This document shows, in pieces, positions 1-64,000 of a stretch of DNA of 64,000 nt (within the stretch, counting starts at the first letter, position 1; each line of letters begins with the position of its first letter). The DNA is taken from positions 128,001 through 192,000 of IMG/VR virus record IMGVR_UViG_3300045988_172839; one strand, written 5' to 3'. The DNA is from a virus. The translations under genes and the position numbers were made by a program. Below the pieces are notes generated by a model. It made no database searches. It had not been told where the DNA came from and saw only the letters and a program-made list of their open reading frames with translations.

Positions 1-171
1 TGTACAAATCATCTTAGGCATAGCAACATCTTCAAAATCCTCCAAACCTACATACAAAAATGTACCACCCAATTCATCTTGGTTTTGGTGTAACTCAGAG
101 TAGGTACGAACTAAATCCTTAATCTTCTTGGGAAGAATGACTCCCTCTTTTTTCTTCTGTCTTTTGTTCAT
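1..171 (-). CDS. hypothetical protein, 5' portion only (gene continues past window start)
   Basis: ATG at 171 opens a frame that stays open to base 1 (MNKRQKKKEGVILPKKIKDLVRTYSELHQNQDELGG...). It overlaps the methylase 3' end and has a weak RBS. Not in the ORF track. Confidence 0.3.
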   Translation of the reverse strand, partial: MNKRQKKKEGVILPKKIKDLVRTYSELHQNQDELGGTFLYVGLEDFEDVAMPKMICT

Positions 172-943
172 CTTTTATCTTTACTGCTTTCCGTATTCTT
201 TCTTTGGCAATTTCAAAATATTGCTCAGTTAATTCCATCCCAATAAAGTTACGATTAGTATTTACGCAAGCTACTCCTGTTGAACCTGAACCCATGCAAT
301 TATCCAAGACCAAATCTCCCTCATTGGTGTAAGTCCTTAACAACCACTCTAACAAAGCTACAGGTTTCTGAGTAGGATGATAGTTTTCTTTCTGCTGATC
401 CTTTGCGAAGATCTGAACACTGAGGGGATACCGCTCTGTCGAGTCGTAATCGACTTGACTTTCTCCGTAAGAGTTGTAATTGGAAGCTAAAACTTCTGAT
501 TTCCCTTGGTGTCTCTCTACAGACTTTTTCCTACTAGACTTACTCGACACCTTACGAGGATGCCCCTTTGTCATCTGAGGGTTATAAGTTGGTAACTTCT
601 TATAGAAAACCAAAATATTCTCATGCGCCTTCATAGGCATCTTTTTAGCATTTAGAAAACCAGTTGGAGCAGTCTTTTGCCAAATAATTTCATATCTGAG
701 GTCTTTGAGGTTGGATACACCTAGAACCTTGTCAAATGGAGTTTGTGCGAATAAGAGAATGGCACCATGCTCTTTAATAATGCGGTTGTATTGTTCCCAA
801 AGGGAATCCAAATCAAGTACGCTATCCCATTTATTCCTTGTTGTTCCGTAGGGTAAGTCACACAAAATTAAATCGATACTTTTGCTTGGGATGTTCTTCA
901 TCAGCTCTAGGCAATTACCTTGTCTTAAATCAATAGAAACCAT
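119..943 (-). CDS. DNA N6-adenine/N4-cytosine methyltransferase, beta-class, orphan
   Basis: N-terminal catalytic DLPYG (DPPY-type) motif, HPTQKP, and C-terminal AdoMet loop LDNCMGSGSTG. This motif order is typical of beta-class amino-methyltransferases. Confidence 0.9.
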   Translation of the reverse strand: MVSIDLRQGNCLELMKNIPSKSIDLILCDLPYGTTRNKWDSVLDLDSLWEQYNRIIKEHGAILLFAQTPFDKVLGVSNLKDLRYEIIWQKTAPTGFLNAKKMPMKAHENILVFYKKLPTYNPQMTKGHPRKVSSKSSRKKSVERHQGKSEVLASNYNSYGESQVDYDSTERYPLSVQIFAKDQQKENYHPTQKPVALLEWLLRTYTNEGDLVLDNCMGSGSTGVACVNTNRNFIGMELTEQYFEIAKERIRKAVKIKDEQKTEEKRGSHSSQED

Positions 944-946
944 AAA

Positions 947-1282
947 TTAAACCATACCATTCAAAGAAGCAACTGACTCTGGAGACAAATAGAGTGAAAG
1001 AGGATTGTCAGAACAACTTCTATAGCTACTTTCAAAGTGTAAAGGAGAACCATCATTATACCAGTAACGACCACCCTTATAACCTTCAAACGGTCTTCCA
1101 GAACTTAAATCATCAAGTGCATCTGCTAATGTTGAAATAGGTACATAATCAGAATCCACATCAAAATACAAGGCAGGTTCAGAATAGATACCCCTCCAAG
1201 AACCATAACCCTTCAACGGACGAACCATCAAAGGTAAAGTTGTTAAATATTTGCAATAGTTAATATCCATTTTTAACTCCAA
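947..1282 (-). CDS. hypothetical protein
   Basis: ORF track; TGGAG RBS 6 nt before the ATG; sits directly downstream of the promoter at 1305-1333. Confidence 0.7.
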   Translation of the reverse strand: MELKMDINYCKYLTTLPLMVRPLKGYGSWRGIYSEPALYFDVDSDYVPISTLADALDDLSSGRPFEGYKGGRYWYNDGSPLHFESSYRSCSDNPLSLYLSPESVASLNGMV

Positions 1283-1304
1283 ATCTTATATAAAAATTCA
1301 TTTT

Positions 1305-1333
1305 AGTATATCACAAAAACCTTTTAAAGTCAA
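1305..1333 (-). promoter_or_regulatory. sigma-A-type promoter TTGACT-17-TATACT
   Basis: On the plus strand: agtata at 1305-1310 and agtcaa at 1328-1333, with an exact 17-nt spacer. Confidence 0.75.
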
Positions 1334-1337
1334 GGGT

Positions 1338-2069
1338 TTACGCAATAAAATCAACTAACCAGTTTGAACGTAAGTAACTTACAAATTCAAAATCTGCAAT
1401 CAAATCAACATTCTCATAACACACCTTTAGTTTAGCTAAAAACCCGTCTAACTCTTCCAACGTAGGAAACCAAAGGAAACAGTTTAAATCATAATAATTA
1501 AACAATAGATTGACAAACAAAGTTGCAGTTCGCTTATTACAGTCATGGAAATATTGTCTTCGCATGAGAAAAAGATAAAACATTAAAATTTGCTCAATTT
1601 TTACATAACGACTGGTATCATCAGAACTTAGTATTTCTTGTACAAAAGACAATAAATCGTTAAATTCAGCTTGCGCTTCTTTTCGAGATACCGAAGGTGG
1701 TTGATAAGTTGTACCACTTATGTTTACTGGGAAATCCTCAGAACGGAAATGACCTTCTAGTTGAGGTTTGTCAGTAACTCCGTTTGAAATCAATTCATGT
1801 AAGTCCTCAATAGCAGTTATGCTCACATCAGAAGAACTAAAGAGATGTACAAAAACCCACGCTTCATAAAGGTTTAGAAGTTCTTTTCGGGTTTTGTAAC
1901 CAAAAGGAAAGGGCTCAAAATGAGTATTTACACATTGTTGGACTTCTTGCTTTGTTAAAACGTAATCTTCAAAGACAGTTGAATGAGCTACGATGTCCAG
2001 TAAATTATGTCCTAAGTAGTCTTGAAATAGAGTAGTCATACTGTTTACCTCAATCTTCTTTGTAATCAA
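1338..2069 (-). CDS. Fic/DOC-like protein with degenerate active-site motif
   Basis: RRQYFHDCNKRTATLF aligns with HxFx(D/E)GN(G/K)RxxR, but the catalytic His position is Gln. Motif-level call only. Confidence 0.4.
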   Translation of the reverse strand: MITKKIEVNSMTTLFQDYLGHNLLDIVAHSTVFEDYVLTKQEVQQCVNTHFEPFPFGYKTRKELLNLYEAWVFVHLFSSSDVSITAIEDLHELISNGVTDKPQLEGHFRSEDFPVNISGTTYQPPSVSRKEAQAEFNDLLSFVQEILSSDDTSRYVKIEQILMFYLFLMRRQYFHDCNKRTATLFVNLLFNYYDLNCFLWFPTLEELDGFLAKLKVCYENVDLIADFEFVSYLRSNWLVDFIA

Positions 2070-2508
2070 AAGTCAAAAACACGTCACCAAAGTAAGTGTG
2101 GGAAATCTTTAACCTTAAAGGGGAAACTACGCTTAATACATCGTTAAACTCCACTAAATATCGTGCTGCTAACATATTCATTCTTTTTCTGAGAGTACCC
2201 TCTCTGGGAAAATATTCTGAGAAAATAACGGAAATTGGGAACCAAGAAGGATACCCAATGAAGGTTGTGGAAAGTTTTAGCTGACCTTCATAGTCAACAA
2301 CCAAGTACAATATTTGATATTTGTGTCCGTATCGAACATAACGAAAACTTTGCATAAGACTTGTATCCGTCAAATGTGCAGTTAATTCAAACGGACTTTG
2401 GTACTGTGCTAAAACTTCTCTCAAAAGTGCTACATTTTTAGGGCATTCCCACAATTTCGAAACGAACGCTAAATCGCGTTCTTCTTTTGTTTTGAACAAT
2501 TTAAACAT
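2050..2508 (-). CDS. hypothetical protein
   Basis: ORF track; AAGGAAG RBS; 3' end overlaps the Fic-like gene start by 20 nt (possible coupling). Confidence 0.7.
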   Translation of the reverse strand: MFKLFKTKEERDLAFVSKLWECPKNVALLREVLAQYQSPFELTAHLTDTSLMQSFRYVRYGHKYQILYLVVDYEGQLKLSTTFIGYPSWFPISVIFSEYFPREGTLRKRMNMLAARYLVEFNDVLSVVSPLRLKISHTYFGDVFLTFDYKED

Positions 2509-2541
2509 CTGAAACTACTTCCTTAATTTCTTCATTTTTTT

Positions 2542-2570
2542 ATTATACCAAAATAAATAAAATTTGTCAA
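2542..2570 (-). promoter_or_regulatory. sigma-A-type promoter TTGACA-17-TATAAT
   Basis: attata at 2542-2547 and tgtcaa at 2565-2570 on the plus strand, 17-nt spacer; perfect consensus hexamers. Confidence 0.85.
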
Positions 2571-2575
2571 TATAA

Positions 2576-2595
2576 AAAGAGGTTTATACCTCTTT
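2576..2595 (-). terminator. rho-independent terminator
   Basis: Stem aaagagg/cctcttt with a 6-nt loop, followed by a U-run on the minus strand, just 3' of gene 2609..2869. Confidence 0.75.
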
Positions 2596-2608
2596 TCTTA
2601 ACTATAGT

Positions 2609-2869
2609 TTACCCTTCTGGATTACCTGTGAATTTATAATAATACATAGAAGCTCCCGATAGATTAGTTTTGTAATTAAACTTGAGATACCCTTGCTTAA
2701 TCCACTTCTCAGCTTTAGCTTTCGCTAATTTTGGAGAAATCTTTTGCCAACCACTTTGATATTGTTGACTTGTCAACAAGTAACAGGCACCGTTAAATAA
2801 AACGTTATCACTTTCTGTAATCGTGTATGTTCTGCGCCCGATTTTTAACTCAAAAGGTTCAAATTTCAT
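2609..2869 (-). CDS. hypothetical protein
   Basis: ORF track. Start moved to the ATG at 2869, which is preceded by AAAGGTGG 8 nt upstream. The GTG at 2881 lies inside that RBS. Confidence 0.65.
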   Translation of the reverse strand: MKFEPFELKIGRRTYTITESDNVLFNGACYLLTSQQYQSGWQKISPKLAKAKAEKWIKQGYLKFNYKTNLSGASMYYYKFTGNPEG

Positions 2870-2888
2870 AAACCATACCACCTTTCTC

Positions 2889-3617
2889 TTACTTTAAACC
2901 AACAACTTTCTTCGCTAGTTTATCGACTGTTTGGTTAATCTTCAAACCACGATGACCGCGCACCCAAATAAAGTCAATTTCCTCAATGCCACTTTCTTTT
3001 GCTTTTTGTAACAAGTAAGCGTGGTATTTCCCAACTGGTTTCTTCAAAGAGGTTCCCCAACAAGCCTGTTCGTTGACCTTGACAGTTTTAGGCGCAGCCC
3101 ACCTAAAGATACCCTCATAGTCGCAAACCACAGTTATCTTACTAAGTTGGCGCTTAATCGCATCTTCAATCGCTAAACCAAACCCACAAACTTCACCTGC
3201 TACATTTCTTGAAGTAGCGAAATTAGGTTTATTATTTGCGATGGCTTGAGCGTCTAACAAAACTCCATTTTCATAGCAAGCAAACGCTCCACCATAAGTT
3301 TGAGTTTGTGTATTGAAAGAACCGTCAATCGAGTACAGAATACCATCGATACCCCAAAGAAGTGGGTCAGAATCTTCTGCCATTTTGATAGTTCCTTTAA
3401 TTCCATTATCTGAGACATAAGGAACAATTTCAGAGGTTTTCTTCATGGACAAGATTGGTTCCTCACCTCTCAAATAAGCTTCAGCTTGTTCTCTTGTAGG
3501 AAAACTCTTGAACTCAATACCTTTTGTTCCTTTTACTACGTTTTCACAATCAGACCAATTTTCAAAGATTTGATTGGTGTTTCGGACTGCGTAATATTTC
3601 TTTTTCTTTTGTGTCAC
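2889..3617 (-). CDS. rnhA: ribonuclease H1 with N-terminal hybrid-binding domain
   Basis: N-terminus YYAV...IFENWSDCENVVKG...FKSFPTREQAEAYL matches the RNase H1 N-terminal domain. The C-terminal half has IDGSFN, GGAFA and VRGHRG...NQTVDKLAKK, which are RNase HI-like. Confidence 0.85.
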   Translation of the reverse strand: MTQKKKKYYAVRNTNQIFENWSDCENVVKGTKGIEFKSFPTREQAEAYLRGEEPILSMKKTSEIVPYVSDNGIKGTIKMAEDSDPLLWGIDGILYSIDGSFNTQTQTYGGAFACYENGVLLDAQAIANNKPNFATSRNVAGEVCGFGLAIEDAIKRQLSKITVVCDYEGIFRWAAPKTVKVNEQACWGTSLKKPVGKYHAYLLQKAKESGIEEIDFIWVRGHRGLKINQTVDKLAKKVVGLK

Positions 3618-3913
3618 TTACTATCTCTCCTAGAAACTAACCAATGGACTCCAAGTATAGAAAATACAACTAAGCTATAAAAGTAGTCAAACACCACAAT
3701 TTTAAGGTTTGAGACCTCAAATTGTAAAAGCGCAAAATCTATTACAATCAAAATAAGACATAATATACACAAAAACCAAAAAGCAAAACTTAAAAAAGGT
3801 CGATGTTTATTATAGGTTGAAAATCTACCAAGTCTAAGATACCGCTGACTTGCTGCGATTAAACTATATAACCAAATACAAGTCAGAAAACTGGATAAAA
3901 CAAAATAAAACAT
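3614..3913 (-). CDS. small membrane protein
   Basis: Hydrophobic, 3 predicted TM segments. Start set at ATG 3913 (AAAGG RBS 8 nt upstream), which avoids overlap with the upstream gene. Confidence 0.6.
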   Translation of the reverse strand: MFYFVLSSFLTCIWLYSLIAASQRYLRLGRFSTYNKHRPFLSFAFWFLCILCLILIVIDFALLQFEVSNLKIVVFDYFYSLVVFSILGVHWLVSRRDSK

Positions 3914-3924
3914 AACTAATACCT

Positions 3925-4251
3925 TTAATCTAAACCCCAATGTCCTCTAACGTATCTCCAAATAACACAGAAAATTAAAGTAGATATAAGTGCGTAAATG
4001 TAACCAACTACATCAAACCATTTAGAGGATAAAGACGAAATCACACCTAACCCGATAATTAATCCAACCCCTACTTCCATTGTGAAATCTGAAATTGCAT
4101 TCAAGTCACTGTCTTTCAATTTAATACTACTACGAAGTGAGGGAACAAAGAGAGGAACCCAAAAATATAGCACGTGGAAAATCCAAAGACTAGCAAAACC
4201 AATGAGTAATCCTAAGTTAAAAATGTTATTTAGCTCTGGGTTGAAATTCAT
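3925..4251 (-). CDS. small membrane protein
   Basis: Hydrophobic ORF; AGAAAGGA RBS 7 nt before ATG 4251. Confidence 0.6.
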   Translation of the reverse strand: MNFNPELNNIFNLGLLIGFASLWIFHVLYFWVPLFVPSLRSSIKLKDSDLNAISDFTMEVGVGLIIGLGVISSLSSKWFDVVGYIYALISTLIFCVIWRYVRGHWGLD

Positions 4252-4266
4252 AATCAAATCCTTTCT

Positions 4267-4503
4267 CTAAATCAACTCAATAGAGAGAACTACAAAATTT
4301 GGTTGTAGACCTTCAAAATCTCGAAGAATATATGTTACTTTAACATAAACAGAACGTCCTGTGTAAGAACCCTCCGTATATTCCATCAACTTTAAAATAT
4401 CTCCAACTTGAAAGTTTCTATCGTTGTAACGCACCTCGAAAGATTTTTCTTTAGTGACTACTTTCTCAAAGTAGTTAGGAGCAATTTTTAACTCATGTAC
4501 CAT
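4267..4503 (-). CDS. ASCH/DUF3850-like small protein
   Basis: HELKIAPNYFEKVVTKEKSFEVRYNDRNFQVGDILKLMEY resembles the ASCH-type beta-barrel family. Ends in TAG, which is clearly used as a stop here. Confidence 0.5.
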   Translation of the reverse strand: MVHELKIAPNYFEKVVTKEKSFEVRYNDRNFQVGDILKLMEYTEGSYTGRSVYVKVTYILRDFEGLQPNFVVLSIELI

Positions 4504-4523
4504 GCCTGAAATACCTACCTTTC

Positions 4524-4859
4524 TTATATAAAGAAATAAGCTGCTTTACCTATTGTTTTCTTAAGTGTGTTAAAACCATAAGTCCTGTAACTCCTAGACC
4601 ACATTTCAGCAATATCAAGCAAAATCAACAATGCGGATACCCAAATATGGAAATTGGAAAGTTCAGTTAAAGACTGAAACTCAAAGAAAACGACAAAATA
4701 AAACAAAGCTAACAGTGACTTTAAGGTAAACCGAACTTTGCTAAAATAACAAAAGTAACTTTTAGTGTCTGGCCAAAGTGCAAAAGTAAAGCACACAAGA
4801 TAAAAGAAAGCGACAACTGTTAGGTGGATTGCTCTTAGTAATAAAAACCAAGTAAGCAT
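4524..4859 (-). CDS. small membrane protein
   Basis: Hydrophobic; start set at ATG 4859 after an AAGGGAG RBS. The longer track ORF overlaps the upstream gene. Confidence 0.6.
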   Translation of the reverse strand: MLTWFLLLRAIHLTVVAFFYLVCFTFALWPDTKSYFCYFSKVRFTLKSLLALFYFVVFFEFQSLTELSNFHIWVSALLILLDIAEMWSRSYRTYGFNTLKKTIGKAAYFFI

Positions 4860-4872
4860 TAAATCTCCCTTT

Positions 4873-5214
4873 CTAAAACTTAACAGACTCTTTAAATTCC
4901 TTTGGAAAAACCTTAGAAACATATAAATTAAAGAGGTTCATAAAATCAATTTCAACATTACCGTAAAAGTCTCTTCGAGTATCATCACCAAATAGTATGT
5001 ATAAGAAAGCAACGCAAAACATACTAGAACAGTAAATTAGTAAAAGTACCAACCCAAGCATTAAAAAGTTATAGGTAAATGAAACCTCTATAAATAAAGA
5101 GCTTGATTTAACTAAGAGAGTTAAAATAAAGTAAGAAAGTAAAGCACCCAAAAAGGAACCTACTAAAGAAGTCTTGAAAGCGTTAAACCTATGTTTTAAA
5201 TATTCTCTGGACAA
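4873..5214 (-). CDS. small membrane protein
   Basis: Hydrophobic; probable TTG start at 5214 (TGGAG RBS), immediately after the upstream TAA. Confidence 0.5.
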   Translation of the reverse strand: MSREYLKHRFNAFKTSLVGSFLGALLSYFILTLLVKSSSLFIEVSFTYNFLMLGLVLLLIYCSSMFCVAFLYILFGDDTRRDFYGNVEIDFMNLFNLYVSKVFPKEFKESVKF

Positions 5215-5215
5215 T

Positions 5216-5419
5216 TTAATTACTCCAATCGTAAGGTTCAGCCGTATCAAATTCTGCAACCAACTGAGGATACCCCATCTCTGTTTTTATAGCTCCGTTT
5301 ACAAGCCCAAACAAGTTTAGACGACCATCTTCTGAATCATCAAATCCTGAAATCTTTACTTCCACAGAACTTGTTGGTGGAAATTGCGACAAGTACGCAA
5401 TCAATTCTGAAACAGTCAT
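5216..5419 (-). CDS. hypothetical protein
   Basis: ORF track; its start shares one base with the upstream stop codon. Confidence 0.65.
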   Translation of the reverse strand: MTVSELIAYLSQFPPTSSVEVKISGFDDSEDGRLNLFGLVNGAIKTEMGYPQLVAEFDTAEPYDWSN

Positions 5420-5856
5420 TATACTTCACCCTCCTGTTTAATCAACAACTCCAAATACTTGTCAATAATCTCAACACACTCTTTGAAAATACGCTCATTA
5501 TCTAAACTCATTGTCAATGTTTGAGCTGTTCTCAAAACACCTAATTGTTCTTCTGACAAATCTGAAAAGTTCTCTTTGTTTACTTCAGGTGCTAACTCTA
5601 AATACTCAGAAGCGCTTAATTTAGGAGCGCAGAGAGCAAGGTACTTATAAGAGGCTTTGGCTTTTCTCAACCAAATACGAGCTTTTTCTAAGTCTTGGAT
5701 ACCACCTTTATGCTTGTAACGAATCACATATTCTGTAACTGTAGCAATCATATGAGGAAAGCAAGAATACAAAGAAAAATCCCAAGACTCAATTTTATTT
5801 TGTGTATAGCGAGAAGGGTTTACCAACTCTTCATTTTCAACATACTTCTTAGTCAT
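5419..5856 (-). CDS. DUF3310-like (SaV-like) protein
   Basis: NPSRYTQNKIESWDF... resembles the phage DUF3310 family; motif-level only. Confidence 0.45.
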   Translation of the reverse strand: MTKKYVENEELVNPSRYTQNKIESWDFSLYSCFPHMIATVTEYVIRYKHKGGIQDLEKARIWLRKAKASYKYLALCAPKLSASEYLELAPEVNKENFSDLSEEQLGVLRTAQTLTMSLDNERIFKECVEIIDKYLELLIKQEGEV

Positions 5857-5887
5857 AGTGTCTAAACCACCTATCTAAATTTAATTT

Positions 5888-5916
5888 ATTATAGCACAAA
5901 ACTCCTTGAAAGTCAA
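5888..5916 (-). promoter_or_regulatory. sigma-A-type promoter TTGACT-17-TATAAT
   Basis: attata at 5888-5893 and agtcaa at 5911-5916, 17-nt spacer. The -35 box lies inside the terminator hairpin. Confidence 0.8.
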
Positions 5917-5920
5917 GGAG
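5902..5920 (-). terminator. rho-independent terminator overlapping the next promoter
   Basis: Stem ctccttga/tcaaggag followed by UUUUG on the minus strand, 3' of gene 5930..6193. Confidence 0.7.
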
Positions 5921-5929
5921 TTTGCTGAT

Positions 5930-6193
5930 TTAGTAATAAAAATCACCATAACGTTCTTTGTAAGGATCAGACCAAGAAATAACTCTAGCTTTTGCAATTT
6001 GAGACTCGAAGTTCAAGGAAAGTAACCATTCACCTGACGGATACGCAAAGTACATAGGGGAATCTTTATCAACGACTACAACTTGACAACCATAGCGTTC
6101 ACTGTAACCAAATTGGAGGACTTCTTGAGTGGAATATTGAATTTCTCCACCTTTTGTTTTATATTTTATCTCAATGTAGGAACCGACTATCAT
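5930..6193 (-). CDS. hypothetical protein
   Basis: ORF track; 2-nt gap after the DHFR gene. Confidence 0.65.
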   Translation of the reverse strand: MIVGSYIEIKYKTKGGEIQYSTQEVLQFGYSERYGCQVVVVDKDSPMYFAYPSGEWLLSLNFESQIAKARVISWSDPYKERYGDFYY

Positions 6194-6195
6194 AA

Positions 6196-6696
6196 CTATA
6201 CCCTTTCATAGTGTTCAACCACAAAATCAAACTCATTTTGATTATCTTTCTCATAAACCGTGCTAGAAATTAAAGAAAAATTAGAAAAGTCAAAGTCTTT
6301 AGGGAAATAAGTACCCCCATCTACTTCAGCTTGAACTTGTGTAATAACCAACTCATCTACATAAGGTTCAAATAGTTTATAAACTTGACTGCCACCTACG
6401 ATATATAGGGTCTTATCTTGATTTTTATACCAATCCAAAACTTCTTCTATACGTGTTACAATAGTTGCACCGTATACTTGGTAGTCCGATTGTGTAGTCA
6501 AAATCAAAATTTCTCTGTTAGGGAGAAGTCTTTTGTTCATACCCCCAAATGTGACTCGTCCCATTAAAATAGCTTGATTTAGTGTTGTCTCTTTAAAATG
6601 CTTAAGATCTTTTGGTAAGTACCAAGGCAAGTGATTATCTTTACCGATGATACCGCTTTTGTCTTGCGCCCAAATTGCTACGAGTTTCTTGTTCAT
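6196..6696 (-). CDS. folA: dihydrofolate reductase
   Basis: VAIWAQDKSGIIGKDNHLPWYLPKDLKHFKETT, LMGRVTF and LYIVGGSQVY are canonical DHFR motifs; length is 166 aa. Confidence 0.95.
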   Translation of the reverse strand: MNKKLVAIWAQDKSGIIGKDNHLPWYLPKDLKHFKETTLNQAILMGRVTFGGMNKRLLPNREILILTTQSDYQVYGATIVTRIEEVLDWYKNQDKTLYIVGGSQVYKLFEPYVDELVITQVQAEVDGGTYFPKDFDFSNFSLISSTVYEKDNQNEFDFVVEHYERV

Positions 6697-6722
6697 CTTT
6701 TCCTTTCCAAATAAAACCTTCT

Positions 6723-6824
6723 AAAACACCCTCTGTTCCAGTTTAAATTCAAACTTTATAAGTTATCGAATTTAGATTTAAAATCGAAACTGGGGCAATC
6801 TGAGCGGTTTTAGAGGGGTGTTTT
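6723..6824 (-). promoter_or_regulatory. structured intergenic element (nested long-range hairpins) upstream of folA
   Basis: Outer stem 6723-6734 pairs with 6812-6824 (12 bp, one bulge). Inner stem 6738-6744 pairs with 6787-6793. Function unknown. Confidence 0.4.
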
Positions 6825-6827
6825 CTA

Positions 6828-7301
6828 TTATCGTTTATTTGCCAAATGAAAATCAATCAAATCATTTAGAGAGGTAAATAATGTTTCTTCATAAATATAA
6901 TACTCAGCAAGCGTTTCATGGTTTAATTGCTCATAAAGATAGTCTAGGAAACCTGTTGCAGCTACATCGTTGTCTGTATAAGCTTGAGAAATAGTAAATT
7001 TGTCGATACCGTAGATAAAGAGGTTACGCTCCGACATACGTTCATCTACTTTTATACTTTCACGTCTTAGAAAGACTAGTTTCACTGCAAATTCTCTATC
7101 GGTGTAATCATCTGTGGGTAACATGTGTCCAATATTGTTTGAGAAGTAATAAACTTGTGTATCTTCATTAACCCCACCACTAGCAACTTTTAGTAAAGTT
7201 AAACCCTCATTCAAAATACTATTGGCAACCAACTCTGTCACTGCTTGGGATACAACAAAATTATTTACATTAGTTCTATTAGTCTCTAACATATATTCCA
7301 C
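6828..7301 (-). CDS. hypothetical protein
   Basis: ORF track; downstream of the promoter at 7322-7350. Confidence 0.7.
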   Translation of the reverse strand: MEYMLETNRTNVNNFVVSQAVTELVANSILNEGLTLLKVASGGVNEDTQVYYFSNNIGHMLPTDDYTDREFAVKLVFLRRESIKVDERMSERNLFIYGIDKFTISQAYTDNDVAATGFLDYLYEQLNHETLAEYYIYEETLFTSLNDLIDFHLANKR

Positions 7302-7321
7302 CTCAAAATTTTCTTGTATTT

Positions 7322-7350
7322 AGTATAGCAAAAGAAACTTTATTTGTCAA
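7322..7350 (-). promoter_or_regulatory. sigma-A-type promoter TTGACA-17-TATACT
   Basis: agtata at 7322-7327 and tgtcaa at 7345-7350, 17-nt spacer. Confidence 0.8.
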
Positions 7351-7415
7351 GTAAGCATAGAACATAAAAATCAAAAGAACCCCAACCGAAGTTGAAGTTC
7401 TCTAGCAAGAAAAAC

Positions 7416-7625
7416 CTATCTAAGTTCTCTCACTTCAAGCGCCAAATTCCGATTCCAATCGAAAATTCTCTGTGCTTGTCCTTCTGCGCTTGACTTCATC
7501 TTCCAAAAGCGAATAGAATGCAAATCACGTGTGAACTCAATGTCATAACTTTTAGTCTTACGATTGAAAGCTACATAAGACACATATAGATCGTTACTTG
7601 GATTATATAAAGCAAAATTTCGCAT
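7416..7625 (-). CDS. hypothetical protein
   Basis: ORF track. Confidence 0.6.
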   Translation of the reverse strand: MRNFALYNPSNDLYVSYVAFNRKTKSYDIEFTRDLHSIRFWKMKSSAEGQAQRIFDWNRNLALEVRELR

Positions 7626-7645
7626 GGGGATACACTCCTAAGTTT

Positions 7646-7924
7646 CTAATTTGTATCAAAACGAAGAACGTGGTTTTCGTAAGTTTGAAGCTCTAAATGG
7701 TCATTGTAATTATCTTTCAAGACATAACCATCTAATTTAACCGCTCTATCCAAGAACTCTTTCAATTCAGACTTCTTCTTCACATAGATTGTGTATCTAG
7801 GAGAAATGGCAAATCCTACTCCCATTTGCCCTGTAATTGCGAACTTACGACCATCTTCCAAAATCACAAATTGGACAAAATCATAACCATAAGTGGTTTC
7901 AAAACGAAATTGAATGTTGTTCAT
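7646..7924 (-). CDS. hypothetical protein, paralog of 7945..8208
   Basis: FVQFVILEDGRKFAITGQ...IYVKKKSEL compared with YVQAVILPDGRKLVITGT...ITVAKKSDL. Confidence 0.7.
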   Translation of the reverse strand: MNNIQFRFETTYGYDFVQFVILEDGRKFAITGQMGVGFAISPRYTIYVKKKSELKEFLDRAVKLDGYVLKDNYNDHLELQTYENHVLRFDTN

Positions 7925-7944
7925 GTTTTACCTACTTTCTTTGT

Positions 7945-8208
7945 TTAATCCCAAGGCATTGTTTGGTCAATAGCTTTCAATTCCTCATAAAATTGAGAGC
8001 CATTTACTTCCTGATACCCCCAAGTAGTTAGGTCTTTAACAACCCATGACAAATCTGACTTCTTCGCTACTGTAATCTCAGAAAAAGCTGAAATTGGCGC
8101 GCCTGCTCCATAAGAAGTACCTGTAATCACTAACTTACGACCGTCTGGGAGAATGACTGCTTGTACATAATGATCTTTGTATTTTAATCTAATTCCTCTT
8201 GTTGTCAT
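7945..8208 (-). CDS. hypothetical protein, paralog of 7646..7924
   Basis: See the pair alignment under 7646..7924. Confidence 0.7.
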   Translation of the reverse strand: MTTRGIRLKYKDHYVQAVILPDGRKLVITGTSYGAGAPISAFSEITVAKKSDLSWVVKDLTTWGYQEVNGSQFYEELKAIDQTMPWD

Positions 8209-8227
8209 TTGTTTTCCTACTTTCTAT

Positions 8228-8653
8228 CTAATCTTCCCAATAAACAAAACTTCTCAAATTGAGATACAACGCATCTCTAAAAGCTACTACGCGACTTTGA
8301 CTTGAGATACCAAGAATTAAATCTACCAAACTCGTTTTGACTCCACTCAAAGGTATATCTACTTTTCGGTTTGTTTTAGTCTTATCTACATAGTATAAAT
8401 GTACCCAAGGGGCATCTTCTTTGATATAAACTTGAATAGTGAAGGGTTGAAGAGCTTGATTATCTAATGTAACCAAATCCATGTACAGAGCGTTTTCGCT
8501 CTGTGAAGTGCGATATGTTAAACCTAAACGAGAAGATCCTTTTACAAGTCTTCGAATATCAACAGGTAGACCGTGTTTCGCCATAGACTGACAAACCGTA
8601 AACAATTCTTCTAAGAGAGCTTGTCTCTCTTTATTTTTAAACAAAGTTTCCAT
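8228..8653 (-). CDS. hypothetical protein, tandem paralog family A
   Basis: N-terminal helix ERQALLEELFTV and C-terminal VAFRDALYLNL helix, as in family A. ATG 8653 follows a GAAAGGTG RBS. Confidence 0.65.
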   Translation of the reverse strand: METLFKNKERQALLEELFTVCQSMAKHGLPVDIRRLVKGSSRLGLTYRTSQSENALYMDLVTLDNQALQPFTIQVYIKEDAPWVHLYYVDKTKTNRKVDIPLSGVKTSLVDLILGISSQSRVVAFRDALYLNLRSFVYWED

Positions 8654-8665
8654 ACTTAACACCTT

Positions 8666-9121
8666 TCAACAATAATCTTGAATAGCTGTCAAACCTAACC
8701 AATACGCTAAAACTAGGTCTTTCTTACGAATATAAGGTAACAACTGTTTAGTGAACATAGTTGGACTCATTTGTAAATCATCCCAATCACAACGAAGACT
8801 GAAAGACTTACCAAACCAAATTTCTCCAGTTTCTTTAAACGGACGACTTGTAAGCTCTACAACTTGTCTGCTACCACCAAATTTATCAACTTTGATATTG
8901 TGGTAGTCAACCCCAACTGTATCTTGCAAGGTAAAAGAAATCGTCCCCTCAGAGCAACCTACCCAAATCAAATATTCACCTCTGGAGGGGGAGGAGATAC
9001 CAGTAGGGAATTTACCCATAGGATAAGTAGATTGACCCTCTAAATACTTCAAGAAGAAATTTAGTTTCTCTACTACCAACTCTTCGAGTTGGTCTCTTTT
9101 TAGTCCTTTGTATTTACTCAA
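8666..9121 (-). CDS. hypothetical protein, tandem paralog family A
   Basis: RDQLEELVVEKLNFFLKYL at the N-terminus and VLAYWLGLTAI at the C-terminus. Confidence 0.65.
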   Translation of the reverse strand: MSKYKGLKRDQLEELVVEKLNFFLKYLEGQSTYPMGKFPTGISSPSRGEYLIWVGCSEGTISFTLQDTVGVDYHNIKVDKFGGSRQVVELTSRPFKETGEIWFGKSFSLRCDWDDLQMSPTMFTKQLLPYIRKKDLVLAYWLGLTAIQDYC

Positions 9122-9584
9122 ATCTTATCTCCTCAACTACATCAAAACCGAAACCCGAAGAACGAACACCTAAATTTAAGCACTCAACTTGTTTAAGGGT
9201 TGCTACATTTTCAACTAGAGAAGTTAAAATATGGTTTAAATCATAATCAAGTAAGTTGGGGAGGTAATACTCATTTGAAACACGCTTTCGTTTTCCTGTT
9301 TTAGTATTACATGACACACTTTCAAACGTACCTCTATCCAATTCCTTGTCGAAATAAATCAGTATTTCATGAATCAAGTCGGTATCTAAGTTTGTCTCAA
9401 TCGTGTTTTTCAAGAGTCTTAGTCGAAATACAGAATCTTTTAGTAGAATTTGAGTTTTATACCTGACTGAGACTTGGGATACCGAACTCATAGGTTTAAT
9501 TTCAGCACCACTTACAAGTAACTTAAACCCCTGATATAAATAGTACCAAAATTCTGTTGTCTGCTTGTTAGTTAATCTATTCAT
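9114..9584 (-). CDS. hypothetical protein (possible family A member)
   Basis: ORF track; similar size and position; family membership uncertain. Confidence 0.6.
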   Translation of the reverse strand: MNRLTNKQTTEFWYYLYQGFKLLVSGAEIKPMSSVSQVSVRYKTQILLKDSVFRLRLLKNTIETNLDTDLIHEILIYFDKELDRGTFESVSCNTKTGKRKRVSNEYYLPNLLDYDLNHILTSLVENVATLKQVECLNLGVRSSGFGFDVVEEIRFE

Positions 9585-9616
9585 TGCACTTAAACCTCAA
9601 CTATATCTTTCTTAGT

Positions 9617-10087
9617 TCAATCCTTATCGTAATCTTTAAAATCAAACCCATACATTTTGTCGATTACATCTCTCTTAGTTTTAAAATTTCTGTAATAGCA
9701 CGTAATTCTCTTACCTCTATTAGTTACATTGATAAACCTATATTTACTTAAGTCCAATGTATCTAAGTATGACAACAAATGGTCTAAGTAGTTCTCAATA
9801 AACCATACAAAGTCTTGCTTACTTGCCTTAATGTTGACAATCAAATATCCCTCATAAATATCGTGGTATTGATTATCCGCAGAATGGTTAGACAAGCGAA
9901 CTTGGTAGTAATCATAGTTCTTATAGGCACTGTCTAAATGACTAGAGATAGACCAACCGTGCTGAGAAAGTTCATCAAAAGCTTGACTCAACTCATCCAT
10001 AGCTTGTTCGTATTCCCTACGTTGAGTATCACTTCTATTAAAACTACGTTTTCTATAAGCGTTATATCTGCTTTTTCCATAAGCCAT
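9617..10087 (-). CDS. hypothetical protein
   Basis: ATG 10087 follows GGAGG 5 nt upstream. The TTG at 10099 lies inside that RBS. Confidence 0.65.
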   Translation of the reverse strand: MAYGKSRYNAYRKRSFNRSDTQRREYEQAMDELSQAFDELSQHGWSISSHLDSAYKNYDYYQVRLSNHSADNQYHDIYEGYLIVNIKASKQDFVWFIENYLDHLLSYLDTLDLSKYRFINVTNRGKRITCYYRNFKTKRDVIDKMYGFDFKDYDKD

Positions 10088-10108
10088 ATTTACCTCCAAA
10101 ATTTAAAC

Positions 10109-10522
10109 TTAATCTTCCAAAGCACTCAAGAAACAAGCTACTTGAAAATCCGTAGAAATCGACTCTACCAAAATCTCAAAACCACGTGTAAATTGTGGAG
10201 TTCCTTTTGCTGCATATTGGACAATATGCTCCAAAGTTTTAGCTGGTAACTCACTTTCTGGTCTATAAAGACTACCTGAGAAGAAAACATCTAAGTCTGA
10301 AGATACCGAAATGTGTAAATCATGAACTCGTTTACCTGATTTCTTATTTTCCAACGAAAGGTAAACTAAGTCTTTTGCAAGTTCTACATAAACTAAGTAT
10401 CTATCAGAAACCTCGATTGTTTCTCCGCTAACTTCATCTGCTAAACCAATAACCTTATCAAAGGTTTTCTCCAAGGTTTGTTGGAGTTGTTGTCTTTTAG
10501 TGTTGCTCATCTTCTTGCTCAC
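10109..10522 (-). CDS. hypothetical protein (possible family A member)
   Basis: KRQQLQQTLEKTFDKVIGL N-terminal helix; similar size. Confidence 0.6.
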   Translation of the reverse strand: MSKKMSNTKRQQLQQTLEKTFDKVIGLADEVSGETIEVSDRYLVYVELAKDLVYLSLENKKSGKRVHDLHISVSSDLDVFFSGSLYRPESELPAKTLEHIVQYAAKGTPQFTRGFEILVESISTDFQVACFLSALED

Positions 10523-11489
10523 TTTCTAAAGCTATTTTAATCTGCTCCGCAATCCTTGATACCACCGGTACCGCAACGCTATTCCCCACTTGTTTGTACA
10601 AGTGACTATTTGCCATTTTCTCTGGGAACTTATACGAACGAGGGAACCCTTGAGTGTTAAAGCACTCTCTTGGAGTCATTTTCCGAATATCACCACCAAA
10701 GGTACGAATAATAGGTACAATGTTACCACCCATACCCATTCCTGCCATCAGAGTAGGTACTACTCCACTCTTATTTTCACGGACATATTGACCTCTTCTG
10801 TACTCATAAATTGAATTACTAGAAGTAATCTCAGAGTCTAATAAAGGATAGTAGTGCTTATCTTCACGGTAATAAAAGACCTCATCTACTGGGTTTTCAA
10901 AGTCAATTACATCATGAATCCTAACTGTTAAAGATATTTCTTCTGGGAAAACAAATCTATCGGAAACTTCTTTATCTCTGAAACCGACTATGTAAATACG
11001 TTCTCTACCCTGAGGGATATTGCCATACTTAGCTGCGTTTAAAACTTTATAATGAACATAGTAACCTAAGTCCTCCAAAGTCTGCAAAATCACTTTAAAT
11101 GTATTTCCTTTATTGTGACTAACTAGGTTCTTTACATTTTCTAAGAAAATTACTTTAGGTTCCTTTTCTTCAATAATGCGAGCTAACTCAAAGAATAAAT
11201 TTCCTCTACCTTTCTCATCATGGAAACCTTGTTAATACCCCGTTATGGAGAACGCTTGGCAAGGAAAACCACCCATAATAACATCAACATTTGGAATATC
11301 TGAGGCTGAAACTTCTTTAATGTCTCTACCATCCAACTGAACATGAGGAAAGTTTAAAGCAAAAGTTTCTCTCGCTTTTTCATCAAATTCATTTGCGTAG
11401 ATTGTTTTAAACCCTTGTTCTTCAAACCCTAAATCAATACCTCCTACTCCTGCAAAGAAGGAAGCACACGTTAATTCTAAACTGCTCAA
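10497..11489 (-). pseudogene. DNA (cytosine-5) methyltransferase interrupted by one in-frame TAA (pseudogene or read-through)
   Basis: FFAGVGG (motif I), GGFPCQAFSITGY, then TAA at 11232-11234, then in the same frame QGFHDEKGRGNLFFELARII..FLENVKN (VI), QGRERIYIVGF (VIII) and GNSVAVPV (X). Confidence 0.8.
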
Positions 11490-11503
11490 AATTTACCCCT
11501 AAT

Positions 11504-11908
11504 CTAATTTGTGTAAGCCAACAAAACCTTTAACCCTTTGATAAAGGCATCAACAAAGGCTACTGTAGGTATATTCTCTATGTAGTTGCGAATGATGGAT
11601 AACGAGAGGTTGTCATATCTTTCGTAAGGTATCCTATTAGAAATCTCTGTTTTAGGGTAACTATTGCTTGTAATGTACCAACCATTTAATCGCTCTACCT
11701 TGTAATCGTAAGCATTGAATGAAATACTATGTGATTTCTGTCCCATACGAACTACAATTCCTAAGTAAGTCCAAGGCGTATCTTGAACCTCAAAATAAGT
11801 ATTATCCGAAACTTTGAACAAACCATACACTTTAGCACCTGTGCTATGTAGCTGATGTAGCCGATACAGTAACTCTGCTAATAAATCTTTCTTTTCACCA
11901 ACAACCAT
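11504..11908 (-). CDS. hypothetical protein, tandem paralog family A
   Basis: KDLLAELLYRLHQLH at the N-terminus and VAFVDAFIKGLKVL at the C-terminus. Confidence 0.7.
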   Translation of the reverse strand: MVVGEKKDLLAELLYRLHQLHSTGAKVYGLFKVSDNTYFEVQDTPWTYLGIVVRMGQKSHSISFNAYDYKVERLNGWYITSNSYPKTEISNRIPYERYDNLSLSIIRNYIENIPTVAFVDAFIKGLKVLLAYTN

Positions 11909-11949
11909 TCATCTGACCTCTAAAACTTCAAATTTAACTGATCTTGTAA

Positions 11950-12372
11950 CTACCACTTAACCATATCATTTGTCAAAACAACTAAATCTAAAGAAGTACA
12001 CAAGTTTGTAAGGCGTTCTTTAGATGTAATTGAGTTCACAATCGCATCTAACTCAGAACCACCCAAAATCAAACTATTTTTATTTACAAAGATAGTAAAC
12101 ATAGTAGAAGTATCTATTTTATTGTTAAGATGAGACCAACCACTCACGCTATATACATCCCCATAGTCATCCACAGAGAAGTAATAAGCAAGGTTATCTT
12201 TACAATAAAGCCCAACATAAAACCCTTTAAGATGAGTTTTATAAGAAAGTGTATATTTTCTATTGTTTAAAGGTCTTTGCGTGTCCTCATAAGATACAAA
12301 TTTGGACACTTCTTCTAGTATGTTCTCAACTGATCTTTTAAGACGTTTCACTTCTTTATCTGTAAACTTCAT
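11950..12372 (-). CDS. hypothetical protein, tandem paralog family A (close to 12873..13310)
   Basis: PLNNRKYTLSYKT...AYYFSV...SGWSHL...ITSKERLTNLCTSL compared with PLNNQKYTYSYIQ...AYYFYI...RGWSYF...ISSKERFINLYTAL. Confidence 0.75.
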   Translation of the reverse strand: MKFTDKEVKRLKRSVENILEEVSKFVSYEDTQRPLNNRKYTLSYKTHLKGFYVGLYCKDNLAYYFSVDDYGDVYSVSGWSHLNNKIDTSTMFTIFVNKNSLILGGSELDAIVNSITSKERLTNLCTSLDLVVLTNDMVKW

Positions 12373-12387
12373 ATTTTAACCTCTCTC

Positions 12388-12885
12388 TCAATCTAAAACC
12401 ATATCAAATTTAAACCCATAAAACTTAGTCAGTATAACAGAAATTAAAACATCTAGTTCCATTTCAAACTGTTGTGATAAAGGTATTGAAACCTTCTCTT
12501 CAATCGAAATTGGAAGTTCATCACAAGAAAGATACCCTCTCATGGTTTTATAGGGAACCAACTCAAACCCTTGAGTCTGACATTTGAAGAATTGAATAAC
12601 TCGAACTGAAGTTAGTTTCTTCTCAGTAAACTTAATTTCCACATGAAAGTTCTCCGTAGTTTTAACAACTATTTGGGTCTTCCCTACAAAATTTACCTCA
12701 GTCACATTTAGAAAAGGTACTAAACGCAAAAGAAGTTCTTCTGTCAGAGTCCACTCTCCTCTTTGTATAGAATAAGCAATAAAAGAGTCTCTGTTGAAAA
12801 TATAAGGGTTGTAGGGAAAAGTAACCCCATCTGACACAACTAATAAACCATCTTTTGAATACATCTTAAACCTCAGTCTTTCCAC
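12388..12885 (-). CDS. hypothetical protein
   Basis: ORF track; embedded in the family A array but without the family termini. Confidence 0.65.
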   Translation of the reverse strand: MERLRFKMYSKDGLLVVSDGVTFPYNPYIFNRDSFIAYSIQRGEWTLTEELLLRLVPFLNVTEVNFVGKTQIVVKTTENFHVEIKFTEKKLTSVRVIQFFKCQTQGFELVPYKTMRGYLSCDELPISIEEKVSIPLSQQFEMELDVLISVILTKFYGFKFDMVLD

Positions 12886-13310
12886 TCAAGAAAGGTATTG
12901 TTTTGAGAAACTAAACATAAAGCAGTATACAAGTTTATAAAACGCTCTTTAGAGGAAATAGAATCAATGATAAGGTCTAAATCTCCCCACGTGATACACT
13001 TATCTGATAAGTCTATAAATAATGTAAATGCGTTTGAGTTATCTGGTTTACCTTTAAAGTAAGACCAACCTCTCATCACATAAGCGTCAGAATCAGAATC
13101 TAGCTCAATGTAAAAATAATAAGCATCTCTACCCTCACAAAATAAACTAACATAAAGTCTGTTTACATCTTGAATATAAGAGTAAGTATATTTCTGATTA
13201 TTTAAAGGAAGTTTCCCATCTTTATGATGTGTAAGTTTAGGTAAGTCTTCCAGTAAACCGTTAATTACTGTCCCAAAGCGACATAGCTCTTCAGATGTTA
13301 AATTCATCAA
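12873..13310 (-). CDS. hypothetical protein, tandem paralog family A
   Basis: Clear paralog of 11950..12372. Confidence 0.75.
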   Translation of the reverse strand: MMNLTSEELCRFGTVINGLLEDLPKLTHHKDGKLPLNNQKYTYSYIQDVNRLYVSLFCEGRDAYYFYIELDSDSDAYVMRGWSYFKGKPDNSNAFTLFIDLSDKCITWGDLDLIIDSISSKERFINLYTALCLVSQNNTFLEWKD

Positions 13311-13720
13311 TCTACCTCCATCATTAACTCTTTCAAAGCATTTAAAAGTACACGTGCCATCTCATCAGAACTTATAAACTCAATTAAATCTTCGAACTTA
13401 CTCAAATTCTTTGTTTTAAACTCTTCATAGTTTAACTTAAATCGAACCTCTTGATACTCACCATCTTTTGTGTAACCTTTACGGATGCTTCGGCAATAGA
13501 CATAATCGTCTTCAAGGTCGAAATTTAAAACATGCTCTCTACCTACATTATAAGTATACAAAGTAAGCTCAATTTCAGAACCCTCTCTCAGAAAGCGAAA
13601 CTCATAAATAAGTGAAGTGTCAAAAACTACCCCATATTCATAAGGTTCTCTATCCCACTCTTTACGCAGAAAATTTACTAAATAATCATTTAATGCTTGT
13701 CTATTTTTCGTTAAAGTCAT
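13307..13720 (-). CDS. hypothetical protein, tandem paralog family A
   Basis: ATG 13720 after a GAGG RBS and right after the upstream stop; NRQALNDYLVNFL at the N-terminus and LLNALKELMMEV at the C-terminus. Confidence 0.65.
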   Translation of the reverse strand: MTLTKNRQALNDYLVNFLRKEWDREPYEYGVVFDTSLIYEFRFLREGSEIELTLYTYNVGREHVLNFDLEDDYVYCRSIRKGYTKDGEYQEVRFKLNYEEFKTKNLSKFEDLIEFISSDEMARVLLNALKELMMEVD

Positions 13721-13722
13721 CT

Positions 13723-14232
13723 CTATACCTCGCAAAAATCATGAATATTTGTAAACAATTTAGGTAAACCTTTATAAAAAGCATCAAGCACCTCAGATTT
13801 CTGAATAGCACTCAATAAAACCATCAATTCAGAGTGTTTAACTTCAGTAACACTAATTTGCTTAGCTAAATGATTTTGAGGTCTTCCTCTATAACAAGGA
13901 ACACTCAAACCTGAAAAACTAGGAGAAAAACCAATGCCTGTACCATTTACCTGCGTACTTGAAGATACCACTTCTTCACTTAAAGTTAAACGATGTACTA
14001 AAGTATTAGTGCCTTTCCGATAAACATCAAAGTTTAAATCAACTAATAATGTATTCTCCAAAGGCATAAACATATTTGAAAATTCTACATTGTATAAAAA
14101 ATTACCTTCAGCACTAAACTGAATATCATATCCCATAAATGTATCAAAATGCTTATCTAACTGTTTATATAACTTATCTAATGCCTGTAAGCAAAAATCT
14201 AACTTTTCTACTCTTGAAACTCGAACACCCAT
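13723..14232 (-). CDS. hypothetical protein, tandem paralog family A (close to 14740..15237)
   Basis: YRGRPQNH...VLDAFYKGLPKLFTNI compared with FFRGKPKEW...VLNAFYLGLPEILNKV. Confidence 0.75.
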   Translation of the reverse strand: MGVRVSRVEKLDFCLQALDKLYKQLDKHFDTFMGYDIQFSAEGNFLYNVEFSNMFMPLENTLLVDLNFDVYRKGTNTLVHRLTLSEEVVSSSTQVNGTGIGFSPSFSGLSVPCYRGRPQNHLAKQISVTEVKHSELMVLLSAIQKSEVLDAFYKGLPKLFTNIHDFCEV

Positions 14233-14270
14233 AATGTCAACCTCATTTATTTAATCAACTAACTAAACAG

Positions 14271-14702
14271 TTACATAAACTTCATGTACTGCAAACCTTC
14301 TAAGTAAGCTAAAACCTGCTCATCAGTTAAAGAGTTAACTACTTCTACAATATCAGAACGACTAAACTCTTTCGTATAGTTTATGGATGTAACATCTACA
14401 ACACTAGAACTTCTCCCACCTACATCATACTTAAATGCTTTAAAACTATACAACAAATCCCCAGCTTCAATCATTTGTAAACCAATAATTAAACTACAAT
14501 GTTGTTTCCAACGTTTACGCGTGTATAGAGTAAAAGAAATAGATAAATTTGTATAATTCTCAGTGATACCCCACCCAAAAGTTAAACGATCATTTACCTC
14601 AACCATAGGAGGAACTTCCGGAAACACAGTCGATTGAATGTGTAAACCTCTAATCATATTATCCAAAACTTCTACTAATTGTGTTCTATCTTTATAAGAC
14701 AT
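14271..14702 (-). CDS. hypothetical protein, tandem paralog family A
   Basis: RTQLVEVLDNMIRGL at the N-terminus and VLAYLEGLQYMKF at the C-terminus. Confidence 0.7.
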   Translation of the reverse strand: MSYKDRTQLVEVLDNMIRGLHIQSTVFPEVPPMVEVNDRLTFGWGITENYTNLSISFTLYTRKRWKQHCSLIIGLQMIEAGDLLYSFKAFKYDVGGRSSSVVDVTSINYTKEFSRSDIVEVVNSLTDEQVLAYLEGLQYMKFM

Positions 14703-14739
14703 ATTTTAAACCTCATTTACTTAAATCGTGACCTTTATC

Positions 14740-15237
14740 TTATTCAAACCTTAAATCAGGAAGTTTCTTAACTTTATTCAAAATCTCTGGTAAACCTAAA
14801 TAAAACGCGTTTAAAACTGCATTAGATTGGATACCCTCGGCAATGAGTCTAGGTGCAAACAAAGCCAAAGTATCACTAGACATAGAACCAACTCTTTCCC
14901 ACTCTTTAGGTTTTCCTCTGAAGAAAGGACTACTATAACCAAAATAAGTATCTGAGTTAGCTGAAGGTTCAATAGCTAACCAAATGCGATGTTGTATAAG
15001 GTAAGAAGATTTACTCACAACTTCAATACTAACCTCCCCTGCATCATTATTACCTTTATTTGGTTCAGTAAGTGTAACTTTTAAGAAATGAGTAGAATTT
15101 ACATCCAATGCCAGATCATACTGTGGAGAGCCGATGTAGTTTCGTTTAAATTCCTTATTTCTAAGTTTTATAACATAAACTGCTAATTGCTCTAAACTTT
15201 TAATACAAACCTCTTGCTTTTCTTGTTTTGTTACCAT
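14740..15237 (-). CDS. hypothetical protein, tandem paralog family A
   Basis: Paralog of 13723..14232. Confidence 0.75.
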   Translation of the reverse strand: MVTKQEKQEVCIKSLEQLAVYVIKLRNKEFKRNYIGSPQYDLALDVNSTHFLKVTLTEPNKGNNDAGEVSIEVVSKSSYLIQHRIWLAIEPSANSDTYFGYSSPFFRGKPKEWERVGSMSSDTLALFAPRLIAEGIQSNAVLNAFYLGLPEILNKVKKLPDLRFE

Positions 15238-15257
15238 AAGTTAAACCTCTTATCTCT

Positions 15258-15701
15258 TTACGGATTGCGCAACGGAATCTTGTTTAAAGCTATTTTGAAA
15301 GCTTTTGCATGTGATTTAGGCATAGATTCTACAAGTTTCTGTACTTCTTCCTCAGATATCTCAGATTCATAAACCTTAACATACGATTTATCGTGGTCAA
15401 ATTCCCCAAATCGTGTAAATGGAAAAGTACCATAATCGAAAGTACAACCCATGTTGTAATTTAAACCTACAAACAACTTTCTAACTGGTTGTTTAGTTGT
15501 TTGAGAAAGCAAGGTCACATGCAAAGAAACGTTACTGTTTTGATGGTTCAGACTGTAAGCCACATGAAACCCACCTGAGACATCAAAGCCAATTAACCCA
15601 TTTATGTCAGTATAGGTACTAGGACTAAGTTCATAACCAACTTGTCTTAGTAGTAAGACCAACTCCTTTTGGTCTTTTGTTAAAATTGTCAACTCAAACA
15701 C
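15258..15701 (-). CDS. hypothetical protein, tandem paralog family A
   Basis: KDQKELVLLLRQVGYEL at the N-terminus and AKAFKIALNKI at the C-terminus. Confidence 0.7.
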   Translation of the reverse strand: MFELTILTKDQKELVLLLRQVGYELSPSTYTDINGLIGFDVSGGFHVAYSLNHQNSNVSLHVTLLSQTTKQPVRKLFVGLNYNMGCTFDYGTFPFTRFGEFDHDKSYVKVYESEISEEEVQKLVESMPKSHAKAFKIALNKIPLRNP

Positions 15702-15704
15702 CTC

Positions 15705-16184
15705 TCAATCACTAAACATCTTATTGTATTCAATTAAACCACAAGCTCTTTCTAAGCACGCAACTAATGGAGTAAGCAAATTATCTCTTTTATAGCTTGT
15801 CAGAACCATCTGACGAATATATGTCTCAAATGGAAATTGTGTTGTGAAACTAACTTTCAAATCATCCAAAGCCTTACCTCTACTATAAGGCAAGCTTGTA
15901 AAAGCACAATAATCAATCGGATTGTTTGAAGTCTCTGGTATATAAGCAACTTCAAAACGATGTAAAGTCGCTCCCAGTGAAGTTAAAAGACTGATACCGA
16001 AAGTTATTGAGGTTTGAGTGCTACTAAACTCTATCAAACCTTTATAGTTTTCATACTCTTTTAACTCAAACAAAATTTCAAAAGGTTTTCTATCCTGAAA
16101 ACTTAAAGTGAGTTGGTTATGTATAAGTTGCAGTCTATTTACTATTCTGTCTAGTTTTTCTTCTTTGGATTGTCTTTTAATCAA
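15705..16184 (-). CDS. hypothetical protein, tandem paralog family A
   Basis: KLDRIVNRLQLIHNQL at the N-terminus and LVACLERACGL at the C-terminus. Confidence 0.7.
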   Translation of the reverse strand: MIKRQSKEEKLDRIVNRLQLIHNQLTLSFQDRKPFEILFELKEYENYKGLIEFSSTQTSITFGISLLTSLGATLHRFEVAYIPETSNNPIDYCAFTSLPYSRGKALDDLKVSFTTQFPFETYIRQMVLTSYKRDNLLTPLVACLERACGLIEYNKMFSD

Positions 16185-16194
16185 ACTATAAACC

Positions 16195-16647
16195 TCACAT
16201 TTCCTTCAAACTTGGGTACAACAAGTAAAGATACCCCAAAAGTGCTTTCCCTAAGTAATCATATTTCATAAACTCTAACAGACCAACCAAATCTTCAAGT
16301 CTGCCATTTGGAGAAACCTCAAAATGATTAACCTCAGTAATCTCACCTTTTGAATCGTAATGATGCACTTCTACAAAAACAACATAAGGTTCAGTCGGTT
16401 CAGTTAAAACATCTAAGTAATTTGTAACAACCAACTGGAAAGTCATCCGTTTACTTCGATTGTAAAAACGTAAATGGAGATTTGGGTTGCGTCTTGTAAT
16501 ATCGTTATAAATCGAACCGATAATCTTACCATCACTTGTCATAGGCATTTTTGGTAAGTGTTTATTCAACACTTTACTACTCAAAAAATCTTGAATCAAA
16601 GTATCTAAACCTAAACGCAAATGGCAAAACTCTTTGTCTGATAACAT
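16195..16647 (-). CDS. hypothetical protein, tandem paralog family A
   Basis: Start set at ATG 16647 (MLSDKEFCHLRLGLDTL). The longer track ORF runs toward the promoter region. Confidence 0.65.
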   Translation of the reverse strand: MLSDKEFCHLRLGLDTLIQDFLSSKVLNKHLPKMPMTSDGKIIGSIYNDITRRNPNLHLRFYNRSKRMTFQLVVTNYLDVLTEPTEPYVVFVEVHHYDSKGEITEVNHFEVSPNGRLEDLVGLLEFMKYDYLGKALLGYLYLLYPSLKEM

Positions 16648-16720
16648 CTTTACTACCCCACTAAATTTCAAGCTACAACAAGCAATCAAAACTTCAATTT
16701 AATTCAAATCTTATAAATCA

Positions 16721-16749
16721 AGTTTACTACAAAAATTGAAAAATTGCAA
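16721..16749 (-). promoter_or_regulatory. sigma-A-type promoter TTGCAA-17-TAAACT
   Basis: agttta at 16721-16726 and ttgcaa at 16744-16749, 17-nt spacer. Sits at the head of the family A array. Confidence 0.65.
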
Positions 16750-16859
16750 GGATTTCACATAAGAAATTTTGATTAATTTGACAAGAATAAAAACAAAACA
16801 AAGCAATATAAAAGAGCAGTATAAAATTATACCACTCCATTATGTGTAAGTTCAAAATC

Positions 16860-17327
16860 TCAATCTTCTAAGTCTAAATCTTTGTCTTCTGGACCAAGAA
16901 TACCGTAAGAAAGTAGAGCTTGCATGTGGTTCTGTACAAAATCTCGAACTTGAGGATGTTCTCTCTCTATTTCTTCAAATTCTTGGAACTGTAAGCTTGT
17001 AAGCACTCTCTCCGTTACAATACGCATGAAATTGAAAAACAATTCCTTTGTGATTTCATCTTTTGATAGACCAAAAAATTCAAGAGACTTGTCTTTATCA
17101 AATAAACCGATACCTTGTTTCAATAGAAGTTCAAAAATTGGATATAAATTCTCCCTAGGAATAGCAACAAAAGAAGTAGCAGACAAAGTATCATCTTCTG
17201 TTCCAAACAAAGAAAGTTCAACCACACCTTCTAAAGTATCTTTCTTTTTCAAAATGCTTTGGTTGAACTTCATAAGGTTCTTCAACACCTTATCTCGAAC
17301 AGTATGTCCAATTTCCATTCTTTCCAT
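16860..17327 (-). CDS. acidic protein, paralog of 25510..25950 and 26332..26838
   Basis: C-terminal EHPQVRDFVQNHMQALLSYG compared with EHPELVDFLDSHMSSMVYIEG; D/E-rich. Confidence 0.7.
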   Translation of the reverse strand: MERMEIGHTVRDKVLKNLMKFNQSILKKKDTLEGVVELSLFGTEDDTLSATSFVAIPRENLYPIFELLLKQGIGLFDKDKSLEFFGLSKDEITKELFFNFMRIVTERVLTSLQFQEFEEIEREHPQVRDFVQNHMQALLSYGILGPEDKDLDLED

Positions 17328-17855
17328 CTATCTGTCTTCACTTTCTATTTCTTCCTGATGAGCTACTTGGATTTCTGGTAAAACTTGTGGATACCCTACA
17401 ACTTCTCCTATTCTTAAATTCGCAACTGCTTCGTGACCTTCTACCAATGCTTGTTTCTTTTGGTACTGCTTAATCTTCATAGCAGTTCTATAACATGTAC
17501 CGAAATAAAGCTCTACATAATCTAACAAGGACACATAAACCATGCGAACACACTCATCATCCTTACCACAAGAAACAGTCGAGTTCCTAAAAATAGACAT
17601 AGACTGCTGAAAACCTACTGGTAAGACAACACCATCTTCTATCTCTGGGTAAACTACCTCAAAAAGTAAATCAACTAAGTACGTTTTATTACCTTTAGTA
17701 TCTCTATCAACCACTTTCCAAAGTAACTTATGTTCAACTAAATAATCAAAAGTTTCTAATAGAGAGTGTCGATTAAACTGTCCCTTCTTAGACTTAAACT
17801 CTTCCACACTTAACGACCCGTTCGCTAAGTTTTTAAATTCAGTTAAAACAGTCAC
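17328..17855 (-). CDS. hypothetical protein
   Basis: ORF track; its stop abuts the next ATG. Confidence 0.7.
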   Translation of the reverse strand: MTVLTEFKNLANGSLSVEEFKSKKGQFNRHSLLETFDYLVEHKLLWKVVDRDTKGNKTYLVDLLFEVVYPEIEDGVVLPVGFQQSMSIFRNSTVSCGKDDECVRMVYVSLLDYVELYFGTCYRTAMKIKQYQKKQALVEGHEAVANLRIGEVVGYPQVLPEIQVAHQEEIESEDR

Positions 17856-17888
17856 ACCAACACCTACCTTTACTACTTTCTGTTAACT

Positions 17889-20114
17889 TTAATCTTCTAA
17901 AGATTCATAAATTCGTTTAAATAAGACTTCCAAACAAGGAACTGCAATCGAGTTACCTGCTTGTTTGTATAACTGCAAATCTGATAAACCTGTCTCTTTT
18001 GCTTTTTGGTAGTCTTCGTAAGAGAACCCCATAAACTTCCAACACTCGCCGGGAGTCAGATACCGCATAGAATAAAAACCACTTAAAGGTTTCTGCTCTT
18101 CTGTCTGATTATCAGACAACATCAAAGCCAAATTGAACAATCCTTGAGGTTTGTTTACAATTTTCTCAGACAACCATAATACGTTTGGGTCTTTTGCAAG
18201 TTCTTCTCGTGTTGAAGAAAGACCACGCTCATATTCTACAAATGGACGAGCTAGAGGGTCACTTGCATCTGAAGGGTACAACTTAGACGGAACTTCACAA
18301 CCTACACCCTCTACAACTGTTTTAGGGTACTTATAGTCAGAAGCCAACATGCAGCTTACTTTCCCTGTCGGAAAAAGGCACTGAGTTCGCATTCCAATCG
18401 ACTCTTTAATGGTTGAAAGGTCTATGTCTTCTAAACCTTGTTCTTTCAATTTGTCGATTTTGTAATCAACTGGAACGTTAAAACGACCGAGGTAATGCAC
18501 GATACCCTTATCTCTTAACTCATAAGTAAAGCGGTCAATGTTATACTGCTTGTGCCACTTCTTTGTATCTAATTCACTACCTAACAAGGGAACCATAGTT
18601 GAACCATTATCAAATCCATTTGGAAAACGATACGGTTTATGTTTCCCTAAAATAGAGACTACGAAAATACGCTCTCTATTTTGAGGGAGTCCAAAGTCTT
18701 TTGCATTAAGGACTCCATAGTAGTTTGTATAACCTAAACCTCTCAAAAAGGAGAGCCAAGAGTGAAACCCATCTCGAAACTTAGCACTGTTTAGAGCCTT
18801 TACATTTTCTAATAACAAAACCTTTGGTTTCTTACCCTCAATCAATCGCTGACACTCCCATAAAAGAGAAGACGAAGTTCCTGAACCCTTTTCAAATCCA
18901 CGTTGTTTTCCTGCAGAACTTAAATCCGTACAGTTGTGTACAATACAGTTCTAAACAGTAAATGAATGATTATCTTTGACACTAATATCATAAACACTAG
19001 CTTTGTATGGAGTGTAACTAGCCGACTCTACGGATACCCAAACATAATCATCCTCAAAAATCATAGAGTTTGATTTAGTTTCCAAGTCACTAAACTCGAT
19101 ACGATAGTGTTCGTTGATAGACTCGCTAATTGTAAACGGTACTTTGTAAGCTTTCAACACTAACTGACTTATACCGTAGAACAATTCTTTACCTGTAACA
19201 AATAAAGTAGAGGTAAAATCTACGGTTTGTCCTGAGACCCTCTGGTAGCCCCATAGAAGCGCTCGAATTTGTTGTAAGGGTAAATCTACCCACTGAGATT
19301 GAAAATGCAATCTGTGCCGTTTTAAGGCGCTCTCACGCAAATAATTTACAAGAGCGCAATTTCGGATACGGAACTCAAGCTGTGAGTTACCTAGTTCTAA
19401 ACTTGAAGTATCAAACAACCCCTCAGTTAAGTCTCTTAATAAGTGATAATGTTTATTATCTACTTTCAAAATCAATTCTTCGCCCTTTACCATGAAAGGA
19501 TAAACAAGTAAGACACCTAATAAGCGCCAAAAATCTAAGTTCTCAAAATGGCTCTCTAGTGATGGATACCCTTGTGGGAGTTTAGACTCTGAGTTAATTG
19601 GAAACCCTAAGTAATCTGAGGTACTTAGCTCCCTCGCTTCTTTCCATTGTGGAGAGTTTAAACCCTCTTCAGATTTACTACGCACATAAAAGGGATGGTT
19701 TTCTGTGGTTGAAATATCTCTCGTAAGTTCTGAACTTACTGAAAATAAAGGCTTTAAACCTTGGTTATAAAAAGCAGTAACCTCTTTATATTCACCTGTG
19801 TGAGTTAAAACCGAGTCACCTACAACCACATTCTTAATAGGAACGTAACCTTTGTCTTTTACAAAGACTAAAGAATCTCCTGTGAAACAAGGGAAAGAGT
19901 AAGTAAACAAATCAAAATCTGGTAAATCCTCTGGCCACAACTTTGAAATGTCTCCAAAGTTAGGAGTTTCCCCATGAATAGCTTCATAAGCCTGATGGGC
20001 GAATTTGTCAATTTCGGATACACCGACTACTTCGTAATCAACACTTAAATTTCTCAGAGCCATGTGTTGAGAACCAACTCCTGCAAAGGCTTCGAACACT
20101 TTTAAATGTACCAT
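17889..20114 (-). pseudogene. DNA (cytosine-5) methyltransferase split by an intein at the catalytic Cys, with an in-frame TAG inside the intein
   Basis: N-extein FEAFAGVGS (I) ...YSFP, then intein CFTGDSLV...VYDISVKDNHSFTV-TAG-NCIVHN, then C-extein CTDLSSAGKQRGF...LLLENVKAL (VI), QNRERIFVV (VIII), GNSIAVP (X). Probable start is ATG 20114. Confidence 0.8.
18933..19889 (-). mobile_element. intein (Hint domain with degenerate LAGLIDADG-like insert)
   Basis: Starts with Cys of CFTGDS (block A) and ends with IVHN followed by the +1 Cys. VYDISVKDNHSF matches block F. 319 codons including TAG at 18951-18953. Confidence 0.8.
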
Positions 20115-20118
20115 ATTG

Positions 20119-20337
20119 TTAGCTAATCTCCTTTGTGAACATACCGCGAACTCCATCAAATCGACTGCCGACATTAGGGTATACTGCTACCAAGATTGTG
20201 TTTTCCTTCAATTCATCACTCGGAAACCCTTTATCTTGTAATCTGTTATAAGTACCAAAGGACACTCGATCTACTACCGTAAAGTCGAAACCTTTCTCTT
20301 CACCCTCCATTGGAGAGAAAATTAGTGTATATTTCAA
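20119..20337 (-). CDS. hypothetical protein
   Basis: ORF track; its stop lies 4 nt before the methylase ATG. Confidence 0.6.
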   Translation of the reverse strand: MKYTLIFSPMEGEEKGFDFTVVDRVSFGTYNRLQDKGFPSDELKENTILVAVYPNVGSRFDGVRGMFTKEIS

Positions 20338-20351
20338 TTTCCACTCCTTTC

Positions 20352-21614
20352 TTAAATATGGATTTGGAACTTGAGAGCTTCAACAGTTAGTAAAGCTAAG
20401 TCCAACGGTGGAATGATATAATCAGCACCATATTCTAAAGGTTCTAACAGTCGATAAGGTTTTCTTCGGAGTTTTGGTTCGCGCATATTCAAGAAAGCTC
20501 CATTTAAGTTCATAGCTCTATATCTATCCTTAAACTGCTGACCTTCTTCCTCAGTTAAACCATGTTTCATCAAAACTGAAACCATTTGTTCAACCTTTTC
20601 AGTTGGTTCTTCAATCTTCACAAACCAATCTTTTGCTATAAACAAAGGAGAGAGACCTTCAGTTGAAAAAGGAACTTCGGCTAGACTAGGTAGAGTGTAT
20701 CTGTCAACTTGGCGCTTATACGGAAGTGTTGGATACCGCTTGCCTGTTGGCTTGTGTTCATAGAAGACTTCACAAGGTTCGTATCGAAACTCTTTGAAAT
20801 CCTCTTCCTCTGCGACTTTCTGTAATAAGTCAACCAAGCGTTTTGGTTTTCGATAGAACCCTTTCATACAAGGAATTGTATCAGAACTATCCCCACGGAT
20901 AATCTTAGTTGCTAACAAAGTGTTATAGTCTGCAAACCCACCTAACTTCTTAACAGAAGACTTACGCTCTAACATACGTTTATAAGTGCGAGGAGTAATT
21001 TGCTCGTAGTTGTTGAGTTCGGGATACCCTTGCTCTGAGTAAGTTTGAGTTGCTGGGTACATATAAACAGACACTTGTTCATCAACCAAAGGAATCATAT
21101 CCAAATCACCTGTCAACACACAAATTGGGTTATTTGGGTACTGAATTTTAGCAACTCTCACCGCTTCTGCAATCAAATCATCTGCTTCGTAATTGTCTTT
21201 CTTCAAAACACAAACACCAATTTTCTTCAGCAAAGTTAAACACAACTCTGCTGAGTTCCACCAATCTGGTGCTAACTTCGGACGACCTGATTTATAAGTT
21301 CCACCTTTACCCTCACGTTTCAATAAATCTTTCATATACTCTTTGCGAGACCAAATCTTAGAGTCAGCACAAACCACCATAGGGTTATATCCTGCTCCTG
21401 AAAGTCTGTTCGCAAAGAACTTCAACATTGCAGACAATACCGTAGTATCTACTACAACTGTTTCTGTATAAACAGACCCCATAGAGTCTAATCTCTCAAC
21501 TTCTACCTCCGCAGACAAAGTGACACCTTTGGCACGCATTCCTTGGAAATACTTATGGACTAAGTGGTTGAAATCCACCACCCATACGATTTTGGACATA
21601 TCTAAGTTATTCAT
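20352..21614 (-). CDS. 5'-3' exonuclease / flap endonuclease (Pol I N-terminal nuclease family)
   Basis: NYEADDLIAEA, LTGDLDMIPL and GDSSDTIPCMKG match the FEN/5'-nuclease acidic motifs. Confidence 0.8.
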   Translation of the reverse strand: MNNLDMSKIVWVVDFNHLVHKYFQGMRAKGVTLSAEVEVERLDSMGSVYTETVVVDTTVLSAMLKFFANRLSGAGYNPMVVCADSKIWSRKEYMKDLLKREGKGGTYKSGRPKLAPDWWNSAELCLTLLKKIGVCVLKKDNYEADDLIAEAVRVAKIQYPNNPICVLTGDLDMIPLVDEQVSVYMYPATQTYSEQGYPELNNYEQITPRTYKRMLERKSSVKKLGGFADYNTLLATKIIRGDSSDTIPCMKGFYRKPKRLVDLLQKVAEEEDFKEFRYEPCEVFYEHKPTGKRYPTLPYKRQVDRYTLPSLAEVPFSTEGLSPLFIAKDWFVKIEEPTEKVEQMVSVLMKHGLTEEEGQQFKDRYRAMNLNGAFLNMREPKLRRKPYRLLEPLEYGADYIIPPLDLALLTVEALKFQIHI

Positions 21615-21677
21615 CTTATTTTTCTTTCTAACTAATCGTTTTCTAAACTACCGGTTGTTTTCCGTTCAATAGTGTAT

Positions 21678-21706
21678 ATTATATCATAAAAATCGAGAAT
21701 TTTCAA
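21678..21706 (-). promoter_or_regulatory. sigma-A-type promoter TTGAAA-17-TATAAT
   Basis: attata at 21678-21683 and tttcaa at 21701-21706, 17-nt spacer. Confidence 0.7.
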
Positions 21707-21726
21707 GTCGGATACCACTAAAAGAA

Positions 21727-21744
21727 AAGGAGCAACCGCTCCTT
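21727..21744 (-). terminator. rho-independent terminator
   Basis: Stem aaggagc/gctcctt with a 4-nt loop and a U-run, 3' of gene 21752..22213. Confidence 0.75.
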
Positions 21745-21751
21745 ATGTAAT

Positions 21752-22213
21752 CTAATCTTTCAAATCCAATAAGTTAGTCGCAACTCCTACATAGTAAGAA
21801 AACTCAGAAAGTAAACCAACCGTTTCAAACCCTTTAAACAAACCTTGAATCATTGAATCCACTGCTTGCTCTGGGAAGTTGTTTGCTAACTTCAAGTAAT
21901 CGTCAAAGGTAGCGTTTGGGGTGTTCAAGTCGAGCGTGTCGCGGGCGATACCCCTAAAGTAATTCTCTACAGAAATGTAACAATGACCTTGAGGTTGGTA
22001 TTGCATGAGAATACTTGCGAAAGCACAATCACTGCCTTTGCGCCACAAGTGGAAAGTTAGTTCATCTGGGCGGATATAAAGGTTAAACTTATCATTCACA
22101 TCTCTCTTGAATGGTCGAGAAGTGTTGTAGTTCTCAACCCAATTAGAGTAAACCTTCTCTGTTGCCATAATGACAATCGCTAGTTGTGTTCTGTTGTCTA
22201 GTGTTTGGAACAT
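21752..22213 (-). CDS. hypothetical protein, tandem paralog family B
   Basis: TQLAIVIMATEKVYSNW at the N-terminus and GFETVGLLSEFSYYVGVATNLLDLK at the C-terminus. Confidence 0.7.
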   Translation of the reverse strand: MFQTLDNRTQLAIVIMATEKVYSNWVENYNTSRPFKRDVNDKFNLYIRPDELTFHLWRKGSDCAFASILMQYQPQGHCYISVENYFRGIARDTLDLNTPNATFDDYLKLANNFPEQAVDSMIQGLFKGFETVGLLSEFSYYVGVATNLLDLKD

Positions 22214-22288
22214 AAAATGTCACACCTCTTTCTATTTCTTAATTCTTCAAATCAAATAAAACAGTAAGAACCAATCATATCAAATAAA

Positions 22289-22759
22289 TTATCGTTTTAA
22301 TTCGTACAACTCATAAGCTACACCTAAATAATACGAGAAGTCAGGATAGTAACCAAGTTGCTCAAAGCAAGAGTATACTGCTTTAATGGTCTTGGGAAGT
22401 GTGTCTTCTTGGAAGTCTTTAACAAAAGCTAAATAAGTTGTAACATCAACCTTATTAAACGTAGTTTCAAACAATCTCAAAGTTGAACCTCTTCGATAAT
22501 ATTCCATAGAAATATATAAATCATTACCTTCTGCAAACTTAGAAGTTACTAGGAAATTGCTATAAAGCAAATCGCTATTTCTACGACAAATATCAAGGTT
22601 AAAGGATTGATTATCTAACCGAAGTTGCACATTAGAAGAACTAACATTTAACGGTTCGTTCAAATTACCATAATCATAAAGACGTTTGTAAAGTGCAGCA
22701 GAAGCCATTAAGATTAAAGCAAATTGCTCTTTCGAACTTAAAGAGTTAAAACCGGACAT
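22289..22759 (-). CDS. hypothetical protein, tandem paralog family B
   Basis: Start at ATG 22759 after AAGGAAGGGG; KEQFALILMASAALYKRL at the N-terminus and CFEQLGYYPDFSYYLGVAYELYELK at the C-terminus. Confidence 0.7.
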   Translation of the reverse strand: MSGFNSLSSKEQFALILMASAALYKRLYDYGNLNEPLNVSSSNVQLRLDNQSFNLDICRRNSDLLYSNFLVTSKFAEGNDLYISMEYYRRGSTLRLFETTFNKVDVTTYLAFVKDFQEDTLPKTIKAVYSCFEQLGYYPDFSYYLGVAYELYELKR

Positions 22760-22773
22760 AGGATACCCCTTCC

Positions 22774-23676
22774 TTATTTTACATAACCAAGGCTTGCGTA
22801 TGCAGACCAAAGACCTACTTTTGTAATCAAGGACTCAAACTCAGTAACGAACCCTAACGTATACTCACATGAAATTAAACCTGAAAGACGGTCTGCGTCC
22901 TCATAGAACAAACCTACTTCAGTAAATGAATCTAAATTCCCATTTTGATTTGAAAGTCTGTAAAGATAGTGATCTCGATCATCTGTTGGTACAATCGTAA
23001 ACGTAAAGTAAGCTTTATTATCAATTAAGACAGAATAAGAAAGACCGGCTTTGTTGATAGTCAATAAGGAAGTTGGGGTTGTTTCTGCATAACTTTGTTC
23101 ATCCAACATAGAATGTAATAAGAGAGTCTTATAAAAATCAGAAATGCGAAGGAATGTAGTTCTTAGTTCTTTTCTTACATCTACCTTTGTTGCGTGTTTT
23201 CGCTTTGCTAACTGTTTAGCAGTAGGCATATACTGAACTGAAGTAGATAAGAAATGATTAAAGTTTTGAGACCATGTATTATCAGCATTGAAAATGTCAA
23301 GAATACCACTCACAAAGGGAGCTAAATATTCTGAAGGAAGTTCTGCTGCTAAACGCTCGAAATCGCTATGCGCATTGAAGATACCGCGTGTTACATTTTC
23401 AAACTGAGGGTTATTTCTAACGTAAGGAGTCACTGCAAAGCTGAGTTTACGGTCTTTGTTAAATGTAAAACTAAACGTGAACCATGTCAAATAATTTTGT
23501 CTTAGTACATTTACAAAGCAACCATGGTTATCAATGTTTACTATCACTTTGTTGTTATCAAATTCAGCCGTAGCTGGTCCGTTTAGTTCTCGTCTAAGTT
23601 TCTCCCATGTATCAACCAAAGCAGTTGCTACTAATGCAAAACGTTGTTCTTTTGTATAGGGTTTCAAATCAATCAT
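22774..23676 (-). CDS. hypothetical protein, family B, double-length (two family-like modules)
   Basis: KEQRFALVATALVDTWEKL at the N-terminus. At 300 aa it is about twice the family size, and a second module starts near KELRTTFLRISDFYKTLL. Confidence 0.65.
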   Translation of the reverse strand: MIDLKPYTKEQRFALVATALVDTWEKLRRELNGPATAEFDNNKVIVNIDNHGCFVNVLRQNYLTWFTFSFTFNKDRKLSFAVTPYVRNNPQFENVTRGIFNAHSDFERLAAELPSEYLAPFVSGILDIFNADNTWSQNFNHFLSTSVQYMPTAKQLAKRKHATKVDVRKELRTTFLRISDFYKTLLLHSMLDEQSYAETTPTSLLTINKAGLSYSVLIDNKAYFTFTIVPTDDRDHYLYRLSNQNGNLDSFTEVGLFYEDADRLSGLISCEYTLGFVTEFESLITKVGLWSAYASLGYVK

Positions 23677-24170
23677 TTTAGACCTCCATTAAAATCTGTC
23701 CAATGTACAACTTGATTAAATTCTTTGTTCAAACGATTTAATTCATCTTGTAAAATCAGTTGCAACTCAAATAAAGATTCATAGAAACTTAACCGTTGTG
23801 AGTTACTGATTGGATAGTAAAACTGTCGAACAAATTCATGCCATTCAGAGTTGTACTCTTTAAGTAAAGACTCTTTAAACTCAAACTCTACCTTACCATT
23901 ACGATAAGAACGAAATGCAGCGGAGAAAATTAAATCTGAGGATACCCCATTGATTACTTTGGATTGTCTAGTAATAGCAAGAGTTGTACTTGGTAAACCG
24001 GTAGTTCGATAAGTTACTAAAGTGAACTCTTTAAAGTTTATAGTATAAGCAAAACTAGAACTCTCTGAACTAAACTCAAAGTTTTGAAAAGGGAGTAAGT
24101 CAATCCAAGTGTTTACGACTAGGTTTAGTATTTGATACAAGTCAATCGGCTCAAGTTGTTTAGTTGCCAT
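23673..24170 (-). CDS. hypothetical protein, tandem paralog family B
   Basis: IDLYQILNLVVNTWIDL at the N-terminus; similar size. Confidence 0.65.
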   Translation of the reverse strand: MATKQLEPIDLYQILNLVVNTWIDLLPFQNFEFSSESSSFAYTINFKEFTLVTYRTTGLPSTTLAITRQSKVINGVSSDLIFSAAFRSYRNGKVEFEFKESLLKEYNSEWHEFVRQFYYPISNSQRLSFYESLFELQLILQDELNRLNKEFNQVVHWTDFNGGLK

Positions 24171-24639
24171 GTGAAATACCCTCTCTAAACTCTACTTCTC
24201 TATCCAACTGTGTAAGAACATCTCTTAAAGTCATTTCTAGTGCAAAACGTTGAGACTCGTTTAACTGAGCAACAATTTCTGAAACATAAGGGTACCACAT
24301 ATAAGAGTCTGTACCTAAACTATCTCTCCAAAACTCAAACTGCACCTTATCTCGATTGAAAAAGCGCACACCTGACTTAATTTCATAATCAGCAACACCA
24401 TTAACCCAAAAATCATAAGGAGGGCAATTCCCATCCAATCGAATTGAAATACTTAGGTTTAGGTGTCCATTCCCCCTAAAAGTAGTTACAACTAATGAGG
24501 AATTGTTTGCATGAATATCATAAGAAGGAGAATTAAATCTAACGATGAACTGTGGAAATCTACGACCCTCCAACCAACGGTATAGAACCTTTTGAAATAA
24601 ACTATTTAATTTAACTACTTCTACTTCTGATTGAACCAT
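24160..24639 (-). CDS. hypothetical protein, tandem paralog family B
   Basis: VKLNSLFQKVLYRWLEG at the N-terminus. Shares RSYRNGKVEFEF / RFFNRDKVQFEF with 23673..24170. Confidence 0.65.
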   Translation of the reverse strand: MVQSEVEVVKLNSLFQKVLYRWLEGRRFPQFIVRFNSPSYDIHANNSSLVVTTFRGNGHLNLSISIRLDGNCPPYDFWVNGVADYEIKSGVRFFNRDKVQFEFWRDSLGTDSYMWYPYVSEIVAQLNESQRFALEMTLRDVLTQLDREVEFREGISHGN

Positions 24640-24643
24640 CTAA

Positions 24644-25117
24644 TTAACCTCCAATCCAACCGTTGAGAACCGCAAAGCGGTGTTGATAACCCTGAAACTG
24701 TGACTCTAAACCAATCAACGTAAAGAAGAAAGGTAAAGAGCGTAGAATAGAAACATACGCAGGTTGCGGAACAACATCTAGTAAGACTTTAAAATCTTCT
24801 ACCGAGAAAGCAACTCCTTCGAGTGCTTTTGTATCCACTAACTTACCATGAGAGTAGTTTTGAACCATCAAATTCAACTCTAAACCATTGTCTGCGACTG
24901 TAAAATACAAAGACACAAATGGTCGTCCTAACTGTCTTAAGACGGTGTAACTAAAGGTATTTGAAGTACAGAACCATTCTACTCCGTCTTGTTTTAAACC
25001 GTCAGCGCTAATGCTTTGTAAGTACCTAGAGTTATCAAACCAAACTTGAAAGGCAGAGCGCATTGCTAATAAAACTTGTACATTCTCTGGTAATTCGTTG
25101 ACATATTGTGCCATCAT
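24644..25117 (-). CDS. hypothetical protein, tandem paralog family B
   Basis: Start at ATG 25117 after a GAAGGAG RBS; VQVLLAMRSAFQVWFDN at the N-terminus. Confidence 0.65.
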   Translation of the reverse strand: MMAQYVNELPENVQVLLAMRSAFQVWFDNSRYLQSISADGLKQDGVEWFCTSNTFSYTVLRQLGRPFVSLYFTVADNGLELNLMVQNYSHGKLVDTKALEGVAFSVEDFKVLLDVVPQPAYVSILRSLPFFFTLIGLESQFQGYQHRFAVLNGWIGG

Positions 25118-25156
25118 AACTTTCTTCTCCTTCAATCTCAAAATCTTGTTAAAAAT

Positions 25157-25185
25157 AGTATAACAAATGGAGAGAATGTTTGCAA
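25157..25185 (-). promoter_or_regulatory. sigma-A-type promoter TTGCAA-17-TATACT
   Basis: agtata at 25157-25162 and ttgcaa at 25180-25185, 17-nt spacer. Sits at the head of the family B array. Confidence 0.7.
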
Positions 25186-25343
25186 GTAAATAAGATGGAA
25201 AATAAGAAAAAGTTCCAATCTAAAGGTTGGAACTATGAATTAGAGGATACCGCTAGGTAAAGAAAAAGAAAGCACATTAGACTATTACGCGCTTTCTCTT
25301 CTGAATTATGGGGTGTACAAGCTGTTGCAAGTACATGGGTAAG

Positions 25344-25505
25344 TCAGTCTTTTTCAACTGTAATGGTAAATTTCCTACCATTCATGTCTAAAGGCAAGAC
25401 TGCGCCCTCTTTGTTTTTATCGCTCACTAAATCTAAAAGAATTTCTAAGACTTGTTTCCCTAGTAAGAGTTGAGTTTCCAAAACGTTTGAATCTGTGTTG
25501 TTCAT
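25344..25505 (-). CDS. hypothetical small protein
   Basis: ATG 25505 lies just after the upstream stop. The longer track ORF overlaps the upstream gene. Confidence 0.5.
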   Translation of the reverse strand: MNNTDSNVLETQLLLGKQVLEILLDLVSDKNKEGAVLPLDMNGRKFTITVEKD

Positions 25506-25509
25506 AGGC

Positions 25510-25950
25510 TTACGCGTCTTCTTCTTCGTCTTTTCCACCTAGCAAACGCTCTGCACTTGCAAAGTGAAGGTCAAGCAAGTTACGGACATCTTCGTTGTCC
25601 TCAACCAAGGTAAGCATGCTTTCATCATCTTTTGGTAGTTTCTCAACGATTTGACCGATATAAGTCATAACTGTGTTCTTAACGAGGTCATCTGCGTTCA
25701 AACCAAGTTTTTCGAAAGTTTCTTTAGTTCCAAGGATACGGGTAATGGCAGTTACCATTGTGTCGAGTGTTACATAAACTGAGTCACTACGAACGTGAGA
25801 CTCACGGATTGAACTAAAACCTACCTTATCGTCTTGCTCAAAAGTTGCAAGAGACACGAAAGACATAGGAGCTAATGTTTCTTCCCCTCGGTCTTCCCAA
25901 AACTGTAGGTGTTCTTTTAAATCCATAGCTGGGCTAGTTTTTGTTGTCAT
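25510..25950 (-). CDS. acidic protein, paralog of 26332..26838 and 16860..17327
   Basis: D/E-rich; its shared layout with 26332..26838 includes LGLNADDLVKNTVMTY compared with FGIDKVALAYEVVQF. Confidence 0.7.
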   Translation of the reverse strand: MTTKTSPAMDLKEHLQFWEDRGEETLAPMSFVSLATFEQDDKVGFSSIRESHVRSDSVYVTLDTMVTAITRILGTKETFEKLGLNADDLVKNTVMTYIGQIVEKLPKDDESMLTLVEDNEDVRNLLDLHFASAERLLGGKDEEEDA

Positions 25951-25984
25951 AAAGTTCTAACTCCTTTAATTTTAAGTATAATTC

Positions 25985-26013
25985 ATTATAACACAACTAA
26001 GTCTTAAAGTCAA
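25985..26013 (-). promoter_or_regulatory. sigma-A-type promoter TTGACT-17-TATAAT
   Basis: attata at 25985-25990 and agtcaa at 26008-26013, 17-nt spacer. Confidence 0.8.
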
Positions 26014-26150
26014 CAGAAAAAGACCACCGAAGTGGACTTTTCATAGCCGTTTAATAGTGTGTCCGTTTGATATTCGGTTCGTTTTGTTCTTTGGTCTAGC
26101 AAGGCACCACCCAAGCATCCTTGACCAAAAGAAATTCATAACCTAACTTC
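26014..26150 (-). ncRNA. candidate small RNA (or 32-codon peptide mRNA), about 135 nt
   Basis: Lies between promoter 26157-26185 and terminator 26021-26038. It contains only a 32-codon ATG frame (MNFFWSRMLGWCLARPK...) with a weak RBS, plus an internal long stem tttggtc...gaccaaa. Confidence 0.4.
26021..26038 (-). terminator. rho-independent terminator (UUCG loop)
   Basis: agaccac-cgaa-gtggact (one mismatch) followed by a U-run on the minus strand. Confidence 0.6.
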
Positions 26151-26156
26151 TCTAAT

Positions 26157-26185
26157 AGTATAGCACAAAAGCTTTGATTTGTCAA
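26157..26185 (-). promoter_or_regulatory. sigma-A-type promoter TTGACA-17-TATACT
   Basis: agtata at 26157-26162 and tgtcaa at 26180-26185, 17-nt spacer. Confidence 0.8.
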
Positions 26186-26211
26186 CAAAAAAAGAGGGGA
26201 ACTACCCCTCT
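26186..26211 (-). terminator. rho-independent terminator
   Basis: Stem agagggg/cccctct with a 5-nt loop and a 7-nt U-run on the minus strand. Confidence 0.8.
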
Positions 26212-26290
26212 TCCCCATATTATTACGGATCGTTTAACAATTTACAAGACCGTTCCCTTTTATAGTTAATCACCCCTAGTTCTTAACTAC
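26186..26290 (-). ncRNA. candidate small RNA, about 100 nt
   Basis: Lies between promoter 26297-26325 and the strong terminator at 26193-26211. It has no ORF (ATGATGTAG only). Confidence 0.45.
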
Positions 26291-26296
26291 ATCATT

Positions 26297-26325
26297 AGTA
26301 TAGCACAAAAACTAAATTTTGTCAA
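26297..26325 (-). promoter_or_regulatory. sigma-A-type promoter TTGACA-17-TATACT
   Basis: agtata at 26297-26302 and tgtcaa at 26320-26325, 17-nt spacer. Confidence 0.8.
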
Positions 26326-26331
26326 GAATGT

Positions 26332-26838
26332 TTATACTTCTGCACCTTCAATATAAACCATAGAAGACATGTGACTATCTAAAAAATCCACTAATTCTGG
26401 GTGTTCTTGTATCAAATCATCTAAATCATCAGTAGTTTCTAGTTCAGAGTGAACATCAAGACCCAAAGATGACTCAATGCGAAAAGCCAAAAATTGTACA
26501 ACCTCATAAGCTAAAGCAACTTTATCGATACCAAACTGGTCTAAACGGTTCTCACTATCCATTGCAGTTAAGGTGGTTTCAACTGCACTCAATAACAGTG
26601 AATAATACTGATGGTTAGAGCAAGTCAACATAACCTCACCGTGAGAGTCTTCTTCATCTGTACCTTCAACAGACGCAACAGTTAGAACACCAGAGATAGG
26701 TTTCTCTTCTTTCAAGAGACCATGTGTAAACGCTAAATGGTCTTTCAACATTTGCTGAGTTTGCTCTTTTGTTAAAACGTTAAAGGTAGGTGTAGAATCA
26801 ACTTCCCCAATTTGAGAAATTTGTGATTTTGTGGACAT
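26332..26838 (-). CDS. acidic protein, paralog of 25510..25950
   Basis: D/E-rich; ends in EHPELVDFLDSHMSSMVYIEG. Confidence 0.7.
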   Translation of the reverse strand: MSTKSQISQIGEVDSTPTFNVLTKEQTQQMLKDHLAFTHGLLKEEKPISGVLTVASVEGTDEEDSHGEVMLTCSNHQYYSLLLSAVETTLTAMDSENRLDQFGIDKVALAYEVVQFLAFRIESSLGLDVHSELETTDDLDDLIQEHPELVDFLDSHMSSMVYIEGAEV

Positions 26839-26872
26839 GGATTATCTCCTTTAGTCTAAATTTTATGTATTT

Positions 26873-26901
26873 ATTTTATCATAAAATAAATAAAAAGTCA
26901 A
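26873..26901 (-). promoter_or_regulatory. sigma-A-type promoter TTGACT-17-TGaTAAAAT (extended -10)
   Basis: atttta at 26873-26878 preceded by TGA on the minus strand; agtcaa at 26896-26901. Confidence 0.7.
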
Positions 26902-26904
26902 ACG

Positions 26905-26925
26905 AAAAACGCACTAAAGTGCGTT
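26905..26925 (-). terminator. rho-independent terminator
   Basis: Stem aacgcac/gtgcgtt with a 4-nt loop and a U-run, 3' of gene 27078..27506. Confidence 0.75.
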
Positions 26926-27077
26926 CCGTCAGCATTTAAAAGGAATTTCTAAATAAAAACCAAAAAATGAAAATTACCAATAAGCTAATTAAAGCCCCTT
27001 TTGTGTGGTCTTGCAAAGAAGACCACCAACGTTTGAAAAATCGAATCATCTTAAGGATACCCAACCTTTCTAACTAC

Positions 27078-27506
27078 TTAATTCCAACCGCTATCAGATT
27101 GAAACCAATCTTCATCTACTTCAACTTCGCTCACTGCGAGTTTTTCCTCTTGTTCTTCTCTCTTTAAATACTCCGACCTACGAACCCACAAGAAGTAACA
27201 GAAACCACAAATGAGTGCAAAGCAAATCAAAGTTAAGACCCACAAGAGAATTTCATTACTAGTGTAGCGGAACCAAAATTGCATAATGGTTCCTAACAAG
27301 ACCAAAATGAGCTTATAAAGAGTGAATAGCAAAGCCAAGGATACCGCTAGACCAATTAGACCAAAGACAAATAACCTAGTCTTTCTATGTCTCTTAAAAT
27401 AAGACACCAAACGCTTTAAAAAAGATTCTTTAGGTTGTTTGGTTTGGTGAGTATTTGATACCGAAAGAGAAGTTGGTTTAGAGGTTTTCTGTTTACGTTT
27501 AAACAT
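27078..27506 (-). CDS. membrane protein
   Basis: Basic N-terminus, three hydrophobic segments and an acidic C-terminal tail; 3-nt gap after the upstream gene. Confidence 0.7.
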   Translation of the reverse strand: MFKRKQKTSKPTSLSVSNTHQTKQPKESFLKRLVSYFKRHRKTRLFVFGLIGLAVSLALLFTLYKLILVLLGTIMQFWFRYTSNEILLWVLTLICFALICGFCYFLWVRRSEYLKREEQEEKLAVSEVEVDEDWFQSDSGWN

Positions 27507-27509
27507 CTG

Positions 27510-29372
27510 TTAATCCTCCAACTCAGCTTTCTTACGAGCTTCAAGCTCTTCTTTCGCCAAACGCTCAAGGGCTTTTTGGTCTGCTTGGGCTTTATTTTCT
27601 ACAAGTTTCTTCGTATTGCGCTCCATCTTACGTCCATACTGGTCGTAAATTTCATCCCCTAAAGCATTGATATAAACTGCTTCAAACTTGTGGTTAAAGG
27701 TCTTGCCCCACATCAAGTTCAAAGTCTTAGTTTCCTTAGTATTAAACCAATCGACCATCTCTGCAGTTCCACGTGCAGCAATTTTAGCACGTTCTTGGAG
27801 ACCATACATGTTGCCCGTTCTGTTAATTAAGTTTTGTTCTGGGTCGGCTAACGTAAACTCAGAATCAACCTCAATTTCTTTATCAGACAAGTTTTCTACT
27901 TGGAAGTGAACAGTACCTAAAACCAAATCAGAAACATTGGTAAAGCCTTTGTTCTTATCGTTAAAGGTTTGAACATCTTTAATAGCTTCATCACCCACTA
28001 ACACCTTAGTTACAGTTACTCGAACATCTTGGTAATTACCTGACGTGTCTTGCATTTTTGTAACAAACGGTGTGCCTAAAGTGACTGGATCATCATACTT
28101 TCCTGAACCGATATGAACATTGGTACTTTTCGCATCGCTTTCTTTACTTGCAATGTAAGTGGATCCGACCCACCCATAGGAAACAACTTTATCGAGGTTT
28201 TTCTCACCATTAGCATAAGTGTAAGGACTAGGCTCAACTTTTTTCAGCTCAAGCCATGAAGATACCGCACTATCGTAAGTTGGATTGTCTAACTTATCGA
28301 AAGTATTAGGGTTTTCAACATTTACTTGCTCTGTAGTACCCTTATCTGTTTTCTTGGTTTGTTTTACTTCACGTGCTTTCAAACCAAGGTAAGGGCGCAA
28401 GTTGTTGATATAAGTTGATAACTCTCTCTCTCTGGCAGACCACTCAGAATGAGCCTTACTTTCACTCTTTTCTCCGTAGCTATCCTCAGTTACACCCACA
28501 AAGAAATCTTGTGAAGTGTGCAATTTCTCAGCACTAAAGACTTCTTTATCAAGTGTAGTTGTGAACTCAGCAGTGAGCTTGTTGTCTGAGGATACCGCTC
28601 CTGCAACTTCAGTTGTTTTGTAAGGTTTTGGAATATCAGAACCTTGCATATATGAAGCTACATAAGCGTTTTTGTACTCTAACATATCTGCTAAATTTTG
28701 TGCGATATACTTAGCGTAAGCGTCTACTAAATCGTCTTTGTAAGTATAAGAGTCTTTCTTTAAGTCTTTTGTTAAAGCCTTGATTTTATCATGGTCTACA
28801 TGTTTTACAACCCAACCGACATATTCCCAGTTGGGAGACTTAATCGTAGCGTCAGAACCGTTTAATTCAACGGTTACTGCTTTAGAGACTGCACCTACAA
28901 AGTCAGTGCGTGAGGTGTTGGTGCTTACATAGGTCAAATTCAAATCCCATAAGGAAACACCGTTTGTCTCAGAAGTATCTGAAATCTCAGCCAAAGAAAA
29001 CTGTGATACACCACTTGAAATCTTATCTTGCAAATCCTTCAAAGCATCTTCTTTTGCTTTCTTTTCAATCGCTACCTTTTGGTTATGCTTATATACCAAA
29101 GTCGAACCCGCACCAATGATACCGAGAGTTGCTAGAACACCTAATGTTATCCACAACTTTTTATAGGACTTCTTAGGGGGTTCTTGTTGAGGGTTTTTAA
29201 AAGGTAAACCTCCACCTTGGTTAAAGTTAGAATTAAACCCACCACCTTGGAAACCGCCCTGAGAGGGTTGTTGACCTCCAAAACCACCTTGGGAGTTAGA
29301 ACCAAAGGAGCCGTTCCCTTTAGAGTTCGAACTAGAAGAACCCGAACCAAATAAATCTACTTGATCACTCAT
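27510..29372 (-). CDS. single-pass membrane protein with G/S/Q/N-rich N-terminus and a large extracytoplasmic domain
   Basis: N-terminus GSGSSSSNSKGNGSFGSNSQGGFGGQQPSQGGFQGGGFNSNFNQGG, TM segment LWITLGVLATLGIIGAGSTLVY, then about 520 aa of globular sequence. Confidence 0.75.
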   Translation of the reverse strand: MSDQVDLFGSGSSSSNSKGNGSFGSNSQGGFGGQQPSQGGFQGGGFNSNFNQGGGLPFKNPQQEPPKKSYKKLWITLGVLATLGIIGAGSTLVYKHNQKVAIEKKAKEDALKDLQDKISSGVSQFSLAEISDTSETNGVSLWDLNLTYVSTNTSRTDFVGAVSKAVTVELNGSDATIKSPNWEYVGWVVKHVDHDKIKALTKDLKKDSYTYKDDLVDAYAKYIAQNLADMLEYKNAYVASYMQGSDIPKPYKTTEVAGAVSSDNKLTAEFTTTLDKEVFSAEKLHTSQDFFVGVTEDSYGEKSESKAHSEWSARERELSTYINNLRPYLGLKAREVKQTKKTDKGTTEQVNVENPNTFDKLDNPTYDSAVSSWLELKKVEPSPYTYANGEKNLDKVVSYGWVGSTYIASKESDAKSTNVHIGSGKYDDPVTLGTPFVTKMQDTSGNYQDVRVTVTKVLVGDEAIKDVQTFNDKNKGFTNVSDLVLGTVHFQVENLSDKEIEVDSEFTLADPEQNLINRTGNMYGLQERAKIAARGTAEMVDWFNTKETKTLNLMWGKTFNHKFEAVYINALGDEIYDQYGRKMERNTKKLVENKAQADQKALERLAKEELEARKKAELED

Positions 29373-29390
29373 ACACTATCACCTCACTTT

Positions 29391-30200
29391 CTAATATCCA
29401 AATGCGTCCATTAGAGCTGATGTATTTACTAGAGGGTCAATTTGAGACTCAGTTGAAGAAACCTCTTCTGAATTAGTAGATACAGCTTGCGTAGGTTCTT
29501 CTACTAATTCAGTTAGTTTCTCATCTTTTTCTACAACCTCATTTTGAGGCTCTGTCGCGCCCTCTGGTGCATTTTCTTGCTCTTGGGGTGTACTTGTATT
29601 CTCAATCGTCTCAACTGCAACTAATGGCTCTGTGGGAGCTTCTGATATAGGTTGTTCAACACCTAAATTATTAGACTTAGTAGATAGAATTTCATGAACC
29701 ATACTTGCTACCAAATCTTTTAAATCCATAGGATTTACAGTTTGACCAACCTCAGAAAGTGTTGATACCCATTGAGGTGTATGTTCTCCCTCACTAGTGT
29801 TATTTGTAGTTGAACCTTTCTCAACTAGTTCCAAACCTAAATCATCTAGCAAATCTAACAAAGCCGATTTAACATCAACCAAAGGCATATCAAGACCACC
29901 AAAGTGCTTAATTTCAGCACTTCGAAGAGTGGATACCCAATCTGCAAAAGGTTCTTCAATCTTTAAGGCTAACCACTTCTCATACAAATTTGCTTGAATG
30001 GTAGACTGCTGCAAGTCATTATAAGCCACAGACTGGTCAGACAAACCAAGCAAGAACTGAGTGGTGGAGACCCTATCTTGAAGCAAAGCATTTAACAACA
30101 ACGAAATATAACTACTTAATTTCTTCTCTGTACGGAGGACTCCAACCAAGTTTGATTGTTCCTCAGTTACACGTACAGACAACGTTTCTCTCAAACTCAA
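29391..30200 (-). CDS. ribbon-helix-helix-like DNA-binding protein with a long acidic tail (ParR-like adaptor candidate)
   Basis: TTG start at 30200 overlaps the upstream TGA (ATTTGA) and follows GGAGG by 7 nt. N-terminus LSVRVTEEQSNLVGVLRTEKKLSSYISLLLNALL fits a beta-strand-helix-helix pattern. Confidence 0.45.
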   Translation of the reverse strand: MSLRETLSVRVTEEQSNLVGVLRTEKKLSSYISLLLNALLQDRVSTTQFLLGLSDQSVAYNDLQQSTIQANLYEKWLALKIEEPFADWVSTLRSAEIKHFGGLDMPLVDVKSALLDLLDDLGLELVEKGSTTNNTSEGEHTPQWVSTLSEVGQTVNPMDLKDLVASMVHEILSTKSNNLGVEQPISEAPTEPLVAVETIENTSTPQEQENAPEGATEPQNEVVEKDEKLTELVEEPTQAVSTNSEEVSSTESQIDPLVNTSALMDAFGY

Positions 30201-31591
30201 ATCGACACCTCCTCTACAAAACCTTCGTGTTGTCGAACCACACGTGACCAAGAACGCTCACTCAATGGACTACCTGAACGCAAGACCTTTGCTTGTTTAT
30301 CCAAACGACTTAGAAACTCAAAGACACCTCGGTTTGTTTCCAAACCCAAGTACAAAACAACTGGACGATTTAGACGAGCTAAATCATCAAACTTACGTTC
30401 CCAATCCACTTCTGACAAAACATTTACTGGAAGTAATGCGTTTGGAGAAGTCAACAAGTCAAGACCGTCAGCTACTCTCAGTTTAATCTCATCATAAGGA
30501 GAATAAAGAGAACGAATGTTTTGCTCTCCTAACAACCACTTAGCCACACGGTTGCGCTTAGTGATACGAACTAAAGTATCCATAATACTCTCTGGAGACA
30601 AGTCAATCACAAGAGTGTCTTTCATGTTTACTAACAGGTATTGGTAAGACGGAACTAAATCTAAACTGGAAGCCGTCACATAAATTTCTACATTCCTTGG
30701 AACACTCAAAGGAGTTGTTGGAACAACTGCACTCTCTTTAAGTTTCGCTTTCAAGTCCTCATTTGCAACCTCTAACTTAGCAAACTCTATCTTCTTGTTA
30801 TCAAAATCAGTCTCAACTAACTGCAAAGTCTCTTTAGTACGATTATGTGAGTTACGCTCATTTTCAAGTTCTGCTTTAGTTAAATCCAAGTCCTCTTTCA
30901 AATTTTGAAGTTGCTCTGAGGATACCCCTAAACCTTGATTTGTGTTAGCAGTTTTCAAATCTCTACGCAAGCGCTCATTATCCGCCCGCAAGAATTGAAC
31001 CTCATCTTCAAGAGTGAGACCAAACCCATCATCTACTGGTAAAGGAGTCTCTTCTTGAATTGGTTCAACCAAAGGGGTTTCTTCTACTTGTGTAAAACCA
31101 CTAGAAGGTTCAACTGTTTCCATTTTGGAAACAACTGGAGTTGCCCCATATTGTGGGGTTAGTGGGGATACCGCTTGAGAATGTGGAGAGTAAGTTGTGT
31201 TCTCCTTATTTAGTTGAGCGTTTTGTGTTGGTGGAGTTGGAGTTGGAGGAGGTGCGACCTCCTCTTTCTTAGGTGGAGCCGTTAAAGACTCCCCTAATTC
31301 GCTCTCCAGCAACAATATCAATTCATCCGCAGTTGTAATCACGTGCGCTCTGTCTGGTCCCACCGTGTCGCGCACTGTAGCATTTGCATCTAATTTAACC
31401 TTTTCATCAGCAGTTAATAAGAACCCTGCCGTGCTAATTTTCTTAGCGTGACTTCTTGCTGATAAAGGTTGAAACTTTGAACCTCCTGAAACAAATCGAA
31501 TATCCGTTCTATGCGCTCTGAGAAGTAAATTCTCAACCTCTGAAATAATCGACTTGCTCAGTTCAAAGTAGTAATAGTCAAAATCTGACAT
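30197..31591 (-). CDS. hypothetical protein with Pro-rich linker and coiled coil
   Basis: APPKKEEVAPPPTPTPPTQ linker; heptad-like LRADNERLRRDLK...LTKAELENERNSHNRTKETLQLVE; downstream of the actin-like gene. Confidence 0.7.
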   Translation of the reverse strand: MSDFDYYYFELSKSIISEVENLLLRAHRTDIRFVSGGSKFQPLSARSHAKKISTAGFLLTADEKVKLDANATVRDTVGPDRAHVITTADELILLLESELGESLTAPPKKEEVAPPPTPTPPTQNAQLNKENTTYSPHSQAVSPLTPQYGATPVVSKMETVEPSSGFTQVEETPLVEPIQEETPLPVDDGFGLTLEDEVQFLRADNERLRRDLKTANTNQGLGVSSEQLQNLKEDLDLTKAELENERNSHNRTKETLQLVETDFDNKKIEFAKLEVANEDLKAKLKESAVVPTTPLSVPRNVEIYVTASSLDLVPSYQYLLVNMKDTLVIDLSPESIMDTLVRITKRNRVAKWLLGEQNIRSLYSPYDEIKLRVADGLDLLTSPNALLPVNVLSEVDWERKFDDLARLNRPVVLYLGLETNRGVFEFLSRLDKQAKVLRSGSPLSERSWSRVVRQHEGFVEEVSI

Positions 31592-31627
31592 GTTTCTACC
31601 TCATCAAATTCTATTTACCCTATTTTA

Positions 31628-32851
31628 TTAAGCTTTTTGAGTCTTTTGTGCCAATGAAAAGGCAGTCATCAATCCTAAAATGTTCAAGTAACGTGGGCTT
31701 GTAAGGTCAAACGGGATACCCTCAATCTCTGGTTCTTCAAGGTATTGCAAGTCTACTAAGTCCAATGTTGGGAGTTCGAGTTGCAATTCAGACAAGAGCG
31801 CTTCAGAAATAGTGACTGTTGAACCGTTTGGAACAACACCACCTCCTACAAGTAAAAGACGGTCAAATGAAGAAACCTCTACTTCTGCTCCTCGCAAGTA
31901 AGTAAATACTTCTTGTGCAATATCGGATGCTACCGAATAAATCGCTTGTTCGACATCTTCTCGAACTTTGTGAGTTGTTGAACCATAGCGTACTTCACAC
32001 GTTTTTAGAACATCTTTAAAACTTGCAATCGGAATATCTAAGCCCAAACGTTTATTTACAGAAGCTCTCACCTTACTCAAAATAGTTGAACCCCCAATCT
32101 TAATGGTGTGTTTCAGACCATCAAGTAGTCTTTGACTGGATACCCCAATTAAATCTGTAGTGCCTTCTCCAAAGTCAATAATCAATACATTTCGAGAAGC
32201 TAAGTCTTCGTAGTGTGGGCGAGGGTTCAAATCTCCATAACTCAAGAATACTGAGTAGAATGAAGAATACCCTTCTGGGAAAACTTTAACGGACTTAACG
32301 GTTAAATTAAACTCAGCCCCATCATATAAGTTCTTATAAGTGAAGGTGCGAACTAAGTTCTGTTCAAAAGTTTCACGTGCGGAAACTGCTTGTGCTGGTG
32401 GAACCAAGACTGCAAACTCAAACTCAACTTCTTTCGACAAAGCTTGTTTTGTGCTTGAAGGATACACCATGTTTACCCAATCCAAAACCTTATCCATTAA
32501 GTTAATCAATACAACATAGTTTAGTAAATGATCTGCTTTTGCTAAGTGACTAACTGGTGTTTTTAGTTTCTTAGGTAAGTTTGCAGTCGCTAAGTCACCC
32601 CACATTACCAACTTTTCATGTTTAATTGCTCCTACTTGTAGAGAAACCTCAAGAACATTGGAGTCTAACTTGTTAAAGTCCTCAGACTGAATATAAGAAG
32701 AGTAAGTTTCCTTAGTTGCTAAGTTCTCCACTACAAAGTGGTTATCAAGCAAATAACCGCGAGTGTGTTTGACGATACCCTCTTCCACAATCTGCGCTAC
32801 TGCGCGTGTTTCTGAGTTTCCTAAATCAACCATCAATTTTACTTGTGTCAT
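31628..32851 (-). CDS. actin-like ATPase (ParM/Alp family)
   Basis: MVDLGNSETR (phosphate 1), LIIDFGEGTTDL (phosphate 2) and LLLVGGGVV (adenosine motif), in the right order and spacing for the actin/ParM fold. Confidence 0.75.
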   Translation of the reverse strand: MTQVKLMVDLGNSETRAVAQIVEEGIVKHTRGYLLDNHFVVENLATKETYSSYIQSEDFNKLDSNVLEVSLQVGAIKHEKLVMWGDLATANLPKKLKTPVSHLAKADHLLNYVVLINLMDKVLDWVNMVYPSSTKQALSKEVEFEFAVLVPPAQAVSARETFEQNLVRTFTYKNLYDGAEFNLTVKSVKVFPEGYSSFYSVFLSYGDLNPRPHYEDLASRNVLIIDFGEGTTDLIGVSSQRLLDGLKHTIKIGGSTILSKVRASVNKRLGLDIPIASFKDVLKTCEVRYGSTTHKVREDVEQAIYSVASDIAQEVFTYLRGAEVEVSSFDRLLLVGGGVVPNGSTVTISEALLSELQLELPTLDLVDLQYLEEPEIEGIPFDLTSPRYLNILGLMTAFSLAQKTQKA

Positions 32852-32934
32852 TTTTACACCATATTCTTTCTATTTCTTGTTTTATGAAAATAAGCCTTAA
32901 ATTCAAAGGGAATTTTCAAAAATTTGAAAATAAC

Positions 32935-34494
32935 CTATTTTCTCAATATCAATTTCAATTCATCACCATATAAATAAGGCACAATCAAAGCGTTTTTAGG
33001 GTTCAATTCCTTGTCGAAGGAGTCCACAAACATGCCGTCCACTTCGTAACCCCTCTTTTTAGCGGTTTCTGTAAAAGTAGAATAAGCTAAACCGCTATAT
33101 GAGATAGAATGGAAGTGAGAACTCAATAAAAACTCGTTTTCATAAGCTAGTTCTCTTAACTTATCAAAATTCGCTAACAAATTAGACATAACATGAATGT
33201 TCAAACCTTGTTGAGTTGCACCTTGTTCGAGGATACCGAGTTCTTTATCAAGTGAAGGGAAGTGAATAGAACCTTGCACCGAAACCAAACCAAATGCTCC
33301 TTTATGACCTTGTGCATCAAAGTTATGATGTTCAAAGAAGTCTCTATACTCCAAATCGGAATGGAAACCACGAACAGAACCTCTAAGCCAGTTACCGTTC
33401 TCAACTGCTGCAATCAAAACAGTTTTCCCTAAATCGCGCAAATACTGGTTCGCAATCAAACCAAGGAAAGAAGTGTACTTAAAGTTGTACTCTTTCGAGT
33501 CTGAAGTCTCTGGTATTTCTGCTACATCAATAGCCAAAATAACCAAGTTTTCAAGCTCAGTAACCTTCAAGTAGTCCTTCATGTGGTTCAAAATACGAGT
33601 CCGAATGGTTTTAGCTGGTAAAGAGTAAAAGAAATCTGTTTGGATACACAATCGGAACAAATACTCGCTCAAATTAAGTTGATAAGAAGCGTTAATGTAA
33701 GGAGACAAACTAAAGTCCACAAACGTTCTATCTAACTTTTCGGGATACCGCTGAAAAGCAGTAGGTACTTCTGCTTGGCACACCTGAGTGAGTTTTCGAA
33801 GTGTTGGCATCTCTAACAAAGGAGTTTCAAATGTAACCTTTAAAATCTCTCTTGCTAAAGAGTTTTCAATATCTCGTACATCAGAAAGCAAAGTGACTCC
33901 GTGCATAGCTACCCACTCTGTCTCAATCTCAACCTCTAAAATCTTAGATAGAGCGTTTAAAACAACACCTGTTCCTGACCAAAATCTTAATTCTTCTGGT
34001 TCAAAATCATACTGATTATTGATTAAAACCGCTTCGCCAATGAGGGATACCCCATCCCCTGTTTCCTCTGTGGTAGACCAATATTGTTGGTTGGGAAACA
34101 AAGGATTACTCTCAACCTCATGGTGGTCTAAGCTAATCACAAAGTTCCCTTGGGAAGTCAACTGCAACATTTCCTCTGCCGAAATAGAAGAGTCCACATT
34201 GATAATGATTTCATTTTGGTGGTACTCTGTAGGGATATAGTAGTCAAATTCACCCCAACTGCGCTCTTTCTTGACGAGTTCTTCTTCGACCATGCCGTGT
34301 CTTCTATCTGTGTTGACACACGAATGGAAAGAATATCCTGCTTTCTGCAACATCTTAGCACCTACGTACCAAGCTAAGAGACCATCAACGTCCGGGTCGC
34401 CTTTAAGGACTATAGGGTAACCACGTGCTAAACCATTTGCCAATACTTGTTTAGCTAAGTCAACACCCTTTAGTGTGTAGTTTTGTAAGTCCAA
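32935..34494 (-). CDS. DHH-family phosphoesterase (RecJ/NrnA-like)
   Basis: KGDPDVDG (motif I/II), SLDHHE (DHH motif III) and AQGHKGAFG (DHHA1 GGH-type motif). Confidence 0.7.
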   Translation of the reverse strand: MDLQNYTLKGVDLAKQVLANGLARGYPIVLKGDPDVDGLLAWYVGAKMLQKAGYSFHSCVNTDRRHGMVEEELVKKERSWGEFDYYIPTEYHQNEIIINVDSSISAEEMLQLTSQGNFVISLDHHEVESNPLFPNQQYWSTTEETGDGVSLIGEAVLINNQYDFEPEELRFWSGTGVVLNALSKILEVEIETEWVAMHGVTLLSDVRDIENSLAREILKVTFETPLLEMPTLRKLTQVCQAEVPTAFQRYPEKLDRTFVDFSLSPYINASYQLNLSEYLFRLCIQTDFFYSLPAKTIRTRILNHMKDYLKVTELENLVILAIDVAEIPETSDSKEYNFKYTSFLGLIANQYLRDLGKTVLIAAVENGNWLRGSVRGFHSDLEYRDFFEHHNFDAQGHKGAFGLVSVQGSIHFPSLDKELGILEQGATQQGLNIHVMSNLLANFDKLRELAYENEFLLSSHFHSISYSGLAYSTFTETAKKRGYEVDGMFVDSFDKELNPKNALIVPYLYGDELKLILRK

Positions 34495-34530
34495 TCGTCT
34501 AAACTACTCCTTTCCGAGTTTAATAAGACT

Positions 34531-34559
34531 ATTATAGCAGATTTTAAAGGGTTTTGCAA
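34531..34559 (-). promoter_or_regulatory. sigma-A-type promoter TTGCAA-17-TATAAT of the DHH/actin-like operon
   Basis: attata at 34531-34536 and ttgcaa at 34554-34559, 17-nt spacer; AAAGGAG RBS downstream. Confidence 0.75.
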
Positions 34560-34563
34560 ATCT

Positions 34564-34707
34564 TATGACAACTGTATGACAAGAAAAATAAAGGTAAGAC
34601 AGAAAAGGAAAATGTTAGGACGAAAACAAATTAAGATGAGCCAAAATAAGGAGGAGATGAGACAAATTTAAATTAAAGTAAGACTAAATAAATTAAGTTT
34701 GAGACAA
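34564..34707. repeat. iteron array, 8 copies of TRRGACAA-like octamer, six in exact 21-bp register
   Basis: TATGACAA at 34564 and 34575; TAAGACAG 34595; TAGGACGA 34616; TGAGCCAA 34637; TGAGACAA 34658; TAAGACTA 34679; TGAGACAA 34700. Confidence 0.8.
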
Positions 34708-34710
34708 AAG

Positions 34711-34731
34711 AAAAACCTCACCGAAGTGAGG
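34711..34731 (-). terminator. rho-independent terminator
   Basis: cctcac-cgaa-gtgagg plus a U-run on the minus strand, 3' of gene 34748..35047. A GATACC copy abuts it at 34731-34736. Confidence 0.75.
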
Positions 34732-34747
34732 ATACCGCTGAGTGAGT

Positions 34748-35047
34748 TTACTCAGACCAAATTACAATGCTATCATTTCTAACAAAGACATGAAGAAGAC
34801 CACCATCAAAAAGCTCAGATAAGTCGCTCTTTATTTTATTCGGAGAATTGAACTCAAAAGAATGAGAACCCCACTCATCCTCTGTGTTTGTTGCAGAAAC
34901 CTCTAAAAAACCATGAGTATAATATCCTCTGGAGGTTTCCTTAGAAGACTGAGGAAATGTAATCTCAATATCCCAAACTCTGTAATTTTTAAAGTGAGTT
35001 GAAATAAACTCACTAAGTAAAGGCAAAAAAGTGCTTGTATCTTTCAT
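34748..35047 (-). CDS. hypothetical protein
   Basis: ORF track. Confidence 0.65.
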   Translation of the reverse strand: MKDTSTFLPLLSEFISTHFKNYRVWDIEITFPQSSKETSRGYYTHGFLEVSATNTEDEWGSHSFEFNSPNKIKSDLSELFDGGLLHVFVRNDSIVIWSE

Positions 35048-35106
35048 TTATCTACCTACTATCTTTCTAATTTTCCAATGAACATGAGGTGTTCCATAAG
35101 ACTACC

Positions 35107-35664
35107 TCAATAATATCTTCTTAACTCTTCTTGGTGTTTCTCAAAGTATTCACGTAACCAGTCCATACCGTAAGCTCTACTGAAACCTTCTAAAATGTAA
35201 GCAAAATCTACGGTATTAAAACCAGTTTTCTCCAAAAACTTAAATAAAACAATAGGAGACTGCAGTTCTCTATATCTGATAATGTCACCTACATCTTTCA
35301 AATCTTGCTCACGTGCGCTTGTTAGTTTCATTCCTAAAAGGTAGTCTAGTGAAACTGTGTAGACCGTTAAGTTTTCAAAGGAATACAAAACCTCACAAAA
35401 TTCAAATGGAGGTCGTGGATTTAAGTTCGCAACGCTATTGTTTAACCAAACATCCTCAGAAGTATTCAAACCTAGTTGTTGTCCGACTCGGTAAATGACC
35501 TCGTTTATTTTAGGTGTTTCAATGTAAAAAGCATCTATGTCTTGAGTGGTTCTGAATCCATGTTGCTCCAAAACAAAACCCCCAACGCAAATAAGAGCTA
35601 AATTAAGACCTTCATTTGCTAATTCTTCATTCAATAGCTCAAAAGCAACTTGTCTTCTATCCAA
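35107..35664 (-). CDS. nucleotidyltransferase-fold protein (MNT/AbiEii-like)
   Basis: LALICVGGFVLEQHGFRTTQDIDAFY fits the GG...R.T.DID nucleotidyltransferase signature. TTG start follows GGAGGA by 8 nt. Confidence 0.5.
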   Translation of the reverse strand: MDRRQVAFELLNEELANEGLNLALICVGGFVLEQHGFRTTQDIDAFYIETPKINEVIYRVGQQLGLNTSEDVWLNNSVANLNPRPPFEFCEVLYSFENLTVYTVSLDYLLGMKLTSAREQDLKDVGDIIRYRELQSPIVLFKFLEKTGFNTVDFAYILEGFSRAYGMDWLREYFEKHQEELRRYY

Positions 35665-35941
35665 ACTTGAAATCCTCCATCAACTTCTTTACTTCTTCAA
35701 CATTTGCCGATTTATTCAAGGATACCACGTGTTCATGAGTTGGAGAATCTTGTTGTACTGCAAATTCTAAACTGACCTTTTGAAAAGCAGTCAACTCATT
35801 AGAAGTAAGTAACTTTTCAATATCCTCATCAGTTAAATAAGTGTAGTCTTCAAAAATCACTTTTCTTAGGTAGCGAAACCAATGGCGAGCATTATGTCGA
35901 GACTGTTTGGCTGTGTTTATCATAAAGTCGTACCAAGTCAT
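35657..35941 (-). CDS. hypothetical protein, 8-nt overlap with the NTase gene
   Basis: ORF track; overlap suggests translational coupling with 35107..35664. Confidence 0.6.
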   Translation of the reverse strand: MTWYDFMINTAKQSRHNARHWFRYLRKVIFEDYTYLTDEDIEKLLTSNELTAFQKVSLEFAVQQDSPTHEHVVSLNKSANVEEVKKLMEDFKFG

Positions 35942-35954
35942 GTTCTGTAAATCC

Positions 35955-36326
35955 TTATTCTTCCAACAAACTTAAAAAAGTTTCCATATCTAAATGGTTT
36001 GGGTCAAAATCTTCCAAATCGAAAATTGGAGGTTTTAAAGATACCCTATAGTAAGGTGAACCCCAACTATCTACTAACCGAACAAGTAAATCACCAAAAA
36101 TGTAAGTTTTACTGCCGTGGTACATAAACGTAAAAGGTATGTCTTCGACCTCAACTCGATTAAGCATGTAGTCCGGATTTACAAGCCTATTGTTATTTCC
36201 TTGAATGATGAAGCCGTTTTGGTCACATAAGTGGTGTAGTAACTCTGTTTTGTACTGTTCCGTTTCTTTTACAATCCTGCGGACTCTAGCAGTCATTCGT
36301 TTGTTAAAGTGTTCTTTTGTTTCCAT
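35955..36326 (-). CDS. hypothetical protein
   Basis: ORF track. Confidence 0.65.
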   Translation of the reverse strand: METKEHFNKRMTARVRRIVKETEQYKTELLHHLCDQNGFIIQGNNNRLVNPDYMLNRVEVEDIPFTFMYHGSKTYIFGDLLVRLVDSWGSPYYRVSLKPPIFDLEDFDPNHLDMETFLSLLEE

Positions 36327-36335
36327 AACTTAACC

Positions 36336-36587
36336 TCAAAATTCCAACTGCAAGGGCGAGATACCCAAACCTGTATCTTCAAAGCGAGAATGTAGCTCAT
36401 CTAAGACAGAACGAGGTACAATCCAGTTACTACCTAGCTTCTCTAAGTGAATATCTACCTTCTCACCTAGTAACTCTCCTGACTTCAAGAGCGTTTGCAA
36501 ACGTTTTGCAGTAGCTAAATAGTGATAATCACCATAAAATTCGACTAGGTAGACTTCTTTGCTCCGACTGTAAACATGTTTTGCCAT
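36336..36587 (-). CDS. hypothetical protein
   Basis: ATG 36587 after a GGTGAGG RBS, just past the methylase stop. Confidence 0.6.
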   Translation of the reverse strand: MAKHVYSRSKEVYLVEFYGDYHYLATAKRLQTLLKSGELLGEKVDIHLEKLGSNWIVPRSVLDELHSRFEDTGLGISPLQLEF

Positions 36588-36595
36588 ATAGAACC

Positions 36596-37828
36596 TCACC
36601 AATCTAAGTTATCTGCAATATATCGACCCAAATGTTCAACAACCTCAACAACTAAGGCATTACCCATAAAGAACTTTCTGCGAGTGTCCGATACCGTAAC
36701 TTCTTTTCCCTTGCTCAATTTAACTTGTGTCCAGTTGTCCGGGAAACCTTGTAAACGCTCTGTTTCGAGTGGTGTTAAAAGTCGATACCCTTTCTCATCT
36801 TCAATTAAATGAGTGGTGCGACTTATAGAACCCTCAGAAGTTAACAAAGTTCGAGAAGGTAAATCTGCGCTATCTACTAAAGCCATAGCACCTTCAGAGT
36901 AAATGTAAGTGAAACCTTCAGAGTTGGTGCGCTCAAACTTCTTAGCGCCTCTCAAATAACGGAACTTGTTTACTTTGTCCTCAGATAAATAAAGTTCCTG
37001 TGGTAAATCAGAGGGATTTTCTAACACATCTCTGAGAACCAAACTAGCGCCATCATAATAAGGCTCTAGCTCCTTTGTAATGACTTTACCCTCTATCATA
37101 CTACCTGAGTTCCAAAACTGCGTAGAAAAAGAGTCTGAGACCTCTACAATGTCTTCTGGTAAAGTGAAAGACAAAGCTCTGTCTTTTATAATCTCAGCTT
37201 TAGTTTCATGCGTGGATTCGAAGATACCACTAGTGCCTACTCCGAAATCATTCAGTGCTTGTTGTTGCGTGAAATAGTCAGTGTCTTTTCGATAGACAAA
37301 GAGAAAGACTCTCTTCCTTCTTTGACACCAACCATAATCTGCAGGGTTAACGACCCTCCAATCGACTCCGTAACCTAAATCAGCAAAAGCTCTCAACATA
37401 ATTGCAAAGTCTCTACCTCTTTGTTTTGAGGGAGCTTTTAACAAGCGATCTACGTTTTCAAGGAGTAAATATTTAGGTTGTGAAAGTCTAGTCGCTCTAA
37501 TGATTTCCCAAAAGAGGACTCCCTTTTTACCCTCGATACCCTTTTCATCTTTTTTGGTTCTTGCTACAGAGTAATCTTGACAAGGAAACCCACCTACAAT
37601 CAAATCTACCTCACCTCTTAAGGCAGAAAAGCGCTCGTCAGAAATTTTAGTGATGTCTTCGTTCCAATTTTCACTGTCTGGGAAATGGTAATTGTAGACC
37701 TCAAAGGCATCTTGCGACTTTCTCAACGGTTCAAACTGGTTCGACCACAAAGTTTTTAAAGTAGGACTTGCTTTTTCAAGACCTACTCGGAAACCTCCTA
37801 CTCCTGCGAATAATTCAAGTACATTCAA
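36596..37828 (-). CDS. DNA (cytosine-5) methyltransferase, intact
   Basis: LELFAGVGGF (I), GGFPCQDYSVA (IV), LLLENVDRL (VI), QRRKRVFLF (VIII), TPLETERLQGFPDNWT (IX) and MGNALVV (X). Probable TTG start at 37828 after GGAAGAGGG. Confidence 0.9.
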   Translation of the reverse strand: MNVLELFAGVGGFRVGLEKASPTLKTLWSNQFEPLRKSQDAFEVYNYHFPDSENWNEDITKISDERFSALRGEVDLIVGGFPCQDYSVARTKKDEKGIEGKKGVLFWEIIRATRLSQPKYLLLENVDRLLKAPSKQRGRDFAIMLRAFADLGYGVDWRVVNPADYGWCQRRKRVFLFVYRKDTDYFTQQQALNDFGVGTSGIFESTHETKAEIIKDRALSFTLPEDIVEVSDSFSTQFWNSGSMIEGKVITKELEPYYDGASLVLRDVLENPSDLPQELYLSEDKVNKFRYLRGAKKFERTNSEGFTYIYSEGAMALVDSADLPSRTLLTSEGSISRTTHLIEDEKGYRLLTPLETERLQGFPDNWTQVKLSKGKEVTVSDTRRKFFMGNALVVEVVEHLGRYIADNLDW

Positions 37829-37853
37829 GTTAATTAGTCCCTCTTCCTTTAAA

Positions 37854-38489
37854 TTAAATAGAACAAGTTCCCCAAGTATAACACAATAGCGCATCACGCT
37901 TTAGTTCTACATTCGGATAATCTTGTAACAAACCCCTTGTATCAAAACGCTGATTTACAATAACTGAGTAACCATTTGGCGTTTTGTGCAAAGTTACAGA
38001 TATTGGAGGTCGCTTTTGACCTTTCTTTGTCTGCGTAGTCTCATGTGCAATATGTAAGTCTTCAACAAACTTAGTTAACAAAACCTCAGTATCTTGACCT
38101 TCAACTGGATCGAAGTCGAACAACCAATGCTGCTTATCTCCATAAGCATTTTCTACCTTAGCTGCAAGAGAAGCTACTTTCGGAGGTAATGTAGATAAAT
38201 CAAACTCTTGATCCAACATCTTGTGCTGCAAAGCCTTAAAGGTTTTTGAGTTAGATCGAGGATTAATAGAGACATACATCCTCGAAAACTCACCAACTTG
38301 ACCGTCATTAACAAAAACTTGAAACTGGGACTTAATTTCTTCAAAACCCTTAGTTGTAACAAATGATACTTTTCTCTCTTTAAACGTTTCAAGGTTCTTG
38401 TTATCCTTATTTCTTGAGACAAACAAGACAACATTTAACTTATCTAAATCAAAATTAACGTCTGAAGCATCTTTAGTAAGTTTTACCAT
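37854..38489 (-). CDS. hypothetical protein
   Basis: ATG 38489 after an AGAGG RBS. There is a weak resemblance of FDFD and TPNGYSVIV to primase-polymerase motifs, which is not enough to make a call. Confidence 0.65.
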   Translation of the reverse strand: MVKLTKDASDVNFDLDKLNVVLFVSRNKDNKNLETFKERKVSFVTTKGFEEIKSQFQVFVNDGQVGEFSRMYVSINPRSNSKTFKALQHKMLDQEFDLSTLPPKVASLAAKVENAYGDKQHWLFDFDPVEGQDTEVLLTKFVEDLHIAHETTQTKKGQKRPPISVTLHKTPNGYSVIVNQRFDTRGLLQDYPNVELKRDALLCYTWGTCSI

Positions 38490-38498
38490 AATCAACCT

Positions 38499-38828
38499 CT
38501 AACTTTCAATATACAAAATTTCAACCACTTCAAGAATAAAGTGCTCTAAAACTCTCTCCGAGTCGATTTGAGGATACCCAAGGATAGGTGTAATCTCATT
38601 TTCAGACCAATAAGGTGCAGAATTACCTAATATCACAATCTTTTCTGTACCGTCTACAAACTCAACTGAAATTTGCGATTTAGTTAATTTTATAGAGCGA
38701 ACAAGAGTATAAGTGTCCCAAAGTTGTTCTTCTTTATCCACACTGTGTACTACAAGCGAAATCAGAGTGGAAGCTAGGTATTCTGGTACAGTCTTATCCA
38801 ACATGTAATTCTCATATTTTAATCTCAT
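38499..38828 (-). CDS. hypothetical protein, triplet family (MRLKYE...PYWSENEI)
   Basis: MRLKYENY...ILGNSAPYWSENEITP. Confidence 0.7.
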   Translation of the reverse strand: MRLKYENYMLDKTVPEYLASTLISLVVHSVDKEEQLWDTYTLVRSIKLTKSQISVEFVDGTEKIVILGNSAPYWSENEITPILGYPQIDSERVLEHFILEVVEILYIES

Positions 38829-39161
38829 TTATTGCACCTCTTCATATAAATAATCTACAACCTCTTGTTTCATTTTCTCCAATAGACGAGTTGGACTAGG
38901 GTAACTAGAACCAAAGTCTGGTTTAATCTCATTTTCTGACCAATAAGGTTCATTATCCCCAAGAATTAAAACCTTAGTTGTATCATCTGTAAAAACAAAC
39001 TGAATACAAAGTCGAGATAAATGTACTGAGCGAACCAAATTTAAACGATGTTTAAAGCTAGACTCACTATCCGTAGTAAAAACAGTATAACCAGCTAAAA
39101 CTTCACTTAATTCAATCACCAAACTTATCTTTTCTGTATAATCTTCATACTTTAATCTCAT
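38829..39161 (-). CDS. hypothetical protein, triplet family
   Basis: ATG 39161 after AAGGTGG; MRLKYEDY...ILGDNEPYWSENEIKP. Confidence 0.7.
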   Translation of the reverse strand: MRLKYEDYTEKISLVIELSEVLAGYTVFTTDSESSFKHRLNLVRSVHLSRLCIQFVFTDDTTKVLILGDNEPYWSENEIKPDFGSSYPSPTRLLEKMKQEVVDYLYEEVQ

Positions 39162-39474
39162 TTTCTTTTCCACCTTTCTTATAATAATGTGAAAGAACTT
39201 TCTTTTTCAAATACTTCTTTAAATGTCCCGAATTGGAAACAACAGAAGTATGTTTTTCATTCGACTTCCAAAAGGCTCCGTTTTCCTCTAATTTCAAGGT
39301 ATTTACCACACCGTCTGAAAACATAAACATAATGCCAAAATCAGTTTCTCGAACCTTCCAAATTAAGTTCTCTACTTCCACATGACCTACAAAGTTTCGA
39401 ACCCTATTCAAACTTGTAAAATCTCTAAATAGCTTTACTTTATTTACTGGTTTCTTTCGTCTGACTAGCACCAT
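39145..39474 (-). CDS. hypothetical protein, diverged triplet-family member
   Basis: ...LEENGAFWKSNEKH in the equivalent position. Confidence 0.6.
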   Translation of the reverse strand: MVLVRRKKPVNKVKLFRDFTSLNRVRNFVGHVEVENLIWKVRETDFGIMFMFSDGVVNTLKLEENGAFWKSNEKHTSVVSNSGHLKKYLKKKVLSHYYKKGGKENEIKV

Positions 39475-40347
39475 TTAGACCTCCACAACTTTAAATCGAT
39501 ACCCCAAAGACTCTACCTTATCTTCAATTTTCCAAAATGACGAAATTCCAAGACCTGCAAAGCTCTGCAAACCAATCTTCGTTACAGACTCTAAATCTGA
39601 AATAAAGGTAAACCCTTTACTTTTCAACAAGGCTCTAATTTTAGAGTTGAACAAGTCAACTGTGAGACAAGGCTCAATCTGAGAACCTGTGTTTTTCGGA
39701 CGGTAAGTAACAATACCCTCAACCTCAGTTAAGACTTGCCCTTCTTTTAACAAACGCTCAGAAACCCTAGAAGAAGACCTATAGCGAACAACCAAACCTT
39801 TATCATTGATATACCAAGACTTACTAACGTTTTTGACAATGTTAGCTATTGATTTTTCAACAAAGGGTTGGCGAGTTGGAGATACCCTTTGGGTGTTAGA
39901 AACTGCTACTAGAAAGTCTCCTGTGTTCTTAGCAGTCAACCAAGTTGAACCTTTGAAGAACTTCTCAAACCACTTCCGTTCTGTTTCATCTACGCTTTTT
40001 ACAACTGTATCTACAAAAGGTAGGAAAGATGAGAAGAAATCATCTGAAAGCTCTGTAACCTCAGAACCAAAGACCAATCGACAAAATGAGCCGAAAGCCG
40101 TTTCACCCATATTATCTAGTAAGTCTTGGTTAAATACAAGAGTATTTTGCAAAGGTGCTACAACTCGACTATTTGTCCAAGCGCTTTTATTCAACTTCTT
40201 ACGAGCAAAACTAAAGTAGTTTACCCCCAGTTGTTTTTCTGCTTCGGTTGCAGAAATGCGACCTAAAATAAGGGCTGACATGATTTGAGATACCCTATCA
40301 GCTTCTTCTTTCACCGCTTTATAAACTTCTTTATCTAAGTTAGACAT
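39475..40347 (-). CDS. hypothetical protein (possible DNA-binding protein)
   Basis: ORF track. It has an HTH-like AEKQLGVNYFSFARKKL segment and a C-terminal GLQSFAGLGISSFWKIEDKVESLGY helix-hairpin-helix-like segment. These are hints only. Confidence 0.6.
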   Translation of the reverse strand: MSNLDKEVYKAVKEEADRVSQIMSALILGRISATEAEKQLGVNYFSFARKKLNKSAWTNSRVVAPLQNTLVFNQDLLDNMGETAFGSFCRLVFGSEVTELSDDFFSSFLPFVDTVVKSVDETERKWFEKFFKGSTWLTAKNTGDFLVAVSNTQRVSPTRQPFVEKSIANIVKNVSKSWYINDKGLVVRYRSSSRVSERLLKEGQVLTEVEGIVTYRPKNTGSQIEPCLTVDLFNSKIRALLKSKGFTFISDLESVTKIGLQSFAGLGISSFWKIEDKVESLGYRFKVVEV

Positions 40348-40361
40348 CGTTTAAAACCTTT

Positions 40362-41237
40362 CTAAATAATATTCAACAAAGTTGCTCTCATTAAAACTTT
40401 GTAGTCTGTACAATCTACTAAAGTAACCTCTACATAAGACGGAATTAAAGTATTATCGTCGTAAAAACACTCAACACCGTATCTGTAAGTATGCTTATAA
40501 ACCTGCGCACTTTGATGTACAAAATGACTGATAGAACGCTCAAAATCATCCAAAGAGAACTGTGATGTACGCTTTGGATTCATATAATACATAGAGTTCT
40601 TTAATGCATTCTTGAAAATGACCTCTGCGTTTCGGTTATGATCTTCCTCAGTAGGTAAATAATTCTCTTTAACACGCATACCACTATTCAAACGAGCCGT
40701 TCCTGTAAACATAACATGCTTATACTCCCCATCATTTAAACACAATCGGTAAGGAACTAAGTGAGTTCTATGGTATAAAGGTCGCTCTTTTCCTTGAACA
40801 ATCGCCCATTCTTGTTTCACAGTATCAAACCCAGGTACATCTGCATTCTTACGAACATCATCACTACGCTTATAAAAACCTACCTTAATAGCTTTATTTT
40901 GAGTATCTAATAAGTGACCATCAAAAACCATAAAGCCACCCACAATACGACCTAAATCATCTTTATCTGCTAGTATATAAGCACCTTTATGCCCTACAAA
41001 GTCCAAACTTGTTAATGATTTATGAAACAACTTACGAGTTCTGATAGGGATATAGTTGATATGATTGAAATAATTCTTCTCAATCTTCCTTAACGTCTCG
41101 TCTTTATCTTTCCCTTTGTTGTAAACAAAAACCAAAAGCGCTATGGACAAAAAAGCAACAATAGAAAACCACAGATGAGAAATTACAAAAAATACTCCAA
41201 CTAAAATCAGTAAACCTTTTAAAATTAACTTTATCAT
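40362..41237 (-). CDS. membrane-anchored DNA/RNA non-specific endonuclease-like protein
   Basis: N-terminal double TM, then YHRTHLVPYRL...MFTGTARLNSG resembling the streptococcal DNA-entry-nuclease type (RGHLI...TQT..N.G) motif. Confidence 0.5.
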   Translation of the reverse strand: MIKLILKGLLILVGVFFVISHLWFSIVAFLSIALLVFVYNKGKDKDETLRKIEKNYFNHINYIPIRTRKLFHKSLTSLDFVGHKGAYILADKDDLGRIVGGFMVFDGHLLDTQNKAIKVGFYKRSDDVRKNADVPGFDTVKQEWAIVQGKERPLYHRTHLVPYRLCLNDGEYKHVMFTGTARLNSGMRVKENYLPTEEDHNRNAEVIFKNALKNSMYYMNPKRTSQFSLDDFERSISHFVHQSAQVYKHTYRYGVECFYDDNTLIPSYVEVTLVDCTDYKVLMRATLLNII

Positions 41238-41267
41238 TTAAAACCTCAAATAACTCTGTAAAATAAG

Positions 41268-41507
41268 CTAGGAAACAATACCCTCAAGAGTAGCTAAACA
41301 CTCCATAAAACTCAATAAACCTAGTTTATACTGACTCTTAGAAAATAATTTAGAAGAGACTACACCAACAATGTTAAACGGAGAATAATAACAAAATTGA
41401 ACATTATCACCTTCAATTTTAACCTCAAAATCACCTTCTAACTCAATATGATGAGTCCGTTGAAGATTATCTACCACTGTATCTATCGTATTTAGGAACT
41501 CTACCAT
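41268..41507 (-). CDS. hypothetical protein
   Basis: ORF track; downstream of the promoter at 41539-41567. Confidence 0.65.
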   Translation of the reverse strand: MVEFLNTIDTVVDNLQRTHHIELEGDFEVKIEGDNVQFCYYSPFNIVGVVSSKLFSKSQYKLGLLSFMECLATLEGIVS

Positions 41508-41538
41508 TTTTAACTCCTTAAATCTTTATATTTAATTT

Positions 41539-41567
41539 ATTATACCATAAATAATACAATTAGTCAA
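41539..41567 (-). promoter_or_regulatory. sigma-A-type promoter TTGACT-17-TGgTATAAT
   Basis: attata at 41539-41544 with an upstream TGG on the minus strand; agtcaa at 41562-41567. Confidence 0.8.
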
Positions 41568-41612
41568 ATAAAAATAGGTGCAAACTCTTGTTCTACACCT
41601 ACTTCTTCTATT

Positions 41613-41816
41613 CTAAACCACAAATATCGCTCCGACAAATAGCAAGGCAAGTCCAATCGCCCCTAAACCTGCTAGATATAAATGCTCCCTTCTCATGTTT
41701 TCTTTATTCTTCACTTCTTCGAAAAGTTGGAGTTCTTTCAAAACAAAGGATACCGCAATTCCAAAGAGAAATACAGAGTTGAAAACGAAAAGAACCCATA
41801 GATAAAAGCCGTCCAT
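41613..41816 (-). CDS. small two-TM membrane protein
   Basis: Two hydrophobic segments flank a charged loop EEVKNKENMRRE. The start lies 7 nt after the upstream stop. Confidence 0.55.
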   Translation of the reverse strand: MDGFYLWVLFVFNSVFLFGIAVSFVLKELQLFEEVKNKENMRREHLYLAGLGAIGLALLFVGAIFVV

Positions 41817-41822
41817 AGAGAT

Positions 41823-42770
41823 TTACCAAAAAGCGCCTTTGGGTTTGTAAGACTTAATCTTACTTGAAAGCTCTCCACGTTTGTTCTCATCAGCCTTCTT
41901 GAAGAGTTCTGTACGAGCTAGAGCCATCTCTGAGTCATTCAAAGAAGGGTCTGCGTACAAACGATAGTCCAAATTAAAGCGCGCACCTTCTACCAACTGA
42001 TACATTTGGTACTCATTGTAAATTGGAAAACCGTCTTTATCGGTACTACAAACTAAACTCAAACAACCAAAGTCAGAAGCTCTCCAACATTGTTCAATCT
42101 GGCCTGCGGTGAAGTTCTCATTGATATAATGCTGAATGAAATCCACTACAGACATCTTCAAACGACCTCTTAAAATCGCCAAAATCTGACTCTCAGACCA
42201 TGAACCCTCTAGGAAAGGGGAAATATCAACCCCTGCCATACGAAGGGAAATCAGAAAATCGAGGTAGTCCTTGTCGGATACCGCTCGACTGTTTTGCAAG
42301 TCCGTAATTTCAACCCCTTGAACCAAAGCAGAAGCAAAAACCTCTATTGTAGACAAAGGAATTAAGGTAAAGTCCACCTTAGAAAAGTCTACATTTTCAA
42401 GCGCCAAGTCTACGAGGATACCGAAAGTCTTTGGTTCAACCATTAACTCATAATTGGTTGAGTTGAAATAGTTAGACAAGCCACTAGAGTCCAAAGTTCT
42501 ATGAGCGCTATACAACTTGTACAAAGGAGTCAGAATATCCTTATCCAAATTAGCGTTTACCAAATAAAGAGGTACATCATGTTCCAAACATAAGCGAACT
42601 GCTCTTAGCAGCTCAAAGTCTACCTTATCACTTGTTATAAAAGGTGTTAAATCCAAACCGTGAAGGAGACCGAGAGTCAACTCGTCCTTCACGTTTCGGT
42701 TCACATCTAATGCTTGTATGTCAAAAAAGGAAAGACCTAAATTCGCATTCTTGTTCAAATTCTTTACCAC
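41823..42770 (-). CDS. hypothetical protein
   Basis: ORF track; immediately downstream of the helicase gene. Confidence 0.7.
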   Translation of the reverse strand: MVKNLNKNANLGLSFFDIQALDVNRNVKDELTLGLLHGLDLTPFITSDKVDFELLRAVRLCLEHDVPLYLVNANLDKDILTPLYKLYSAHRTLDSSGLSNYFNSTNYELMVEPKTFGILVDLALENVDFSKVDFTLIPLSTIEVFASALVQGVEITDLQNSRAVSDKDYLDFLISLRMAGVDISPFLEGSWSESQILAILRGRLKMSVVDFIQHYINENFTAGQIEQCWRASDFGCLSLVCSTDKDGFPIYNEYQMYQLVEGARFNLDYRLYADPSLNDSEMALARTELFKKADENKRGELSSKIKSYKPKGAFW

Positions 42771-42783
42771 ACAATCTTTAAAA

Positions 42784-44991
42784 TCAAAGTTTCAAATCGA
42801 AGTCTGTGAACGCTCCAAGTTGTTCTTCGACCTTGGCTTTTTGCATGCGTTCTTTTAAACTCAATTCCTGCTTCAATTTTACACCATTTAGTACCACTCC
42901 GTCAAGTGGAGTCCACGATTTTAACGGGATACCCATTTCTTTCAAGAATGGTGAAGCTTTTCCTCTACGAGTGAGGTAAATCGTAACTTCATCACCACGT
43001 GTTCCTGCTACGAAGTGAACCCTACGTTCTTCTTCATAACTTAGCTCTCCACTCAAGGTATAAGGAAAGACACCATCAGAATCATCAAAAATAATGTTGA
43101 CATTGGCTTCACGACCTTTAAAGCTGAACGGTGTAGCAAAGGTCAAGAGCGAAGTTCCACCTCTTTTTGCTTCACGGATTTTATTGTTGATAAAGTCCAT
43201 GTTGCTAAAGAAGTCTGTAACTGTGTCGCTTTCTTCCGCCAAGGTTGAAATCGTGCCTACTACTTCCGCATTAGAAGGTTCACCCCAATAAAGAACATGA
43301 GCCAAAAGCTCTTTGAAGAGAACCATTTCTCCGGGAAACTCTTCTCCATAGGTCTTTCTCAACTTGTCTACCAAAGTAGCCATAGACTTGAGACCATATT
43401 CTTGCGCAATGAAATCCAAGTAAGCGTAGTTATCGGAGAACAAGATATTTTTGTTCTCTGGAATAGCGTTCATTAGGCGCTCTGCGAGAGTCTTGGCATC
43501 CCAAAGTTTCAGCTCTGGTGCTAAGACTTTCAAGTTGTTCTTAATATCAACTAAACCACGACCACGCACCATTTCAATGAGGTTCCAAACCTTTTGATAC
43601 CGCGCGGTTCTGAAATCCCTTACGTCTCCTAGTAAGTTGAAGTCTCCTTGGCGCTTAACTGCGTAAAGAATAGAAGACGGAGAGTAAGTGAAGTTCACTC
43701 GTGACTGAACTGCAATAGTCTTTCCTTCAGCTAAATACTTATCAATCAACTGCAAAGAAGCGTCAGCCATATCTTTTACAGAGTCAAATTGGTAAGCTTC
43801 AAGGACTCCAACCTCTTTAAAGGAGCGAAGAGAGTGTTCGTAGCGATTTGAGTTCTTCTCAATCGACTTGGTAATGGGTTTCAAAATGTTTGAAGGGCAA
43901 CGGTAAGATACCGAGAGTGGGTACTTAGTTGGTTGGTACTCCTTGTCGAACCACTCCATGACCTCTGGGTTTGACCCACGGAAACCATAAATCGACTGGT
44001 CTGGGTCTCCTACAATAACCACACGTGGACAATTCTCGAAAATAGGTTTCAAGACTTGGTACTGCAACTCAGACATATCTTGCGCTTCGTCCAACATGAA
44101 GTATTCGTAGCGGTATTTATAGAAGTTGACCCAAGCCATTTGAACTGGATCATCTTTCTTCTCTACGACCATGTACTCGTAAACAAGAGACATCAAATCA
44201 TCAAAATCAATGACGTTCATAGAAGTCTTCAAGGCTTGGTAATCTTCAACTACCATAGGAAGTAAATTTCTTGGGAGGTTCAAGCGTTTTGCCGTTTCGG
44301 CTGCTTCACCAAATTGGTACTCCGTAATCGAGCAGTTACGGTAGTTTGAAATAATTGCAGCCAAGTCTCTTTTATCTTGAAGAGAAATGTAGTTACTTCC
44401 TTCTTCTCCCAAATCATGTTTACGGAAGAGACGACCCATAATTGCATTGAAAATACGAGAACCCTCAGAGTCTCCGCCACCAGTGTCCAACATTTGAACA
44501 TAGTCTGATTTTGACTTATCTGTGAGGTTAAACCCACGAAGTCTCAAAAGTTCAAAGAACTCTGACTGTAGTGTACTGAATGTGAGGTCATTTGTGGATA
44601 CCCCTGAGAGACCTAACTTAGCGAAAGTGCGCTCTACATTCTGTTTAATCTCTTCTGCTCCTTTGCTGAGGAAAGTTGTGACCCAAGCGACTTTCTTTCC
44701 TCTCTGAGCTGGAGACAAGCGACCAATCGTTTTATCCTTTGCTAAAATCAATGAAATCGAAGTGGACTTACCTGAACCCGCAGTCGCAAACAACTCTGTG
44801 CGACCTTCTGAGCGAATAATTGGCTCTAGTTCTTCCAAGTTATAACCTTTAGAAGCGACTAGCTCCAAATACTTCTTCATATTTTCTTCGTAAATTTGTT
44901 CCTCAGTAATTTGTTGCTCAGAATTTGCACTAGGTTTTACACTAGCAAAACCTTTGTCGTTACTGAGGTTGTCGAGTGCTGATTTATACAT
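42784..44991 (-). CDS. UvrD/Rep/PcrA-type SF1 DNA helicase
   Basis: ATAGSGKST (Walker A), FMLDEAQDMS (II), VIVGDPDQSIYGFRG (III), VSYRCP (IV) and EERRVHFVAGTRG (VI). Confidence 0.9.
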   Translation of the reverse strand: MYKSALDNLSNDKGFASVKPSANSEQQITEEQIYEENMKKYLELVASKGYNLEELEPIIRSEGRTELFATAGSGKSTSISLILAKDKTIGRLSPAQRGKKVAWVTTFLSKGAEEIKQNVERTFAKLGLSGVSTNDLTFSTLQSEFFELLRLRGFNLTDKSKSDYVQMLDTGGGDSEGSRIFNAIMGRLFRKHDLGEEGSNYISLQDKRDLAAIISNYRNCSITEYQFGEAAETAKRLNLPRNLLPMVVEDYQALKTSMNVIDFDDLMSLVYEYMVVEKKDDPVQMAWVNFYKYRYEYFMLDEAQDMSELQYQVLKPIFENCPRVVIVGDPDQSIYGFRGSNPEVMEWFDKEYQPTKYPLSVSYRCPSNILKPITKSIEKNSNRYEHSLRSFKEVGVLEAYQFDSVKDMADASLQLIDKYLAEGKTIAVQSRVNFTYSPSSILYAVKRQGDFNLLGDVRDFRTARYQKVWNLIEMVRGRGLVDIKNNLKVLAPELKLWDAKTLAERLMNAIPENKNILFSDNYAYLDFIAQEYGLKSMATLVDKLRKTYGEEFPGEMVLFKELLAHVLYWGEPSNAEVVGTISTLAEESDTVTDFFSNMDFINNKIREAKRGGTSLLTFATPFSFKGREANVNIIFDDSDGVFPYTLSGELSYEEERRVHFVAGTRGDEVTIYLTRRGKASPFLKEMGIPLKSWTPLDGVVLNGVKLKQELSLKERMQKAKVEEQLGAFTDFDLKL

Positions 44992-45179
44992 TTTTCTCTT
45001 CTTTCTTCTATTATATAGTGAGACTGAAATCAGTCTAAAATCTTTTCTGAATAATTAAAATCTAATTTGTTATGTTTATACTAAATTGAGAATAAGGTGA
45101 AAAACTGTGAAAAATCCAAAATCCGAGTATTAGTAAGTTACTACCAAGTTAGTGCTCGGAAAAAGGTAAAATTTCATAA

Positions 45180-45960
45180 CATTGAGGAGATACCTACCAA
45201 GATGTAATTAAATCAAGGGTTTTGCTTGATTTTCTATAAGAAAATAATGAAAATACTTGTCAGATAAGGGATTTACTTGTTTTCTGAGGAAAAATACCTA
45301 CTCATTTTAGAAAATCCAGTTAAAAGTGGCAAGTGAAAACCAAAATTGAGGTCTTCTTTTAGATACCTTCTAAGTGGGGTTGAGAAAAGAGGTTTAATCT
45401 CTTGTGTGCCAAGGACTTTCAAAGTTGTTGCTAGTGAAATTTGAGTTTTAAGTGGTAAGCTCTGAAAAAACTTTGGAGGTATGTTTAGATACCCTCTTCT
45501 CTAGGTTAGGAAAACTAGGTTTAACCCAAGCGTCCCAAAGAGTTTGGAAAGTTTAAGCACGTGTTTTCGATTTTTAACTTCCTCAACCTTAACTAGAGAA
45601 ATTGAAAAATCGAAAAGTGTGACTCGATACCCTCTTGTAACTTTGACATAAAAGGTTCAAAACCTAGTAGTACCAAGTAATAGAAAGCCTACCATCTACT
45701 AAAACTTATTTGAACAAAAGAAAATACTAATTCGACCGAGAGAAAATTTCAAGCTAGGATGAGATACCCTCAAAACCCTGTTAAATCAAGGAAATTAACT
45801 TTTAAGTTAGTTAAACAGTTGCTATCACTAGGTTTCTGAGAACTTGACCTAGTTTGCAATCAAAACCTCATAGTTATTTTATCAATTTGGAGAAAATTGC
45901 GAGGTGTGATGAGATACCCACTTACTAACTTGACAAACCTTATTAAATCAAGGTTCAACA
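45180..45960. repeat. non-coding region with six degenerate units of about 125-175 bp, each centred on GATACC
   Basis: GATACC at 45189, 45362, 45488, 45626, 45763 and 45913. Three units carry TTAAATCAAGG 18-30 nt downstream. No ORF on either strand. Confidence 0.6.
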
Positions 45961-45979
45961 CACTTTCACCTAAGAGAAC

Positions 45980-46594
45980 CTAATTCGAAAAGGCGACATA
46001 ACCAATAAGAGCTAGAAGCGGAACCAAGATAGCAGCTAAAACCCACAAAATAGCAGTGTTTAACTTAGGTTTATCCTCTTGTTTCTCATCGTCTGTTTGA
46101 ACCGGTAAAATATGTGCTGAATGTGGATGATAACCATAAAGAGGTCGGTACAGAAGCGCATTTATAGGAGTATCTGCTGAATAAAACGTTTTTACAGTTT
46201 GCTCAGACGAACCCACAGACGAGGAAGAAGCACCAAAGCTAGGTTTACTATGTGTATCTACTTGCGAACCTAACGAGCGCCAATATGAAACTGGCGTACC
46301 AACGGCACTCGACCTATAAGACCTACCATGACTTGAGTTATGTGAACCAAAATGAGACCCACTTTTTGAACCTTTTGATCCACCGTTATGACTGGTTGAA
46401 CCTTTGGAACTACCATGAGAGCCGCTTTTCGAACTACCACGTGAACTACCGTGTGAACCTCCACGAGCACCACCATGACCTCCACCATGACCACCGTAAC
46501 CTCCGTGACCACCTTTAGCAAGTGCCAAGGTTGGAGCGGATACCGAGAATGCTAGTAAACCAACCACAGCTATTTTTGTAAATTTTCGTAACAC
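45980..46594 (-). CDS. secreted, C-terminally anchored His/Gly/Ser-rich protein
   Basis: Signal-peptide-like MLRKFTKIAVVGLLAFSVSAPTLALA, then GGHGGYGGHGGGHGGARGGSHGSSRGSSKSGSHGSSKGS..., then C-terminal TM ILWVLAAILVPLLALIGYVAF. Confidence 0.65.
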   Translation of the reverse strand: MLRKFTKIAVVGLLAFSVSAPTLALAKGGHGGYGGHGGGHGGARGGSHGSSRGSSKSGSHGSSKGSTSHNGGSKGSKSGSHFGSHNSSHGRSYRSSAVGTPVSYWRSLGSQVDTHSKPSFGASSSSVGSSEQTVKTFYSADTPINALLYRPLYGYHPHSAHILPVQTDDEKQEDKPKLNTAILWVLAAILVPLLALIGYVAFSN

Positions 46595-47010
46595 TGTTCA
46601 AATCTCCTTATGTAATTGTCCTCAAGCTCTGAGTAATTCGAAACCAAAAGCATGTACTTATCAGAGGTAACTTTCTTATTGTAGAGGTAAAGCTCTGGTA
46701 CTGCTATCTTAAATGCTTGGTGCAACAACTCTAAAGGAAAAGTCTCACGAAGTGATGAGATACCTTGCCTAGACAGTTCCGTAAGCTCAAATAAATCTTT
46801 ATGTACCAAGCGATTAGAGTAGTTCGTTAAGTTATTTTTTTTGTAATCAAAAGGGTAATCAAGAATTTCAAATAAACAAGTGTAACTCCCCTTTTTATTT
46901 GTTTGAACCACCCCTCTATAAAGCTTATGTTTAAAAAGATTTACACACGAAACAGTGCGCTCAACCCCATCATCTTCAATTTCAACCTTGTACTTATATT
47001 TATCTTTCAT
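46570..47010 (-). CDS. hypothetical protein
   Basis: ORF track. Confidence 0.65.
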   Translation of the reverse strand: MKDKYKYKVEIEDDGVERTVSCVNLFKHKLYRGVVQTNKKGSYTCLFEILDYPFDYKKNNLTNYSNRLVHKDLFELTELSRQGISSLRETFPLELLHQAFKIAVPELYLYNKKVTSDKYMLLVSNYSELEDNYIRRFEQCYENLQK

Positions 47011-47036
47011 CTAAGTACCTTCTTTTTCTAGTAAAG

Positions 47037-48269
47037 CTATTTAACTTTACAAAAGTCTTGAATTTCATAACCTAACTTTTCTTCCAGTTGCGAGGTGTAA
47101 AAGGATACCCTCTCACGGATTTGCGAAACCTCTACGGAATACTGCTTTTGGTAAAGTTCTTCATCAAATAAAACTCCATAAGACAGTAACAAGAATAGAG
47201 TTGCAACTTCAATCGGAAGAACGGTCGTTTCAAAGTGTAAGTTCTCATTTAAAACTGTAATCGGTACAGAATAAACAGACTCTACTTTAGTAATAAAATA
47301 ATGCTCTGCGTAGACTGAGTTATTGGTTTGAGCGTAGTTGACCCCCAAAGTGTCCCAACCTACCTCAACTCTGCTGACTGTTAGTGAAGGTTCCAAAAAC
47401 TCAATGTAGCTACCATATAATTCTTGAATAGACTCTGGGAGACCTTCAAAATCTTCTAATAAACCCTCTCTGGTCTTATAGACGTTGTAAGTATGGAACT
47501 GAACCTCTGTATCTGTGACCTTTGTAATCTTAGCCAAATGAACCTTGTTAATGAATTTGTTTGTACCTTTGCTACTGCGAACCTCTTCGTTTGCTACATA
47601 GCCTTTTTCATAGAGGAAAACGAGCGAACCAACCTGATACCCTTGCTCTTTAAAGAGCTTTTGTTTCTCAGAAATTGGTAACACCTCTTTGTTCATGTAC
47701 CCATGAAAGCGAGCCATCTCAACATAAAGTTGACTGTTAATCGTGTCTATATCTTTCGCACTCAAATCATAGTCAATCGGTAAATACTCAAAGAGTTTGA
47801 AATAGTAAAGAATACTGGACTCAGCTAACTCTGAGGAAAGACCTTTCACACTTAAATGAAAATCTCCTACAATCACATCAAGATAAATCGCAAACCACAA
47901 GACCACCAAACTATACGAGAGTTGGTAAGGGTAGTTACTAGGTTTCAAATAAGTATAGTTCTCTTCAGTTACCACAAAGGAAGTGCTTGAAACTCTGAAA
48001 TTCTCTACGATTGTTTCAAAGTGAGCCAACAACCTCCGATAATCATAGCTAGGAGGAACTGCTGCTATAGTTTCTTTTAAAGTTAAAAGCTTACGAGCGG
48101 AAGCCATGCTGACATAGGGATACCCATCTAGTTTACTGAGAGCGCTCGGTTCAAATGGAACTGTTGGAATGAACTCTGGAGTAGTTTTGTAAATCTCACT
48201 ATAAGCAATATTATAGAAAGACCAATAAAGAGCCTTATAGGGAGAGTCTATCGTGTATTTATCAACCAT
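47037..48269 (-). CDS. hypothetical protein
   Basis: ORF track, 410 aa. Confidence 0.7.
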   Translation of the reverse strand: MVDKYTIDSPYKALYWSFYNIAYSEIYKTTPEFIPTVPFEPSALSKLDGYPYVSMASARKLLTLKETIAAVPPSYDYRRLLAHFETIVENFRVSSTSFVVTEENYTYLKPSNYPYQLSYSLVVLWFAIYLDVIVGDFHLSVKGLSSELAESSILYYFKLFEYLPIDYDLSAKDIDTINSQLYVEMARFHGYMNKEVLPISEKQKLFKEQGYQVGSLVFLYEKGYVANEEVRSSKGTNKFINKVHLAKITKVTDTEVQFHTYNVYKTREGLLEDFEGLPESIQELYGSYIEFLEPSLTVSRVEVGWDTLGVNYAQTNNSVYAEHYFITKVESVYSVPITVLNENLHFETTVLPIEVATLFLLLSYGVLFDEELYQKQYSVEVSQIRERVSFYTSQLEEKLGYEIQDFCKVK

Positions 48270-48271
48270 CG

Positions 48272-49033
48272 TTAAACACCCTCAACCCTTTCAAACTCAA
48301 CTTTGTTGTGGTTTGGGAAATTCTTCTTTTGAAGTTCTAAAACCAAATCTGCAGGGAGAGTTTTGTTCAAGGTCAGATACCGGGAGAGTGAACCCCAAGT
48401 CTTAATATCTTCAAGGCTTTCTGAGAGAACCTGCTTTAGCGTTTTCTCTACTTCTAAGACTCTTGTAAGAGCTTCTACAATCTCTTCTTTGGACTTCTCT
48501 TTAATCAAATCTATCTGGTAAAGCTCACTTGTACGCTGATTTAAAAGGTTTGGAGCGACTTGTACTAAAGGGAAATCTGAAATTTCTTCTATAATAGTAG
48601 AAAGTCCATCAGAATTGACTTGTAAATACTCCTCAATCACTTGAAACTGACGGTTTTTCCAAAGACTTAATAAACCTGTCGGAAATCTTGACTCAAGACT
48701 TTCTTCAACTTTTAGACTTGCGTAGTAAACTTGACGAGAAGTCAATCCTGAAAGGTCTACGAGTTGCTTGCAGTTGAGTCCTGATCGATACAATTTCAAA
48801 AGACTAAGTGTGCTTTCTTCATTTGACTTACTCAGATTTAAGTAAGACCCGCTCTTCAAAAAATCAACAAGCGTTTTTGCAAACTGCAAGTCCTCTACTG
48901 TTTGTAAGACCGAACTAGAAGGAATGTGCTTGTTATTCTCTAATCTAGTTTGGAATAAAGTAATATCAGAATAAATCTGATTTAAAGTATTAAATATCGG
49001 TTTCTTTTTACTCATAAAAGTTAAAAACCACAC
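48272..49033 (-). CDS. hypothetical protein with sigma-70 region-4-like HTH
   Basis: LLKLYRSGLNCKQLVDLSGLTSRQVYYASLKV resembles a region-4/LuxR-type HTH. The start codon is uncertain (GTG 49033 or ATG 49015, neither with a good RBS). Confidence 0.5.
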   Translation of the reverse strand: MWFLTFMSKKKPIFNTLNQIYSDITLFQTRLENNKHIPSSSVLQTVEDLQFAKTLVDFLKSGSYLNLSKSNEESTLSLLKLYRSGLNCKQLVDLSGLTSRQVYYASLKVEESLESRFPTGLLSLWKNRQFQVIEEYLQVNSDGLSTIIEEISDFPLVQVAPNLLNQRTSELYQIDLIKEKSKEEIVEALTRVLEVEKTLKQVLSESLEDIKTWGSLSRYLTLNKTLPADLVLELQKKNFPNHNKVEFERVEGV

Positions 49034-49175
49034 AAAAAACTACTATTTTATGATTTACTTTTAAAGCACAAAATAAATCATTCTACTTTTCTGTACTTTA
49101 TCCTCTCTGTAAAATTTTCAGTCTGAAATCTAGCTATATGACTAGAAATTTTCTTTGCTGAATTTCTTAAGGTCT

Positions 49176-49204
49176 ATTATACATTATTTTAAAATAAAAA
49201 TCAA
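49176..49204 (-). promoter_or_regulatory. sigma-A-type promoter TTGATT-17-TATAAT
   Basis: attata at 49176-49181 and aatcaa at 49199-49204. It would give a leader of about 140 nt to gene 48272..49033. Confidence 0.55.
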
Positions 49205-49386
49205 GTAACAAGATGTACAAAATCTAAATCAAAATGAGATAAGTTTGGTATTTTTTGGACTAAAGTAAATAATTTGGATTGAAATAGAGTTTACTATAAA
49301 GAAAAACAAGTTTGAGGATACCGAATAGAGGATTTGGGGAGTTCTTTCAATAGTAAAAAAAAACTGAAATTTAAAATTGACAGTTT

Positions 49387-49428
49387 GTTCTCTGTTCTCT
49401 GTTCTCTGTTCTCTGTTCTCTGTTCTCT
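49387..49428. repeat. heptanucleotide microsatellite (GTTCTCT)x6
   Basis: Six perfect tandem copies. Confidence 0.95.
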
Positions 49429-49862
49429 ACTTTCCAAATTCGACCCAACTCAAAAATCTCAGAACTGAAAACTGAATTAGAAATGCACGTGGACTGAGGA
49501 TACCGCAAGGGTGACTAGAGTTTGCTCTGATTTTCTTGGAATTAGAATGCTCCATGAACCTCTACTAATCTTACTGAAGTTTAAGTTACTTACTTAAATT
49601 AAGGCTTACAAAGAAGGAAGACCGCAAAACAAATCTGAAGCCCAACGGAGGTTGAGCGTTCCTATTAACAAAGTTAAAGCCAAAAGTAAAGACCAAAACT
49701 CAAAGCGAGGATACCACTGAGAGGTAGGTTGAGGAGTTGAAGTTTTAAGTTCAGACCTCAGACATTAAACCTGCACAACCAAGCAAAAAGCCACCAAATC
49801 CTTACGGAATTGGGGCGTTCCCTAACCTTAAAACGAAAAATCAGCCTTAAACTTGAAAAACC

Positions 49863-50239
49863 TATGACACAATTTAAGGAAACCTAAGACAATATATTCT
49901 CAATCTAGGACAGAAATTGAGAGAATTAGGACAAATAAATCTCATTTTATGACAAACTTTAACCGTTTTAGGACAAACAAACCTTAATTTAGGACAAAAA
50001 GGCAAAGATTTATGACAAATTTAAACAAAGTTATGACAAATAAACCTATTTCTACGACAAATAAAACCGTTTTTATGACAAAAAGACAAAGACTTAGGAC
50101 AATTTTAAGTAAAGTTAAGACAAAAATAACTAATCTTAAGACAGATTTTAGTACAATTAGGACAAGTGTATGACAGAATTACCTAATCTTAGGACAAAAA
50201 GTCTAAAATCTATGACAAAAATAAAAAGAGTTACGACAA
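49863..50239. repeat. iteron array, 19 direct copies of TA(T/G/A/C)GACA(A/G) at 21-bp spacing
   Basis: Octamers start at 49863 and at 49885 then every 21 bp to 50158 (14 in register). One is offset by 11 bp at 50169, followed by 50190, 50211 and 50232. Confidence 0.9.
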
Positions 50240-50449
50240 GTCACAACTACTGCTTTTCAGAAGCCTAAATACAAGAAATAAGGGAGAAAAAGACACAAAC
50301 TTCGCAAAAGTCTTGAAAATCTAGATACCGCTGAGAGGGTTTAAGAACTAAATTTAGTTCTCAAAATCAAACCGCAGACATTTTTCCCTAAAATCAAGTT
50401 TAAAGGCTCTCATTTGCCCCGTGTCGCATTTTAAATTGAAGTTGGACAT

Positions 50450-50458
50450 ATTATACCA
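50450..50458 (-). promoter_or_regulatory. possible extended -10 promoter TGgTATAAT without a good -35
   Basis: attata at 50450-50455 plus cca at 50456-58. It would transcribe toward the iteron array. Confidence 0.35.
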
Positions 50459-50509
50459 TAAGAGGTTAAAATCAAATCTGGTGCAATCTGGGGCTTTTTA
50501 GAGAAATAG

Positions 50510-50535
50510 AAAAAGTGAAGACTAAAATCTTCACT
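50510..50535 (-). terminator. rho-independent terminator
   Basis: Stem agtgaaga/tcttcact with a 6-nt loop and a U-run, 3' of gene 50666..50944. Confidence 0.7.
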
Positions 50536-50665
50536 TATCTTCTACGTTTATTAAGGTTATGTTTAGGTTCATCTTCAAAACAGTCTGTGAAATCAACCTC
50601 TTTCGAACGATATAGGAAACCCAAACTAACCAACATAAGGACTGCAAGTAATAACCACAAAGTCT

Positions 50666-50944
50666 TTACTCCCAACCATCATCTGAGTTTGCTGCACTCT
50701 CATAGTCTACTTCAGCTCCGTCTCGGAAGCTCTTCTTAGTGAGGAGAGAGTAAACCCACAAACCAAAGTACCAAATAGTCACAACACCAACTACAAGTCC
50801 GAGTGGAATCGTAGCTACAATCACATCAAGATTGGAAAGACCTGTGAGACGGAGAACGAAAAGTACAACAACTGCAAGCATTGTAAGAATCATTGTCGTC
50901 ATTAAAATCGCTAATGGTAAGTTCCATTTGTTGATAAATTTCAT
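50666..50944 (-). CDS. small membrane protein
   Basis: Two to three hydrophobic segments and an acidic C-terminus. Confidence 0.65.
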   Translation of the reverse strand: MKFINKWNLPLAILMTTMILTMLAVVVLFVLRLTGLSNLDVIVATIPLGLVVGVVTIWYFGLWVYSLLTKKSFRDGAEVDYESAANSDDGWE

Positions 50945-50959
50945 TGTTTTTAACCTTTC

Positions 50960-51256
50960 TTAAAGCCTACATTTATATTCGCGCCCTGCGAGGTGATACC
51001 GCAATAAGTCTGAACCTTGGGTAACCAGAACCTCTCTAGTTACTAAATCAATAGTCTGACCTAAACCATGTTCTAATAAGAGTTCGTAGGCTTCTTGCAG
51101 AACCTTGAACTCCTCATGAGACCCACCTTCAACATCCGGGTGAACTTCTTTGGAGCGCTTTTTATACGCTTGTTTCAAACTAGTTTGTTCTACGGTTATA
51201 ACACCTTCAAAGCCGAGAATCTTTAAGGCTTTTTTAATACTGCTTAATTCTATCAT
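50960..51256 (-). CDS. J-domain (DnaJ-like) protein
   Basis: LKQAYKKRSKEVHPDVEGGSHEEFKVLQEAYELL contains the HPD tripeptide in a J-domain helix II/III context. Confidence 0.8.
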   Translation of the reverse strand: MIELSSIKKALKILGFEGVITVEQTSLKQAYKKRSKEVHPDVEGGSHEEFKVLQEAYELLLEHGLGQTIDLVTREVLVTQGSDLLRYHLAGREYKCRL

Positions 51257-51283
51257 AATCTATCTAAACGTGCAAGAGTTTCT

Positions 51284-51814
51284 TTATCTGTAGTAATTAG
51301 CGCTTGCCACGTAAACGTGGGTTGGGTAACGTCCTACGGTGTAAGGGTGGCGGACAACCTTGTAGTTTGCTTGATTATCTTGGTATTTGAGGATACGGTA
51401 AGGGTTATCGTCTACAAAAACCACCTTATCTGAACTATCCTTTGCAGACTGTAAAAGACGAGCTAGAACTTTCTCTTCTTGCTTTACGCTATAGAAAGAC
51501 ATGAAAGCTGAGTTTCCATAACCTAACTTATCAAGCAGTTCTCTCTTCTTCTCTGCAATTTCCTTATTAGGGCTCAAACTAATAAAGCAAATATCCTCAG
51601 TATGAGAGCCTACGAGACCTTCGAGATACCACTCTACTTCTTCATTTACCTTAATCCCACCGTATTGGTAAAATTGAGGGTTTGAGAAGTGTTTAAGTAA
51701 CTCCTTCTCCAACTCATAAAACAACTGTTTCTCTGGTTCATAAGTTGGTTTGAAATCAACCAAACGACTTGCTGAATCAAGGAGTGTATTGTCTAAATCA
51801 ACGTAAACGCGCAA
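51284..51814 (-). CDS. HAD-superfamily hydrolase, 5'(3')-deoxyribonucleotidase-like
   Basis: VYVDLDNTLLD (DxDxT motif I) and VFVDDNP (motif IV). Confidence 0.6.
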   Translation of the reverse strand: MRVYVDLDNTLLDSASRLVDFKPTYEPEKQLFYELEKELLKHFSNPQFYQYGGIKVNEEVEWYLEGLVGSHTEDICFISLSPNKEIAEKKRELLDKLGYGNSAFMSFYSVKQEEKVLARLLQSAKDSSDKVVFVDDNPYRILKYQDNQANYKVVRHPYTVGRYPTHVYVASANYYR

Positions 51815-51857
51815 TCTTTTAACCTCACTAAAATTTAATTTAAACTAGGAAAAGTCC

Positions 51858-52280
51858 TTATTCCAAAGCGATAAAGACTATTTCATCCCATGTGAACTTA
51901 GAAAAGAACTTCAAAACTCTTTCTAAACTGAATTTATTTATAGTATTCTCTGAGTTCTTTATATAAGTCTCCAAATCAAACTGAGGGTAAATGGTCTGAT
52001 ACACCTCTGTATCTAAGCGAGAACCTAAGTGGGATATACCGCTATAAAATAAGGCGTCTTCAAGACCCATATTGCGAACCCACTTACAAAACTGAAGGCT
52101 TTCGCTTGGGGTTAGCTTATAAACCTTGTTGGTCTGAACAAGCGAATTAGGTGCTAAGGCAATTAGCACCTTATCAAGAATACCCTCACCCTCAATCCAC
52201 AAGAAACCTAGTTCTTTCAAGGACTGTAGGAGTTTATCTCTTTCATAAATTGTAACAATTAAGTGTCTATCTTCTTTCAT
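51858..52280 (-). CDS. hypothetical protein
   Basis: ATG 52280 after an AGGTG RBS. The GTG at 52292 lies in or near that RBS. Confidence 0.65.
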   Translation of the reverse strand: MKEDRHLIVTIYERDKLLQSLKELGFLWIEGEGILDKVLIALAPNSLVQTNKVYKLTPSESLQFCKWVRNMGLEDALFYSGISHLGSRLDTEVYQTIYPQFDLETYIKNSENTINKFSLERVLKFFSKFTWDEIVFIALE

Positions 52281-52301
52281 GTAGTGCGACACCTACTAGC
52301 A

Positions 52302-52445
52302 CTAAACCTTACGAGGTTTAGGTTCTTCCTTATTCTTGTGCAAATCCTTACAAGAGTCATCCTTACAAGAGTGCTTATACTTAGTTACAACTGAAGTGTA
52401 AGCACTAGACAAACCTTGCTTCGGAGGTACTTCTTTTGTCTTCAA
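52302..52445 (-). CDS. unlisted small basic protein, 47 aa
   Basis: TTG at 52445 lies 7 nt after AAAGGAG. The frame reads MKTKEVPPKQGLSSAYTSVVTKYKHSCKDDSCKDLHKNKEEPKPRKV and ends in TAG at 52302-52304. It fills an otherwise empty gap. Confidence 0.45.
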   Translation of the reverse strand: MKTKEVPPKQGLSSAYTSVVTKYKHSCKDDSCKDLHKNKEEPKPRKV

Positions 52446-52457
52446 AGCTACGCTCCT

Positions 52458-53231
52458 TTACTTTCTTGTTTCTTTCGTCTTCAAGGTGCGAGCAGAAACT
52501 TTAGGAGTAGAAGTCTTCGCTACTTTTGGCGTGGCTTCTGCACTCTTTTTCTTACTGCTCGAACCTGTGCGAATGACCTTTGGCTTTTCAACATCGCCAA
52601 ATTTCTTATATAAGTCAACCAATTCATCATTGATATATTTCTCTCTCAAAATACCTGATTGAGAGTAGACAAGGCGCACGGTTGCGCCATTTTCGAGATA
52701 CCCGTGGACGGTTTGGTTCATGGAAGTACGAGTAACACGAACCTCTCCAACTAAGTTATTCTCCTTGCGAATCTTAACTACACTTTGGTGGATTCGGTGG
52801 AGCTGAATTTTGAAGACTTTTTCAGTCTTACTTGTGTACCCCAAAGGAATGTGGTAATTACGCTCTGGGAGAACAAACTCAGCGCCTAAGTTACATGAAG
52901 GTAAGTTCTTCAACATGTAAGGTTTCAACTGAATATCAACATCTTTTGTCAACCACAAGTGGAGCTGAATAGGAATGTCTAAACCTTCAACCTTTAAGGT
53001 AATGGTGCGGTTAATGGTAATATCTAAGTCCAAACCATCTTGAACATATTCCAAATCACTCCACAAGCGAGTGTTGAACTTGTACTTCTTGTCATGGTAC
53101 AACTGTTTTAAAACGTTGTTTACTACTGTCTTTTCCCAGTAGTTCTTAATTTCCTGTGTAACCTTTACAAATGGTGTTGAGGGAAATTTGGTCAAGTCTA
53201 AATCTGCTTTCTTTTCTTTCAAATACACCAA
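52458..53231 (-). CDS. hypothetical protein with Lys-rich C-terminal tail
   Basis: ORF track; tail SSSKKKSAEATPKVAKTSTPKVSARTLKTKETRK suggests nucleic-acid binding. Confidence 0.7.
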   Translation of the reverse strand: MVYLKEKKADLDLTKFPSTPFVKVTQEIKNYWEKTVVNNVLKQLYHDKKYKFNTRLWSDLEYVQDGLDLDITINRTITLKVEGLDIPIQLHLWLTKDVDIQLKPYMLKNLPSCNLGAEFVLPERNYHIPLGYTSKTEKVFKIQLHRIHQSVVKIRKENNLVGEVRVTRTSMNQTVHGYLENGATVRLVYSQSGILREKYINDELVDLYKKFGDVEKPKVIRTGSSSKKKSAEATPKVAKTSTPKVSARTLKTKETRK

Positions 53232-53241
53232 CTCCCTCTAA

Positions 53242-54060
53242 TTATTTACCAAACATAAACTGTTCTTGGTCTTTAGCAAATTGCTCTGTATAACGGTCTA
53301 AGCGCATGTACATTGCAGCCTTTGAAATCCCTTGTTTTTCCGCCCACTGGACGACTGGGATACCTTTGAAATAAATCGCCTTAATGTCATCTCTTACCTG
53401 TTTAGTTGTCTTATCTTTCAAGTAAGCCTTTAGCTTAGTTGGTGAGACTCTAAACAAGTCTTCTTCAAACTCTTTAAAGGCACTTGCTACAACATTGTAA
53501 GGGTACAATTTTGATAAGATCTCTGGTGTTGCTTCTTGGTAGGCTACAACTCCACTTACTCTGTTCTTACGAGATTTTACTTTTACTTCGTTTTGAGCTT
53601 CCAACCATTTCTTAAAAGGAACTTCAAGACCCCTACTTAACCCAATTAAGTAAACAGTTTGCTCTTTGAATGGGAAACAAGTAAAGTGCAAGACTTCAAT
53701 TCCTTCTGCGTTTGCAAAAGCGTGTACTAAAGACGACAGCTTAGACAAGCGACTTAACCCTACAACTTCAGACAACTCGTGTAGTGAAATAATTTCACTA
53801 TTGTCAATCTTAGAGCCATCTTTCAAGTATTTATCGCTCTCGATAATTTCTTGATTCGTAAGGGGCGCTTTATCTACATAAGTCACACCTCGAACGCGAG
53901 ACTTGACTTCCCCTATTTGAAACGGTTTACTTGCAAGACCAATTCTACCATTTTGCAAGTTGTAATTGAATGATGACTCTTGGATTTGGTACTTATTTCT
54001 GTACTCATTACGAGTCAACCCTACTTCTACTACCATAATTCTATCTAAAATACCTTTCAT
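53242..54060 (-). CDS. hypothetical protein with C-terminal HTH-like segment
   Basis: Start set at ATG 54060, because the track's N-terminal extension covers the promoter. WAEKQGISKAAMYMRLDRY looks like an HTH. Confidence 0.6.
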   Translation of the reverse strand: MKGILDRIMVVEVGLTRNEYRNKYQIQESSFNYNLQNGRIGLASKPFQIGEVKSRVRGVTYVDKAPLTNQEIIESDKYLKDGSKIDNSEIISLHELSEVVGLSRLSKLSSLVHAFANAEGIEVLHFTCFPFKEQTVYLIGLSRGLEVPFKKWLEAQNEVKVKSRKNRVSGVVAYQEATPEILSKLYPYNVVASAFKEFEEDLFRVSPTKLKAYLKDKTTKQVRDDIKAIYFKGIPVVQWAEKQGISKAAMYMRLDRYTEQFAKDQEQFMFGK

Positions 54061-54076
54061 CTCGATTTTCTCTTTT

Positions 54077-54105
54077 ATTATATCACAAATTTTAGTAAAA
54101 GTCAA
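54077..54105 (-). promoter_or_regulatory. sigma-A-type promoter TTGACT-17-TATAAT
   Basis: attata at 54077-54082 and agtcaa at 54100-54105, 17-nt spacer. Confidence 0.8.
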
Positions 54106-54185
54106 GAAAATAAGATAAAGTTGTGAAAACGACTTGGAAATCTTGAAAAAAGGAAGAACCCAAGTTCTTCCTAATCTTAGATAAT

Positions 54186-54518
54186 TTAAAGAAGTGGATA
54201 ATCCACAACAGTAGCGCCTTCTTCGGACGGATACCCTTTGACACCTCGGTATAAAGCCCTCTCAAGTCCATCTAAACCATGTGAAGAAGAACTAACCAAC
54301 TGAGCTTGAGAACCCTCTAATAAAGTCTTCAAGTGGTAAATTGTTCCGTGACCTACGAAACGTTTCACAACAATCACAATGTCAAAGTCTTTCAACTTAT
54401 CTGGGGCAAGTTCTGTATCGTTGTGTGAGCTAGAATCAATCACTTCAAGCGCTTCTGCTTTCTTCTCCGTTAATACAAGAGACCTAAAACGCTCTACTTG
54501 AGATTTGGGTAATCCCAA
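54186..54518 (-). CDS. hypothetical protein (Rossmann-like start appears to lie upstream of the only start codon)
   Basis: The TTG start at 54518 has a weak RBS. The same frame stays open upstream (TFAKYDFDLKGKKVAILG) back to the TGA of the preceding gene. Confidence 0.55.
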   Translation of the reverse strand: MGLPKSQVERFRSLVLTEKKAEALEVIDSSSHNDTELAPDKLKDFDIVIVVKRFVGHGTIYHLKTLLEGSQAQLVSSSSHGLDGLERALYRGVKGYPSEEGATVVDYPLL

Positions 54519-54566
54519 TATAGCGACTTTCTTACCTTTTAAGTCAAAGTCATATTTGGCAAAGGT

Positions 54567-55409
54567 TCATGAAGGTTTTGAGGATACCACCGATGACGTG
54601 ATTGGTTTAACTTTATTATCTTGGTGAACCCAAGCTAAGCGTGGTAGTTCACCCTCTTTAATGACTAAATCCACCGAGTGTGCAGTCGCTAGGCGATAAG
54701 TCTTCACTAGGTAATCATTGAGGCTGAAGACCCCACAACGAGAACCATAATCTCTTAAAGAGTTACCTTCAGAATCAGAAGGAACATAGTAACCTTCCGC
54801 ATCTTTGTTTAGTGGACAATTTTCAACGTAAGTAAGGCCTGTTTTAGGCTCTAAGGTCGTTTCATAAGAAATATCATAAATACGCGGACCTGAAAGATTA
54901 AAGGAAATTACAAGACCGTGACTCAAATCAAACCGTTTGTACACCTCAAAGTTATTATCGTATAGAACTTCTCCAGTTTCAACATCTTCAATTTCAAAAC
55001 CACGCTCTGTCAATAATACAACACCACACAAGTCACCGTTTGCATTTGGTGAGAAAATACGAGGGCACCATTTGTAACTAGGTGTCTCCTCTTCTTGGTA
55101 CTCTGTTTCATCTGAGTAACCTACTACTTCTTCAGTCGTAAGAGTTTGTGGAGCTTGACCTTTAGGCAGAAGCGCATGATCTTCTGAAGATACCGCAACA
55201 AGGTTTGAAGGACTATCTGAACGAGCTAAGTAATGATGCAAGACCAAATCTTGTTCTTCTTTAAACAAAGGAACTAAAAACTCTCCAAAAGCTTGATTGT
55301 CTAAGCCTAAAAACTCTTTGGCGAGTTTTAGGCGTTCCAAATCACCCTCTACCAAAATATCTTTAATTGTCTTGCGAAATTCATTTAAAAATTCTTCTCT
55401 AAATTCCAT
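54567..55409 (-). CDS. hypothetical protein
   Basis: ATG 55409 after an AGAGG RBS. It ends in TGA at 54567-54569, in frame with ORF 54186..54518. Confidence 0.7.
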   Translation of the reverse strand: MEFREEFLNEFRKTIKDILVEGDLERLKLAKEFLGLDNQAFGEFLVPLFKEEQDLVLHHYLARSDSPSNLVAVSSEDHALLPKGQAPQTLTTEEVVGYSDETEYQEEETPSYKWCPRIFSPNANGDLCGVVLLTERGFEIEDVETGEVLYDNNFEVYKRFDLSHGLVISFNLSGPRIYDISYETTLEPKTGLTYVENCPLNKDAEGYYVPSDSEGNSLRDYGSRCGVFSLNDYLVKTYRLATAHSVDLVIKEGELPRLAWVHQDNKVKPITSSVVSSKPS

Positions 55410-55414
55410 TGAAA

Positions 55415-55879
55415 TCAACCTCTCTTATTCTTTCTATTTTTCTTCCTAACTTTGTGTATGCGAGGTGCAAACTGCTCCGCAGTTGTGCAAATGTCGTCCC
55501 AATTTACTCTAGGTTGTGGGTTAATTAGTAGTTTTCTTGTGTCTATAAAGCTCTTTGTGACCTTACTGCAGTTTCTATATCTTTCCTTGTAACAATAGCA
55601 GCAGACAAAGAAAGTCAGACCCTTTTGATTTAAAGCAAACAACTGCTTAACCTTACGGTGGCAAATGTCACAAGGCGTAGTCAAAGGCGCTTTTGAGGAT
55701 ACCGTAACTGTAGGTGTGAGCGAATTATCAAAGGTTGTCTCAATATCGAAAGCTACTGCTTTTGGAGAAACTGTAACTGTAGGCTCAGAACCGTTGTAAA
55801 AAATTGATTCAGGATCGAAATCCCAATTCTTCTTGTCTGGGTTTAAGAACGATTCAAAATTGATAAAATCACCTAACAT
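55415..55879 (-). CDS. hypothetical Cys-rich protein
   Basis: Start set at ATG 55879, so that the 19-bp repeats upstream are treated as non-coding. CDICHRKV...FVCCYCYKERYRNC suggests a zinc-ribbon-like cluster. Confidence 0.55.
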   Translation of the reverse strand: MLGDFINFESFLNPDKKNWDFDPESIFYNGSEPTVTVSPKAVAFDIETTFDNSLTPTVTVSSKAPLTTPCDICHRKVKQLFALNQKGLTFFVCCYCYKERYRNCSKVTKSFIDTRKLLINPQPRVNWDDICTTAEQFAPRIHKVRKKNRKNKRG

Positions 55880-55911
55880 AAATTTATTCCTATTTTCCTT
55901 TCTAAAATATA

Positions 55912-55999
55912 AGAAACCCCAAAGAAATTTGGGATACCCAAAGAAATTTGGGATACCCAAAGAAATTTGGGATACCCAAAGAAATTTGGGATACCCAAA
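55912..55999. repeat. tandem 19-bp repeat, four full copies plus one degenerate copy, each containing the palindrome TTTGGG-ATA-CCCAAA
   Basis: GGGATACCCAAAGAAATTT repeated, with GATACC starting at 55933, 55952, 55971 and 55990. Lies between the stop of 56007..56744 and ATG 55879. Confidence 0.9.
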
Positions 56000-56006
56000 G
56001 GTAGTT

Positions 56007-56744
56007 TTATACTGGGATTCTTGCACTATGTAAAAAGCTTTCAATCTTTTCCATAGCTTCATTTATTTTTGTCATTACTCCTGAATTAGAGTAAAAATTA
56101 CAAGGGACAGTAATCTTCGCAGTAATAAGCTCATTAACAGAATTTGAAAAATCCAATACTAAACCTTCAGAGCCTAGATTAAACTTCATAGCACGTGAAC
56201 CTGCAACTTCCTTAGAAACTTCAACACGACCAAGACTAACACTAGAAAAATTTGTCACAACAACTTGAAATTGATTAAAATTGAATGTAATCAATGAATT
56301 TGTAAAGTCGTATTTTAAATCAAATTTATAAAAGTTACCACCTGTTAATTCAAGTAGAACTGACAAAGCGTTTATTAACCCTGAAACGTCATTAAACCAA
56401 TATTGAATAGGATTCATAGCAGTTGCAGTTCCCAATATTTTCTCCATTTTAGCTCGCACTTCAGTTTCAGAATAAACTGCAATAGTGTACGAAATATCAG
56501 AGTAATGCTGAACCAACTGCAATGTACCTAAAATATGGTTTACTACAACTTCCATCTGCAGTTTAGAACGTAAAGTGGAGTTCAAGCTATCAAGTTTTTC
56601 CTGTAATTTCTTACTTAATTTTAAAAACGGAAGCTCAACTTGGGAAGCTTGTTTTCTTTGTTCTATCTCTTTCATTAGTTGTAATTTAGACATTTCACTC
56701 TGTAAATCTAGTAAGCGAGTGTCTATAGCGTCAATTAAATCCAT
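56007..56744 (-). CDS. hypothetical protein with N-terminal coiled coil
   Basis: ORF track; LLDLQSEMSKLQLMKEIEQRKQ. Confidence 0.7.
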   Translation of the reverse strand: MDLIDAIDTRLLDLQSEMSKLQLMKEIEQRKQASQVELPFLKLSKKLQEKLDSLNSTLRSKLQMEVVVNHILGTLQLVQHYSDISYTIAVYSETEVRAKMEKILGTATAMNPIQYWFNDVSGLINALSVLLELTGGNFYKFDLKYDFTNSLITFNFNQFQVVVTNFSSVSLGRVEVSKEVAGSRAMKFNLGSEGLVLDFSNSVNELITAKITVPCNFYSNSGVMTKINEAMEKIESFLHSARIPV

Positions 56745-56745
56745 G

Positions 56746-57135
56746 TTAGTTTACCACCTCTCTATGCTTAAACAAGAGTTCAAAGGACTCTAAAATATCA
56801 AATCTTCGACTAGGGTGTGGTGTGAACATATAAAGACCACAACTCAAACTAAACTTCAAACCTACCTTGTTCAACTTTAAAATCAAAGCCGTGTCAATTT
56901 GAGTCTCAAAACCTATTACTCCAACCAAGTTTAACTTGTTATCAGAACCCAATCGAATCTTAGAGTGTTCACTTAGAGGAATTTCAAAATCATCTACCTC
57001 GTTTTGAACAAACTGAAGACTAGTTTTAGTTAGAACAGACAACAAGGTTTCTACCAACTCAGCTCTTTTCTTACTCGTAAAACAAAGTCGGGGTACAGTC
57101 GGATTAAGTGTACTTACATAAAAGTAAGGTTTCAT
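56746..57135 (-). CDS. hypothetical protein
   Basis: Start set at ATG 57135, because the track's 20-aa extension covers promoter 57167-57195. Confidence 0.65.
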   Translation of the reverse strand: MKPYFYVSTLNPTVPRLCFTSKKRAELVETLLSVLTKTSLQFVQNEVDDFEIPLSEHSKIRLGSDNKLNLVGVIGFETQIDTALILKLNKVGLKFSLSCGLYMFTPHPSRRFDILESFELLFKHREVVN

Positions 57136-57166
57136 ACAGTTTCTCACTTTCTTCTTTATTTTCTTT

Positions 57167-57195
57167 ATTATATCAAAAAAGAGGAAATTTGTCAA
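57167..57195 (-). promoter_or_regulatory. sigma-A-type promoter TTGACA-17-TATAAT
   Basis: attata at 57167-57172 and tgtcaa at 57190-57195. Confidence 0.85.
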
Positions 57196-57197
57196 AG

Positions 57198-57233
57198 AAA
57201 AAGAGAGGATACCGCTTGGTAAACTCTCTTTTT
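57198..57233 (-). terminator. rho-independent terminator with GATACC in the loop
   Basis: 10-bp stem aaaaagagag/ctctcttttt. The 16-nt loop contains GATACC at 57208-57213. Confidence 0.7.
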
Positions 57234-57240
57234 ACATTCT

Positions 57241-57624
57241 TTAAATCTCTTTCGCAAGCGCAAGATACCGCTCAAAAGCTGTTTCTAAGTCAAGAATTTC
57301 TGCAAGTGTCAAACTAACAACTCCTCGGTCTAGTTCGTAAAGCAAACCTTTGTCGTAAAGATTTAAGACCTTTTTAGTTGAAACATAAGGCTCTGGATCA
57401 TACTCTTCTACAAGTCTAAGACCTAGTTCTGGAGAAAACTCTAAGTCATAACGATTAGTTAACTTAAATCTAAAATAATCATCACTGGTTTGTTTTAGCT
57501 CCAAATCATAATCAATCATAGCTTTATAGGCAATTTTCTCTAAAAGAAGAGCTGTCTTTTCACTCAGAAAAGAATAGTTTCCGTAAACTGTTTCAGCAGT
57601 GTAAAGAAGTGTGCGTTTAGGCAT
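57241..57624 (-). CDS. hypothetical protein
   Basis: ORF track; GAGGA RBS. Confidence 0.7.
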   Translation of the reverse strand: MPKRTLLYTAETVYGNYSFLSEKTALLLEKIAYKAMIDYDLELKQTSDDYFRFKLTNRYDLEFSPELGLRLVEEYDPEPYVSTKKVLNLYDKGLLYELDRGVVSLTLAEILDLETAFERYLALAKEI

Positions 57625-57654
57625 GTTTTGTCCTCATTTCATTTTATTGATTTA

Positions 57655-57683
57655 ATTATATCAAAAATGTCTTATTTTGTCAA
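57655..57683 (-). promoter_or_regulatory. sigma-A-type promoter TTGACA-17-TATAAT
   Basis: attata at 57655-57660 and tgtcaa at 57678-57683. Confidence 0.85.
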
Positions 57684-57685
57684 GC

Positions 57686-57722
57686 AAAAAGAGAGGATAC
57701 CGCTAGGTAAAGCTCTCTTTTT
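57686..57722 (-). terminator. rho-independent terminator with GATACC in the loop (near-copy of 57198-57233)
   Basis: Same 10-bp stem. The loop gataccgctaggtaaag contains GATACC at 57696-57701. Confidence 0.7.
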
Positions 57723-57724
57723 GC

Positions 57725-58114
57725 TTATAAAGGTAAATCTAAAGGACTGTGAACTATCATAGTGGCTTTAAACCCATCTTTTTTCTTGTTTTTAACAACA
57801 CCTTGAGCAACTTCCTGAGAAGAGTAAAGACCTATAGACTTAGAACCCGTTGAAGTCCAATCATTAGTCTCAGAGTCGTAATTTCGGTCGTCAATGCGAA
57901 CTTCGTATTTAGGTCTTACATAGCGAATGAGATAAGTATTTATAATAAAAGTGACACCTACATGGTTAGAAACCAAGGCAACATCTACCACATAATAACC
58001 GCGAGCTTTTAGAACATCTAATTTAGACTGAAGTTGCTTTTCGTCAAAGTCTGAACCTGCTTTTTCAAGAGTAACATACATAAACTCTATATCTGCTTTT
58101 GTGAAAACTTCCAT
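57725..58114 (-). CDS. hypothetical protein
   Basis: ORF track. Confidence 0.7.
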   Translation of the reverse strand: MEVFTKADIEFMYVTLEKAGSDFDEKQLQSKLDVLKARGYYVVDVALVSNHVGVTFIINTYLIRYVRPKYEVRIDDRNYDSETNDWTSTGSKSIGLYSSQEVAQGVVKNKKKDGFKATMIVHSPLDLPL

Positions 58115-58116
58115 AA

Positions 58117-58392
58117 CTAAACCTTACCTCTAAAAACTTTCCGAGCTAAATCATTACGTTCCTTAACCCAATCCAACCCCTTGTCGTGTAAATCTCGAAC
58201 CATATCATTGTACTCAATCAGAGAATCCAACCCACTCTTTCTAGTAGTTAAATCAATGACCTCAGAAGAAGGTTGAGGAGAAAGACGTCCCATCAAGAAA
58301 TCCAATTTACGAGTATCTTTAAAGTAATCATCAGAAGTTCTACCTAAAATAACTACTTTATCTTTTAATCGTTTACCTAATTCAGCACCCAT
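58117..58392 (-). CDS. hypothetical protein
   Basis: ATG 58392 lies just after the PnuC-like stop. The longer track ORF overlaps the upstream gene. Confidence 0.6.
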   Translation of the reverse strand: MGAELGKRLKDKVVILGRTSDDYFKDTRKLDFLMGRLSPQPSSEVIDLTTRKSGLDSLIEYNDMVRDLHDKGLDWVKERNDLARKVFRGKV

Positions 58393-58393
58393 T

Positions 58394-59095
58394 TTATTCA
58401 CTATCCTTCCAAACAAACAACGCACCTAGACTGTTTAAGATATAGAAAAGGTACTTACCAACGTTAGCAAAGTTCCCTTGAATAAGAGCTTTAGCTAACT
58501 GCACAAAGTTATAGAACAACCAAAAGCTCCATTGAGTTGTAAGTTTAAGTGCATTTAAACCGTTAGCCACCAAAGATAAAGCAAAGGCTATGGTTGTTAC
58601 ATAAGCGAGAGGGTTCATTTGACCCTGATACCCTATATAATTGGTGAGGTACGAGAAGGCAAATGAAATAACTATCAAAGTTGGTACAATCCAATTTAGA
58701 CGAGCTTTTGAAATAGTATTGGCTTTACCGTCTTGCGACTTGTTCCATAAGTAAATAGCTCCAAGGTAGATGAGGAACGTAATGGGATAAGTTATAATTG
58801 CAGCTTTATTGCCTAAAATATAGTCAATTAAGCCAGACAAGACTGCATTGATAATACCTAGATAATTCCCTAACTTACTCAATTTTCCAGTAAATCGAGT
58901 GGACATCATGGAAATCGCTACATTTCCTACTGAAATCCAACCAAAAGGAACAAATACTGTCCAAGTTCCCCAATCAACTAACTGGTTGAGCCATTTGGTG
59001 TGATACCCTGCGGAAATTGCAATCATGAGAACTAGGATAACCCCTAGCAAGTCAAACCACTGAGAAGTGGCGAATTGTTTCAATTTTTGTTTCAT
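58394..59095 (-). CDS. pnuC: nicotinamide riboside transporter PnuC-like membrane protein
   Basis: About 7 hydrophobic segments. KLSKLGNYLGIINAVLSG resembles E. coli PnuC EKISNYFFGLINVTLFG. Also has IYLWNKS and a C-terminal QWSFWLFYNFVQ. Confidence 0.65.
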   Translation of the reverse strand: MKQKLKQFATSQWFDLLGVILVLMIAISAGYHTKWLNQLVDWGTWTVFVPFGWISVGNVAISMMSTRFTGKLSKLGNYLGIINAVLSGLIDYILGNKAAIITYPITFLIYLGAIYLWNKSQDGKANTISKARLNWIVPTLIVISFAFSYLTNYIGYQGQMNPLAYVTTIAFALSLVANGLNALKLTTQWSFWLFYNFVQLAKALIQGNFANVGKYLFYILNSLGALFVWKDSE

Positions 59096-59109
59096 AAAAA
59101 TGTTCCTTT

Positions 59110-59916
59110 CTACTCAGTAACCAATGTGACTTGTACAGTTACTTTATCATTATCTTCGTTATCTAATTCTACCAAACGAGAAACTAGAGAGTCAAAAGTT
59201 GACTGCAAATCAGTTGACGAAACACCTTCTTGCAATGCTTGTACTGTTGCACTTTGTACTTTATTGAATTGAAGAGTGACTTTAGAATCTGAGTCTTTAG
59301 TGTAAGGTAATAAAGTGATCGAATCATCACAAAAACACTCAATTTGACCTTCCAATTTAACCGTATAGCGATCTATTTGAGACTCATAAGAAATATAGAG
59401 TTGGTAATCAAAAATACGAGGTAGTTTAGAACTGTAAACATAAAGTGAAAGTTCTCTTCCAAGTTGACCTTCAAAATAAGGTGAAACACCAATATCCAAA
59501 TCACACAAGAACTTTATTAAATCAAGTTGTTGCTCCACGATAGACAGCTGCTCTAACAACTCATCACCTTTAATAACTTCCTCAAAAGTGTAGACCAAAA
59601 TTGGTACAAAAACATCACCTTTACCGTAATAAAGAGCAAGTTGCTTGTAGCTTTCTAATGGAAGTTCTTCTTCACTAAGAGTTACTACCTCAGACTTGCG
59701 AGCAAGCAATAAAGGGATACTACTATTGCTAAGTAAGTCGTTTACATAAGCGAGTTTGCTTTGTAGTTGGACGTCTCCAAATAGTAAGTCGCCCTTTTCT
59801 GCTGCATTTAACTGCTCCTCCAAAGGTTTAATTTTGTGTGAGAAATTTAAGCAAGCGTCATATTCTTCTCTTTTCAACTGTTCTAGTTCTTTTCTTAATT
59901 CTTCTGTTGTTTTCAT
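59110..59916 (-). CDS. hypothetical protein with N-terminal coiled coil
   Basis: ORF track; TTEELRKELEQLKREEYD. Confidence 0.7.
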   Translation of the reverse strand: MKTTEELRKELEQLKREEYDACLNFSHKIKPLEEQLNAAEKGDLLFGDVQLQSKLAYVNDLLSNSSIPLLLARKSEVVTLSEEELPLESYKQLALYYGKGDVFVPILVYTFEEVIKGDELLEQLSIVEQQLDLIKFLCDLDIGVSPYFEGQLGRELSLYVYSSKLPRIFDYQLYISYESQIDRYTVKLEGQIECFCDDSITLLPYTKDSDSKVTLQFNKVQSATVQALQEGVSSTDLQSTFDSLVSRLVELDNEDNDKVTVQVTLVTE

Positions 59917-59942
59917 TGTCTTTTCTTTCTAAATCGCTTATT

Positions 59943-60737
59943 TTAATGACTCACTACATTAAACTTGTTACGAAACTCAGTAAGTTCTTCTTCTAGCTCA
60001 ACCATAACCTTACCTAAATCCTTGTAGGTAGTAAATGACTTGTGAACTGACAAGATCTGTTCAAATGAACCTGTATAGTCCTCATCATGAACGTACAAAT
60101 TTTCTGCACGTGTTTGAATACAAATATTACTGTTTTTAAATCTAAGTGAACAAAACTCAGACTCAAAAGTTAAAGTGTCATTTACAATCAAAACATAAGG
60201 GCGCTTTACAACCAAAATACAATCATAAGAGTCCATGTATTGATTTGTGTAAGTAAAATATAATTTATCCAAAAAATTATCATAAGACTTGAAAGTAAGA
60301 CTTGCACCATTCAAGTAAAGCAAACTTTTAACTTTAAACACACTACTTACTAATTTCAAAGAACCTTGAAGCCATAATTGGATATCCTCAAAAGTAATGA
60401 TTTGGTTAAAAGACTCCACCAAACCATAGAAAACACGCTTATCTTTAGGGTCAAGAACTTTAAAACTAGAGAGGCCTTCTTTCGAATCTCTATCATTAAC
60501 GATAAATACCCAATTACGTTTGTAATCAATACTTAAAGCCAATCCTAATTCACATTTCACCAATTCATTTTGAAGTTTTTGAATCAGATGGCTTAGAGTC
60601 TCATCTTCTAACAAACTGGAAGCTTTATCCTTCGCCAAACTTTCTTGTGCTTTTACGAGTTGTTGTCTTGCTCTCAAAGAACCAAGTTTGTCCTCTAACT
60701 CTTTAATTTCTTTATCTAATTCTACGGAATTTGTCAT
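59943..60737 (-). CDS. hypothetical protein with N-terminal coiled coil
   Basis: ORF track; LDKEIKELEDKLGSLRARQQ; same architecture as 59110..59916. Confidence 0.7.
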   Translation of the reverse strand: MTNSVELDKEIKELEDKLGSLRARQQLVKAQESLAKDKASSLLEDETLSHLIQKLQNELVKCELGLALSIDYKRNWVFIVNDRDSKEGLSSFKVLDPKDKRVFYGLVESFNQIITFEDIQLWLQGSLKLVSSVFKVKSLLYLNGASLTFKSYDNFLDKLYFTYTNQYMDSYDCILVVKRPYVLIVNDTLTFESEFCSLRFKNSNICIQTRAENLYVHDEDYTGSFEQILSVHKSFTTYKDLGKVMVELEEELTEFRNKFNVVSH

Positions 60738-60768
60738 GTTTATTACCTTCTTTTACTCAATTTTCTTT

Positions 60769-60797
60769 ATTATATCAAAAACAAAAGAAAAAGTCAA
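60769..60797 (-). promoter_or_regulatory. sigma-A-type promoter TTGACT-17-TATAAT
   Basis: attata at 60769-60774 and agtcaa at 60792-60797. The -35 box lies in the hairpin 60789-60815. Confidence 0.8.
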
Positions 60798-60846
60798 GTA
60801 ATACCCTCGACTTTTGTTGAACTTGTAAGATACCGCGAGCGAATTT

Positions 60847-61092
60847 TTAGCGATAAGACTTAAAGCTGTGGTTAATGTATCTTCGGTCTTTGTGTGCTGT
60901 CCACAAAAGACGGAGACCTTGTTCCGTTTGAAGGTATAGAGTCTCTACTACGCTTGTGATCGGTCTGTGGTCTGGTGTGCAAGCAGTTACTTTGCTATGG
61001 AAAACTGCAGTTATTGTCACGTCTTCTCCCTCTTTAGTTGGGAGGTTAAAATCTCGGATACCGAGAACTGTTGGTACTTCTTGAAGTTTCAT
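60847..61092 (-). CDS. hypothetical protein
   Basis: ORF track. Confidence 0.6.
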   Translation of the reverse strand: MKLQEVPTVLGIRDFNLPTKEGEDVTITAVFHSKVTACTPDHRPITSVVETLYLQTEQGLRLLWTAHKDRRYINHSFKSYR

Positions 61093-61108
61093 GTGTCAAA
61101 CCTACTTT

Positions 61109-61552
61109 CTAATAATTCTCTTGAGCTAAAGCAAAAACCGACCCTTGAGTGGTCAATAGCAACCAATTTAACGGTGAATCATGTTTTGTGCGCAGATGCA
61201 AAGCATCAAAACTTAGAGGAACTTTCGTACTAAACGTAATCAATTCTTGCCAACATAAATGTGCCAAGGGTTTAATCGGTTCGTAAACTTTAGTGTAGGA
61301 ATCAGTAAAACAGAGAACCCCTACTGTGTAAACCTCTGTTGTACCATCAGATAGTTCTTTTCGATAAGGTGGCTTTGTAATCCCAATATTTGTAAGAAGA
61401 CCAGCTTCAAATTGATCTAACTCCTTACTCAAAGGAGTTAAAGTGTCCCAAAATTTGTTGAGAAAACCCATGTCATACACGCTCATTGGGTCGTTTACTG
61501 GAAAATGGGATTTAGTAATACGAAGTTCAAATAATTGTACTGTTTTAGTCAT
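61109..61552 (-). CDS. hypothetical protein
   Basis: ATG 61552 follows AAAGGA by 9 nt. ATG 61570 would be almost leaderless relative to the promoter. Confidence 0.6.
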   Translation of the reverse strand: MTKTVQLFELRITKSHFPVNDPMSVYDMGFLNKFWDTLTPLSKELDQFEAGLLTNIGITKPPYRKELSDGTTEVYTVGVLCFTDSYTKVYEPIKPLAHLCWQELITFSTKVPLSFDALHLRTKHDSPLNWLLLTTQGSVFALAQENY

Positions 61553-61581
61553 TCTATTATTTCCTTTCATTTAATGATTTA

Positions 61582-61610
61582 ATTATATCAAAAACAGTAG
61601 AAAAAGTCAA
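61582..61610 (-). promoter_or_regulatory. sigma-A-type promoter TTGACT-17-TATAAT
   Basis: attata at 61582-61587 and agtcaa at 61605-61610. Confidence 0.8.
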
Positions 61611-61615
61611 TATAA

Positions 61616-61637
61616 AAAGAGCAAAAACTTGCTCTTT
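61616..61637 (-). terminator. rho-independent terminator
   Basis: Stem aaagagcaa/ttgctcttt with a 4-nt loop, 3' of gene 61640..62281. Confidence 0.75.
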
Positions 61638-61639
61638 TC

Positions 61640-62281
61640 TTATATTTTTGTTACATCAGACCAACGTAAAACGTCTTTGTTGTAAGGGCTATACTTACTG
61701 TATCGAATGAACAATAAAACAACACCCATAGCAAGTAGTAAACTACCAAAGAAAGTAAAGGCTGGCACAAAACCATGTGTATTCACATAAGTTTGAAGTT
61801 GACTTCCCGAAATAGAAGCACCTTCGTTAGTAAATGGAGAAGGTACAGAGAGATCGTAAGAATCTCGGAACACCCACATCACAAACTTATTAACTAAAGG
61901 ACTAATTGCCAAAGCAAGTAGAGCAGAAATTAAAAGCATCCAATTTTCTAAATGATTTAATCTCTTATAGGCTTTAGATTTCTCTTTAGCACAAGTCAAA
62001 TAAAGGCGACCTTTCAACTTGAAAAATTTGCAGTAAATATAAGGACTTTCGAGTTTTCCCATGACGATACCCAGGTAATCATATTCCATAGTGTCTACAT
62101 CGGTCACATCAACTGTAAAGTCAACCATGTCAAGCTCTTTTGCCTTTTCGACTTCTGGTTGAATAAGTTCAGTTAGACGATTGAGTTTAGCTCTTTCAGT
62201 ATTTAGAGCACTGTCGTCAGTCAGCAAAGATTGATATTTTACTAATAACACTGAATAAGAATCGTTTTTAAATAGTTGCAT
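61640..62281 (-). CDS. membrane protein (soluble N-domain plus C-terminal TM segments)
   Basis: ORF track; AAAGGA RBS; same layout as the next two genes. Confidence 0.7.
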   Translation of the reverse strand: MQLFKNDSYSVLLVKYQSLLTDDSALNTERAKLNRLTELIQPEVEKAKELDMVDFTVDVTDVDTMEYDYLGIVMGKLESPYIYCKFFKLKGRLYLTCAKEKSKAYKRLNHLENWMLLISALLALAISPLVNKFVMWVFRDSYDLSVPSPFTNEGASISGSQLQTYVNTHGFVPAFTFFGSLLLAMGVVLLFIRYSKYSPYNKDVLRWSDVTKI

Positions 62282-62313
62282 TGAAATTTCCTTTCAAATA
62301 AATTACGCTTATG

Positions 62314-62342
62314 ATTTTATCATAAAATACTTGGTTTGTCAA
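62314..62342 (-). promoter_or_regulatory. sigma-A-type promoter TTGACA-17-TGaTAAAAT
   Basis: atttta at 62314-62319 and tgtcaa at 62337-62342. The TG of the extended -10 is the TGA stop of the upstream gene. Confidence 0.7.
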
Positions 62343-62952
62343 TAGAATCAAGCGTTCCGAAGTATAACAAATTCTCCAGTTTCTTACCCCATGCAGTTCC
62401 CTTAAACCAAACCACATATAAGTCAAGTGAACCTAAAGAAATGACTACAGATAAAAGGAATGTCAAGAAAACATAGAAAATATAACTAAGTGGAGGTATC
62501 ATCGGATGATTGGGTCTTGGTAAGTTAGCTTTCAAAAAGTCAAAAAGCCCATAAAAAGCAAGACCACTTACGGTAAAAGCAAAAATAGGAAGTGACATAT
62601 AACCTAAAACAAAAGCAAAAACCTGCAAAAGATACCGAATGTACTCTTCTTTGGGTTTGTTCTTGTACAAAGTTAGTTCAAAATCGTCACCTACTTTGAC
62701 CCACTTATAGTAAGTGTAATCAAGGTTCAAATCCTCAATAACCTCTGAGAGTAAACCTAAACTAAAAAGCTCCTTTGACAAAATTCGAAGAGTTAACTTT
62801 TTTGATCCGCATAATGAAGGAGAAAAACTCAAAGTCTTAGTCATTACTTCAAAAACCTTATCTCTCACCGATTGAGACATAGGAGAGCTAACAATATCTT
62901 TAGGCAAGAAAACATAAGCATCATCGAAATAAGTTTGAATAAAATCAATCAT
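62320..62952 (-). CDS. membrane protein, paralog of 62945..63541
   Basis: FELTLYKNKPKEEYIRYLLQVFAFVLG compared with FLLTLYKTRPEAISRLYLAILLRGLL. Confidence 0.7.
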   Translation of the reverse strand: MIDFIQTYFDDAYVFLPKDIVSSPMSQSVRDKVFEVMTKTLSFSPSLCGSKKLTLRILSKELFSLGLLSEVIEDLNLDYTYYKWVKVGDDFELTLYKNKPKEEYIRYLLQVFAFVLGYMSLPIFAFTVSGLAFYGLFDFLKANLPRPNHPMIPPLSYIFYVFLTFLLSVVISLGSLDLYVVWFKGTAWGKKLENLLYFGTLDSIDKPSIL

Positions 62953-63541
62953 TTTCTACCACCTTATCAAATCTTATTGTATGTTCAAATTCTTTTGCGA
63001 CTTTCGAATAGCGAAACAGTACGCTTGCAACCGTATTAGAACTTATTAGCACAAAGAAGACTGTTAGGAAGTTCAAGAGAATTGTAACTAAAAAAGACGA
63101 AGCAAACTGCGATTTTACAAGTTCCAAGCCGGGAGACAATACCTCAAATATCAAGGAAGCCGTCATCAAAGCAAGTATCAACCAAAGCAACCCTCTCAAT
63201 AATATAGCTAAATATAGCCGAGAAATCGCTTCTGGGCGAGTTTTATATAGAGTGAGTAGAAAGTTACCTTCAAACTTCTCAAGGCGCGTGTAGGCGATTT
63301 TAGAGCCGATTTTTGATAGTGCTTTTGAAAGCAAACTATAGTTGAACTTTGAAGGGGTTAAAAGAGTGAATGTCAAGCTCTCTAAGTTATTCTTCTCCAT
63401 AAAGTCTAACTGAGGAGTTAATTCCTCAATCATAAAACCCAGTGTTTCTCTATCATATTCTGCTTGACGGTCTTTCTTTCGTTGTTCTAATTCTTTCAAT
63501 TTGCGATTTTCATCGCCAAATAAAAATCCTAACCAGAACAT
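62945..63541 (-). CDS. membrane protein, paralog of 62320..62952
   Basis: ATG 63541 after GGGGGAGGA. Confidence 0.7.
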   Translation of the reverse strand: MFWLGFLFGDENRKLKELEQRKKDRQAEYDRETLGFMIEELTPQLDFMEKNNLESLTFTLLTPSKFNYSLLSKALSKIGSKIAYTRLEKFEGNFLLTLYKTRPEAISRLYLAILLRGLLWLILALMTASLIFEVLSPGLELVKSQFASSFLVTILLNFLTVFFVLISSNTVASVLFRYSKVAKEFEHTIRFDKVVEND

Positions 63542-63543
63542 TA

Positions 63544-63960
63544 TCAAAGTCCTCCCCCAAGCTTAAATTCCAAGGATACGGTGTGACTTCCCCTAAGTCC
63601 TGTAATCGTAATTGTCTCAGAACTTGCAGAGAAACCAAATGGAAATTGTAAGGCTTGTCTTACTTCTCTTGTAGTTAAAGGTAGCAAGTCAGTAAACCAC
63701 ACATGAACCTCAGTGTCTTGCAACTCTGTGAAATCTAAGTGGTCTGAGCTGCGCATTACTCGTGCAATGTCAGTAGGTGGAATAACTGCAACCCTTACCC
63801 AATTAGGTGCAAGTGCTTGAACTACTGCTACTACTTTACCTCTTAGATAAACATAAGTATGGTAAACAAAACCATCAGACATGGGGTTAATTGAACCCTC
63901 AATCTTAAAATCAAACTCATAGTCTTTAAGTTTACCATAGCTTCCAAATTCTTCACTCAC
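63544..63960 (-). CDS. hypothetical protein
   Basis: ORF track. The GTG start overlaps the end of a further upstream ORF that runs off the window. Confidence 0.6.
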   Translation of the reverse strand: MSEEFGSYGKLKDYEFDFKIEGSINPMSDGFVYHTYVYLRGKVVAVVQALAPNWVRVAVIPPTDIARVMRSSDHLDFTELQDTEVHVWFTDLLPLTTREVRQALQFPFGFSASSETITITGLRGSHTVSLEFKLGGGL

Positions 63961-64000
63961 TAATGCTTGTTTGATAAAAGCTGAAAGCTTTCTGAACGCT

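What the first reader, a model, noticed from the sequence alone, without database searches (positions are those of the whole stretch)
49863..50239. Nineteen direct octamer iterons in exact 21-bp (two helical turn) register
The motif TA(T/G/A/C)GACA(A/G) starts at 49863 and at 49885. From 49885 it recurs every 21 bp through 50158, giving 14 copies in perfect register. The phase then shifts by 11 bp at 50169, and copies follow at 50190, 50211 and 50232. A shift of 11 bp is about one helical turn, so every site still faces the same side of the helix.

The 13-bp spacers are A/T-rich and not conserved. The array lies inside a 1.6-kb gene-free region. A second, shorter array with the same octamer and the same 21-bp phasing lies at 34564-34707.

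This is the architecture of a centromere-like partition site or a replication-origin iteron field. Either would be coated by many copies of one DNA-binding protein.
Basis: seen in the sequence. Interest (0 to 1): 0.75.

Follow-up and report, generated by a model that had tools for sequence, protein, structure and literature searches.

The report
Phased octamer array, likely plasmid centromere
Nineteen copies of an 8-base word sit exactly two DNA turns apart in a gene-free stretch, a layout conserved from giant mobile elements in human-microbiome samples to the Bacillus plasmid pXO16; it is most likely the site that one protein coats so that an actin-like motor, or the replication machinery, can handle this very large DNA.

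Summary
TANGACAR occurs 18 times in 49885-50239, 14 of them in unbroken 21-bp register, plus a near copy at 49863. The best run in 5000 shuffles was 2.

In relatives at 65-92% DNA identity the array is syntenic with 20-23 copies. The seven fixed bases are 85% invariant and the spacers 25%. Spacer length and the 11-bp phase shift are kept.

Each near-complete relative has exactly two such arrays. The small one (34564-34707) fills the space between a terminator and a sigma-70 promoter. That promoter drives a five-gene cassette containing a ParM-type actin-like ATPase.

Relatives at 19-38% protein identity keep the gap and gene order. One, and the 350-kb conjugative B. thuringiensis plasmid pXO16, have an exact 21-bp array built on a different word; the others have looser arrays.

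My best reading is a protein-coated, centromere-like DNA site served by the ParM cassette (confidence 0.45). Replication-origin or copy-control iterons are the main rival (0.28).

The binding protein is not identified. There are two fast-evolving candidates.

The element looks more like a pXO16-type giant plasmid than a phage.

The parts
49863..50239 (.). Main array of 19 units. The core reads TANGACAR on the + strand and YTGTCNTA on the coding (-) strand. Spacing is 21 bp, with one 11-bp phase shift at 50158/50169.
   Evidence: conserved in relatives
34564..34707 (.). Small array with the same core. It has 3 exact and 4 near copies on a 21-bp lattice, and an 11-bp pair (34564/34575) 4 nt from the -35 box.
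   Evidence: 8-12 copies in relatives
34531..34559 (-). Sigma-70-type promoter TTGCAA-17-TATAAT, with TG before the -10. It drives the DHH/ParM cassette.
   Evidence: conserved
34716..34731 (-). Intrinsic terminator CCTCAC-TTCG-GTGAGG followed by a T-run. It ends the upstream gene just before the small array.
32935..34494 (-). Cassette gene 1: a DHH-family (RecJ-like) protein of 519 aa.
   Evidence: 34% identity to the pXO16 counterpart
31628..32851 (-). Cassette gene 2: an actin-like ParM/StbA-type ATPase of 407 aa.
30197..31591 (-). Cassette gene 3: a coiled-coil protein of 464 aa. It is homologous to the pXO16 583-aa protein (E 4e-13).
29391..30251 (-). Cassette gene 4: about 269 aa, with the likely start near 30200. 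It has an RHH-like N-terminus by pattern only, an acidic linker and a conserved C-terminal peptide. It is a candidate adaptor.
   Evidence: no family support
27510..29372 (-). Cassette gene 5: a 620-aa protein with one hydrophobic segment read as membrane-spanning. Its C-terminal part is 44% identical to the pXO16 691-aa protein.
50450..50458 (-). Conserved extended -10 element TGGTATAAT (P1). It points into the main array.
   Evidence: read; not listed by the promoter scan
49785..49816 (-). Conserved hairpin GCCCCAAUUCC-GUAA-GGAUUUGGUGGC followed by U5 (T1). It looks like a terminator and lies just after the array.
50513..50536 (-). Intrinsic terminator of the upstream genes.
49176..49204 (-). 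Promoter TTGATT-17-TATAAT of the 253-aa gene, inside a 330-nt highly conserved block.
48272..49033 (-). 253-aa all-alpha protein with an HTH-like segment. It always lies directly downstream of the gap and is a candidate binder.
47037..48269 (-). 410-aa protein of unknown family. It is conserved as far as pXO16 (26% identity).
42784..44991 (-). UvrD/PcrA-like helicase. It is part of the conserved module and is 30% identical to the pXO16 helicase.
50960..51256 (-). J-domain (DnaJ) protein. With the 92-aa protein (50666-50944) it lies upstream of the gap in this window and in relatives L246, L248 and L252.
49386..49428 (.). Heptamer microsatellite (TGTTCTC)x6. Its copy number and sequence vary between relatives.

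Best explanation
**What it is.** The array is a double-stranded DNA site made of 19 asymmetric 8-bp binding sites, all in one orientation. They are spaced two helical turns apart, so every site faces the same side of the helix. One sequence-specific protein would load on all of them and form a long, cooperative nucleoprotein filament.

**What it does.** I read it as the main centromere-like (parC-type) site of a very large, probably low-copy, plasmid-like element.
- The same protein also binds the small array that abuts the -35 box of the promoter for the cassette DHH - ParM-like ATPase - coiled-coil protein - 269-aa protein - membrane protein.
- In this way it sets the expression of its own partition machinery.
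- The actin-like filaments then push or position the DNA by holding the coated main array.
- The most likely adaptor is the fast-evolving 269-aa cassette protein. The 253-aa HTH-like protein next to the main array is the alternative.

**What is shown.**
- The anatomy of both arrays.
- Conservation of the core bases and of the register.
- Exactly two arrays per genome.
- The promoter context of the small array.
- Homology of the cassette to the one on pXO16.

**What is inferred.** Protein binding, the identity of the binder, and the link to the actin-like ATPase.
For: **Two-turn register under selection.**
- There is a run of 14 units at exactly 21 bp, against a longest run of 2 in 5000 shuffles.
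- In eight aligned genomes the seven core positions are invariant in 85% of columns. Spacers are invariant in 25% and the free position in 18%.
- Inside the array, length changes are mostly whole units of 21 or 42 bp.
- The 11-bp shift, about one turn, is kept at the same place.

**Action on DNA rather than RNA.** The small array fills the space between an intrinsic terminator (34731-34716) and the -35 box (34559) of a TTGCAA-17-TATAAT promoter.

**Only two arrays per genome.** Each genome of 200-280 kb has just the main array and the one that heads the ParM cassette.

**ParM identity.** The hits are phrog_691 'partition protein' at 3e-21, Pfam MreB-like_C at 8e-10, and 26% identity (5e-26) to ParM/StbA of pXO16.

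**The cassette is conserved on pXO16.** DHH is 34% identical, the coiled-coil protein matches at E 4e-13, and the membrane protein is 44% identical in its C-terminal part. The 269-aa partner has diverged beyond BLAST detection. That is what co-evolution between an adaptor and a changing word would produce.

**The two loci change word together.**
- In relative L246 both the gap and the DHH promoter region carry GTTTWAAA.
- In pXO16 the profile of its 21-bp array gives one strong hit in the 137-bp region upstream of parM.

**Copy number.** 17-23 sites fit known centromeres. The prophage CGP3 has 24 alpS repeats bound by the adaptor of an actin-like protein (PMC4446434).

**Lifestyle.** pXO16 is a low-copy 350-kb plasmid (PMC6199540). 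An element of that kind needs active partition.
Against: - No protein in the window could be shown to be a ParR-type adaptor. The RHH reading of the 269-aa protein has no Pfam or PDB support.
- Classical parC sites lie directly upstream of parM. Here the large array is about 15 kb from the cassette.
- Instead, the large array keeps a fixed position next to the module 253 aa - 410 aa - 146 aa - UvrD-like helicase in relatives at 19-38% identity and in pXO16. That would suit an origin at least as well.
- The main array lies between a conserved promoter and a conserved terminator-like hairpin, so it may be transcribed. This is unusual for a centromere.
- An 8-bp core with a free 13-bp spacer at two-turn spacing differs from the contiguous 10-11-bp iterons of plasmid R1 parC (from my own knowledge).
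- In pXO16 I found no clear same-word array upstream of the cassette. There is one site, plus a cluster inside a gene.
Confidence: 0.45

Rival explanations
1. The array is a field of replication-origin or copy-control iterons. An initiator encoded next to it, the 253-aa or the 410-aa protein, binds the phased sites. It melts nearby A/T-rich DNA and recruits the adjacent UvrD/PcrA-like helicase. The small array would then be a second control site, used for titration, handcuffing or regulation of replication and segregation genes.
For: - Spacing of about two turns is typical of plasmid iterons (from my own knowledge).
- The order gap - ~250 aa - ~410 aa - ~140 aa - UvrD-like helicase is kept in relatives at 19-38% identity and in pXO16.
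- A J-domain protein lies just upstream of the gap in this window and in relatives L246, L248 and L252. DnaK/DnaJ chaperones activate iteron-binding Rep proteins of P1 and F (from my own knowledge).
- An A/T-rich stretch (74-82% A+T) lies at 49150-49300.
- A promoter reads into the array, as in origins that are activated by transcription.
- RNase H, a 5'-3' exonuclease and a RecJ-like gene are in the same window.
- L110, an unrelated viral contig, shows the textbook layout: six 21-bp repeats upstream of a Rep3-like initiator and a DnaC-like loader.
- Two separated clusters of octamer iterons are known from phage P4 (ori and crr) (from my own knowledge).
Against: - No neighbouring protein matches any Rep, DnaA, primase or relaxase family.
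- The model of the 253-aa protein has no significant structural match.
- No DnaA box with one mismatch or fewer lies in the gap.
- Gene orientation and cumulative GC skew do not change across the array. This argues against a bidirectional origin, although not against a unidirectional one.
- 17-23 sites is many for an origin.
- The second array heads a ParM operon, not a replication gene.
Confidence: 0.28
2. The array is a regulatory sink or silencer. A transcription factor whose real job is to control the cassette promoter, and the promoters in the gap, is buffered or blocked by a large array of decoy sites. The array would have no direct part in moving or copying the DNA.
For: - The small array abuts a -35 box.
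- The main array lies between a promoter and a terminator and could act as a roadblock.
- Both arrays share one orientation with transcription.
Against: - Strict two-turn spacing and 17-23 copies have been kept through deep divergence, while the word itself changed. That is a costly design for titration alone.
- Only two loci per 250 kb carry the word.
Confidence: 0.1
3. The array is a loading site for DNA transfer. It would resemble the clt locus of Streptomyces plasmids or an oriT. A translocase or relaxosome protein would recognise the direct 8-bp repeats. The strand-polar word GGTATC, found all over the element, might then orient translocation.
For: - clt loci consist of direct 8-bp repeats bound by the FtsK-like TraB (PMC4447253).
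- pXO16 is conjugative, and its oriT and relaxase are still unknown (PMC9673590).
- A UvrD-like helicase is part of the module.
- GGTATC lies 112:4 on the coding strand in all three reading phases. pXO16 has its own polar word, AGGGGTA, at 85:0.
Against: - No transfer gene or FtsK-like gene is in the window.
- The second array sits at the ParM cassette promoter, which a transfer site would not explain.
- Nothing links the polar word to the octamer.
Confidence: 0.07
4. The array acts as RNA. A non-coding transcript of about 650 nt would run from P1 to the hairpin T1 and carry 19 UUGUCNUA motifs. It would sponge or assemble an RNA-binding protein.
For: - A conserved extended -10 element lies about 200 bp upstream, and a conserved hairpin with U5 lies just downstream.
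- All motifs are in the sense orientation.
Against: - The small array lies between a terminator and a promoter, so it should not be transcribed.
- Exact spacing of 21 nt, and shifts of 11 nt, match the pitch of the DNA helix.
- No Rfam family matches, even at relaxed thresholds.
- The spacers carry no conserved structure.
Confidence: 0.07

Closest known systems
ParMRC (type II) partition loci, such as plasmid R1 parC-parM-parR and pSK41
   Same: - An actin-like ATPase is present.
- Direct repeats lie at the operon promoter.
- The expected logic is the same: an adaptor coats the repeats, represses its own operon and couples the DNA to filaments.
   Different: - The cassette has five genes and starts with a DHH protein.
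- The adaptor is not identified.
- The sites have an 8-bp core at two-turn spacing with free spacers, not contiguous 10-11-bp iterons.
- The large array is 15 kb away from the operon.

The details of R1 and pSK41 are from my own knowledge.
AlpACS of the Corynebacterium prophage CGP3 (PMC4446434)
   Same: - It is an actin-like protein on a mobile element.
- Its adaptor binds 24 short repeats (alpS, TTAAnnG) in the operon promoter region.
- It is needed for efficient replication of the element.
   Different: - I know of no report of strict helical phasing in alpS.
- There is one locus, not two.
- No homology between the two systems was shown here.
Iteron origins and control arrays (P1 ori/incA, F, RK2, R6K; phage P4 ori/crr)
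   Same: - Direct repeats have a period of about 21-22 bp.
- Two clusters of the same repeat can lie kilobases apart.
- Chaperones are involved.
   Different: - No Rep-type initiator gene is detectable here.
- Only 8 of the 21 bp are specified.
- There are 17-23 copies.
- There are no DnaA boxes.

The plasmid details are from my own knowledge.
TubZRC of pBtoxis (tubC iterons; PMC6009700, PMC6199540)
   Same: - It is a cytomotive-filament partition system on a large B. thuringiensis plasmid.
- Its iterons were first read as replication elements.
   Different: - The motor is tubulin-like, not actin-like.
- The proteins are unrelated.
- According to the title of PMC6009700 (paper not read), the TubR-centromere complex forms a double-ring segrosome.
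clt loci of Streptomyces conjugative plasmids (PMC4447253)
   Same: Direct 8-bp repeats form the cis site recognised by one protein on a conjugative element.
   Different: - clt loci have few repeats.
- The binder is an FtsK-like translocase, which was not seen in this window.

Membership tests
Type II (ParMRC-like) partition locus | An actin-like ParM/Alp ATPase gene | tested here: met
   - phrog_691 'partition protein', 3e-21.
- Pfam MreB-like_C, 39.8 bits against a cut-off of 27.8.
- 26% identity over 81% of its length to ParM/StbA of pXO16, 5e-26.
- The NCBIfam ParM model scores far below its curated cut-off.
Type II (ParMRC-like) partition locus | A centromere of direct repeats at or overlapping the operon promoter | tested here: met
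   The small array ends 4 nt from the -35 box of TTGCAA-17-TATAAT. Relatives carry 8-12 copies there.
Type II (ParMRC-like) partition locus | An adaptor (ParR-type, RHH) encoded in the operon that binds the repeats | tested here: inconclusive
   The 269-aa protein has an RHH-like pattern, an acidic linker and a conserved C-terminal peptide. No Pfam or PDB match was found, even at E = 10. Binding cannot be tested with these tools.
Type II (ParMRC-like) partition locus | The locus stabilises the replicon | not testable with these tools
   This needs plasmid-loss assays. pXO16 in B. thuringiensis is the tractable relative.
Iteron-type replication origin | Tandem direct repeats at helical phasing | tested here: met
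   14 units lie at exactly 21 bp.
Iteron-type replication origin | An adjacent gene for a recognisable initiator (Rep_3, RepA/WH, DnaA-like or similar) | tested here: not met
   - The 253-, 410- and 146-aa proteins have no Pfam, PHROG, NCBIfam or PDB match.
- The fold search gave no hit with E below 0.1.
Iteron-type replication origin | DnaA boxes and an A/T-rich unwinding element next to the repeats | tested here: inconclusive
   No DnaA box with one mismatch or fewer lies in 49034-50665. An A/T-rich stretch lies at 49150-49300, but it also holds the promoter of the 253-aa gene.
Iteron-type replication origin | A change of GC skew or gene orientation at the site (for a bidirectional origin) | tested here: not met
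   All ORFs are on the - strand on both sides. Cumulative GC skew is monotonic across the site.
Streptomyces-type clt transfer locus | Direct 8-bp repeats recognised by an FtsK-like translocase of the same element | tested here: inconclusive
   The repeats are present. No FtsK/TraB-like gene lies in the 64-kb window, and the rest of the element was not available.
Type III toxin-antitoxin (ToxI-like RNA repeats) | Near-identical tandem RNA repeats between a promoter and a terminator, followed directly by the toxin gene | tested here: not met
   Only 7-8 of the 21 nt are conserved, and the spacers are free. The next gene lies about 750 nt further on and has its own promoter.
CRISPR array | Repeats of 23-47 bp with unique spacers of similar length | tested here: not met
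   The repeat core is 8 bp and the spacers are 13 bp.

The most novel reading that the evidence does not exclude
The array would be the missing cis-acting 'handle' of a whole family of giant Firmicute mobile elements. The family would include pXO16 and possibly the oral Inocles. No origin, centromere or oriT is known for any of them.

In this reading the array works together with the strand-polar words that cover the element: GGTATC here at 112:4, and AGGGGTA in pXO16 at 85:0. A protein filament on the array would load a directional DNA motor. The polar words would then steer that motor during segregation or double-strand transfer.
Probability: 0.1. Interest if true: 0.8.

Novelty: new variant of a known kind. 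Interest (0 to 1): 0.55.

Why it matters
- **A handle on pXO16.** The reviews read here describe very few relevant database homologies among the CDSs of pXO16, and say that its relaxase and oriT are still unidentified (PMC9673590; PMC6199540). The oral elements of this size are known only from metagenomes.
- **A concrete place to start.** The work gives a conserved cis site, a conserved five-gene ParM cassette wired to it, and a conserved neighbouring module of unknown proteins with a helicase.
- **It can be tested.** pXO16 can be grown and manipulated, so the prediction can be tested directly.
- **A natural experiment.** One family has kept a 21-bp lattice while changing the recognised word at least twice. 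That makes it a good system for studying how a DNA-binding protein and its sites evolve together.
- **A practical use.** The array, together with the strand-polar words, is also a marker for finding such elements. IMG/VR currently files these contigs as viral.

Tried and rejected
- **Known RNA or tRNA.** Nothing was found with Rfam at gathering or relaxed thresholds, or with ARAGORN.
- **Close DNA relatives among isolated phages.** None were found. The helicase reaches only 23-28% identity in that collection.
- **Species-representative bacterial genomes.** There is no relative of the 410-aa protein.
- **Generic array scan.** Searching the viral collection for GACAA with 16-nt gaps gave mostly coding repeats. 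It was useful only for L085, L106, L110 and L116.
- **Contig ends as genome termini.** Rejected. The contigs end inside a variable heptamer microsatellite, so these are assembly breaks.
- **The 31-aa ORF at 50354-50449.** Rejected. An indel between relatives breaks its frame.
- **Structure of the 253-aa protein.**
  - A shallow alignment gave pLDDT 40.
  - A deeper alignment gave pLDDT 83.
  - Neither PDB nor BFVD gave a significant match.
- **RHH test of the 269-aa protein.** No support came from a PDB profile search or from Pfam.
- **The 410-aa family.** Neither a PDB profile search nor Pfam gave a match.
- **DnaA boxes.** None lie in the gap.
- **Is the window an Inocle?** I could not check this. 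The marker gene InoC is not in the window.
Full report
**1. The observation**

The + strand of 49863-50239 carries the word TANGACAR at 49885 and then every 21 bp through 50158, which is 14 copies. Further copies follow at 50169 (a shift of 11 bp), 50190, 50211 and 50232. The copy at 49863 is TATGACAC and lies 22 bp before the next one. The count is therefore 18 exact copies and 1 near copy.

Chance does not explain this.
- Tandem Repeats Finder reports periods of 21, 42, 63 and 84 bp.
- In 5000 shuffles of the 1632-bp gap the longest 21-bp run was 2 and the largest count was 4. The observed values are 14 and 18.
- Outside the two arrays the word is not enriched in the window.

Six of the eight positions are invariant and position 3 is free. 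The spacers are A/T-rich next to the core and otherwise unconserved.

All ORFs of 80 aa or more around the array lie on the - strand. The gap 49034-50665 has none. On the coding strand the word reads YTGTCNTA.

**2. Conservation**

A protein next to the gap retrieved 15 contigs from IMG/VR, eleven of them 198-284 kb long. Judged from their IMG sample numbers, most come from human-microbiome samples. Most aligned stretches are 80-92% identical to the window in DNA, and the least similar contig falls to about 65%. L085 and L116 are about 70% identical.

Every contig with enough flanking sequence has the array at the same place. The counts are 20-23 units in the closer relatives and 14 in L085. 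The 11-bp shift, or a 12+9+11 variant of it, lies three or four units from the same end.

In an alignment of the whole gap from eight genomes:
- the seven fixed core positions are invariant in 85% of columns;
- the spacers are invariant in 25%;
- the free position is invariant in 18%;
- inside the array, length changes are mostly whole units of 21 or 42 bp.

So the core bases and the spacing are under selection, and the spacer sequence is not.

**3. The second array**

In the window it is degenerate, with exact copies at 34564, 34575 and 34595 and near copies at 34616, 34658, 34679 and 34700. Relatives have 8-12 good copies there.

It exactly fills the space between two signals on the - strand:
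- the intrinsic terminator of the upstream gene (34731-34716);
- the -35 box of a promoter, TTGCAA-17-TATAAT (34559-34531).

An 11-bp pair of sites ends 4 nt from the -35 box. This array should not be transcribed, so the word acts on DNA.

A collection-wide scan for three in-phase copies found exactly two places in each near-complete relative. They are the main array and this one.

**4. What the small array controls**

The promoter drives five genes:
- a DHH (RecJ-like) protein;
- a 407-aa actin-like ATPase;
- a 464-aa coiled-coil protein;
- a protein of about 269 aa;
- a 620-aa protein with one hydrophobic segment that I read as membrane-spanning.

The ATPase matches phrog_691 'partition protein' (3e-21) and Pfam MreB-like_C. 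It also matches solved ParM structures weakly.

Its best annotated relative is the ParM/StbA protein of ten B. thuringiensis plasmids of about 350 kb (26% identity, 5e-26). A review identifies the 349.6-kb plasmid as pXO16 (PMC6199540).

The whole cassette is syntenic there:
- DHH is 34% identical;
- the coiled-coil protein matches at E 4e-13;
- the last protein is 44% identical in its C-terminal part.

Only the 269-aa partner is beyond BLAST detection. It has the same length and position in both elements. In both, by eye, it shows an RHH-like N-terminal pattern, an acidic linker and a short C-terminal peptide. That reading has no Pfam or PDB support.

**5. What surrounds the main array**

Reading along the coding strand, the gap contains:
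1. a terminator (50536-50513);
2. a very conserved block with an extended -10 element, TGGTATAAT (50458-50450), pointing towards the array;
3. about 200 nt of conserved non-coding sequence;
4. the array;
5. a conserved hairpin with U5 (49816-49785);
6. variable heptamer microsatellites;
7. one to three copies of a unit that carries a GGAACGCCCAAC..GTTGGGC hairpin;
8. the promoter and long leader of the 253-aa gene.

Downstream come the 253-aa, 410-aa and 146-aa proteins and a UvrD/PcrA-like helicase. Upstream lie a J-domain protein and a 92-aa protein.

The 253-aa protein is all-alpha and has an HTH-like segment. Family members give weak HTH hits. A confident model (pLDDT 83) has no significant structural match. 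The 410-aa family matches nothing.

**6. Deep relatives**

Homologues of the 253-aa protein at 19-38% identity keep the gene order ~250 aa - ~400 aa - ~140 aa - helicase. Three of them (L241, L246, L248) keep a gap of 1.5-2.1 kb upstream. L244 has only a short gap before a 97-aa gene and shows no clear periodicity. A J-domain gene lies upstream of the gap in L246, L248 and the close relative L252.

Most of the gaps carry arrays built on other words:

| Element | Word | Layout |
|---|---|---|
| L242 | TGTAATA | at least 12 copies at exactly 21 bp |
| L241 | TTGTAY | spacing of 21-23 bp |
| L246 | GTTTWAAA | lattice of about 20 bp |
| pXO16 | ..CTGAAAGTT.. | 17 units in exact 21-bp register |

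In L246, in-phase copies of the same word also lie upstream of its DHH promoter.

pXO16 has the same layout. A 1.7-kb gap precedes genes for a 205-aa protein, a 407-aa protein (26% identical to the 410-aa protein), a 121-aa protein and a helicase (30% identical, 8e-74).

A profile of the pXO16 array gives one strong hit in the 137-bp region upstream of its parM. It also gives an in-phase cluster inside the last cassette gene.

The two-turn lattice is therefore old, and the word has changed together with its reader.

**7. Interpretation**

Four facts point to a DNA site coated by one protein on one face of the helix:
- exact two-turn phasing;
- shifts of one turn;
- free spacers of fixed length;
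- an untranscribed second copy.

Three facts favour a centromere-like role with self-regulation:
- only two loci per genome carry the word;
- one of them heads a ParM cassette in at least two lineages, with a single profile hit in a third;
- pXO16 is a low-copy plasmid.

This would work like parC/ParR/ParM, or like alpS/AlpA/AlpC of prophage CGP3, which has 24 repeats (PMC4446434). I give this 0.45.

The fixed partnership of the large array with the 253/410/helicase module and the J-domain gene keeps an origin or copy-control role alive, at 0.28. Three things count against it. No initiator family is recognisable. There is no DnaA box. Neither GC skew nor gene orientation changes at the site.

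The gap is complex enough to hold both an origin and a centromere.

The lesser rivals are a regulatory sink, a clt-like transfer site (PMC4447253) and an RNA function.

**8. What kind of element this is**

IMG/VR files the relatives as viral. However, the window has no virion gene. It carries several DNA methyltransferases, DHFR, PnuC, Fic, RNase H and a 5'-3' exonuclease.

Its only annotated relative for three separate modules is the conjugative plasmid pXO16, whose genes in the regions examined also lie on one strand.

Oral giant plasmid-like elements called Inocles (245-368 kb, Streptococcus) have been described (PMC12340149). I could not test whether the window belongs to that family.

**9. 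Novelty**

Phased repeats as centromeres or iterons are well known. I searched the paper library for jumbo-phage partition and iterons, for the pXO16 origin or minireplicon, and for Inocles. Among the results listed and the papers I opened, I found no description of the following:
- this family of arrays;
- its two-locus wiring to a five-gene ParM cassette;
- its conservation from oral elements to pXO16.

I rate it a new variant of a known kind, with moderate interest. It gains interest because it can be tested in pXO16.

Noticed in passing
whole window, for example 427, 3838, 34731, 49317, 49499, 49710, 50324: The hexamer GATACC occurs 112 times on the + strand and 4 times on the - strand. 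On the coding strand it reads GGTATC.
- It is the most strand-skewed hexamer in the window.
- It falls evenly in all three codon phases (30/31/32), so it is not a codon effect.
- It is about 8-fold over my rough base-composition estimate of about 14.
- The bias is kept in close and deep relatives.
- Sampled pXO16 regions (72 kb) have their own polar word, AGGGGTA, at 85:0.
- Four copies in the gap lie at invariant alignment columns.

It could be a Chi-like, KOPS-like, priming or transfer signal. This was not tested.
   Followed up: partly
window 45000-45980: A second gene-free kilobase holds six units of about 135 bp. Each unit shares GGGTATCTCAT followed by AATTTT on the coding strand.
   Followed up: partly
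window 55918-56000: A 19-bp unit, CCCAAAGAAATTTGGGATA, is repeated 4.4 times at 100% identity inside ORF 55415-56062. Each unit contains the polar word.
   Followed up: no
window 17889-20174: A C-5 cytosine methyltransferase is split between two ORFs. The first (18951-20174) also carries an intein-like Hint domain; the second is 17889-18845.
   Followed up: no
window 49386-49428 and 49751-49764; L008, L011, L014 and L106 ends: Heptamer microsatellites flank the array: (GGTCTGA/GGTTTGA)n and (AGCAGAA/AGAACAG)n. Their copy number, and even their sequence, vary between close relatives. Several short-read contigs end inside them.
   Followed up: partly
L250 5887-6264 (NZ_CP045024.1, about 219886-220263): The conjugative B. 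thuringiensis plasmid pXO16 has a 17-unit array in exact 21-bp register. It lies in a 1.7-kb gap at the syntenic position. pXO16 also has the same DHH-ParM cassette about 20 kb away.
   Followed up: yes
L110 1678-1800: An unrelated 108-kb viral contig carries six 21-bp repeats, TAAGACAAAAGGGGAG.., directly upstream of a Rep3-like initiator and a DnaC/IstB-like loader. This is a textbook iteron origin, and its core happens to be the same.
   Followed up: partly
L010 1-530, joining the window at about 49065: One related contig joins unrelated DNA, which I read as encoding a secreted PepSY-like protein, right at the promoter region of the 253-aa gene. It may be a recombinant or a misassembly.
   Followed up: no
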